From Macrostomum lignano (lineage: Eukaryota), in assembly GCA_002269645.1 (NCBI GenBank), contig NIVC01003837.1, forward strand, positions 1-64,000: 64,000 nucleotides of DNA. The letters are read 5' to 3'. The position numbers and the translations under genes were made by a program. The notes below the pieces were generated by a model that saw nothing but the letters and a program-made list of their open reading frames with translations, did no database searches and was not told where the DNA came from. Positions 1-64,000 of the stretch are shown in pieces. Position 1 is the first letter of the stretch, and each line of letters starts with the position of its first letter.

Positions 1-909
1 ACATGTAATATGCATGTACGCTATTACATTCTGACATTTAAAACAATGAGGCAAAACATGTAATGGTACATGTAATAATTAATGCCGGAAGCAATCCTAA
101 AGGGGCGCCAATAGTATAAATGATGTCTAGGGTGGCTGCACCCTTCTCTCTTGCGGTGGGTGGGCGCTCGACCTCGACCTGTCCTATCTCTTGGAACCGC
201 CTCCTGTCACTTGGAGCGCCACCTGTCTCTTGCCCGGGTCCCCACTTGTCCGCGTCAAATGTCTATGGCCGGCATGGTATGGAAATTTCAGATCCGATTC
301 GCTCTTCTCATTAAGCTCCTTGAGCACCATCAGTTCAGGTTGATCACTACGTAAAACACGATTGACAATTTAGGGTTGTTTAATTCTATAATTCTGAGCC
401 GGAATCCTCGGTGCGATTTAATTATCCTCAAAAGTGAAATACTTTATACCATTACTGGCCTAAAAAAAAAACAGAATAATTCTGAAATTGCAACACAGCA
501 ATCGAATTTACACGAAAAAGATAACTCAAACAAATGAAACGATAGAAGGTCAGGTCAGCTGGGAAACATGTCCTGATAACAATATACATGTAACAGCCAC
601 CATCCAATTCTAAATACAAGACAAGGCAAGATGGCAATGGTAAATAGCATAGCAACCGAGGGGCTAGGCCGGCGGGTGCGCAGCAAGGCAGGGACTTCTG
701 CGATATTAACTTACCGGTAAATTTATATCGCAGAAGTTCCTGAGCAAAGGAGCAGAAAATTGAAAAGGACTCATAACTCACCTCCGCCAATCGCTCTAAC
801 TCAAACAAGGCAAAAGATGAGTCTATGAGAATTTCCCGCGCGAGTTTTTCCCGCTGCGAGTTTCTCCCGCTGCGAGTTTTGCCGCTGCGAGGTTTTCCCG
901 CCGACACAG

Positions 910-1255
910 CAACTGACACTCTGGGAAGCTGGCCCAGCAACTGAGGATCTGGAAGGCTATCCCAGCAACTGACACTCTGGGAGGCTGGCCCAGCAACTGA
1001 CACTCTGGGAGGCTGGCCCAGCAACTGACACTCTGGGAGGCTGGCCCAGCAACTGAGGATATGGGAGGCTAGCCCAGCAACTGAGGATCTGGGAGGCTGG
1101 CCCAGCAACTGAGGATCTGGGAGGCTGGCCCAGCAACTGAGGATCTGGGAGGCTGGCCCAGCAACTGAGGATCTGGGAGGCTGGCCCAGCAACTGAGGAT
1201 CTGGGAGGCTGGCCCAGCAACTGAGGATCTGGGAGGCTAGCTCAGCAACTGAGGG
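910..1255. repeat. 28-bp minisatellite (CTGGGAGGCTGGCCCAGCAACTGAGGAT), ~12 units
   Basis: Unit read directly. The same family recurs at 9177-9590 in the same orientation. Confidence 0.95.
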
Positions 1256-2153
1256 CTTTGGTTGTCAAGTCCTAGGCAGTGTGAAAAATCAAGCCCATTT
1301 GCTGTGACTCTTCTACACAAGCTTTGAGCCAAAGGGTGAGCACCGCTGAATATTTTAAGAATTGCAACCCCAACCCCAGCATGCATTTCAATTCGTTTTG
1401 CAAAAGAATTAATCTGCTGGGATTAAAACATTTTCAGTGGTTTAGTTTGTCTCTTCTATGCAGAGGTGTTTCTGAAAATCAAATCGAAATGTTGCTTGAT
1501 GCAGTCAAAAAATGAGGATTTAATAATTTTTCTTGTTTCGAAAGGCAGCAATATGACAGTGTGACAATTAGTTAGCAGTAGGGACACTACCGTTTTAACT
1601 GGTTGCTTTAGATTCTGCTGTACGTTGTAATTGTTTCGAGGTGTTCACTACTTAAGAAGCGTGTAAAGTAGTGTATTTGGTGCGCTGTACTATTTTTAGC
1701 TGGGTTTTAAAAGCTGATTTCTTTATTCATGCTAGGTTGCTTGTTTGATCACTAATTATTAGCAATAAAAATAGAGAGAAAAAGGCTTGAAATTTGAAAG
1801 CAATTGTCTGGTATTTCAGGCATGGCAGACTTACCTACCGGGCGTTCTTTTAGTCCATACATGTATTTTGACAAGCACTTCTGCAAGAAAAAACTTCCTT
1901 TTGTATTTACCTACTCTAAACTTCGAAAACTGATCTCATCTCGCATGGTCTCATTCTTGCACCTTCATCTACCTATCTTCTTTGTAAAGCTTTCAGTAAG
2001 GTCACCTTGCCCATTACTTCCACTGTTCCTACATAGAATATCCCCATCTCTACAAGCGACTTTCATGCCCCCAACGTGGAACTGCACACTCATGTTGGAG
2101 CTACATGCAAATTTCAATGTTTTTCTCGCATAGTCCGAAAATTTTCTACTAAG

Positions 2154-2870
2154 TTAGTTGAGACAGAACTTGACCCAGTCGGCGCTCGTCTCGATCTCCT
2201 CCTCCACCTGAGCGTCGGTGAACAGCAGCAGGCGGCAGGCTCTCAGCTTGCTGTTGTACAGCACGTGTCTGCAGTTTCCATTGCGCATGGCGGCCGCTGT
2301 GCACTCGATAGCGCTGCTCACGTCCGTCACGTCTTTGAAGCAGTACTTGGAGTTGTACTGCACTCGCTTGAACTCAGCGGCTCTCCAGATGGCGACAGAC
2401 GGCTTTCGGACGCTCGTCTCGCTAGCAAACTCGCAGACAAACCCGGCAGAGAAGCTGCAGGATGTGTCGGCAAGTCGGCCGGAGGTATCGGACAGTCGCA
2501 GGCAGTCGTCTCCGCTTGGCTCACCCGACTTGAACACGGAATTGTCCTCCGGAAGCTGTCCTCTGCCATTAACCCTCTGCCAGCCGGACCTGCTGTGGCC
2601 TCTTTCATCCGGCAGGTCGCTCACTCCAATCCACAGGTTGCAGTTGGCGCTCGGAATTTCGTTGCTAGCCAGCAGCTGCAGCGAGCTGTACGAGTTGACC
2701 AGCTCGCCCTTGATCGCGGCGCACTGCCGGTTGGCCTCGCACCAGCTGTGACTCTGAGCTGTGCTCACGAACAGGCATTTTTCTGCCTCGAGTTTGAATG
2801 GAGCTGGGCACGGTTGAGCCCATAGCAACACAGGCTGGCTGCACAGGTAGAACAGGAGCAGTAGGAGCAT
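2154..2870 (-). CDS. Secreted C-type lectin domain protein with C-terminal PAN/apple-like module (copy 1, intact, intronless, 238 aa)
   Basis: Signal peptide MLLLLLFYLCSQPVLLWA. CTLD signature: CP..F....C, W.EA...C....GELV, LWIGVSD, GEPS..DC, D..C...FVCE. Tail SAIECTAAAMRNGNCRHVLYNSKLRACRL resembles PAN/apple Cys spacing. Confidence 0.85.
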   Translation of the reverse strand: MLLLLLFYLCSQPVLLWAQPCPAPFKLEAEKCLFVSTAQSHSWCEANRQCAAIKGELVNSYSSLQLLASNEIPSANCNLWIGVSDLPDERGHSRSGWQRVNGRGQLPEDNSVFKSGEPSGDDCLRLSDTSGRLADTSCSFSAGFVCEFASETSVRKPSVAIWRAAEFKRVQYNSKYCFKDVTDVSSAIECTAAAMRNGNCRHVLYNSKLRACRLLLFTDAQVEEEIETSADWVKFCLN

Positions 2871-3484
2871 TTGCTTGACAAGCCAAATTTTTTAACGATT
2901 CTGCGAGAGGCTGAGCAAGCCTGGCGCTAATCGCATCTTTGCCTGTCGCTTTATATGCGCAGAATTCCGGGGCAAAATTCCTAACTAGCTAATTAGGCAG
3001 GTAAAAAGGAGGCTTCTAGCATGCGCATGGTGGAGTTTTTCATATATTGGAAGCCCCTTAAACATGAATGGCAATTGTTTGCAGAGGTTGTGTCTGGTTT
3101 GATTTCTAGTTCTCCCCTTCTTGGAAGAACTCAAATCTGCTGCGAAACTTTCACACGAGACTCGGCTTAAATTAGGCGCTCATCATTAGAAAAAATACCT
3201 TGACAAGCCTCGAAGTCTAAAATGTCTTTTGTAGCACAATGGGCTCATGAAACTCAGCCAGTTGGCCATGAGAACAGAAACATCAGTCATACAGTTCAAC
3301 AGAACAAACAGGCCCTGTTAAATGACTCAGACGATAACACAGTTCGTTTAATTTGCTTGATCGAATGCCAGAGAATAGACCGAACCACAGAGCTTGTGTT
3401 TTATTCATCTTAACAGGAAAAATTGTTTCTGTGTTAGAGGACCATTCCAAATCGATTTCTTGCACTGTCAAAAGTTTCTTCAAT

Positions 3485-4231
3485 TCAGTTGAGTCGGTAC
3501 TTGACCCAGTCGGCGCTCGTCTCGATCTCGCCTCCACCTGAGCGTCGGTGAACAGCAGCAGGCGGCAGGTTCTCAGCTTGCTGTTGTACAGCACGTGTCT
3601 GCAGTTTCCATTTTGCATGGCGGCCGCTGTGCACTCCACAGCGCTGCTCAGGTCCGTCACGCTGGTGAAGCAGTAGTCGGAGTTGTACTGCATGCGCTTG
3701 AAATTATCACGCATCCAAAAGCCAGAAGTCGATGTCCATGTAGTCGGCTCGTTAGAAAACTCGCAGACAAAACCGAAGCGAGAGTTGCAGATCCGTCAGC
3801 AGGCCTATACGAGTATCTTTTAAGCTGCGTAGGCAGTTGTCCCCACTTGGCTCGCCTGGATAGAACAAAATTTGGTCTACCGGAAGCAGGCCTTTGCCAT
3901 TTATCTCTATGCCAGCCAGCCCTGCTAGTGCCTTTCTCATCTGCCAGGTCGCTCAGTCCGACCCACAACTGGCATTCGCGGTCAACACTTGAAATTTTTG
4001 AAGAACCACCAGCTTCACGGACTCGTGCGAGTTGACCAACTCACCACCCATTGAGGCACAGATACGGTTGGCCTCGCACCATGTGTAGCTGTGCGCTGTG
4101 TTGACGAACACGCACTTGCCCGCCTCGAGGTAGAATGGAGAAGGACACGACAGCAGAGCAAGCAGTGGAGGCAGAGATCCAAGGCAAACCGCCAAGACGA
4201 CAGCAGCCAAAGTAGTGGTACGAACCGTCAT
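3485..4231 (-). pseudogene. C-type lectin + PAN-like paralog (copy 2) broken by several frameshifts (pseudogene or consensus indel errors)
   Basis: Signal peptide and CPSPFYLEAGKC...WCEANRIC in ORF 3953-4231. LWVGLSDLADE, GEPSGDNC and NSDYCF...CRLLLFTDAQV lie in different frames. The 3' end restores to ...ETSADWVKYRLN* (TGA 3485-3487) after a 1-nt correction. Confidence 0.75.
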
Positions 4232-4691
4232 GCCAGGACTTAGCGCGAAATCGAAATTTCATCAGTCTCATCTTGCTTTATTTATAACTTTATTCAAATG
4301 CAGTTACTCCCTTCTTACCGCGCGAATTGTTTAAGAAAAGCCTTCTCGCTAGGCGTCTGTGTCTGTGTATTGCGTCGGTCGAAGCAACTTCCTAGCAAAA
4401 AACAATGCTTTTTCCGTTTGCAGCATCATCGATCGCATCAACTTCTATCCAGTAGAGACCAAAAATCCTGCCATTGTTGCATCCCAGCAAGTCTTCCGTT
4501 GTCTTCTTTTTTCTTTCTTCCTTCCTGTCAAATTCCCTATAGTTTGGGAGGCAGTTCCCAACTGTGACTAGTAAAACTCGAGTAAGTTTGTATGCGATAA
4601 GAAGATGACTTTGCCCATATGATTCTCCTCGTGCCTCCGAGCGGTTTGACAAAGCAACATCGACTGCATTCCAAGGCTTCCCTGAAAAAAT

Positions 4692-4980
4692 GGGTTGTAG
4701 CCTTGTGATTAGAGCCTCGACTCACGACTGAAAGGTCGAGGGTTCGATTCTCGACTCACTACGAGCAATTTGTATCCTTGAGCAAGACGCTTAGCTCTGA
4801 ATTGCTTCAGTTCACCCAGCTGTAAAATGGGTGCCAGCATTAGCGAGGCGACCTTCCAGTCCTTGGACTGAACAGCCGTACGCAGCCTTCAGATGCGCCG
4901 CGCAATAGCTGCGGCTGAGCTGTCGGTTGCACATCTGCCTATTGAGGCAGCTGGGTGTGTAATCAAATTTTATTATTATT
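4692..4980 (+). mobile_element. tRNA-derived SINE with CORE/Meta-like central domain
   Basis: A-box-like TAGCCTTGTGATTAGAGC and B-box GGTTCGATTC. These are followed by CCTTGAGCAAGACGCTTA...TTCACCCAGCTGTAAAATGGG (similar to conserved SINE central domains). It ends in a (TAT)n tail. Confidence 0.75.
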
Positions 4981-7356
4981 ACTGGAACCGACAAGGACTC
5001 GCGGTATGACTGAGACGAACGAAAAAACGCAACGTATGTCTTAATTCCACTCACTTCGCCTTACTTTGGGATTCAAAAGGCCCAGATTACTTCAATCGTC
5101 CTTGTACTGATCCCACCCACTTGAAGACCAATTATGTATATACATATATTTTGAGGCCAATATTTAAAAACACTGACGATTATTTGGCCCGTAAGTCACA
5201 AATCCTACAGCACCTCATCAAATAAATTTTATGATGTCTAGAAACACCAAGACATCTTTATGTCTAAGCCACCTTGTCCTTGCAGTTTGGATAATGTGAA
5301 TGTAAATTATTAACCAAAGGTCGCGCATAATCTTCCAGGATATCACATGCACGATAGCTAAGAGCTTTCATGCTCTACATGTAACTTCTGCCATTATTAT
5401 ACATGTAGATATCTGTCTGACTCTGATCGAGCTGCAGATGTCTAAACATACAAATTTGTACACGCCCGCATAATTCAGTGTTGAAAACGCAAGTTCATTT
5501 CAAACTTGTTAAAGCAGCTACAGTAACAACTACAACAGGAAGGGTGACATGATCACACACAAAAGCGTAATACATGCACATGCACATGTATATATAAAGC
5601 GACATGAAAAGTTTTATTGTTTGTATTTTCAAGCGAAATGAAAGCATTCCTTGCCATGGATGAGCAGAGCTAGAAATTACCTATATAATTGATGCACTGC
5701 ATATGCACTGCAAACTAACAAATAATACGAGGTTATGTGCGCAAGTGCTAGTAACTACTAGCTGTAGGCAATGTACCGCATGCAGATAATATGTAATATC
5801 ACATATTTTGAAACACTATATATTATAACGCGCGCAATCAGACAATCTGAAAAAATACACTAAGCATTAGCTACTACTCACAGCCATATCGTTGGTTGTA
5901 TATGAAGCGTAGAGATGTTATGATCGCGTCAAAAAAATACAATGTCGCAATTGTTATCGAGTTATTTTTCATAAAAAACCTGTTTTCAAATCAAGCAGAT
6001 CGACAAAATCAGTTTGTAGGAGTGCAGATTACAGTGTGTGCAGACTGCTATTTTACGAGTAATAGGCATACATAATATAAAATAGTTGTATTTTCATTAT
6101 CAGCCAAAAACATTAATTACAGTTTTAATACGGAGTCGTTTCAGGATTTTACAAGTTGATGCAGATTTTATATATTACACAAAGTTTGTTTAAATTTGAA
6201 TTGTCTGAAAAAAATGAGCTTACACTCACGCTTGAATCTGAATCTTTCTGAAAAGTTAACGCCTGTTAGAAAAAATACACAACATATAGCTTTCAGAGAA
6301 CAAACTGTCGATATGCTCAAGCGTGAAATCTTCCGGCTTTAGTAATCAGTAACGAAGTAATTACTAATTTCTATTTAAGCAAAAAAGTTAATCAAAGAAT
6401 CTGTATCACAGTCGCAAATAATTCTGAGAGAGGGTAGTTAAAAAACAAACTAAAAATAAATTTAAGTTTTAAACTGTACGGAAGAGTATAGCTGGAATGT
6501 TTGCGTTTGAAGAGTTAATCACAAAATAATTTTGATAAAAATATCAACTTTAATTTAACATAACAAATTCAGCTCTTTATTGCTGAATTAAGGCATTAAC
6601 TGCAGGCATAGATAAAATATCCCGATTTTGAGTAAATATTTTTGTGGGTGGCACTGAGAGTTGCTTAGTAAACAACTAAACAACTAAGTTTGGCGGGGCG
6701 CTTTAATATCTGTTTTTGGAATTGGAATGAAGTCGAATTAAAATTGGGCACAGCAATTCAGCGTGTGAAAGAGTTCTTAAGAGAAATTGCTACATAAATA
6801 GCTGAAATTTTAATTTAGATATTCAAAAGGCATCATTGAGTGACCTTGGCTCCTTTTAGCTACGAGCATAAAAGGTAACAAAATGAGAATAAAGCATTTA
6901 AAATCACCTATAAACTTATTTCAACAATGCTCAATGAAAGCGATTAACTGAAATTTCCTTCACCTGCATATAGCACTGCTCTAGCCAAATCCTTGTTTGA
7001 AAGAAAAGTCGAAAAGTTGCAATGTAAATTAAAACAAAACAATCTCGAAGGAAAAGTACACAATTGTATGAAACCCGGAAAAGATTTTTAAACGAGTTGA
7101 AATATTTCGTTAACAGTTAGCGCCGGGCGAGGCCAGACAATAAACAATTGGCAATGAAACAAAAGAGCTACTTAGCGAAGCGAAATATTTAAATACGACG
7201 TATATAAATAAGCAAATAAAGCAACGCCAATCAAATAAAAAATTGAGCCGGCTAAAAGCAGCAGAGAGGACAAATACAAAAAAACCGACGTAGGTTTGCA
7301 TTTCCATGATAAAAAACAGCCAGTGTTTTTTGAAAAAAGCAAATTTAAAACGAAAA

Positions 7357-18764
<11,408 letters not shown>

Positions 18765-19136
18765 TTTGGTCGGGCTTTATGTAAATTAACCCCGAAAGCC
18801 GGAGCGAAGGCAGTTCGGTTGAGTCGACTTTATAATTAGTGCTCAGGTAGGTATATTTAAGGCGTGCCGCAATGACGCAGTGAAAAATTCCTTTGAGACC
18901 AGTTGCGATAAAAAGATAGAGAGATTCTAAGAAAGTCTCGTTTCAAACTGTGACCCTGCGAAGATACGCTGAACTTCTGCTTTGGAAGAAAGAAAATGTA
19001 TTTATTTTCTTACCTGCGTTCAACAGAGATCGGAGCTATATAGAAAAATCAGAGACTGCTTAGGGAAACCGGATTGTTCTTTTCTCTCGTTTCAAACATG
19101 ACCTTATTTGAGGCTAATACAGAGATTCGCCGCTTC

Positions 19137-19190
<54 letters not shown>

Positions 19191-20093
19191 TAAATGCACA
19201 CAGTCTTGCTTTGGTGGGGACTCGAAGCTCTGTTGCTTGTACACGTGCGTACCTTCTCTCTTGAGAAAATAAAGAATTCAACGCACAAAACAAATTGCGC
19301 AGTATGGCAAAAATGACGAATAGAAAGCCCCCCCCCGACTGGTGGTCGAATAGTCAGAGAAAATAGGAATTAAAATGAGCTGCAGGTGGCTGTGTTGCTG
19401 TGCCCCACTGCCCCACTCCTGTGCCTTGGCCGACTATGGCTGGCACCGAGTATGCATGCCCCCCCCCCCAGGTTGCCTTACCTGTTTGAAACGAGTGGCA
19501 TCATTATTAGCGAACTCTACCTCTCTGACCCACCTCTCACTGTCCCTGTCTATCCTCTGCGTTATTCCTATTTGGCATTTCTTCTGCTTGACAGCTCATT
19601 TCTGACCTTCCTGTTCTCTTGGACACATAGCTTCTGTTCTGCTCTGTATAAACAGTATGCCGAGTACGTGCACGGGGTTCTGGGGTGTATAAATTGGATG
19701 GAGAGTTACCTAATGCTGGAACTGCACATACAAAAATAAGGGCAAACACACGCAAAATGGCATACATTGATTAAATAAACAGTCTACTTATTAGCTTACC
19801 GAATTTCCTCCTTGATTTCCTCAATAGAAAAGCATTAAAGCAGACAACACGGGATGGAAGTCATCAGGACAAAAATCAGCAAAACAGTTATAGTTAAGAT
19901 AAACAAAAAAACAAAAACAACAAGGAGTGACGACACAATTCATAGACATTAAAATTGTTTAAGGAAAAAGGTGGGCAAACAAAAATTTAATTGAATACCT
20001 GCAACTGCTGAGAATTCTAGCTATAATCCCACCACAAACTCAACCAAAACCAGCAAAACTGAAGCATACAGATGCCGAACAACATTTATTTGT

Positions 20094-21692
20094 TTAAATA
20101 TCGGGTCTACTCAATATTGGGCAGAACCGCATTGAGGCGTCTCGCACTGCTCTCTGGCTTACCTTCGCGTGATGTCGGAACGCCGTTGCTGCTTCCTCAG
20201 CTGCTTCATTGCTGGCTCCGAGGCCAACAGTGCTGAGCTCGTCATAGCTAAAATATCTGGTCATCTTTGCTTTCAGATTCTCTTCCTCAAATGTGGGAAT
20301 AGATGCCTCCTTCTTAGGCCTTGTGCTAACAGTAAGGTCTTCTGCGGCATCGAACGTGGCCAGGATGGTTGGATTCTCGTAGCTAAATATGAAATCGCTA
20401 GACTTATTCCTGGTCAGCTGCTGCTCCTTTGACTTGGGCTTCTTCAATATTGACTTCGGCTTCTTCATAGCAGCAACTTGGCTGGCGCTGGGGCTGGAAC
20501 CCACTGGGTCCGAGTACAACGACGAGTTGAGGTCGGAGGCCCTGTCAATGTCGATTGACATGCCGTCGTCGGCGCTGGGATCGATGTACCTGCCCGACTC
20601 CGACTTTGAAACCGTTCGAATAGGAATTCTGCGACCGTAAATATCCTGCGAGGACAGCTGCTGCTGGGTGTCCGACATCGCCTGCTGACTGTGATAAGAT
20701 CCATCGCTTGACTGTCTGGAGTGCTGGTGCTGATGACCGGACTTCTTCGGCAGAGTGGTGTAGTCGCCGGCTCCCCGCTGCGCCCTCTGCTGCTTCAGCT
20801 GCTCATCTGAGATGTACATGTAGTCCGAGCCTCTGCCGTGAGACTTCGGTGCTGCAGCTGCCAACTGTTCAGCCTTGCTCCTGCTTCTCTCCGGATCCTC
20901 TTTGGTCACCTCAACGAAGGTGCTGCCAAAGCTCGGCCGCTTTTGCACCCGAGGCCTTCGATGCAGTGAACTCGAAGAGCTGCTCTCGTTGCTGCTGGTT
21001 CGTCTCACGCTGCTGGATGACTCCTGAGTCGGCTTCCGGCTCGGCATTGGGGCCGTCTCCACGAATAGCTTGCCCTGCTTGATCTCGATAGCTTTCACGA
21101 TCGGCTGATAGGTGTCCTCTTGTATCGCCTTCCTGTGCCGTGGAGCCTGCGGCTGCGCCACGTTGGCCGTAGATTTGGACAGGTGGCTGCCCAGACTCTG
21201 CTTTGACAATTGACCGTGCGCAGCGCTTGTGTCCAGCACGTAGTAGTGCTTCGCCGCCTCCTTCTTTGGCGACTCGTAGCTTCTTTGTTGCGTTCGAGAG
21301 CTGTGCTTTGAATTGTAGGCGTCAAGCGTGCTCGGGGGGTGCTGCATGCGCCTGCTGCTGCTGCTGCTGTTGCTTCCGATGCTACCGGAATCCATCAGTA
21401 CCTGCGATGATGTACTCTTTTTCAGTATGGATTGAAGCGGCTTCTCCTGCTGATGATCTTTGGCGTGGAATGTCTTTTTTGACTTCATGACCCGGTTTGA
21501 AATCATGTGACCGCCGAAGCCCAGCTCCGAGCTGCACACATAGTCGCTCTCTTGCTGCTGCGGAGGCTTCAGTTGACTTTTTGGACGGTACTCTTTCGGC
21601 GTCTCTTGCGTACGGGCACTTGCTTCGCATGTTTGCTCTTGATCGCCAAAAGTAAGATCCGATAAAGAAGAGGATCTAGCAAACTTTATCAT
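20094..21692 (-). CDS. Intronless 532-aa Ser/Gln/Lys-rich, probably disordered protein of unknown function
   Basis: Long ATG-started ORF with GC-rich coding composition against AT-rich flanks. AATAAA lies just after the stop codon. No recognisable domain. Two SILKK motifs. Confidence 0.7.
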   Translation of the reverse strand: MIKFARSSSLSDLTFGDQEQTCEASARTQETPKEYRPKSQLKPPQQQESDYVCSSELGFGGHMISNRVMKSKKTFHAKDHQQEKPLQSILKKSTSSQVLMDSGSIGSNSSSSSRRMQHPPSTLDAYNSKHSSRTQQRSYESPKKEAAKHYYVLDTSAAHGQLSKQSLGSHLSKSTANVAQPQAPRHRKAIQEDTYQPIVKAIEIKQGKLFVETAPMPSRKPTQESSSSVRRTSSNESSSSSSLHRRPRVQKRPSFGSTFVEVTKEDPERSRSKAEQLAAAAPKSHGRGSDYMYISDEQLKQQRAQRGAGDYTTLPKKSGHQHQHSRQSSDGSYHSQQAMSDTQQQLSSQDIYGRRIPIRTVSKSESGRYIDPSADDGMSIDIDRASDLNSSLYSDPVGSSPSASQVAAMKKPKSILKKPKSKEQQLTRNKSSDFIFSYENPTILATFDAAEDLTVSTRPKKEASIPTFEEENLKAKMTRYFSYDELSTVGLGASNEAAEEAATAFRHHAKVSQRAVRDASMRFCPILSRPDI

Positions 21693-23526
21693 TCCAACAG
21701 CGACTAAGCTTATACGGCCACTCTATAAATCTCATAAACGATAATAGTTCTATTGCTACCATAAACACAAAAAATAAGCTCTACTAAGAAAAATTAATAG
21801 CTTACTTTTGTCAAGTTATGCCTTGCTAGTTTATAGGACTAAATGTGAAAAAATTTATACAAAAGTGACATGCAAGCAAGGCGCGCAAAGTCTCTTTTAT
21901 AGAAGCAAAAGCAATAATTGCGCGGTGAGGCAAGAAATACTCCTATCTGTGGGTGACTTACTCAATTATTTGAGCCAGCGCACGTCCGAACGATGAGTCA
22001 TCAGCTTCGCCATTTCTGATTGTTCCCTAAAGCAAAGCCTAAAATGTACATTGGCTGTGTAGAAAAAGTTCATACAATGGTATTAGGAAGTTTATTATAC
22101 AGAAGACGGATCAGTTAGAATATTTATTTTCATTGTTAAAAGGTTCAAATTTACAGCAACTATTTAACTGTGTAATTTCTTTGATAAATATTAGTTATAC
22201 ATATGGAAAAAATCAAAAAATCGAAATTCTTCGAAACCAACAAAAACTACACGTGCCTTTTGTTCAAGAACTTTCCGCTGTGTCATCTCTGACTTTAAAT
22301 TTGTAACTATAGTTGGTACATGTATAAGTCTGCAATAAATGCGTTGTAAGAGGCTTTTTAATTTGCTAAGCATGCATACAGAAGCATACATTTTTATTGT
22401 TAGCTATTAAGATATTAATAAAATAATAATAATAAAATAATAATAAAATACAGAGTAATAAAATACAGCAGAAATAATAAAATAAATAAAACATAATCTA
22501 AATAGATATTTGATTCAGTATGCTGTATACCCTATATTCTAAAGGCTAAACTAATAGTTAACAAGAATTCATTGTATTTTTACTTCTCATCCATCAAAGT
22601 TCAAAGCAGAAAAGTTTTATACTTACTAAATATGAGAATTTAGCCTGCTAGATAATTAATCTTCAGTTATTTGTCACCTCGAATTTATTAGGGACCTACT
22701 ATGGATGTCAATAATTCTAGTGCATCTGTATTTATTTTATATATTTTTTGCAGATAATTAAGCATATTTATGACAGATGCTCTCTAAAAGTCAATTTTTT
22801 ATGTCTTGGTCAGATTATTTGAAGTAATAGTTTTCTAAATTGGATCAGACTTAAAAATTGCATTGTCTGTTTTTTAATTTTTCTGCAATAAAGCATGTAA
22901 TAGCATGCAATAAAACATAAAGGATGTATGGGGGAATAATACAAGGGAATTTTTTTATTGATGCATTAGAGTTTATTCTTTTGCTATGCCTATAGTAAGC
23001 TAACTAGTATATGAGGATACCAATAGTTATTAGGTGTTAAAAATGAAGGTTAATTTGGAATTTAAAATTCATTGCATAGAAATTATCATTTAGTTTTTGA
23101 ATTAGTTTCGACGACGCAGTTTAAGCACCTGAGATGTACAGCGCAGTCTCTAAATAGAGACAAGCAGCCACTGGGTAGAGAGGACTAAAAGAGAGCCATA
23201 GCCTGCCTGTGCTCTTAAGTTGAAGTAATTTCAGTGTTTGCAACAATAACGCTTGCTTATATTGTGTGCATCTTTTCGAGTTGCCACTCAACTGTAAATA
23301 GTTTTTTATGCAAAAACTGTTCTCATTTGATGAATAAGAAGTACAGTTCGCTTGAGCCCTAACAAATTCACTGCGGTTTTACAACTTTAAAAAAAGTTTT
23401 TTAGCAATATTTGCAAAGCTTACTTAGAGTAGCTAGAGTGCATATAACAAGTTTATTTTCGTCCTGATGAGTAAAACCTATTGTAAGGATTTTACTGAAT
23501 TGCTGCTTTCAAACTTTGGCGCCGTA

Positions 23527-23786
23527 CAGGGGCGTCGCCACCGGGGGGGACAGGGGGCAATGCTTTGTCCCCCCACCCCATCTTTATTGACCTGCTATGC
23601 AAATCAATAATTTTGCTGCTTCAGGGCGACAAACATAGCGCATGCAGCGCTAAAATGAGTGCCTGCGGCGCTGACAACACCGATTCTCAGAAAAAATGTA
23701 CATGTAGAAATTTATTCATGTACATGTACGTCGTAAAATTCATTGCTTTGTGTCCCCCCAACAAAAAACCATGGCGACACCCCCTG
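23527..23786. mobile_element. MITE with CAGGGG...CCCCTG termini (hAT-like)
   Basis: Imperfect TIR CAGGGGCGTCGCCA / TGGCGACACCCCCTG. The internal segment ATGAGTGCCTGCGGCGCTGACAACA also occurs at ~41560-41630. The TSD is not clean. Confidence 0.65.
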
Positions 23787-25727
23787 GCAGCATATAATAT
23801 TGACTATCTTTCTATACAAAGGCAAAGGTGCCAAGTCAAGTGTATTCAGTGAGCAAAGCTGCAAAATTTGGACCAGCTTTTAGGCTTAAAATTTTTTATT
23901 CTCGTTGTATGTTTCTTTCAAACAGACTAACCCAGCCCACGAAATGTTTCTAAGAATTAAAGACAGTTCTCAGGTATGCCGTCTCAGTCTCAGATACACT
24001 TTCCGGCCAGCCTCACTCGATTTTCTAGCGATGCAAACTGAGCGCCTCTTTCGCGTGGTTAGCAATGGCAGGGGTCTTTGAGCAGTAAAAAAAATTCGAG
24101 CACAGACCTTCCTACCCTCGAATTGTACATTGAATTTGTTTTAATGCGTTGCTAAGTCGGTGAGGCTTGAGTTATTAGTAAGACGCGATGTCGCATTGAG
24201 TTTGGATGGTTAATGAGCCCTCGCTAGCTTGCTAGTTGCTTGCGATACTCGCTTGCGATACTTATTCCATTAAATTTTTCACCTCTTTTTACGAAGAAAA
24301 AAATGTACGTTTTAGGGGCTTCCAGTTGCACCCAGTTGACAATAGCAGTCTAATTTCCTGCTTTGTTAGAAAGAAAATAGTGGAAAGACTTTTCAGTCCG
24401 ATAAGTAGCGGTTACAAGCGTGTATGCAGAAACTATACTTAAAGCATGATGAAATACAACTTTTCCATCTCTCAACCCCAAGCTAGAAGTAACCTATAAG
24501 CGTTCGTATCTTTGAGTAGACTCTTCAAAAAAAGAGAAAAAGCATACAGTTTTTTGTTAGCAACAGTTCGCTTCCAGGGAATAAGTGTTTCAATTTTAGG
24601 CCTAAAATCTGACTGTCGAATTTTGTTATTTCCACTCTTATCATAGAATTTGTTTACTCCTGATTCACACTCAGTTTAATCAATGGGAGCTTGTTTTTCG
24701 ACGAAATCCGGGTATGAGGTACTGCAAGACGATGTACGTTTCCCAGCGAGTACCGTAGAGTATGATCAGTGGAATCGATATTTTTTATGCTTCTACACTG
24801 TATTTTTGGTCATTTGCTTTTGATTTTCCTGAGATGTCAAGTCTTGGGGGGTTTCTGAGATGTGAGGCGGCGGCTTGGTCAGGCGAGAAGTCTGCGTTTC
24901 GTCGACCTGCTTTTAAGAGACGCTGAAATCTGCGACCCCCGCGGACTCGATTGCCCAGGATTGCTGTAGTTTGTTGTTGTTGTTGTTGCTGAGATGTCAA
25001 GTCTTGGGGGATTCCCGATATGTCAAGGCTTAAGAGGGAATTGCTGAGTTGTCAAGGGGAGATCATATTTTATTGAGGGATTTGCATGAACTGTCGAGGC
25101 GACTACATGATTTATTGAGACGATAGCAGGAATTATCTAGCAGGTAGGACGATTTTAAAGAGAGTAGCATGACATATTGAGGGAACAACATGGTGTGTTG
25201 TAGATTTACAGGTAAAGCATGAAACTTCGAGGGGATTTCTCGGTAAAAAGTTCCTGATAAAGCGTTTCCAGGGAATAGTTTGAAATTTCCAGGTATAGCG
25301 TGAGAGCAGGAGAGCAGGGGATATCAATGAAAAATTGCAAGAGATATAGCTAAGAGATATCGATGGGATGGCTAGAGATGCCAATTGTTAGCAGGGGATA
25401 TCAAGAGATCCAGAGAGCTAGAGATACGAGCTATCAAGAGATAGCTAGAGATATCAAGGGGATAGCAAGAGTTATTTAGCGCATAGTATAGGGAATAATT
25501 TAGGGGATATCTAGGTGAGAACATAGCGTGATTCAGTTTAATAGTTTTTTATTTCCTAGGATATTAAAAGCGTGTTTTTCTTTCCCCAGAGGGGGATTTG
25601 GTATGCTAGTTCCCTTTATTGCTTTGAGTCGCACTAGGCAGCTGCAACTGATGTACTCGTACGTATTTACCTTTTTTGAAGATAAGCTTTAACTTAGCTA
25701 ATTGGATCGCCTTTAACTTTTTGCAGA

Positions 25728-28207
25728 TTCCATTCAATCGAATCTACCAGCCAGGAAGAAGAAACGAGGCAGAAGCCCCAATTCCTCGGAGGACGAAGAA
25801 CGAAACGAGCAAAAAGTCCTAATTCTGGAGGAAGGCACCCCCATTGCCTGCACTAGCCGATGGAATACTGATTACGCAATAGTTGCCAAAGATCTTCACA
25901 ATTCCAAACTAATCAAACCTAATGAAAACCGCCGCGCCTGCCACAAAATCGAAGTCATAACTTATAGATCCGATACGGTAGCGATTCGACAGTTGTGCGA
26001 CTTTTAACATCTTTGTCTGGCTATTAAAGCTTTTGCTGACAATCTTCGGCTGTCAGTCAAAAGTTGTCGCACGGAAGACACTCTGGTTGGACACCATGCG
26101 ACAGCGTTTGTACAAGCTGGAATACAAATGCAGTAATGGAGTCAAAGTGAAACCAGAGCAGGTTTTGCAACGTGCGATCTCTCGAATTGGCGAACGCAAG
26201 TACGATTCCAAATGGAACAATGACCAGGACTTCGTTCGCTGGTGCTGCACCAAGCACTGCGACAACCAGAAGTATTTTGAAATTCCAGTCAAGTCAATTG
26301 ATCAACTGAAAAGCGTTTTTGACGCAAACGGAAGGAAAAAATATGCACTTATTGATGCAAACGGAAGGAAAAGATATGCACTTATTGATGCAAACGGAAA
26401 GAATAGATATGCACTTATTGATGCAAACGGAAAAAATAGATATGCACTTATTGATGCAAACGGAAAGAATAGATATGCACTTTTTGATGCAAACAGAAGG
26501 AAAATATATGCGCTTATTGATTCAAAACTGTTAACTTTATTGTCCAATTTCACTGAGCTCAGACACCAGGATAAATCACATATGGTACTTACATGTACTG
26601 TAGACAATTTGTGTAAAGACACTTCATGCTGCAGTGGAAACAGTTCGTGTTGCAGTGAAGGCACTTCATCTTGTTGTAGAAACACTTTGTGTTGCAGAGA
26701 AGACACTTCGTGCTGCAGAGAAGACACTTCGTGCTGCAGAGAAGACACTTCGTGCTGCAGAGAAGACACTTCGTGCTGCAGAGAAGACACTTCGTGCTGC
26801 AGAGAAGACACTTCGTGCTGCAGAGAAGACACTTCGTGCTGCAGAGAAGACACTTCGTGTTGCTGTGAAAACACTCCGTTTTGTTGCAAACGTTATAAGT
26901 ACTTCTTTACGGTTCAGAAAGTCGAAGTAAAGTCAAGAACAAGAAATAAAGAAATAAAGAGCTTCGGGCTTTCAGCTGTTTCTTAAGAGACTGCAGAGAC
27001 TGCAGAGGCTGCAAAAGAGTTCTTTGAAAAAAAGACAAAAAAATTGATCGGCAAGTCAATCTGGTTGAACCGTCGTGGCACAGTTCAGACTAAAATCGAT
27101 AGCGAGACCTTCTGCAACTGGCTACAAAAGTCAACAACTCCCACGCTAGATGACATTGAGCTGCTGCCATGGGCTGGCGACTGTTGCTGCAGTTGCTGCA
27201 GTTCTCGTCTTTGCTGTGACTCTAAATGCGGTCAACAACCGACATTCAACAGTCATGAATTTGGTGAACACGTTGTCGGTGAACACGTCGAAGTAAGCCC
27301 GAAGCAGGGTACTCCGTACCATATGCTTATCACGGAGATCGTTAATCCAAAAACCAATGATTGCGTTTACAAAGGCATAACCTCCCGATATAAACAAGGT
27401 ATTCAACATGAGCAATTTAAGAAACTCAAAGCAATCGTAACCTTCGACCAGGTTGAGTTGCTTGCGTTTAACGACGAACCCAAAGATTTCACTCTCGCTA
27501 ATAGAGAGGCTTCGGGCACAATATCTGATTGCTGGAATTTCTTCTGGATCACATTTCTTGTGCTGTCGTTTATCGTGACGCATTTCCGGTTATTAAAAAT
27601 TCTTGCTGTGGCGGCGCCGCTATTTAAAAATGATAATTGCACAACTCAGCACCTTTTGAAGCCTCCGCTGTGTTTTGACGTTCTTGATGAAGACTGCAAC
27701 TGTCCATGGGAGCAGATCATCATAATCGTTTATGCCAGCATTGCTGGGGTTTGCTTACTCATCTTGATCGGACTGCACTTGTTCGAAGTCCCGTGCTCGA
27801 GAGGCTGTGTCAACGGGTGCCGTCACAGACCGCTTAAGACTACTCGCAAACGGATGAGCTGGAGTTTGATTGAAAGCTCAATTAACTTTGTGATTGTTTT
27901 TGGTTTGATTTATTTTCAACTTTGGCTCAGGCAAAAATTGAGTAGTGAGTCGAGATTAGGCAACACATATTCATTTCTCATCACGTCTGCTGTCTCCATC
28001 TGCTTGTTTCTCATCAGAGCGCTGCTGCCAAGATGGATCCGCTGCTGCTGCCCGAGCAAGGATGCGGCTTACTGCTCACACTGCTGCCTCTGCTGCTGGT
28101 GCTCTGGCAGCACCGAATGTTGCGGGGTGGCTGATCACGAAGCCATCATTACCAAAGAAGAGGTCCATTTCAACAGGCAAAATGAACTAGCAGCAGCAAA
28201 TGCATAG
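25728..28207 (+). pseudogene. LRAT/NlpC-P60-like multi-domain membrane protein, copy A (disrupted)
   Basis: Colinear with the ORF at 35555-38410. It lacks that ATG, has a +1 T at ~26003-26006, and has CAA->TAA nonsense at 26984-26986. In-frame 33-bp (DANGKNRYALI x6) and 21-bp (CCREDTS x8) expansions. Confidence 0.75.
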
Positions 28208-29045
28208 ATGAGTGAACTGCAGTTTTCTGGGTTTTGAAAATAGAAATAGTTCAGTACCGCCTTTGCATGGTGTGTTACAGAATTTACTTAACCTAGGAAA
28301 TGATACGCTCGTATTAATTTTTCAGAGGTGTACTATGACCCGACTTTTTTAACGCTATTCTGTCCCATAGTTCCATAGGTTTACGTGTTGCTTGTGTGTT
28401 TTTCTAAAAATTTTATGTATTTTAAACGTGTTGACTATAAATTTTAACTTTTACATTAAACAATATTTTCATATTTTTGATTGGTACATTATTCACATAC
28501 GAGCTGTCATTGATTTAGAAATGATAAATTCACTAGTTACATGCTAGCTGTTAGATCTTATAGTTTTAGTTACAGTTATCTGTGTTGCTTCAAAAAATTC
28601 TCGTTAGTAGCTATTTTTTACTCTAATACATTGCCAATGTGTTAATCCCATTTCTTTTCATTAAAATTGACGTATTCGCGCGAACTTCTCTTATAGCTAC
28701 ATATTAGGTACAGTAGCACATTTTATGCGCTTCCATGAGAAGCGAAGTATAAATTGGAATACAAGAAAAGCTGATTAATTTTAATGCACTCAGTAACATG
28801 AGAGCTCACTCTAAAATATGAGCTGCTGTATTTAAAGTATCGAGTTAGGGAGATCACGAGATGTAAAAAACAATCGCATGAAACCAAGACGACATATACT
28901 GATAAAGTCATTGGCTAAAAGCATTTTTTAGAACTGCTATTGGACGGAGCTGCATCTGTAGCTGTTTATAAAGTCTCAATCATACTCAAACCTGCCTGTA
29001 GAAATTTTCCCATTAAGAAATCCCAGCTGTCTTTGAAAAAGAAGG

Positions 29046-29932
29046 ATGAAATATTCGTTAAGCAACTTCCAAGCGTTTCAAGCGCTTTTCGGCATTGTAA
29101 TCCAGTTGCTGCCTGCAGTGCGGGCTCTGGCGTGTCCGGATCCGTTCAGCCCGAGGCAGGCAGGTGCGTGTTCGTGAGCACTGCTCAAGATTTCACCTGG
29201 TGCGAAGCCAACCAGCGGTGCGCTGCAATCCAGGGCGAGCTGCTCAACTCGTACAGCTCGCTGCAGCTGCTGGCTCAAGGCAGCTTTCCCAGCCTCCGCT
29301 GCAGCTGCTGGCTCAAAGGCAGCTTTCCCAGCCTCCGCTGCAGCTGCTGGCTCAAAGGCAGCTTTCCCAGCCTCCGCTGCAGCTGCTGGCTCAAAGGCAA
29401 CTTTCCCAGCCTCCGCTGCAGCTGTTCCCTGTGGCTTGGAGTCAGCGACTTGGCCGATGAACGGAACACAAGCAAATCAGGCTGGGTGAAGATCAACGGC
29501 AATGGAATTTTTCCCCTCGATAATGCTTTGTGGGCTTCAAATATGCCATCTAACAATGGGAATCAGGACTGCTTGGTGCAGTCTGAAGGAGAGGCGCTAC
29601 TCAAGGATTTAAAGTGTTCAACCCGTCGTGGCTACGCATGCGAGTTTGTTGCCAAAGATGAACTGCAGACTGGGCCGACTGGCTCCGTTGCCTCGTGGAA
29701 GCGAACTCCGTTCAAGCGCACCAGCTACAACCCCAGCTCTCGCTACTGCTACTCTGACCTGCAGCAGGTTGGCAACGCAATGAAGTGCGTAGCGGCTGGC
29801 ATGAGATCTGGCAACTGCAGACAAGTGCTGTACAACAGCAAGCTGAGAGCCTGCCGCCTGCTGCTGTTCACCGACGCTCAGGTGGAGGAGGAGATCGAGA
29901 CGAGCGCCGACTGGGTCAAGTTCAGCGTGTAG
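29046..29932 (+). CDS. C-type lectin + PAN-like protein (copy 3); one 1-nt homopolymer frameshift near 29149 (probably error or recent lesion)
   Basis: MKYSLSNF...ALACPDPFSP then EAGRCVFV...WCEANQRC...LWLGVSD...NQDC...DLKC...YACEF, then YCY...KCVAAGMRSGNCRQVLYNSKLRAC. The paralog at 39249 has CCCC where this copy has CCC. Confidence 0.7.
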
Positions 29933-29974
29933 GGCTGGTGCAACTAGAGAGTTGCTGGGGGCGCCCGGACAGGA

Positions 29975-30095
29975 ACGCTCTAGTACACACGCTCACACAG
30001 GGTGTACAGCGGCTCTTTGACTCTCTAATCGTCAGGCATGTGCACTCTCTGTGTCTTCGGGGTCGGCCCTCAGGGCTGGGAATCGCACGATGTGT
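29975..30095 (-). mobile_element. Partial copy of the SINE body seen at 41121-41490
   Basis: ACACACGCTCACACAGGGTGTACAGCGGC...GGCATGTGCAC matches ~41265-41380. Confidence 0.5.
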
Positions 30096-30097
30096 GA

Positions 30098-30450
30098 GTG
30101 CATCTCAGCTATTCCCCCATGAGCCTTAGCATCTCAGCTATTCCCCCATGAGCCTTAGCATCTCAGCTATTCCCCCATGAGCCTTAGCATCTCAGCTATT
30201 CCCCCATGAGCCTTAGCATCTCAGCTATTCCCCCATGAGCCTTAGCATCTCAGCTATTCCCCCATGAGCCTTAGCATCTCAGCTATTCCCCCATGAGCCT
30301 TAGCATCTCAGCTATTCCCCCATGAGCCTTAGCATCTCAGCTATTCCCCCATGAGCCTTAGCATCTCAGCTATTCCCCCATGAGCCTTAGCATCTCAGCT
30401 ATTCCCCCCTGAGCCTTAGCATCTCAGCTATTCCCCCATGAGCCTTGATA
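30098..30450. repeat. 29-bp minisatellite (GCATCTCAGCTATTCCCCCATGAGCCTTA), ~12 units
   Basis: Unit read directly. Confidence 0.95.
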
Positions 30451-31074
30451 TCTCAGCAACTCTTATATAAGCCACAATATTTTAGAAATGTCCCCGTATG
30501 TCTTTCCCTCACAGCCATTTCTCAGGAGCCAATTCAGCCACAGTATAATTCCAATATTTCCCCATGAGCCTTGACATCTTAGCAATTCCCCCAATTACTC
30601 CTATATGTTTGATAGCGCGCTTTTTATGGTTGACATGGTGATTATTTTTTTTCGTTCTTTCGTTGAGTTTTCGTTTCTATGAATGAAAAGAAGTTTTTGA
30701 TAAAAAATTACATTGCTTCACCAGCACTGCTCTAGAAGATAAGCGCAGCCCAGCAAAATTATCTTTGAATTTAATTGTTAAATACGAGCGGTCTGGATGA
30801 ACCTGCATAGGAGACGATCATTTCTGTCACAGGTCACAGAGATAAATCCAACTGAGCTCCACAAAGTTACATGTACATAAAATTCAATAAATTAATCTAT
30901 AGCTCTCTTAGCATTATCTACTACTTTATTGTGTAAGTTCTGTCTTGTATATCCATATAAATTGTAGTATATCGATATTTTGCAATAATTGCGCCATAAA
31001 TATTACACGACTACCATCAGATTTGCACTATACTCCCCCAGATTAACACTGCTTCCCTTAGATTAGCCCCACTC

Positions 31075-31490
31075 CCCAGATTAGCACTACCCCCAGATTA
31101 GCACTACCCCCAGATTAGCACTACCCCCAGATTAGCACTACCCCCAGATTAGCACTACCCCCAGATTAGCACTACCCCCAGATTAGCACTACCCCAGATT
31201 AGCACTACCCCCAGATTAGCACTACCCCCAGATTAGCACTACCCCCAGATTAGCACTACCCCCAGATTAGCACTACCCCCAGATTAGCACTACCCCCAGA
31301 TTAGCACTACCCCCAGATTAGCACTACCCCCAGATTAGCACTACCCCCAGATTAGCACTACCCCCAGATTAGCACTACCCCCAGATTAGCACTACCCCCA
31401 GATTAGCACTACCCCCAGATTAGCACTACCCCCAGATTAGCACTACCCCCAGATTAGCACTACCCCCAGATTAGCACTACCCCCAGATTA
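31075..31490. repeat. 17-bp minisatellite (TTAGCACTACCCCCAGA), ~24 units
   Basis: Unit read directly. Confidence 0.95.
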
Positions 31491-32117
31491 ACACTTCTTC
31501 CCCCCCCCCCAAATCTGCATGAAACTGCATGGGAGACAATCATTGTGACAGGTTACAGAGATAAATTCTCTGCTTCAATGCAGATTCGAACTGCCGACCA
31601 TCTCCTTAGCCTGTTCCACTCTGCCTACAACGCGGCTATTTCGAAGAAACACATTTTACTGTTCTCTTAACAGTTATCATTTATCCCCTCAGCAGTCAGC
31701 AGTTCTCCTCTCGGCCGGCTCCTCAGTCTCCTCAGTAAACTGCAATGATTCTTTCAATAGTATAAAAATTTTCTCAGCATTTATTACGGCTCACTAATTA
31801 ATTTTCGATACATATCGGCAGTCCTAATGCACAACACAGCGTTTAGCGATACCTTCAGCAGATTAGCAGCATCGTCGGCAGTTTGGCAATTTCATACTTA
31901 TATGATGGGATCAGTAATACTCAAAGCAGTTTTAAAAAAATGAAATTTGCTGAACGACTTGTGCCGAATAGCAAAAATAATTCATTAAGTGTCAAAGTGT
32001 GCCTTACTAATAAATAAAACGTTTTCCAATTATCTGCAAATGAATGAATCAATTTTAATTGTCCCCAGTAGGCTCACTCGAACCTGGGACCTTACGCCTA
32101 GCCTAATCCCAGTCCTA

Positions 32118-32311
32118 GGGCCGTATGCAGAAAGCTTAGTCCAGACTAGCCAGTCCGGACTTGGGTAGTTCAGTCTATGGTCTATGGTCTAGCTACCTTA
32201 GTTCTGTCTATAGTAGACCGGTCTAACTTTGTGTTTCTGCATACCAACTCCAAGTCCAGACTAGCTTTTCAAGACCGGACTACCCTAGACAGAGCTTTCT
32301 GCATACGGCCC
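32118..32311. mobile_element. PIF/Harbinger-type MITE (194 bp)
   Basis: Perfect 19-bp TIR GGGCCGTATGCAGAAAGCT flanked by 3-bp TSD CTA/CTA. Confidence 0.85.
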
Positions 32312-33840
32312 CTAGTGTCTTCTGCATATTGATCAGAGGGCGATAAAATCAGCCATATATGTTTTTATATGGCTGAGCAGAGCAGCAAGCAGAGCGAATG
32401 TACAGTTGTGTGAAATCTATAAATAGCAATTGTCTATGCAGTCCGCCAGTCAGTCAGGGTCAGATTGTACACACGCAGCCACTGAGCATTCCTAGCTCCC
32501 TTGCTCACTGCAGCCAGTGCAGTAGGCGAGAGAGAAGTTATGGCGCAAACTCAATTGGAATTGAAATTCAGTCAGTCAGAGATTTTGGGGTCGTATATTA
32601 AAGCTGTCGTAGCGTAAGTTTTATCGAACTCGTACGTCGGAACTTCTACACTGCAGAGACAGAAGCTAAGAACGATCTTATCTTTATAGAACGGGCCCTT
32701 TGACTTTTTCTAGTCTTCCATTGAAGGCATTGGAGAAACTCGTTTTTCGAATATTTAATACTCCTTGCGCAAAAGCCTATTGACAAAATTCGAACCTACA
32801 ATTCAAAAATTTTCTTTTTTTGGTGAAAACGCGATAAAAATTGATTCAGGCTTTCAGACTGTGAAGCGTTCTACATAGACAGGCATAGATTAGAGATTTA
32901 GTATAGGTAGAAGATAGAAGACAAGCATACAAACCTTAGAGATTTAGTACATTTAGATTGAAAAGAAGAAGATTAGATAGTGGAAAGACTGCAGTCCATA
33001 ATTATGCTGCTGTTGCAAACGTGTATGCACGTGAGATGCGGTAACAAAGCGGCCTCCAAAGCCAAAGCAACAAAATATTTAGGCAGACGGGCCGCGCGTA
33101 AATTGAGGCAGTTGCCCAGCGAGACGGCGACGCCCCCCTCACCCCACCCCACACGGATCCACAGAGGCGGCAGGGATTGGCTGATCACTAAAGCCGATTT
33201 GCACGCACCCATGCAAACCAAATCAAATTTAAAGCATAATAAAAAGCAATACAACTTGTCCATTTCTCAACCCCAAGCTAGAAGTAACCTTTAGAAGCGT
33301 TCGTAACTTAGCGGCTACTCTTCAAAAAAATAGAAAAAGCATACACTTTTGTTTGCAAAAATTATCATAAGTGTCAAAATCTTGAAGCTTAAAATCTGAA
33401 TGTCGAATTTTGTTTATTTCCATTCCAATTTGTTAAACTTTGTTTTACTCCTAATTAACACTCGATTTAACCAATGGCAGCTGGAAGCTCAACAAAATAC
33501 GAAGTACAAGTAAGTTGTCAAGCGAGTACCGTGAAGTAAGATCAGTGGAACGGATACTTTTTACGGTTCTATAGACTGTCTTTTTGGTGATTGGCTTCTG
33601 GATTTTACGAGGCCATTGGAAATTGTTCAGGGATGGTGGCTTTCTGATCTAGGTTACTAATTACTGTAAATTATTTTTATCCTTGATAGATTACTCGTTG
33701 CAATTAGCTCATCTTTCGAATTGTAAAAATTCTACCACTGATATGACTGAATCCCAGACGTTGTTGTTGTTAAACGAGGGTGGGTAGCCTAGGGGTTCCC
33801 GCGGATCAGCCCAGGGAAGGGCTCTGCCGCTAGAGAACAG

Positions 33841-34381
33841 GGTGGTGTTTTACGAACCAAAGTTCAACCTTAAGATTAAACTTAGGATTGAGTTTAGGAT
33901 CGACGTGTTCTATGAAGATAAAAGTCGATCTTAGCTGGGATCCAACTAAGGTCTGACCTAATGGAAGATAAGATCGAACTTACGACTGGTGCGTTTTATC
34001 AAGAGAGACTGTCTATGACCAAAACTGTCATGGTCGGTCTTAACTTTAGGACACATCTAGAGTTGTCCTAAGTTTCAAGTCGCTATCTGAACAGCAAGAG
34101 TCGATCTGTTGGAATAAAATGTTTGCCGTTTTAATTGCTCGTCGTGCGACGAGATGCTCTGCTGGCTAAAATAAAGCTAAAGTTTGACGCCACGCGGAAT
34201 TAGTCTATGGTCAACCCTATCTTAAACTTTCTCGTCCACAACCAAACCTCGACCTTAGCTAAGATCGAGGTTAGAAGTGACTCCTAAGTGTTTGTAAAAC
34301 GCATTTACGGCTCAGTCTTAAGTTCGAGCCTAAGTTGGAACTTAGGAGTCAGTCTTAAGACGCAGTTCGTAAAACAACCCC
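33841..34381. mobile_element. PIF/Harbinger-type MITE (541 bp)
   Basis: 17-bp TIR GGTGGTGTTTTACGAAC / GTTCGTAAAACAACCCC (15/17). 3-bp TSD CAG/CAG (CWG type). It sits within a larger unclassified insert absent from the paralogous intron A. Confidence 0.8.
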
Positions 34382-35554
34382 CAGGGGCCTATCTAACCAG
34401 GGGCATACAGCCTGAGCGGCCCAGATTGGGACCAGGAACAAGGCCTGGTAGAAATACCTTATTGGGGCTACCAGCTCAAACCTTTGGACTAAGACACCGC
34501 CAACCCATAGTGGAATCAGGGACGGTGCTAAGACCGAGTCCACTTGGAGCGAATCTGGGCAGCTTATTTGCCAAAGGCGAGTCTCCGGAAGCGCAAAGCC
34601 GACTGAAAACTCCCCCTATAGGGCTGCGAGCCTCACGGCTTTTTCACTACCCAGCTCTAAACAATATTGGAGTAAGCTTAAGCGGTCCGAGAGAGGAAAG
34701 ATCCTAGTCTACGGAAAAGGCTTATCTATTGGAGCGAGTCTGGAAGCTTATTGCCAAGGGCGAGTCGATCCTGTCAGGCAGGAGACCCTTCTATACCGAT
34801 AGGGCTGCGAGCCTCAAGGCTTTTTCGCTATCCAGCTCAATAAGGGCTAGGCCAAGGGGTTGGATAGGGCACAAGGTCAGCAAGAGGAACCCGGACTCAG
34901 CCGGTTTTCCCGAATCGGGACGAACTTATTCACCAGGACTCCAATCCACTGTCAGAGATAAGAGCCGAGACACAAAAGCAGGGAACTTCCAGAGGAGACA
35001 GCAGGTGGACCAAGGCTATAGAGCGCCCTCACCGAGGCGAGATTTGCAACTCCAAATATTGGGTGGTTCAAGTGCCAAGATAAAAACACAAAGGATAAAA
35101 GGCCACAAAGGCAGGGATAAAAACAATAAGGAGGATCACACAACCTCAGGGGCTCAGCCTCAGGGCTGGCATCAACTTTGTGAATGGTCGTCTTTCCTGC
35201 AGGGCGGGTGCGACCAAGGGGCTCAAGTCCCGTTCTAGCCACACTGCAGTCCAGAATTCCAGGTACACCCCCATAAACCAAAGCCGAGGGCCGAAATAAT
35301 TGCAAAGAAATAGGGTTATATAATCCCAACTTCAGAAACCCGCAAATCCCTTCTCATTTCAGCTGCTATAACATTTTCACAAGCCTCGACTACTAATAAT
35401 AGCGTAAAAGCAAATTTGTTTTAACAACAATTGAAATTCTGTTGCCACTTGCCACTATTGCTTTGAGGCGCAATAGGCAGCTGAAACTATCATTTCTTGA
35501 ATCTGAACTTTAACTTTAGCTAATGGAATCACCTTTAAATCTTTGCAGATTTCA

Positions 35555-38410
35555 ATGGACCAATTCGGAAGCTCTGACCAGCCAGGAAGACGAAACGTGC
35601 CCGAAGTCATTCTGCAGGAAGGCACCGCCATTGCCTGCACTAGCCGATGGAATACTGATTACGCAATAGTTGCCAAAGATCTTCACAATTCCGAACTAAT
35701 CAAAACTAATGAAAACCGCCGCGCTCGCTACAAAATCGAAGTCATAACTTATAGATCCGTTACGGCAGCGATTCGACAGTTGTGCGACTTTAACATCTTT
35801 GTCTGGCTAATAAAGCTTTTGCTGACAATCTTCGGCTGTCAACCAGCAGTTGTCGCTCGGAAGACACTCTGGCTGGACACCGAGGGACAGCGCTTGTACA
35901 AGCTGAAATACAATGGCAGTAATGGAGTGGAAGTGCTGCCACCAAATGAGGTGCTGCAACGTGCGATCTCTCGCATTGGCGAACGCAAGTACGATTCCAA
36001 ATGGAACAACGACCAGGACTTCGTTCGCTGGTGCTGCACCAAGCACTGCGACAACCAGAAGTATTTTGAAATTCCAGTCAAGTCAATTGATCAACTGAAA
36101 AGCGTTTTTAACGCAAGTGAAAACGCAAGTAAAAGCGCAAGTGGAAACGCAAGTAAAAACGCAAGTAAAAATGCAAGTGAAAGTAAAAGATATGCACTTA
36201 TTGATGGAAAACTTTTAACTTTTTTGTCCAAGGGCACTGCGCTCAGACACCAGGATAAATCGCATATGGTACTTACTGTAGACAGCTTGTGTAAAGACAC
36301 TTCATGTTGCAGTGGAAACACTTGGTGTTGTTGTAAAAAGACTTCGTGTTGCAGTGAAGACACTTCGTGCTGTTGTAAACGTTATAAGGAATACTTATAC
36401 TTCTTTACGGTTCAGAAAGTCGAAGTAAAACCAGGAACAAGAAATCAAGAAATCAAGAGCTTAGGCCTCTCGGCCGTTTCTCAAGAGACTGCAGAGACTG
36501 CAGAGGCTGCAAAGGCTGCAAAAGAATTCCTCGAATTCCTCGAAGAAAAGACAAAAGAATTGATCGGCAAGTCAATCTGGTTGAATCGTCGTGGAACAGT
36601 TCAGAGTAAAATCGATAGCAAGACCTTCTGCAACTGGCTGCAACAGTCAACAGTTGACACGCTAGATGACATTGAGCTGCTGCCAGGGGCTGGCGACCGT
36701 TGCTGCAGTTGCTGCAGTTGCTGGAGTTCGCTTTGCTGCGGCTCGAAATGCTGTCAACCAGCGACATCCGACGGTCATGAATTTAGAGTCGGTGAACACG
36801 TCGAAGTAAGCCCGGAGCAGGGTACTCCGTACCATATGATTATCACGGAGATTGTTAATCCGAGTACAGATGATTGCGTTTACAAAGGCATAACCTACCG
36901 ATATAAGAAGCCTATAGATAATGATAAAGGGCAACTTAAGCAACCTAAAAAAGGTATGCAACATGAGCAAGATGTGCAACACGAGCAAGATGTGCAACAT
37001 GAGCAAGATGTGCAACATGAGCAAGATGTGCAACATGAGCAAGATGTGCAACACGAGCAAGATGTGCAACATGAGCAAGATGTGCAACACGAGCAAGACG
37101 TGCAACATGAGCAAGATGTGCAACACGAGCAAGACGTGCAACATGATCAAGATGCGCAACACGAGCAAGACGTGCAACATGAGCATGATGTGCAACATGA
37201 GCAAGATGTGCAACATGAGCAAGATGTGCAACATGATCAAGATGTGCAACACGAGCAAGATGTGCAACATGAGCAAGATGTGCAACACGAGCAAGATGTG
37301 CAACATGAGCAAGATGTGCAACACGAGCAAGATGTGCAACATGAGCAAGATGTGCAACACGAGCAAGATGTGCAACATGAGCAAGATGTGCAACACGAGC
37401 AAGATGTGCAACATGAGCAAGATGTGCAACATGAGCAAGATGTGCAACATGAGCAAGATGTGCAACACGAGCAAGATGTGCAACATGAGCAAGATGTGCA
37501 ACACGAGCAAGATGTGCAACATGAGCAAGATGTGCAACATGAGCAAGATGTGCAACATGAGCAAGATGTGCAAAACGAGCAAGGTGTGCAACCTAAGCAA
37601 GATGTGCAAAACGAGCAAGGTGTGCAACCTAAGCAAGTTGAGAAACTCGAAGCAATCGTAACCTTCGACCAGGTTGAGTTGCTTGCGTTTAACGAGGAAC
37701 CCGAAAATTTCATTGACGCGAACAAGCAGATTTCGGGTACAATATCTGCTTGCTGGAATTTCTTTTGGGGCACATTTCGTGTGCTGTCGTTTATCGTGAC
37801 GAATTTTCGGGTATTAAAAATTTTTGCTGTGGCGACGCCGCTTTTCAAACATGATAAATGCACAACTCAGCGCCTTCTGAAGCCTCCGCTGTGTTTTCAT
37901 ATTTTTGATGAAGACTGCAACTGTCCATGGGAGCAGCTCATCATAATAGTCTATGCCAGCATTGTTGGGGTCTGCTTACTCATCTTGATCGGACTGCACT
38001 TCGTCGAAGCCCTGTGCTCAGGATGCTGTCGTCACAGGCCGCTTGAGATTACTCGCAAACGGATGACCTGGAGTTCGATTGAAAGCATAGCTGACTTTCT
38101 GATTATTGTTGGATTGATTTATTTTCAACTTTGGCTCAGACAAGCCTTGAGTGACACATTCAACAACGCAGGTTCATTTCCTATCACGTCCGCTGTCTCC
38201 ATCTGCTTGTTTCTCATCAGAGCGCTGCTGCCAAGATGGATCCGCTGCTGCTGCCCGAGCAAGGATGCGGCTTACTGCTCACACTGCTGCTTCTGCTGCT
38301 GGTGCTCTGGCAGCACCGAATGTTGCGGGGTGGCTGATCACGAAGCCATCATTACCAAAGAAGAGGTCCATTTCAACAGGCAAAATGAACCACCAGCAGC
38401 AAATGCATAG
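35555..38410 (+). CDS. LRAT/NlpC-P60-like tandem-domain, Cys-rich multipass membrane protein, copy B (intact, ~951 aa, with ~37 x QHEQDV insertion)
   Basis: LRAT-type signature EGTAI...TDYAIV...PPNEVLQRAISRIGERKY...NNDQDFVRWC (canonical HxxIY...RA...G..Y...NCEHF). 3-4 hydrophobic helices near the C-terminus and poly-Cys clusters. A splice acceptor TTTGCAG lies just before the ATG, suggesting an upstream non-coding exon (donor GTAAGT ~33509). Confidence 0.75.
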   Translation: MDQFGSSDQPGRRNVPEVILQEGTAIACTSRWNTDYAIVAKDLHNSELIKTNENRRARYKIEVITYRSVTAAIRQLCDFNIFVWLIKLLLTIFGCQPAVVARKTLWLDTEGQRLYKLKYNGSNGVEVLPPNEVLQRAISRIGERKYDSKWNNDQDFVRWCCTKHCDNQKYFEIPVKSIDQLKSVFNASENASKSASGNASKNASKNASESKRYALIDGKLLTFLSKGTALRHQDKSHMVLTVDSLCKDTSCCSGNTWCCCKKTSCCSEDTSCCCKRYKEYLYFFTVQKVEVKPGTRNQEIKSLGLSAVSQETAETAEAAKAAKEFLEFLEEKTKELIGKSIWLNRRGTVQSKIDSKTFCNWLQQSTVDTLDDIELLPGAGDRCCSCCSCWSSLCCGSKCCQPATSDGHEFRVGEHVEVSPEQGTPYHMIITEIVNPSTDDCVYKGITYRYKKPIDNDKGQLKQPKKGMQHEQDVQHEQDVQHEQDVQHEQDVQHEQDVQHEQDVQHEQDVQHEQDVQHEQDVQHEQDVQHDQDAQHEQDVQHEHDVQHEQDVQHEQDVQHDQDVQHEQDVQHEQDVQHEQDVQHEQDVQHEQDVQHEQDVQHEQDVQHEQDVQHEQDVQHEQDVQHEQDVQHEQDVQHEQDVQHEQDVQHEQDVQHEQDVQHEQDVQHEQDVQNEQGVQPKQDVQNEQGVQPKQVEKLEAIVTFDQVELLAFNEEPENFIDANKQISGTISACWNFFWGTFRVLSFIVTNFRVLKIFAVATPLFKHDKCTTQRLLKPPLCFHIFDEDCNCPWEQLIIIVYASIVGVCLLILIGLHFVEALCSGCCRHRPLEITRKRMTWSSIESIADFLIIVGLIYFQLWLRQALSDTFNNAGSFPITSAVSICLFLIRALLPRWIRCCCPSKDAAYCSHCCFCCWCSGSTECCGVADHEAIITKEEVHFNRQNEPPAANA
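36957..37633 (+). repeat. 18-bp in-frame coding repeat (CAACATGAGCAAGATGTG), ~37 units
   Basis: Unit read directly. The paralog has a single unit (GGTATTCAACATGAGCAA). Confidence 0.95.
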
Positions 38411-39248
38411 ATGAGTGAACTGCAGTTTTCTGGGTTTTGAAAATAGAAATAGTTCAGTACCGCCTTTGCATGGTGTGTTACAGAATTTACTTAACCTAGG
38501 AAATGATACGCTCGTATTAATTTTTCAGAGGTGTACTATGACCCGACTTTTTTAACGCTATTCTGTCCCATAGTTCCATAGGTTTACGTGTTGCTTGTGT
38601 GTTTTTCTAAAAATTTTATGTATTTTAAACGTGTTGACTATAAATTTTAACTTTTACATTAAACAATATTTTCATATTTTTGATTGGTACATTATTAACA
38701 TACGAGCTGTCATTGATTTAGAAATGATAAATTCACTAGTTACATGCTAGCTGTTAGATCTTATAGTTTTAGTTACAGTTATCTGTGTTGCTTCAAAAAA
38801 TTCTCGTTAGTAGCTATTTTTTACTCTAATACATTGCCAATGTGTTAATCCCATTTCTTTTCATTAAAATTGACGTATTCGCGCGAACTTCTCTTATAGC
38901 TACATATTAGGTACAGTAGCACATTTTATGCGCTTCCATGAGAAGCGAAGAATAAATTGGAATACTAGAAAAGCTGATTAATTTTTAGGCACTCAGTAAC
39001 ATGAGAGCTCACTCTAAAATATGAGCTGCTGTATTTAAAGTATCGAGTTAGGGAGATCACGAGATGTAAAAAACAATCGCATGAAACCAAGACGACATAT
39101 ACTGATAAAGTCATTGGCTAAAAGCATTTTTTAGAACTGCTATTGGACGGAGCTGCATTTGTAGCTGTTTATAAAGTCTCAATCATACTCAAACCTGCCT
39201 GTAGAAATTTTCCCATTAAGAAATCCCAGCTGTCTTTGAAAAAGAAGG

Positions 39249-39891
39249 ATGAAATATTCGTTAAGCAACTTCCAAGCGTTTCAAGCGCTTTTCGGCACTG
39301 TAATTCAGCTGGCACCTGCAGTGCGGGCTCTGGCGTGTCCGGATCCGTTCAGCCCCGAGGCAGGCAGGTGCGTGTTCGTGAGCACTGCTCAAGATTTCAC
39401 CTGGTGCGAAGCCAACCAGCGGTGCGCTGCAATCCAGGGCGAGCTGCTCAACTCGTACAGCTCGCTGCAGCTGCTGGCTCAAGGCAGCTTTCCCAGCCTC
39501 CGCTGCAGCTGCTGGCTCAAAGGCAGCTTTCCCAGCCTCCGCTGCAGCTGCTGGCTCAAAGGCAGCTTTCCCAGCCTCCGCTGCAGCTGCTGGCTCAAAG
39601 CAACTTTCCCAGCCTCCGCTGCAGCTGTTCCCTGTGGCTTGGAGTCAGCGACTTGGCCGATGAACGGAACACAAGCAAATCAGGCTGGGTGAAGATCAAC
39701 GGCAATGGAATTTTGCCCCTCGATAATGCTTTGTGGGCTTCAAATATGCCATCTAACAATGGGAATCAGGACTGCTTAGTGCAGTCTGAAGGAGAGGCGC
39801 TACTCAAGGATTTAAAGTGTTCAACCCGTCGTGGCTACGCATGCGAGTTTGTTGCCAAAGATGAACTTCAGACTGGGCCGACTGGCTCCGC
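39249..39891 (+). pseudogene. C-type lectin copy 4: near-identical to copy 3 but 3'-truncated (no PAN-like tail), 1-nt frameshift near 39600
   Basis: ~99% identical to 29046-29688. It diverges abruptly after GGGCCGACTGGCTCCG. Confidence 0.75.
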
Positions 39892-40138
39892 TGCGTCTGT
39901 GCCTTCGGGATCTGCCCTCATGAGTGTGAATCGGTCAATTTTTGTGCACAAGCCCCAAACTACAACTATGTGAGTAGTGAACTCGCGTGGGAATCGAACT
40001 AAGGAGTCATGGCGCGAGAGTCAGACATCACCCCTTCTGCCGTGTCACAGTCACATCTGCCCTGGAACTGGTTTAATTGAAGAGTGACTTGAGCAAGCAT
40101 ATTCATTTGCGTACGTACGAAATGAATATTACTAACTC

Positions 40139-40168
40139 GTACTAACCACGGCCAACGTTGCTTAACTT
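40139..40168 (-). other. Isolated 30-nt fragment of 5S rRNA internal control region
   Basis: The reverse complement AAGTTAAGCAACGTTGGCCGTGGTTAGTAC matches the 5S A-box/intermediate-element region. The flanks are not 5S. Confidence 0.6.
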
Positions 40169-41120
40169 TTATCCTATAAACTGTAAAAAAGTTGCAAAAT
40201 TCATACAATTTTTTTAGCTAATCGAGTTTCCGGTATGGAAACAATGCATGTAGATGCATTCTATTCACCATTCACGGAAAACTGCATTTCCCCTGAAAAA
40301 AGTCTTTCATCGATCCAAGCAGCCTACCGGACGCTGACATCCGCACGCTAGATTTCTTTGTCTCTGCAATCGATTCTTGAACAATCAGCAGCATCTCTCC
40401 TTCTTCGCATTTGTTGCAGTCCGGAAAGCCTACCAGGATCCCATGCAGCACACGTCCTCATTCCTCATCCTATGAAAATAGTTGCTACGAGTATACTTCA
40501 CGGCTTCTACATGCCGATTTCGGTAAATTTGTCAGCAATTGTCGCCTCATTTTTACTTTTTTTGTTGGCTGAGTCTTACTTGACTGACTTACCTGACTCA
40601 GCTGCAGGGGGCTCCGTGCATCCGGATGCAGCGAGAGGAGGCGTTGCCGCCCATTCTGCCAACCCCTGGCGACCACGGGCAGCTGGCGATGCGGTGTCGC
40701 GCAGGGAGATCCGGTGCTGCCGGTGTCCGCAGCTCGGTCCCCCTCCAGAGAGTCCAGGAGGTGGCTTGTCGCTAGCCCGGTAGCCCTTAGTCAATTGAGT
40801 CAAGTTTTGTTAAACTGTATCGACTTGATTACTTTTCCCTCTTTGAGTTGATATGAGCCGGGTCTTGCCATATTAATACGATAAAAATGCGCATTTTAAC
40901 TTTCTTAAATTGTGTCCATGCAGAGGAATGCCTTCATAAAAATCTTGAATAAACTACATGTAGGTTTTTAAAGCCTAGCTATTTGCATACCAACATAATG
41001 TAGCTTTTCAATCAGAAACTGGGATTTGGGATTTTGAATTTCGGATATGGGGTTTGGATTTCGGATTTGGAATTTGAGATTTAAGATTTTCAAACAGAGA
41101 CTGGGATTCGGGATTTGCGA

Positions 41121-41490
41121 TTATTTTATTATTTTTTATTAGAGGCAGGGGGGTTGTGTGCACACTGGCGCACTTAAAGCGACATAGGCACACAACCGGC
41201 GAGAGGCATTACTGCCCATTCCGCCGACTCCCCTGAGCAGGCACACAAGCGCGCGGATACGTACGCAGGCACACACTCACACAGGAGTGTACAGCGGCCC
41301 TAACTTTATTTTATCGTTAGGCATGTACACTTCACTGCGCCTTGGGGGGTTGGCTCTCAAGGCCGTTAATTCCACGAGGAGAGCCAAGCCGAGATTCCAA
41401 TTCAGCCCCAAATTGATGTGATTGCACTTGGAATTGAGCCTGGGTCGCTGGCACACCAGAGCAGCTGCGCTACCGCTGGGCTACGGCCCC
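41121..41490 (-). mobile_element. tRNA-derived SINE (~370 bp)
   Basis: Minus-strand head GGGGCCGTAGCCCAGCGGTAGCG (A box)...GGCTCAATTCC (B box-like). It has a GT-rich body and an A-rich tail AATAAAAAAATAATAAAATAA. Confidence 0.75.
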
Positions 41491-41658
41491 CCTCCCTACC
41501 TTGTGCTTCGTGTTAATCAATAATTTTTCTTCAGGGAGCCAAAAAAGCGCCTTCGGCGCCAGAATGAGTGCCTGCGGCGCTAAAATGAGTGCCTGCGGCG
41601 CCAGAATGAGCGCTGACAACACGATTCTCAAACTAAAGTAAAGCCATCAGCTGCATAG

Positions 41659-41815
41659 CGGAGTCCTTGGAAACTGAGGATCCTGATGAGAGTCTGGAAC
41701 GACTCTGAGCACTGGGCCGAGTACTCCAGCTTCTCCGTGGGTCCTGAGTCCGACAACTACCGGCTGAGCGTGTCCGGCCTCTCCGGCAGCGCCGGCATCG
41801 GCGACAGCCTCGCGA
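41659..41815 (+). pseudogene. Fragment of a fibrinogen C-terminal (FReD) domain exon
   Basis: WKLRILMRVWNDSEHWAEYSSFSVGPESDNYRLSVSGLSGSAGIGDSL matches FReD consensus LRI.L..W.....AEY..F.VG.E...YRL.V.GYSG.AGDSL. No continuation (H NG..FST.D.DND) follows, and a MITE fragment lies immediately upstream. Confidence 0.7.
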
Positions 41816-42177
41816 CTCGCGTCGCTGCTGGCCCGCACCGCGCATTTAGACTCGCTTTGGGCTGGCGGAGAACTCGTGGCCTCGTGGTCGGAGAGGCTCT
41901 CGCGGCCCGACTGCCACAGCTGCCCGTGGGCGGTGGCGGCTTCGGTCGCGTGATGCAGCACTGCAGCCAGCAGCAGAGTGAATTGACCTGACCTTTAACT
42001 GTCCGAGGGGGGACGCGCGCCGCCTACGCCTGGTCGGCACAGACGTGGAGCGCCTCCTTTCCGAGCCGGGCCGGGCTCTCTCGCTCCTACGGAGCATGGG
42101 GCGCTGGCCCCGTCTATTTCCGCGCCGCCGCGCCGCTAGACGAGCGCTGAAGAAGAAGAAGAGCGACTTGACGAGCG

Positions 42178-42665
42178 GGTTGGAGCTGCATTTGATCTGA
42201 GTGTGGAATGTCGGGTTGGAGCTGCATTTGATCTGACTGTGGAATGTCGGGTTGGAGCTGCATTTGATCTGAATGTGGAATGTCGGGTTGGAGCTGCATT
42301 TGATCTGAGTGTGGAATGTCGGGTTGGAGCTGCATTTGATCTGACTGTGGAATGTCGGGTTGGAGCTGCATTTGATCTGACTGTGGAATGTCGGGTTGGA
42401 GCTGCATTTGATCTGAATGTGGAATGTCGGGTTGGAGCTGCATTTGATCTGAGTGTGGAATGTCGGGTTGGAGCTGCATTTGATCTGAGTGTGGAATGTC
42501 GGGTGGGTTGGAGCTGCATTTGATCTGAGTGTGGAATGTCGGGTGGGTTGGAGCTGCATTTGATCTGAATGTGGAATGTCGGGTTGGAGCTGCATTTGAT
42601 CTGAGTGTGGAATGTCGGGTTGGAGCTGCATTTGATCTGAATGTGGAATGTCGGGTTGGAGCTGC
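42178..42665. repeat. 36-bp minisatellite (TTGGAGCTGCATTTGATCTGAGTGTGGAATGTCGGG), ~13 units
   Basis: Unit read directly. Confidence 0.95.
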
Positions 42666-42831
42666 ATTTTCTCTGTGTGTGGAGCTCACTGCATGCAGAG
42701 CGGGGCCTCATTCGAAGGCTCCGGGACCGGCTTGGAGTCTGAGGCAGCCCGGAGCTGCGACTGCTGCCCGCAGCGGCCTCTGGCGGCAGGGGCTGCCCAT
42801 GCGGGACGGCTGTTGGACTGGGGCTTGAGAG

Positions 42832-43078
<247 letters not shown>

Positions 43079-43436
43079 GATGCAACTGGGGCCAACCAAT
43101 TCATTTGTCAAAATCACTCTCTAGCAAATCAAAGGGTATAACTGATAACTCCTGACCTCCAGATGTTCAATGAGAAAAGAAAATAATCTCTCTTTTTTTC
43201 ATGAGCCTCTCGACTTCATCAGGCTTCCTCTCCATGCGGAATGCGCAGTGAGCCGGGGCTGCCTGCAGCAACTGCAGCGGCTGCGCACCCCAAGCCAGGG
43301 AGCGCTGGAGATGTGGAAGTGACGTCAAGAGTGGGGCCCAGGCGGACCAGCTCAGGCTGGAAAAACTTTAATATCTGCCTAAGTAAGTCTCGATATTTTT
43401 TAATAGCATCCAGCAATCTGCGCCCTCGTTGGGGCG

Positions 43437-43752
43437 CCCGTCTCCTAGGTAGGCACCCCTGTCTCCTAGGTAGGCACCCCTGTCTCCTAGGTAGGCACCC
43501 CTGTCTCCTAGGTAGGCACCCCTGTCTCCTAGGTAGGCACCCCTGTCTCCTAGGTAGGCACCCCTGTCTCCTAGGTAGGCACCCCTGTCTCCTAGGTAGG
43601 CGACCCTGTCTCCTAGGTAGGCGACCCTGTCTCCTAGGTAGGAGACCCTGTCTGCTAGGTAGGAGACCCTGTCTGCTAGGTAGGCGACCCTGTCTGCTAG
43701 GTAGGCGACCCTGTCTCCTAGGTAGGATACCCTGTCTGCTAGGTAGGAGACC
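43437..43752. repeat. 21-bp minisatellite (CTGTCTCCTAGGTAGGCACCC), ~15 units
   Basis: Unit read directly. Confidence 0.95.
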
Positions 43753-44570
43753 CTATCTATACTATCCGTGGCCTTTTTGCTTAGTCATTTCGCGATAGCA
43801 GCGTAGCATGATACGTCGTAGCTTTAGCACCAAGCAGACAAGAGCAAACAGCTGCTAACTTCTCTGCGTTCTCTGAATCTTTTATTTCTTGCTTGAAATT
43901 CAATTGAGTTATACTTATACAAAAATGCCGACGATCAGTCTTGCGTTCCTGGCTGCGCCAGCAACTACATAAGCGGTGAAAGGTGCACCGTGTGTATACT
44001 TTTCCGGAAGTCGAAGTCGTAGTCGAAAAATTAAATTCGCACTGCTTCAACATTTATTTTTGCGGCATGAACTGGCAAGCAATACTATTATGCTTAATTT
44101 AATTATTAAGGCAAATAAGGCGAATTATAAGGCGAATTTAATTTTTTGACTACGACTTTCGACGTCGGCCCGACGTCCGACCAATAGGAAACACGTAATG
44201 TTACATAGACGTCGTACGACGTCGGTCAGAGGTCGGTGCGACGTCGGCCGACGTCGGATTGTTGTACGGGATTAAACTTTAATTTCTATTAATTTATTAT
44301 ACACATCGCTTCACAAGCAAAAAGGCCACTAAAACGATAGACATATACATTCAAAGCGGCCTTTTTAGAATTCTGCCAATATTTGCAAGTGCAACATCCT
44401 GTGTTGCTTATAGTATAGTATTCCATGGAAATTTACTGGAGGGGAAAGCTACAGAGAGCAATCAAAAGTAATAGGGAAAACACGTTGCAGAAAACCTATT
44501 ATTATCCTGTTAGTCCGTTAGTCCGACGTTCCGAATGAATAGACCATTCGTGGTGGCCGATTAACGCTTT

Positions 44571-44931
44571 GGGGGGGGGGTTCACAAACTCGAAATTTCA
44601 CGTCGAAAGCACCTCTTTCACAAGGTCGAAAACTCAAATAGCAGCCACTTTCACAAGGTCGAAACTTCACAAGGTCGAAATTTTACAGCATCGAAAACTT
44701 TAGCAAGGCACTTCATAAGGTCGAATTTCACAAGGTCTAAATTTCACAACGTAAAAACAACTGCATGGTTCTTGTTATACTAAGTTTTCGATTGACGTTG
44801 TGAAATTTCGACCTTATGAAGCCCCTTGCTAAAGTTTTCGATGTTGTGAAATTTCGACCTTGTGAAGTTTCGATCCTGTGAAATAATTTACTTCTCGACG
44901 TTGTGAAATTTCAACCTTATGAAAGCACCCC
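44571..44931. mobile_element. Foldback-type (Mutator-like) MITE with subterminal TTCACAAGGTCGAAA repeats
   Basis: Left-arm repeats are inverted in the right arm. Flanks TTAACGCTT / TTCACGCTG resemble a decayed 9-bp TSD. Related to 51913-52138. Confidence 0.7.
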
Positions 44932-44949
44932 TTCACGCTGGCCAGATTT

Positions 44950-47704
44950 GGGTGTGTATAAAAGCTGGCACTGGCACATTGGACACATTGGACACCCCTT
45001 TTTATAACAAAATTAGATATGAAAATGCAGAATAAACTTGCGGAGATACTTTTAAATAATTTAAAAAATTGATAATAATAGAAATGACATCCTTGCTTTC
45101 GTGATAGATGATTTGTTAAATATTCTTTGTATTATCGTTTTTTGTACATGTTTAATTTGGCATTCGATTTTTTAAAATAATCGCACATGCAAAAACTGCA
45201 GCTTGCAATGCTATTACACTGTGATTTTACTACCCGAAGGTTCTGTACTACAGGCGTACCGATTTAATGCTAAATATGTCTGATATATGAAATGATCAAA
45301 CTAATAGTCAGAACTCAATTTTCCATAAAATGATGAAGCATTCTGCTCTTATAAAAAAACCACAACTTATTTTGTTAGGATTACTTCATGAAGAACGAAC
45401 TTTGGATATTCCAAATTGCAAGTATTTCTATATTAAAAAAGTTAATACATTGGCAGATTATTTGATGAAAAAATTGCACCCAAAAAGTTTTTTTTACTTT
45501 GTAAGATGATGATTAAATTAATAATTTCCAAGCTTCTTCTTTTATTAGTTCAATTACTTTTTGTATGATTTCAACCAACAAAAAAAGGAATAGCTACTCA
45601 GTGAAAGTTCAAATTACAGTCTCTTCTTTATATACAATCCTTTTAAGAAAACATTATTATGAATAATTTGCCAAGTCATGATATTTAAGAAATTGTGCTA
45701 ATCATTTAAATTATGAGTTAAAAAATGCAAGCATATAAGTAAAAAATCTACCTCACAGACCAAGAAGTCTTTTTACTAAAAGTTTATATGTGACGCTTTG
45801 AAAAAAAAACATATAAACCATCTTCACATAACATTTATTGTCATTTATTTCAGACCTAAATCCTTTAGCACATAAATATTCTGCACATATGTTGCAGGGT
45901 ATACTTCCTTCTTCTAAAATCCTACAAATGCCACAAAGTTTTAATAGGCAAATTTATTCGTATTGTTTATATTAATATTTCTATATTTATGAGAAGTTTT
46001 CCAATAAGAACAAGTTCCCAATCAGTAAAACACTATATTTTAATTCTAATGTCCAAAATTATGGCATTCTAAGGGACCAAGTGATAGGTTTTAAGCTACT
46101 ATTAGCACCTGCATGATTTATTTATTTAATACCTACACATTCCTTAATGTCTATAGTTCGCCTAATTGCCTAATTGCTAACCCTAATTCTAGCCTTCTTG
46201 GCTTACAAGTTTGAGTCTTCACAGCATATTATTCAATTCAAGCCCTACTAATTTTATTAGCCTCTCTTAATTTTATAAAATAATAATTTTCTTTAGTGTA
46301 ACTGCTCCAAAAATTTCAACTTTAATTTAAGTGGTGTGCCGAAACACCACTTGCACCATTACAGCCGTCTATAATTTTTTGTGCTAATTGGTTGACCACT
46401 TTCAATAATTTTCTTGGGTCAAGAGTGTGATATATGCATATTGCAGCATGAATTTTTTAAAGAATCCCTAATTTTATACAAGGAATCATATATATTTATA
46501 GAAAGTTAGCTCTTAGAGTAGAGATAAAGTACATAAGACTATTAATAGCAACTTTTCATACAATTGCTTATGGTAATGATTTCTATTGTTATAAAGTTAC
46601 AAATAAATAAAAAGTTACATTGCATTTAAACTGTACTTTATGAGTTGTAAGCCTTTCAACTCAGAGTTCACTTCAATTGCTTTAATATACATTGCTAGAT
46701 GTTATTTAGCATTTCTTTGTTATTTATCATTTAACTCATTGCATTGTTTAATTGCTAATTTCATTTGCTCAGCTGCAATATTTATTACTTTTTTATTAAT
46801 GCCAATGTTTGTAATACTTTTTCTCCCCATTTTTAGTGTTTGTGGTATTCTTTTGTCAAATTTTAATTTTCCGCTGTATCTATCTTTACAAAAAATTGTA
46901 CCTGTAAACTTATGGTTTTTTGCTTACAATGGTGCTGTACTAAATTATATTTATTTCCTTGTTAGATTCTCTAAATTGAAAAAGTAATGCACTGCTTTAT
47001 TATCATGCATATTGAATATTAAGGATAGTTAGTATTCCTTCCTTGAAAAAGATTCTAGAGTTGGATTCTATTTGATAAGAGAATAAATAATTTATTGAGT
47101 TTAAATGTTTTTAAAACATTAATTAATTGCATTTTGATGGAAATCACAACTTAAAAAAATTATTCGTTTTTTTTATTTAAGACACGGGGGATTTTAAAAA
47201 TCCATATTAACAGCAAATCAAACATTATGGGAGAGAGAGAGAGAGAAGTATTAGATTCACTTTCACCATTGCTGTTGATTTATGGAAAGGCAGTAAACAA
47301 GCCAGAGCAGCTGCAAATAGTCAAATATGCCATGTCCGGCAATAAAATTCTGCAACTAGTCTGCTGCTCACTTTTTCCAACGTTTATTGAGGACAAGAAA
47401 CGGCATTTAATGTTTCTATGTTTTCTGTAAGTGCACCAACTAGGTAAATGAAAATGACGTACCGAAAGTAGTTCGACAATAAAGCAAGATAAGAAATGAA
47501 TTTAAATGTAGAATAAAACTTGTTGATACTACCAATCTCATGGTTGTTAGAAGTATATGAAAAAGTGCAATTATAAATAAATATTTACATTTTTATTCGA
47601 AAGCCAAAGTATATTTATTCAAGCAAAACAACGATCAAAACTCGATTTTTGTTAACATAAGGGGTGTCCAATGTGCCAATGGTGCCCTGCTTTTATACAG
47701 ACCC
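44950..47704 (-). mobile_element. 2.75-kb non-autonomous TIR DNA transposon (Mutator/Merlin-like), left arm of palindrome
   Basis: TIRs GGGTGTGTATAAAAGC...TGGCACATTGGACACCCCTT and GGGTCTGTATAAAAGC...TGGCACATTGGACACCCCTT. AT-rich interior without an intact ORF. Confidence 0.8.
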
Positions 47705-47740
47705 TCTGGCTTATACAAACCTTTTATACAAACCTCTGGC

Positions 47741-50497
47741 GGGTCTGTATAAAAGCAGGGCACCATTGGCACATTGGACACCCCTTATGTTAACAAAAAT
47801 CGAGTTTTGATCGTTGTTTTGCTTGAATAAATATACTTTGGCTTTCGAATAAAAATGTAAATATTTATTTATAATTGCACTTTTTCATATACTTCTAACA
47901 ACCATGAGATTGGTAGTATCAACAAGTTTTATTCTACATTTAAATTCATTTCTTATCTTGCTTTATTGTCGAACTACTTTCGGTACGTCATTTTCATTTA
48001 CCTAGTTGGTGCACTTACAGAAAACATAGAAACATTAAATGCCGTTTCTTGTCCTCAATAAACGTTGGAAAAAGTGAGCAGCAGACTAGTTGCAGAATTT
48101 TATTGCCGGACATGGCATATTTGACTATTTGCAGCTGCTCTGGCTTGTTTACTGCCTTTCCATAAATCAACAGCAATGGTGAAAGTGAATCTAATACTTC
48201 TCTCTCTCTCTCTCCCATAATGTTTGATTTGCTGTTAATATGGATTTTTAAAATCCCCCGTGTCTTAAATAAAAAAAACGAATAATTTTTTTAAGTTGTG
48301 ATTTCCATCAAAATGCAATTAATTAATGTTTTAAAAACATTTAAACTCAATAAATTATTTATTCTCTTATCAAATAGAATCCAACTCTAGAATCTTTTTC
48401 AAGGAAGGAATACTAACTATCCTTAATATTCAATATGCATGATAATAAAGCAGTGCATTACTTTTTCAATTTAGAGAATCTAACAAGGAAATAAATATAA
48501 TTTAGTACAGCACCATTGTAAGCAAAAAAACCATAAGTTTACAGGTACAATTTTTTGTAAAGATAGATACAGCGGAAAATTAAAATTTGACAAAAGAATA
48601 CCACAAACACTAAAAATGGGGAGAAAAAGTATTACAAACATTGGCATTAATAAAAAAGTAATAAATATTGCAGCTGAGCAAATGAAATTAGCAATTAAAC
48701 AATGCAATGAGTTAAATGATAAATAACAAAGAAATGCTAAATAACATCTAGCAATGTATATTAAAGCAATTGAAGTGAACTCTGAGTTGAAAGGCTTACA
48801 ACTCATAAAGTACAGTTTAAATGCAATGTAACTTTTTATTTATTTGTAACTTTATAACAATAGAAATCATTACCATAAGCAATTGTATGAAAAGTTGCTA
48901 TTAATAGTCTTATGTACTTTATCTCTACTCTAAGAGCTAACTTTCTATAAATATATATGATTCCTTGTATAAAACTAGGGATTCTTTAAAAAATTCATGC
49001 TGCAATATGCATATATCACACTCTTGACCCAAGAAAATTATTGAAAGTGGTCAACCAATTAGCACAAAAAATTATAGACGGCTGTAATGGTGCAAGTGGT
49101 GTTTCGGCACACCACTTAAATTAAAGTTGAAATTTTTGGAGCAGTTACACTAAAGAAAATTATTATTTTATAAAATTAAGAGAGGCTAATAAAATTAGTA
49201 GGGCTTGAATTGAATAATATGCTGTGAAGACTCAAACTTGTAAGCCAAGAAGGCTAGAATTAGGGTTAGCAATTAGGCAATTAGGCGAACTATAGACATT
49301 AAGGAATGTGTAGGTATTAAATAAATAAATCATGCAGGTGCTAATAGTAGCTTAAAACCTATCACTTGGTCCCTTAGAATGCCATAATTTTGGACATTAG
49401 AATTAAAATATAGTGTTTTACTGATTGGGAACTTGTTCTTATTGGAAAACTTCTCATAAATATAGAAATATTAATATAAACAATACAAATAAATTTGCCT
49501 ATTAAAACTTTGTGGCATTTGTAGGATTTTAGAAGAAGGAAGTATACCCTGCAACATATGTGCAGAATATTTATGTGCTAAAGGATTTAGGTCTGAAATA
49601 AATGACAATAAATGTTATGTGAAGATGGTTTATATGTTGTTTTTTCAAAGCGTCACATATAAACTTTCAGTAAAAAGACTTCTTGGTCTGTGAGGTAGAT
49701 TTTTTACTTATATGCTTGCATTTTTTAACTCATAATTTAAATGATTAGCACAATTTCTTAAATATCATGACTTGGCAAATTATTCATAATAATGTTTTCT
49801 TAAAAGGATTGTATATAAAGAAGAGACTGTAATTTGAACTTTCACTGAGTAGCTATTCCTTTTTTTGTTGGTTGAAATCATACAAAAAGTAATTGAACTA
49901 ATAAAAGAAGAAGCTTGGAAATTATTAATTTAATCATCATCTTACAAAGTAAAAAAAACTTTTTGGGTGCAATTTTTTCATCAAATAATCTGCCAATGTA
50001 TTAACTTTTTTAATATAGAAATACTTGCAATTTGGAATATCCAAAGTTCGTTCTTCATGAAGTAATCCTAACAAAATAAGTTGTGGTTTTTTTATAAGAG
50101 CAGAATGCTTCATCATTTTATGGAAAATTGAGTTCTGACTATTAGTTTGATCATTTCATATATCAGACATATTTAGCATTAAATCGGTACGCCTGTAGTA
50201 CAGAACCTTCGGGGTAGTAAAATCACAGTGTAATAGCATTGCAAGCTGCAGTTTTTGCATGTGCGATTATTTTAAAAAATCGAATGCCAAATTAAACATG
50301 TACAAAAAACGATAATACAAAGAATATTTAACAAATCATCTATCACGAAAGCAAGGATGTCATTTCTATTATTATCAATTTTTTAAATTATTTAAAAGTA
50401 TCTCCGCAAGTTTATTCTGCATTTTCATATCTAATTTTGTTATAAAAAGGGGTGTCCAATGTGTCCAATGTGCCAGTGCCAGCTTTTATACACACCC
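47741..50497 (+). mobile_element. Second, inverted copy of the same 2.75-kb TIR element (right arm of palindrome)
   Basis: Reverse complement of 44950-47704, with only a handful of substitutions/homopolymer indels seen. Confidence 0.85.
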
Positions 50498-51439
50498 ACC
50501 CGCCAGATTTTAGATCCAATTACTAAACGGATATTAAAACAAAGTCTTTGACAAACGGATATCTAGAGATGCAAGAAACTTAATTATTTTTATTGGTGTA
50601 TGGCATTGAGACTAACATAGCTCACTTAGCAATTCGATATAGTCAGACTTCTTTCTTTGCCACAATTTTAAAATGAGCCATCTTTCGAAGCCTGCAGGGC
50701 CTTCGCGGACCTACAACCTATAAAAATTGAGCTGTAAGCGTTGTACCTCGGATCTCTCATTAAAATAATAGGAGACTGCGGTCTACAAAGTTCGTTTATT
50801 TTTTTCTAACTTACAGGCTTTCTTTGAAGGATTCACACGTGCTCTCTTACATATAAGATTTCTCGTTCAGTGATACTGACAAGCTGATAGGCCTATAGCT
50901 CTGTTGATCTTTTGAATCTAAATAAAACGCATAGTTCAGTATACTTTATAGGATTAGTTAAGAAAGTAAGCAAAAAAATTTGGATTTTTTTAATAACTTC
51001 ACCAATGTTGTGTCCTATATAAACCAAAGACCTTAGTTTATGCCATGATTGTATTGTATGCCAAGTGCATCAAGGAGCCCTTGTGTGTGTTATACTGTGT
51101 TATATATTTGGATTTATGGTTTTATTGTCAGTTTGGCACTTGGTACTCTTGGCTTTCCTAAAACATTCCCTGTTTTAGTGAATTTTTTTTGTTCTAATTC
51201 TTGTATATTTACAATTATAAATGTATGTAGCACCTTTTTGTGGGCTTTGGTATTTTAAAACAAGGAATATAAACAGTGAAAACAAAGATAAAAGCAAGGC
51301 AAAAGAGGCTAATTGGTAAATATAAATGCCTTCTAAATTTGCTCAAGGTAGGCTATAGGCTAAATTGATACACAATAAGGTTTATATATGAGTACTAGGG
51401 ATGTTGACCCCGGGGAGCTTGTCGGGGAATACTCCCCGG

Positions 51440-51737
51440 CATACATGCGCAACAGTCGGCCGAGTCGGCCGATCCGGCCGACCGATCTGGCAGCCAACCA
51501 AGGAAGTCGCAAAAATGCCCACCCGAAAAAATAACCAAGTAGTAGTACTAAGTAGCTGATGAGGCATTTTGGCTTAATAAGACAGTCATAGTTACTCCTG
51601 CCGTTTACCCAAAGTTGCATTAATTTTGCATTAGGGTTTTTTTACATGTAAGTCGCATTTTTGGCCAAAAACTACGTCACATTTTTGTTGAAACTAAGTC
51701 GCATGGCCGACCAAATTTCGGAGGTTGCGCATGTATG
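51440..51737. mobile_element. Nested hAT-type MITE
   Basis: TIR CATACATGCGCAAC / GTTGCGCATGTATG, 8-bp TSD CTCCCCGG / CTCCCTGG (7/8). Confidence 0.8.
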
Positions 51738-51912
51738 CTCCCTGGCAAATTGGACCGGGGACCCCGGGGAGAAAAAAAAGCATTTTTAACTTAATTTTTG
51801 CCATTTAAATAAAAAAATCATTCACAGAAAGCTGATTGAAACTCTGTCTATGCTTTTTTACCGCAAAACTGCTTATTTCAATGTATTATTTCAAACACAA
51901 CACGTTTGAATA

Positions 51913-52138
51913 GGGGGGGGGTTCATAAGACCGAAATTTCACAATGCCGAAACACCATACTTCACAAGACCGAAACTTCATAAGACCAAAATTTCACATT
52001 GTAGAAAACTTAATACAGTAAGGATTGTATTGCATGCAGAATTTTTGGCGTTGTGAAATTTCGGTCTTATGAAGTTTCGGTCTTGTGAAGGGTAGTGCTT
52101 TTCGGCATTGTGAAATTTTGGTCTTATGAAAGCGACCC
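51913..52138. mobile_element. Nested Mutator-like foldback MITE
   Basis: Inverted TTCATAAGACCGAAA repeats, 9-bp TSD GTTTGAATA / GTTTGAATG (8/9). Confidence 0.8.
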
Positions 52139-52879
52139 GTTTGAATGTTTTTTTTCACTATTAGTCTTTCAATCAAGCAAATTGAACGTACGAGCGTAGA
52201 AACCCGTCAGGAAAAAAAGCCTTATTAACTATTATGTTGGTCTGCGTTGACAGCTTGACGCATTTGACGCAGGCACAGCGCTGTGTCCTGCGTCAGTCAC
52301 TGACGCATAGGGGGGTGTCATACAATAACAAAATACTCCCTATTAGACAGGACAAAATGGTGATTTACATGTATCTACAAGAAATTAAAATTCCGATTAA
52401 AAACAGTCTCATTCATTAATTATCCTCCCACGAGTGTAGCTGCTGAGTATGCATTTTCCGCCTCCAGAGTCTGGACCCTTTCTGATAAAGGTGCGTGCAC
52501 GATTTGGTGATGCCACGTTGTCAAATACAGTTTAAACAAACATTGCTTAAAGTTTTTACCCTTGCGCCTTGAACGTGTAGTCCATCCAAAGCTTTTATCA
52601 AAGTTTAAAAAATGCCACTTAATGACTTAAGATCTAAGTTATCTGCCGTTTTTACTTTTTTTTTCTTTTCCCCGGGGTCCCCGGGGTCCCTGGGGAATGA
52701 GAGTAAATTCCCCGGGTCCCCAATAAGAAAATTCCCCGGGGAATCGACATCCCTAATGAGTACAGTGCAAAGTGAAAATAGGATTTTGTCATCTATGCAA
52801 TTAGAAAATAGAAAAAAATATTGTGGAATTCATGAGCAAGAAATCAATTAAAGATTGGAACTGTAGTTGATATTTTTAG

Positions 52880-53440
52880 GGATCTGAAGTTGAGATTATT
52901 GGGGATCTAAAGTTGAGATTATTGGGGATCTAAAGTTGAAGTTTTTTTTGGGGATCTGAAATTGAGATTATTGGGGATCTGAAGTTGAGATTATTGGGGA
53001 CCTGAAGTTAAGATTATCGGGGATCTTAAGTTGAGATTATTGGGGATCTAAAGTTGAGATTATTGGGGATCTGAAGTTGAAGTTTTTTGGGGATCTGAAA
53101 TGAGATTATTGGGGATCTGAAGTTGAGATTATCGGGGATCTGAAGTTGAGATTATTGGGGATCTGAAGTTGAGATTATTGGGGATCTGAAGTTGAGATTA
53201 TTGGGGATCTAAAGTTTAAATTATTGGGGATCTGAAGTTGAGATTATTGGGGATCTGATGTTGAGATTATTTGGAATCTGAAGTTGAGATTATTGGGGAT
53301 CTGAAGTTGAGATTATTGGGGATCTGAAGTTGAGATTATTGGGGATCTGAAGTTGAGATTATTGGGGATCTGAAGTTGAGATTATTGGGGATCTGAAGTT
53401 GAGATTATTGGGGATCTGAAGTTGAGATTATTGGGAAACT
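52880..53440. repeat. 23-bp minisatellite (GGGGATCTGAAGTTGAGATTATT), ~24 units
   Basis: Unit read directly. Confidence 0.95.
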
Positions 53441-55029
53441 GAAGTTTCGGTTTTTTACAATCTAAAATTGAGATTTTTGAGGATCTGAATTTAGGATTTA
53501 AAGATCTTGTAAAGTTGTAACCAGAACTGGGAAATTATAATTGAGTTTCTGGCATCTGAAAATGCAAATTATTTAAGTTTTATGTTAGCCTTACTAATAG
53601 TAGCACAATTCTACTTATTCAGCAATTTTTATTTAAAAAATAAAAGGACAACAAAAACTACGAGTAGAATAAAATTCTTCTTGCACAAGATGCATCATCC
53701 TGGTTTCCCGGGTATCAATCCTTTAATTCTAAGTTTAATGTTTGAAACTTTAATCGTTAGTAAAACTGCAAATGGTTAAAAACTGTTTACTGGAAAAAAT
53801 TAGAAAAATGAAAACTGTACTATGCTGCATACTGTACAAACAGTGAATATATGCGCTACTGTAGTGTACAGTGCATTGATTGGGGTGTACACTTCAAGTT
53901 CAGCCAGCAAGGATAGAGGGGAGAGAGAGAAGGAAGGGAACGGGGAGAGAGTGGGTGTGAAATATGTGGCATCGCCTTTTTGGATTTGCATGGGTCCGGA
54001 TGTGACTTGGCCTGTCTGCCCCAGCTAGGACTTGTGCGAATTTGGGTTTTTGGCTAAGTACACAGCTTAAGGCAGGGCTGGACTGTCTTTCTAGCTGCTA
54101 GCTAACAGGAGACTAAAAATAGCTCTTTCATAGCGTCATTTCACTTGCCTGCAAGCACTCTGTGCTACGCCCCATATCTCCTTTCTCTCTCTCTACCCCT
54201 ATAAGCTGAATGTATAACATCTATAATATACCGAAGTGTAGTTTATAAGCTAGCACCGTCTTTCCCTCAGTGTAGCTCGGCTTCTTTTCCTCTCTACACA
54301 GATAAGAAATAGGGATAGAGAAAGAGAGAACTGAGAAGGGCGAGAAAGAGAGACAGAGAGACTCGCAGAGTACAGTTGGGAACTGCCTGCTCACCAACTC
54401 TATTCGCTTACCCTCTCCACCCGCTCTCTGCCTGACCCTTGCTGCGCTTGCGTACTTGCACAGAAAACAAGGTAAGAGTGACACACAAACCGGCTTATGG
54501 GTAGAGAGATTCAGATTGTAAGAGAGGAGAGAGAGGAGAGGCATATAGAGAGAATTTCTCAGTCTGTTCAGCCGTAGCTAAGAGTAAAGAGGGTGACTGC
54601 TAGTCCAGGTGAGTTTCTCTCGCATCTGCCATAGGTTATATCCTCCTCCCCCTTGGTCTGCCCAACAGAATTAGACAGCTTTAAACTGGGCCTTATAAAG
54701 TAGCCAGCTGTCTGCTACTAGCTCAGCATCCTTCAAGCTTCATCAGAGAGCCAGAGTGAAATATAGATAATCCGATAGACCAACATATCTAATTACATTT
54801 TATATGTATAGAGATTTTAAAGCCGCTAGACTACAACAGGTATTATACACATTATAAATATTTATCAATGACCTTTGTAATGTACATATACTATATATAA
54901 TATTACTAAATATGTACTTTTGTTTTTTAGACAGCGGCATCGCAGGCTACAGCAACAGGAGACGAACGCTCGAACGGTACCGGTTCACAGCAGCAGCAAC
55001 AGCAAGCCAACGGTTCCAGCGCTAACAGC

Positions 55030-58000
55030 ATGTCTAACAATAGCCGATCAGCTGTTAACGGCACCAACGGTGTCGAGATAGACGACTCGCTGTACAGTCG
55101 GCAGCTGTACGTGCTCGGTCACGAAGCTATGCGCAGTATGGCCACGTCCAATGTGCTGATCTGCGGCCTGCGCGGCCTGGGCATTGAGATTGCTAAGAAT
55201 GTCATCCTGGGCGGAGTGAAGTCGGTCAGCCTGATAGACAACTCACCACCAGATTGGTCAGACCTGACCAGCCAGTTCTACATTGAAGAGTCAGATATTG
55301 GCGGCTCAAAATCTCGAGCTCAAATTTGTCTGCCTAAGCTAGCCGAACTCAACAATTATGTTCGAGTATCGGCGCTTGAAGGCGAACTAACTGAGGATGC
55401 GATTAAACAGTTCCGAGTTGTAGTGCTGACTGACTGGCCAATGGCTGAGCAGTTGCGCATTAATCAGGTGTGCAGGAAGCATGGGGCCAGGTTTATTACC
55501 GCCTCTGCTGCCGGCCTGTTTGGCGGCATCTTCTGCGACTTTGGCGATGCGTTCTCCGTTACTGACAAGAATGGCGAGCCGTGCAAGAATTTCATAGTAG
55601 ACTGGATTGAGCAATCGGCAGATGGGACTGTGACCTGCGCTCAGGACTCTAGGCACGATCTGGAGGATGGGGACTATGTCACCTTCACTGGGGTGCAGGG
55701 CATGACCCCGTTGAATGGCTGCGCTCCACGGAAAGTGCAGGTGAGTTGTGCCACGCTGGCTCTGGGTTTGAGAAGAATGTTTTAGAATATTTAAAACGAT
55801 TAAAAATCTCTCCCAAATCCACAAGAATCACTCATAAATCCAACTAAAATTATTAATAAATCCACCTAAAAAATCTCCTAAATTCTCGTAAGAATCGCTC
55901 CTAAATGCCCCTAAGAATCGCTCCTAAATATACCTAAAAATCCCTCCTAAATACACCTAAGAATCGCTGCTAAATATACCTAAGAATCGCTCCTAAATAC
56001 ACCTAAGAATCGCTCCTAAATATACCTAAGAATCGCTGCTAAATATACCTAAGAATCGCTCCTAAATAGACCTAAAAATCGCTCCTAAATACACCTACGA
56101 ATCGTTCCTAAATCCGCTAAGAATCGCTCTTATAAATCCATCTAAAAGTCACTTCTAAATCCTCTTAAGAATCACTCCTAAATCCCACTCGAATCGTCCA
56201 TAAAATTAAATAGAAAAAAACACCCGTTTCAAGGACGTTTCGTCAGTTCACATTAATTTCCCAGGCTATGTACGCAAAGGTATTGCTTAGCTAGCATTTC
56301 CTCAGTATCAATTTTCTGCATTCCGCACTACATCAGTACCAAGTGCGGCCTGTTAAAGTTTAGTCAATTACTGTGCACTAGTGACTGTCTGCCCCATGGC
56401 AGACCCAATGAGTTCAAGTATAAAAATAGATCTTCGTATATTTTTGCGTCAGTTTTACTACACCAAAAGTAAATTTCGATTGTCATGTACCTTGTTTATT
56501 ACTCTACTAAGAGTAGAAATATGAAAATATGAAAACTAAATTTTCAGGTGGTGAACCCAAGCAGATTCAAAATCGGCGACACTAGCGGATTCCCGCCCTA
56601 CGAGAAGGGCGGGTATTGCAAGGAAGTGAAAATGCCGGAACAGATCAGCTTTAAATCTCTGCAGGATGCATTGGCTAGTCCCGAGTTTGTCATCACGGAC
56701 TTTGCCAAGTTTGACAGGCCGGCACAGATTCACGCACTGTTCCAGGTAATTTTTATTTCACTTAAATAATCACTGCATATCTCAGCCACGGATCTATCAA
56801 TCATCAGCTCATATCTATCAAACTGATCTATCAATCATCAGCTGACATCTATCAAACTGATCTATCAATCATCAGCTGACATCTATCAAACTGATCCATC
56901 AATCACCAGCTGACATCTATCAAACTGATCTATCAATCATCAGCTCAAATCTATCAAACTGATCTATCAATCATTAGCTGACATCTATCGCACTGATCTA
57001 TCGTGCAACTATCAATCCCCAGGCCCTGTCCGAGTTCGAATCCCGCCATTCGGGCCGCCGGCCGGAGCCCGGCAACGCCGCGGAAGCCGCCGAGCTGGCC
57101 AGAATCGCTGAGGAGATCGCCAAGCGCCAGGGTCTCGAGCCCGCCCCCGACCCCAAACTGGCGGCCACCTTCGCTCAGGTCAGCTCGGGTCAGCTGGCCC
57201 CGGTCCATGCCGTGATTGGCGGCACAGCCAGCCAGGAAGTGATGAAGGCCTGCTCTGGCAGGTTCAATCCTATCAGACAGTTTCTGTACTTTGACGCGCT
57301 CGAATGCTTGCCCGAAGGTGCCGCACCCTCGGTGGCGCCAGCCGACGGGAAGCGGTACACCGGCCAGACTGCCGTGTTTGGTGACGAATTTCAGGTGAGC
57401 CAGTTTTCTAATTTATTTATTTTCCGAAATCCATGACATCTATAAGCATTTGCGCTGCTTTAGATGGCTTAGTGTCATTAGCTCGTAATTGTGAAATAGT
57501 TAGTCCCCAAATGGCAGGTGTCATTAATCCTCTATTGCCCAAATGCATTAATCCCTAAATTACAGGTGTCATTAATCCTCTATTGCCCAAATGCATTAAT
57601 CCCTAAATGGCAGGTGTCATTAATCCTCTATTTTAAAATTCATTAATCCCTAAATGACAGGTGTCATTAATCCTCTATTTTAAAATTCATTAATCCCTAA
57701 ATGACAGGTGTCATTAATCCTCTATTGCCCAAGTGCATTAATCCCCAAATGACAGGTGTCATTAATCCTCTATTGCCCTAATTCTTAACCCCCAAATGAC
57801 AGGTGTCATTAATCCTCTATTGCCCAAATGCATTAATCCCCAAATGGCAGGTGTCATTACTCCTTTATTGCCCAAATGCATTACTCCCCAGATGACAGGT
57901 GTCATTAATCCTTTATTCCCCAACTTCTTTAATCCTCTATTGCCCAAATGCATTAATCCCCAAATGACAGGTGTCATTAATCCTTTATTCCCCAAATTCA

Positions 58001-61000
58001 TTAATCCCCTTATGGCAGGTGTCTTTAATCCTCTTTTGCCCAAATCAATTATTCTCCTTCCATCTGACAACTCACTTCAGTCTCGCCTCGGCTCCGCCCG
58101 AGTGTTCCTGGTTGGCGCAGGCGCTCTGGGCTGCGAGCTGTTGAAAAACTTCGCCCTGATGGGCATCGGCACCGGCAGCCGCGGTGGTCAGGTGATCGTC
58201 ACCGACATGGACCGGATCGAGAAGAGCAATCTGAACCGGCAGTTCCTGTTCCGGCCCTGGGACATTGGCCGCGCCAAGTCCACAACTGCCGCCAAGGCTG
58301 CCATCAGGATGAATCCGAATTTCAAAGTCGAATCGCAGGAGAATCGAGTCGGTCCAGAGACCGAGGCCATCTATACCGATGATTTCTTTGAAAACCTCAC
58401 CGTTGTTGTCAACGCATTGGACAACGTCGAGGCCAGGACTTACGTTGATCGGCGTTGTGTTTATTATAGGAAGCCGCTGATGGAGTCCGGCACCACAGGG
58501 ACCAAAGCCAACACTCAGGTTGTGCTGCCGTTTCTCACCGAGTCCTACAGCAGCTCGCAGGATCCGCCGGAGAAAACCACGCCAATTTGTACTCTGAAGA
58601 ATTTCCCCTACCAGATTGAGCACACTATTCAGTGGGCTAGGTGAGTTGCCATTTGTCTTAATCACGGGTGCCATTTTTCTTACTCACGGGTGCCATTTGT
58701 CTTAGTCACGGGTGCTACTTGTGTTAGTCACGGGTGCCATTTTTCTTAATCACGGGTGCCATTTTTCTTAATCACGGGTGCCATTTTTCTTAATCACGGG
58801 TGCCATTTTTCTTAATCACGGGTGCCATTTGTCTTAGTCACGGGTTCCAGTTTTATTAATCACGGCTGTCATTTTATTAATCACGGCTGTCATTTTTATT
58901 AATCACGGCTGTCATTTTTATTAATCACGGCTGTCATTTTTATTAATCACGGGTGTCATTTTTATTAATCACGGGTGCCATTTTTCTTAATCACGGGTGC
59001 CATTTTTCTTAATCACGGGTGCCATTTTTCTTAATCACGGGTGCCATTTTTCTTAATCACGGGTGCCATTTTTCTTAATCACGGGTGCCATTTGTCTTAG
59101 TCACGGGTTCCAGTTTTATTAATCACGGCTGTCATTTTGATGTGGCCGCAGCCTTCTGCTGCAAGCATAGGGCCGCAGTCACATCTTAGGCACTGTTGTC
59201 CGCTGCTAGTATCTGGAATAGGAATTTTTCTGCTGCCTCCATGCACTCTAAGCAGCCCTCCTTGGCGCTCAGAAGTTGCACATTATGGCGCAATGGTGAC
59301 GTCAATAACATAGGAAATTAGGAAGTTTTGCCTAGCCTAGGGTTAGTTAGTGGAAGCCGCCAAATTTGGCGCTTGCCTGTACTGTTGTTGCCTGGCCTGC
59401 CGCGTACGATCGCTCAGTGTACGCAAGTCTAGTTAGCCGCACTCCTCCCCCGTGCGCTCTCTGGACCCTTCCCCTTTTCTGCTCTCTCGTTCCTCCTGCG
59501 TCCGAGCCTCTCCCCATGCGTCTTCTATTTTTAGACTGAGGGTTTCGCGGACCCCGTGTCCCGAGCTGAACCCTCCCTCACGTGCTGCCTTGTGCGCACA
59601 AGCCCAAATTTGGCATGCTATTGTCACTAGTGGCTGGAGGCGACTGTCGGCGCTTCGTACAAGCTACTTTCTCCCCCATGTTTAATCAATATCTGTTGTG
59701 CATCATTATCCGCACTTTTCGGGCTGCAGTTCCATGGTCAAGCCACGGAATGCCCAAACGCTCCACCCTCCGCGTTCTATATTAACGAATGCAGGCCCGC
59801 TTGTCTGAATTTTTCCTCAGAACCGTTTTGACCGCTGGTCAGACTTGTCGAGAGCCTTCTCCAAGTCAAGCGCTCTAGCGCCGGTTAACAGCGAAGCAAA
59901 GCTCCTGAGCAGGTCTTGGTAGAGCTTTAAGCATCGCTAAGCAGCTGCAAGCTCCTGAGCAGGTCTTGGTAGAGCATTGCAGCGCTCAAGCAGAAAGCAC
60001 GCTCCTGAGCAGGTCTTGGTAGAGCATTGCTAGTGCTATAGCTCTGGTTTTCCAGCCTACCCTATTGGCAGGAAATCAGTTAGCTGAAGCCATTCTGCTA
60101 GTGTCAATTCGCGACACAGGCGCGAATAAGAGTGAGAGTGAGTGTGCAGTCGCAGCACTCGTGCGCGATTCTAAGACTAGCTGTTAGTTTATAGGCCTAG
60201 AGTCTATTGCTGCTTCAGGCGCATAGACCTATTCCTCGCCGCCCATCTGCGCGAGACGTAGCTATTAGGTTGGTAGGAGTTAGGGGTCCTCTGAGAGCTA
60301 AACTCAGACACGCTCAAGCGCGGACATTTGTCAGTGCCAGGACTGCGCCGCTCAGGCCATTTGCTACCATTGAGTCCTGTCACTTGGACATTGAAATATC
60401 TGAGACTAGTTGTTCTAGCGTTATTTATTTGCGTGGAGCCCAAACAGACCCCTTCATTGCGGATCCTACGGTTCCCACGCTGGTGGCAGCACTACCCTTA
60501 ATTTTAGATTTCTCCCCAGTCTCAGCCCCCATAAGTATAACCGCTAAGACCGCCCCGGCCAATAGCAGTCCACCTAGTTCTATCCCGGGCAGTAAAGCGA
60601 GTTATAACATTTTTTATTAATCACGGCTGTCATTTTTATTAATCACGGCTGTCATTTTTATTAATCACGGGTGTCATTTTTATTAATCACGGGTTCCAGT
60701 TTTATTAATCACGGCTGTCATTTTTATTAATCACGGCTGTCATTTTTATTAATCACGGCTGTCATTTTTATTAATCACGGCTGTCATTTTTATTAATCAC
60801 GGGTGTCATTTTTTATCACGGGTTTATTATTAATCACGGGTTCCATTTTTATTAATCACGGTGCTATTTTTTTAAAGTCACAGGTGTATGAATTATAATT
60901 GCCAATATTTTGAGTTATTTTTTACTTTTCACCCAGGGATTACCTGGAGGGCGTGTTCTGCCAACAGTCGCAGACTCTGCACCAGTTCCTTCACGATCCC

Positions 61001-63235
61001 ACATTCATGGAGCGAACCCTGGCTCTGCCCGGCAACCAGGGCATTGAGACGCTGGAGGCCATCAAGACCAACCTGTTGGACAAGCGGCCGAAAGATTTTG
61101 CCGACTGCATCACCTGGGCCAGGATGCAGTTTGAAGAGATCTTTAACAATCAGATTCGGCAGCTGTTGTTCAACTTTCCGCCTAACCAGGTTTGTGCGGT
61201 TTTAATTGGTGTCAACCTTGGTTGACCTCAGTCCCATTGTGTGACCGTCCGTTATAGAAGACTTCTGCACTCAATTGATCCCAACCCCCTGCGTGGAATG
61301 CCTTCAGGTGACCCTATCTCTACCCCATTGATATCTTCATGTGACCCCATCTACTGCACAATGTCCTCAGGTGACCTCATCTACCCCACAATGTCCTCAG
61401 GTGACCCCATCTACCCCACAATGTCCTCAGGTGACCCCATCTACCCCAAAATGTCCTCAGGTGACCCCATCTACCCCACAATGTCCTCAGGTGACCCCAT
61501 CTACCCCACAATGTCCTCAGGTGACCCCATCTACCCCACAATGTCCTCAGGTGACCCCATCTACTCCAAAATGTCCTCAGGTGACCCCATCTACCCCACA
61601 ATGTCCTCAGGTGACCCCATCTACTCCAAAATGTCCTCAGGTGACCCCATGTACCCCAAAATGTCTTCAGGTAACCCCATCTACCCCACAATGTCCTCAG
61701 GTGACATTATCTACCCCACAATGTCCTCAGGTGACCAAATCTACCCGACAATGTCCTCAGGTGATCCCATCTACCCCAAAATGTCCTCAGGTGACCCCAT
61801 GTACCCCAAAATGTCTTCAGGTAACCCCATCTACCCCACAATGTCCTCAGGTGACCCCATCTACCCCACAATGTCCTCAGGTGACCCCATCTACCCCACA
61901 ATGTCCTCAGGTGACCAAATCTACCCGACAATGTCCTCAGGTGATCCCATCTACCCCAAAATGTCCTCAGGTGACCCCATGTACCCCAAAATGTCTTCAG
62001 GTAACCCCATCTACCCCACAATGTCCTCAGGTGACCCCATCTACCCCATAATGTCCTCAGGTGACCCCATCTACCCCACAATGTCCTCAGGTGACCCCAT
62101 GTACCCCAAAATGTCTTCAGGTAACCCCATCTACCCCACAATGTCCTCAGGTGACCCCATGTACTCCAAAATGTCCTCAGGTGACCCCATCTACCCCACA
62201 ATGTCCTCAGGTGACCCCATCTACCCCACAATGTCCTCAGGTGACCTCATCGGGCGCTCCGTTCTGGAGCGGCGTGAAGAAGTGCCCAACTCCGCTGTCC
62301 TTCGACGCGGCCGACCCGACCCACTGCGAGTTCGTCACCGCCGCCGCCAACCTTCGCGCTTTCGTGTTCGGCGTCCCCGGGGCTTTCGGCGATCGCAAAG
62401 CCATCGGCCAGCTGGCGGGTTCCATCCGTGTGCCCGAGTTCGTGCCCCGGTCGGGCGTCCGCATAGCAACCAACGACACGGAGCTGCAGAGCCAGCTGTC
62501 CGTGTCCTCCTCGACCGAGCCGGACGCGCTGGACAATCTGGCCAAGGATCTGCTCGAAGCCAAGTCGCAGTTCGCCGCCTCCGGCCTCGCCGACTCCGTC
62601 CGAGTGGTGGAATTCGAGAAAGACGACGACTCGAACTATCACATGGATTTTATTACCGCTTGCAGCAACCTGAGGGCGGCCAACTACGATATTGAGCAGG
62701 CCGACCGGCACAAGACTAAACTCATTGCCGGCCGCATTGTGCCCGCCATCGCCACCACAACCTCCGTAGCTGTCGGCCTGGTCTGCCTGGAGCTCTACAA
62801 ACTGCTGCAGGGTCGGCAGAAGCTCGAGGACTACAAGAACGGCTTCTTGAATCTGGCGCACCCGTTCTTCGCCTTCTCCGAGCCGCTGCCGCCTGCCAAG
62901 CACAAGTATCACGACACCGAGTTCACCCTGTGGGATCGGTTCGAGATTGACGGCGACATGACTGTGCAGCAGTTGATTGATCATTTCCAGGTGAGTCTCC
63001 ACTTAGTCTCTGGTAATTTTCTTCACTGTCTCAGTGTGAGCTTCAACTGTTATTGATTTCTTATTTGTAGGAGAAGCACAAGCTGGAGGTGACCATGATC
63101 ACCCAGGGCATCTCCATGCTGTTCTCCTTCTTCATGCCGCCTGCCAAGAAGAAGGCTCGGCTCGGCTGCGAGTGAGTTGCAGACTTTCATACTGCCTGAC
63201 TGTGTCTGTCTGTCTCTATCTATCTATCTGTCTGT

Positions 63236-63268
<33 letters not shown>

Positions 63269-63312
63269 TGCCTGTCTGTCTGTCTTAGTGTCTGTCTGTC
63301 TGTCTGTCTGTC

Positions 63313-63381
<69 letters not shown>

Positions 63382-63601
63382 ATCAGTGTCCGCCAGTCTG
63401 TCAGTGAATCCTCAAGAGTCCCAGCCGCTCAGCTCTCCCTCCCGCCCCCGCAACCGCAGGATCTCTAAAGTGGTGGAGGAGGTCACCAAGAAGCCGATCC
63501 CGGCGCACGTCAAGAGCCTGGTCATCGAGCTGTCCTGCAACGACAGCGAAGGCGAAGACGTTGACGTGCCCTACGTGAAGTACAACCTGCCCGGCAAGTG
63601 A
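55030..63601 (+). CDS. UBA1: Ubiquitin-activating enzyme E1
   Basis: Exons 55030-55740, 56548-56745, 57023-57394, 58081-58640, 60937-61189, 62241-62990, 63071-63171, 63460-63601 total 3087 nt (1028 aa + stop), all GT-AG and phase-consistent. Motifs: [39 protein letters not shown], catalytic [41 protein letters not shown]. Confidence 0.97.
55880..56160. repeat. ~23-bp degenerate minisatellite (AAGAATCGCTCCTAAATACACCT), UBA1 intron 1
   Basis: Unit read directly. Confidence 0.85.
56788..57000. repeat. 34-bp minisatellite (TGATCTATCAATCATCAGCTGACATCTATCAAAC), UBA1 intron 2
   Basis: Unit read directly. Confidence 0.9.
57505..58040. repeat. ~46-48-bp minisatellite (AAATGACAGGTGTCATTAATCC...), UBA1 intron 3
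   Basis: Unit read directly. It contains sense-strand CAG|GTG. Confidence 0.9.
58655..60860. repeat. 22-23-bp minisatellite (TTTT(C/A)TTAATCACGG(G/C)TG(C/T)CAT) in UBA1 intron 4, split by a 1.47-kb insert
   Basis: Same unit at 58655-59137 and 60610-60860. Confidence 0.9.
59138..60609 (-). mobile_element. Probable solo LTR inserted in the intron-4 minisatellite
   Basis: Sharp borders inside the array. The minus strand starts TGTTATAA and ends ...ACATCA (TG...CA). Extra Ts at the junction are compatible with a ~4-bp TSD. Three internal GCTCCTGAGCAGGTCTTGGTAGAGC repeats and no ORF. Confidence 0.55.
61300..62250 (+). repeat. 30-bp minisatellite (CTACCCCACAATGTCCTCAGGTGACCCCAT) that is a tandem amplification of the UBA1 exon-6 acceptor
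   Basis: The last unit supplies the real acceptor CCTCAG|GTGACCTCATCG at 62240/62241. Confidence 0.93.
63200..63380. repeat. (TCTG)n/(CCTG)n microsatellite, UBA1 intron 7
   Basis: Unit read directly. Confidence 0.95.
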
Positions 63602-64000
63602 GGCCACAGCTTGGCGGCCCAGACTAGCGAAAGACTTCAACTAATGATTTTCGTGTTCATCCATGTTGTCACCAATCCAGGCCCGAGCTCTTCGGTTCTA
63701 AGATTAAAATATCAGTTGTTATTCCGCCGGTCTGTCGCAAGAGCAGAAACTCAACCCAACACTTCGATAACCCAAGTTCATTAATTATTAATAAATTTGA
63801 AGTCCCTGTTTGTGCAACCATTTTTGTGAAGCATAAAAAATTTAAATAACCGCGAAGTTTAACTCTCAGCGCACTTAAACAACATGGCTATTCAGAATTG
63901 CTAAGTTTAGTGGCTCTCTACCTGCGTGCATTAATTTTTCACTATAATAAATATTGCTTTATTTGTCAGTGCATTGCTAAATTTATCGTGTGCCCGAATA

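Follow-up and report, generated by a model that had tools for sequence, protein, structure and literature searches.

A duplicated, decaying segment of a Macrostomum lignano contig carries an LRAT-like candidate membrane pseudoenzyme next to C-type lectin genes

The vertebrate proteins LRATD1 and LRATD2 (FAM84A/B) are LRAT-domain pseudoenzymes without the catalytic Cys and are presumably non-catalytic. The Caenorhabditis elegans protein EGL-26 is a membrane-associated member of the NlpC/P60/LRAT family, with a residue other than Cys at the nucleophile position. To our knowledge, LRATD1 and LRATD2 have no transmembrane region, Cys strings or tandem repeats, unlike the predicted product of the Macrostomum lignano gene described here.

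In this work we analysed 64,000 nucleotides of contig NIVC01003837.1 of M. lignano (the window). An earlier note on this DNA had proposed two co-oriented units, each an LRAT-like gene followed by a lectin gene. Comparison of unit A with unit B by blastn gave a same-strand match of this arrangement, and the fibrinogen-related fragment placed by the note at 41.7 kb was recovered by Pfam.

25672..29697, + strand: duplicated unit A (LRAT-like pseudogene, spacer and the part of lectin A before the breakpoint)
35493..39901, + strand: duplicated unit B (intact LRAT-like gene, spacer, truncated lectin B)
27995..29697, + strand: high-identity tract, 96-100% identical to 38198-39901
41686..41814, + strand: fibrinogen-related domain (FReD) fragment (Pfam Fibrinogen_C, E=1.6e-5, profile positions 97-137 only)

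The offset from unit A to unit B is 9.79-10.22 kb, varying with copy-specific tandem repeats, and the homology stops at 29697/39901. The two units are 74-91% identical in their 5' part and 96-100% identical from 27995 onward. This step is sharp and suggests either recent gene conversion, which we infer for the tract, or an effect of how the contig was assembled or polished; the stretch at 99-100% identity may have arisen in polishing. Ks between the copies is approximately 0.15, and one of the four duplicated genes, LRAT-like copy B, is intact. A segment of about 4 kb was duplicated in tandem, taking with it an intronless, lineage-specific gene and, of the adjoining CTLD-PAN gene, two-thirds from the 5' end; its 3' 1.7 kb would have been homogenised after duplication. 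LRAT-like copy A and both adjacent lectin copies carry disabling lesions, and the locus would now be in birth-and-death decay.

35543..35548, + strand: TTGCAG, putative SL acceptor (fits the M. lignano [T/C]TNCAG motif; ATG 7 nt downstream)
35555..38410, + strand: LRAT-like gene copy B (single uninterrupted ORF, 951 aa, intronless)
36957..37637, + strand: minisatellite encoding (QHEQDV)n (18 nt, in frame, 37.8 copies, TRF; specific to copy B)
25780..28207, + strand: LRAT-like copy A, pseudogene-like (no in-frame start, frameshift, TAA stop)
26319-26526, + strand: in-frame repeat of copy A, 33 nt x6.3
26616-26879, + strand: in-frame repeat of copy A, 21 nt x12.6

The copy B ORF stays open over 951 codons despite a divergence of about 10% between the copies, and the tandem repeats within the ORFs of the duplicated units all have periods divisible by 3 (6/6); both observations speak for coding constraint. 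Searches of 1.8 to 5.8 billion proteins found a sole homologue, the uncharacterised M. lignano protein UniRef A0A1I8HFC8 (P0001), which is 48% identical from end to end, its blocks, helices and Cys strings following one another as in the window protein. With this one homologue, the family appears to be lineage-restricted. The SL trans-splice acceptor motif [T/C]TNCAG and the SL sequence of M. lignano have been described (PMC8629364). The terminal ATG of the SL would be in frame with the copy B ORF, which together with the TTGCAG suggests that copy B is probably SL-trans-spliced.

Both LRAT-like copies of the earlier note are present, but copy A is not intact. The ATG of B is absent from it, a 44-nt insertion shifts its start region out of frame, and besides a 1-bp frameshift (26002-26005, T4 vs T3) it has a stop at 26984-26986 (CAA>TAA). 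Ka/Ks between A and B is 0.64, and with A0A1I8HFC8 as outgroup 25 changes were assigned to intact B and 29 to broken A (p=0.68); stronger constraint on B is therefore not indicated.

29046..29932, + strand: lectin A (signal peptide, CTLD, PAN), frameshifted in the C run 29150-29152
29259-29424, + strand: 39-nt repeat x4.3 inside the lectin A CTLD
28967: TATAAAG of lectin A, 79 nt upstream of the ATG
39249..39901, + strand: lectin B (in frame through the signal peptide and the N-terminal CTLD half, frameshifted beyond)
39170: TATAAAG of lectin B, 79 nt upstream of the ATG
2154..2870, - strand: lec1, intact single-exon gene (signal peptide, CTLD, PAN; Pfam Lectin_C 2.2e-9, PAN_1)
3491..4126, - strand: lec2, CTLD-PAN pseudogene with several frameshifts

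The adjacent secreted lectins of the earlier note exist as lectin-like genes, but neither reads through, since a 1-bp indel in a homopolymer shifts the frame of each. At 29150-29152 lectin A has a run of C3 against C4 in lectin B, which uncouples the signal peptide of lectin A from its CTLD, and lectin B has lost one G at 39600. Lectin B lacks the PAN domain because the homology ends at 39901, the duplication breakpoint. The two extra lectins reported at 2-4 kb are indeed CTLD+PAN relatives. Lec1 scored 38.5 bits with Pfam Lectin_C and matched the DC-SIGN CRD (2xr6) at E=1.9e-6. The sugar sites are degenerate, EPN/WND being changed to EPS/LAD in lec1 and to MPS/LKD in lectins A and B. A TATAAAG also lies about 95 nt upstream of the lec1 ATG, and no SL acceptor motif was found within 300 nt at the lectin genes, which would be separate TATA-driven units. 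Lec1 and lec2 lie 21 kb from the duplicated units, and neither has an LRAT-like neighbour. Since the lectins have their own TATA boxes and lec1 and lec2 are unpartnered, the pairing is attributed to one segmental duplication inside a lectin cluster. The claim that the LRAT-like gene travels with lectins is not supported within this window, as one duplication, with a breakpoint inside the lectin, gives both adjacencies; the adjacency would be a by-product of this event and not a co-evolving module.

It is unlikely that the decay is mostly an assembly artefact, with homopolymer frameshifts representing consensus errors and both lectins, perhaps also copy A, being intact in the animal. The three 1-bp indels all fall in short homopolymers (T3/T4, C3/C4, G1/G2), published Macrostomum assemblies were built on long reads, with PacBio data mentioned (PMC8629364), and the 1-bp lesions in the lectins and copy A could be long-read assembly errors. 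However, copy A also has the substitution stop, the missing ATG and the 44-nt insertion, and the loss of PAN from lectin B follows from the end of homology. Lec2, in addition, carries several frameshifts, and genuine pseudogenes therefore exist in the lectin cluster.

35594..36118, + strand: domain 1, LRAT/PLAAT type (Pfam PF04970, E=6.8e-6, 26.8 bits)
35648-35671, + strand: WNTDYAIV in domain 1
36002-36022, + strand: WNNDQDF in domain 1
35792-35836, + strand: hydrophobic insert NIFVWLIKLLLTIFG in domain 1

Two claims about the first domain, its LRAT/PLAAT character and Asp at both catalytic positions in both copies, were confirmed. The LRAT profile PF04970 (cut-off 24.3 bits) scored 26.8 bits in copy B and 25.4 bits in copy A, and 28.1 bits when the insert was removed. 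The match spans the C-terminal half of the profile only (positions 52-116), and the H-box equivalence was assigned by inspection. The best PDB match was to 4q95, a PLAAT3/LRAT chimera, and its register was correct; a PLAAT3 HMM gave 7.4 bits, a score reached by 0/500 shuffles. Both copies read WNTDYAIV and WNNDQDF, so that the H-box His and the Cys of NCEHF are each replaced by Asp; the homologue has Lys and Ser there. Because both catalytic positions are replaced, domain 1 is, as judged from its sequence, an LRAT/PLAAT-type pseudoenzyme domain.

The following regions had been proposed as two further, decayed LRAT repeats.

36167..36697, + strand: region D2, without family match (AF2 pLDDT 37)
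36260-36277, + strand: SHMVLT in D2
36296-36379, + strand: Cys-rich insert in D2
36623-36640, + strand: TFCNWL in D2
36755..36946, + strand: N-terminal part of region D3, predicted three-strand beta meander
36827-36847, + strand: conserved PYHMIIT in D3
37622..37861, + strand: C-terminal part of D3 and first hydrophobic helix
37745-37765, + strand: SACWNFF in the C-terminal part of D3

Neither region had a Pfam or PDB-profile match, their HMM scores were within the shuffle range, and no significant match was found with LRAT, with domain 1 or between the two. In an HHpred/AlphaFold-type check for three LRAT folds, hhalign returned probabilities of 0.1-14%, and the AF2 models (pLDDT 37 for D2, 56 for D3) were too low in confidence to judge the fold; Foldseek searches with them gave no match at E < 0.2. 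At the sequence level the proposed repeats cannot be told apart from chance.

We consider it improbable that the protein is a triple-LRAT pseudoenzyme, with domains 2 and 3 decayed from domain 1, and that it and the secreted lectin work together in a duplicated module for innate immunity or self/non-self recognition. The order GKLLTF..SHMVLT...ELIGKSIW...FCNWL in D2, and likewise GEHVEV..PYHMIIT...SACWNFF in D3, resembles GDLIEIF..HWAIYV...ELVGQEVLY...NCEHF, and hhalign placed its top matches to PLAAT3, though non-significant, in just these registers. In the AF2 model of D2, four strands are followed by a helix, a strand and a second helix, an order compatible with the fold, as is the beginning of D3 with its three strands, and D3 of A0A1I8HFC8 scored 5.0 bits with the domain 1 profile, reached by 2/500 shuffles. 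These points are opposed by the lack of any significant match, the low-confidence models and the empty Foldseek searches. As for the module, four CTLD-PAN copies and the FReD fragment do lie within the same 42 kb, but a single duplication, whose breakpoint truncates a lectin, accounts for both adjacencies, the lectins have their own promoters, and only one of the four duplicated genes is intact. The predicted extracellular loops of the membrane protein are short and without sequon, and the CTLD sugar-site motifs are degenerate. The tests applied here thus lend no support to an immune module made of a triple-LRAT protein and lectins.

36698..36754, + strand: Cys string RCCSCCSCWSSLCCGSKCC, position conserved in A0A1I8HFC8
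37760..38230, + strand: four hydrophobic helices (aa 736-764, 795-816, 845-861 and 874-892; hydropathy calculation)
38243..38329, + strand: C-terminal membrane-adjoining Cys string RCCCPSKDAAYCSHCCFCCWCSGSTECCG, conserved in A0A1I8HFC8

The poly-Cys clusters described earlier were found again, and hydrophobic helices are present where transmembrane helices had been proposed. Hydropathy of copy B gave one peak in domain 1 and four beyond aa 736. Four conserved Cys lie in loop 1, loop 2 is basic, and the N-x-S/T sequons are all in the N-terminal part, none in the predicted extracellular loops. Both ends are predicted inside and loop 1 outside. The protein has 49 Cys in 951 aa, in CC/CxC clusters; by composition alone it is probably S-acylated (palmitoylated), and on the same ground we infer a scaffold role.

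The copy B product would be a polytopic membrane protein without signal peptide, its cytosolic N-terminal part beginning with one LRAT/PLAAT-type (permuted NlpC/P60) domain that has lost its catalytic residues and carries the hydrophobic insert. About 300 aa of family-specific sequence, interrupted by Cys strings and copy-specific in-frame minisatellites, would follow, then four transmembrane helices and the conserved Cys string adjoining the last of them. Such a protein would serve as a non-catalytic scaffold, held at the membrane by S-acylation at several sites. Its dead LRAT domain, with the insert, would rest on the cytosolic leaflet and there bind a partner protein, or else lipid or acyl chains, but not turn them over.

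Cys-rich and His/Asp/Glu-rich repeats are equally suited to metal binding as to a palmitoylation or scaffold function. That the Cys strings and the (QHEQDV)38 tract bind metal in a membrane metal buffer or sensor, the LRAT domain being vestigial, is nonetheless very unlikely. The clustered Cys composition, and the weak match of the 227-aa His- and acid-rich repeat to a Plasmodium histidine-rich protein profile, would agree with it, but the tract is missing from copy A and A0A1I8HFC8 and is therefore not a conserved feature, and the most conserved Cys string lies directly after the last helix, the usual S-acylation position. Least probable of all is that the protein is still an enzyme. The FCNWL Cys and the [YF]H[ML]IIT His, which lie some 70 aa apart on either side of a conserved Cys string, are the sole Cys and His of catalytic type shared by all three sequences. 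They would make up a single thiol-acyl site, perhaps ordered as in non-permuted NlpC/P60 proteins, with the Cys helix preceding the His strands, and this site would transfer acyl chains to lipids or to the Cys strings of the protein itself. However, the fused segment has no NlpC/P60 or LRAT profile match, conservation of two residues weighs little in three sequences of about 50% identity, and the structural models are not usable.

Our preferred reading, at a probability of roughly 0.55, is a lineage-specific membrane pseudoenzyme or scaffold, independent of the TATA-driven lectins and anchored by S-acylation, in a decaying birth-and-death cluster where the lectin adjacency is incidental.

Compared with the PLAAT/HRASLS and LRAT proteins (PF04970; permuted NlpC/P60; 4DOT, 4Q95), the C-terminal half of domain 1 scores above the curated cut-off, WNNDQDF occupies the NCEHF position, the loop that precedes the matched strand holds the hydrophobic insert, at the place where the LRAT-derived sequence of 4Q95 aligns, and the protein is likewise predicted to be membrane-bound. 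It differs in having Asp/Asp (Lys/Ser in the homologue) for the catalytic His/Cys, an unmatched N-terminal profile half, membrane helices about 570 aa downstream instead of directly after the domain, and some 750 further residues without known relatives. With LRATD1 and LRATD2 it shares an LRAT-type domain without the catalytic Cys, but the sequence relationship is limited to the Pfam family. EGL-26 is similarly an invertebrate LRAT-family member at membranes with a non-Cys nucleophile (compare Ser in A0A1I8HFC8), but its architecture is different and it was absent from our search results. The dense cytosolic-side CC/CxC strings, one directly after a transmembrane helix, recall CSP-alpha/DNAJC5 and SNAP-25, although there is no sequence relationship and acylation is predicted here. 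Finally, the neighbouring lectins (lec1) carry the CTLD fold signature of DC-SIGN/CD209 and the mannose receptor, but EPN/WND is replaced in lec1 and lectins A and B, the CTLD is fused to a PAN-like domain at its C-terminal side (lost from lectin B), and in lectins A and B a tandem repeat is inserted before the WIGL strand.

The locus encodes a membrane protein that is restricted to one lineage and carries a single dead LRAT domain. Its gene was duplicated along with part of the lectin gene next to it, within a small cluster of lectins, and most of the locus is now in decay. Self-comparison of the region placed the two co-oriented copies at 25672-29697 (copy A) and 35493-39901 (copy B), at an offset of 9.79 to 10.22 kb, confirming the coordinates and offset of the earlier note. 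The offset covers a range owing to tandem repeats that expanded separately in each copy.

Features of the locus and of the lectin cluster
2154-2870, minus strand: lec1, an intact single-exon lectin gene with signal peptide, C-type lectin-like domain (CTLD) and PAN-like domain, showing the full lectin design
3491-4126, minus strand: lec2, a fourth lectin copy with several frameshifts
26319-26879, 29259-29424, 36110-36379, 36957-37637 and 39463-39627: tandem repeats within the LRAT-like and lectin ORFs (periods 33, 21, 39, 12, 42 and 18 nt)
36698-36754 and 38243-38329: Cys strings conserved in P0001 (UniRef A0A1I8HFC8), a Macrostomum lignano homologue of the LRAT-like protein

Only one of the four duplicated genes has an intact reading, LRAT-like copy B, which is a single uninterrupted ORF (35555-38410, 951 aa). 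Copy A is not intact. Its sequence differs at the position of the B ATG, a 44-nt insertion and a 9-nt deletion leave the start region out of frame with the N-terminal LRAT-like domain (domain 1), and the reading is broken by a frameshift at 26002-26005 (a T4 run, T3 in B) and by a stop at 26984-26986 (CAA>TAA). Both lectins are damaged: lectin A has C3 instead of the C4 of B at 29150-29152 and its signal peptide is split from the CTLD, and lectin B is missing a G at 39600. A and B are homologous only as far as 29697/39901, which leaves lectin B without a PAN domain.

A and B are 74-91% identical as far as position 27994 and 96-100% identical thereafter, with a sharp change at 27995 in A and 38198 in B. 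The highly similar tract begins 70 codons before the end of the LRAT-like gene and continues through the spacer and the lectin. This profile suggests that the 3' 1.7 kb underwent recent gene conversion, the alternative being a polishing artefact; an assembly error as the cause of the apparent decay has little support. In the older part Ks is approximately 0.15 and Ka/Ks approximately 0.64. With P0001 as the outgroup, 29 amino-acid changes were assigned to the A lineage and 25 to the B lineage. The idea that B is more constrained than A was dropped, as this relative-rate test gave no difference; the intact B is thus not visibly more constrained than the broken A, which is most simply explained if copy A was disabled a short time ago. 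All six tandem-repeat periods found within the LRAT-like and lectin ORFs with Tandem Repeats Finder are divisible by three, whereas repeats elsewhere in the window have mixed periods. The expansions differ between A and B and therefore arose after the duplication. Together with the open 951-codon ORF, these periods suggest that the frames have been held open by selection, and we take the persistence of that ORF despite a difference of about 10% between A and B as a hint in the same direction. Weaker direct repeats were seen beyond the main duplicated unit, at 24453-24827 and 33248-33606 (75% identical) and at 23602-23672 and 41515-41581 (83% identical); they may mark a longer original segment or else belong to dispersed repeats.

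Domain 1 scored above the curated Pfam cut-off of 24.3 bits for LRAT (PF04970) in both copies, with 26.8 bits for B, 25.4 bits for A and 28.1 bits for B after removal of a hydrophobic insert. The match covers only profile positions 52-116, the C-terminal half, and P0001 remained below the cut-off (20.0-23.0 bits). In the PDB, domain 1 matched the sequence of the PLAAT3/LRAT chimera 4q95 best, and the alignment had the expected register. An HMM derived from PLAAT3 gave 7.4 bits, a score reached by none of 500 shuffles, and the hhalign alignment comprised 59 columns ending at NCEHF/NDQDF. The segment 'NIFVWLIKLLLTIFG' had been considered as a read-through intron, which was abandoned since the ORF is continuous, the segment is kept in P0001 and LRAT-derived residues of 4q95 align to it. 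The catalytic His of the H-box and the Cys of NCEHF are absent from domain 1 of A and B, which read WNTDYAIV and WNNDQDF; P0001 has FNYKYAIL and WNNSQDF. The nucleophile is replaced by Asp in both window copies and by Ser in P0001, a position set by alignment to 4q95 and PLAAT3; the His position, assigned by inspection only, is Asp in the window copies and Lys in P0001. As both catalytic positions are replaced, domain 1 appears from its sequence to be a pseudoenzyme domain of the LRAT family.

The earlier note had proposed two further regions, D2 and D3, as decayed repeats of the same fold. Neither matched Pfam at E values up to 10, and PDB profiles returned nothing relevant. Probabilities in hhalign among D1, D2 and D3 were 14%, 0.2% and 0.1%, and D2 and D3 aligned to PLAAT3 with E values of 0.46 and 0.56. 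Their HMM scores were within the shuffle range, except for D3 of P0001 against D1, which was reached by 2 of 500 shuffles. AlphaFold2 models, built from alignments of only 4-5 rows, had pLDDT values of 37.0 (D2) and 55.9 (D3), and a Foldseek search of the low-confidence D3 model against the PDB gave a best E value of 0.23 and no NlpC/P60 match. Of the three LRAT-fold domains that the earlier note expected, only D1 showed significant sequence similarity to the family. On the other side, the best non-significant matches of D2 and D3 sit in the proposed registers, and the order of strands and helices in the low-confidence models fits the LRAT fold, so that these repeats are unproven rather than refuted. 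A non-permuted NlpC/P60 unit running from the last part of D2 into the first part of D3 was also considered and dropped, with no profile match.

A residual enzyme using a Cys-His pair could draw on the Cys of FCNWL and the His of [YF]H[ML]IIT, conserved in three of three sequences; the His of SHMVLT and the Cys of SACWNFF are not conserved in all three. Such an enzyme has little support, and the same applies to a metal-binding role.

The hydropathy calculation gave four hydrophobic helices after residue 736 and one hydrophobic insert within domain 1; the protein is without a signal peptide. Four conserved Cys lie in the 30-residue loop 1, loop 2 is basic, and directly after the last helix comes a Cys string that is also conserved. 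Copy-specific features are a DTSCC-type string and the (QHEQDV)38 tract. Both ends of the protein probably lie inside. All N-x-S/T sequons are in the N-terminal part, which would be cytosolic in this topology, and no glycosylation sequon is present in the predicted outer loops. We infer that the protein most likely serves as a non-catalytic scaffold or lipid binder with multiple S-acylations.

An exhaustive HMMER search of 1.84 billion representative proteins with the repeat-free C-terminal part of copy A found one relative only, P0001, an uncharacterised protein of 680 aa that shows 48% identity from end to end, with its blocks in the same order. A cleaned two-sequence profile again recovered P0001 alone among 5.8 billion proteins. 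The homologue search with repeat-stripped B gave none, low-complexity words having probably crowded out the true match. Exact look-ups with B, lec1, P0001 and P0002 returned no genomic surroundings. Two metagenome scans, with LRAT-like and with lectin patterns, gave no match, no further genomic copy came out of these searches, and the literature searched contained no article naming both Macrostomum and LRAT. A TTGCAG lies 7 nt upstream of the B ATG and fits the M. lignano spliced leader acceptor motif [T/C]TNCAG (PMC8629364); the terminal ATG of the spliced leader would be in frame with copy B.

Among the lectins, lec1 reached 38.5 bits with PF00059 and has the conserved Cys/WIGL framework when aligned to the DC-SIGN CRD, and lectins A and B fell just below the 22.6 cut-off (15.8-22.3 bits). 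The EPN or QPD and WND motifs of Ca2+-dependent sugar binding are absent from lec1 (EPS...LAD), lectins A and B (MPS...LKD) and the relative P0002 (EPS...LKD); among the lectins compared, EPN is retained only in the metagenomic relative P0003. With the PAN profile PF00024 (cut-off 21.4), the lec2 fragment scored 22.1 bits, lec1 18.2 and P0002 14.5, and lectin A had no match at E values up to 0.1. Among the paralogues, the C-terminal block hardly varies. For lec1, the best relatives were an M. lignano CTLD protein (60% identity) and the metagenomic CTLD-PAN fragment P0003 (ENA ERZ27315224, contig k141_2599464, 967 nt). Together with P0001, these matches assign the window to Macrostomum or a close relative. 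This fragment is 55% identical to lec1, with a PAN part closer to lectin A and the EPN kept, and presumably comes from Macrostomum-like animal DNA in an environmental sample.

The LRAT-like gene had been thought to travel with lectins. Both adjacencies stem from one duplication whose breakpoint cuts the lectin, and lec1 and lec2, at a distance of 21 kb and on the opposite strand, have no LRAT-like partner. Macrostomum operons are defined by genes on the same strand, less than 1 kb between them and trans-splicing of the downstream gene (PMC8629364). The LRAT-like gene and the lectin share a strand, and the 839 nt from stop to ATG would fall within that 1-kb distance. An operon is disfavoured by a TATAAAG located 79 nt upstream of the ATGs of lectins A and B (about 95 nt for lec1) and by the lack of a [T/C]TNCAG acceptor in the 300 nt preceding the lectin ATGs, which argue for separate promoters. 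The evidence from this window is against the adjacency being a functional module, and the degenerate CTLD sugar-site motifs and sequon-free outer loops also count against it. A triple-LRAT immune module finds little support. Its fullest form is very improbable: a flatworm-specific polytopic membrane family with three LRAT-derived modules, in which the retained FCNWL and [YF]H[ML]IIT pair acylates cysteine strings of the same protein, and whose gene shares its regulation with the neighbouring CTLD-PAN lectins in a fast-evolving recognition locus.

Other features of the window
7357-21692, minus strand: ORFs with PDZ (9724-10302), ankyrin repeats (14519-15364) and FERM_f0 (17898-18764)
41686-41814, plus strand: fibrinogen-related domain fragment (Pfam Fibrinogen_C, E = 1.6e-5, only profile positions 97-137 of 221)
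55030-63056, plus strand: ubiquitin-activating E1 gene with large exons (ThiF+FCCH 55030-55785, ThiF 57796-58644, SCCH+UFD 62061-63056)

The window is eukaryotic and unusually minisatellite-rich (42 Tandem Repeats Finder rows in 64 kb), and Rfam gave no match across it. Between E1 exons, 31.7 copies of a 30-nt minisatellite (61297-62251) make a long spurious ORF. The minus-strand ORFs, which may be exons of one large scaffold gene, include two long low-complexity ORFs without a Pfam match (7357-8820, Pro/Gln-rich; 20094-21692, Ser-rich), and an in-frame TDTK repeat precedes the ankyrin repeats. The fibrinogen-related fragment looks like a gene remnant; it adjoins a 36-nt minisatellite (42176-42683) and a (GA)122 run (42834-43078).

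No long-standing open question is currently touched by the locus. It is a clean small example of segmental duplication, partial homogenisation, copy-specific in-frame minisatellite growth in coding sequence and pseudogenisation. Macrostomum is used in the laboratory to study regeneration and sexual conflict, and its lineage-specific, fast-evolving genes are of interest; the architecture appears confined to this genus. If copy B is expressed, its dead LRAT domain joined to a four-helix cysteine-string membrane body would be an unusual addition to the few LRAT/NlpC-P60 pseudoenzymes. The architecture is undescribed, yet it is a variant of a known theme, that of the LRAT-family pseudoenzymes.
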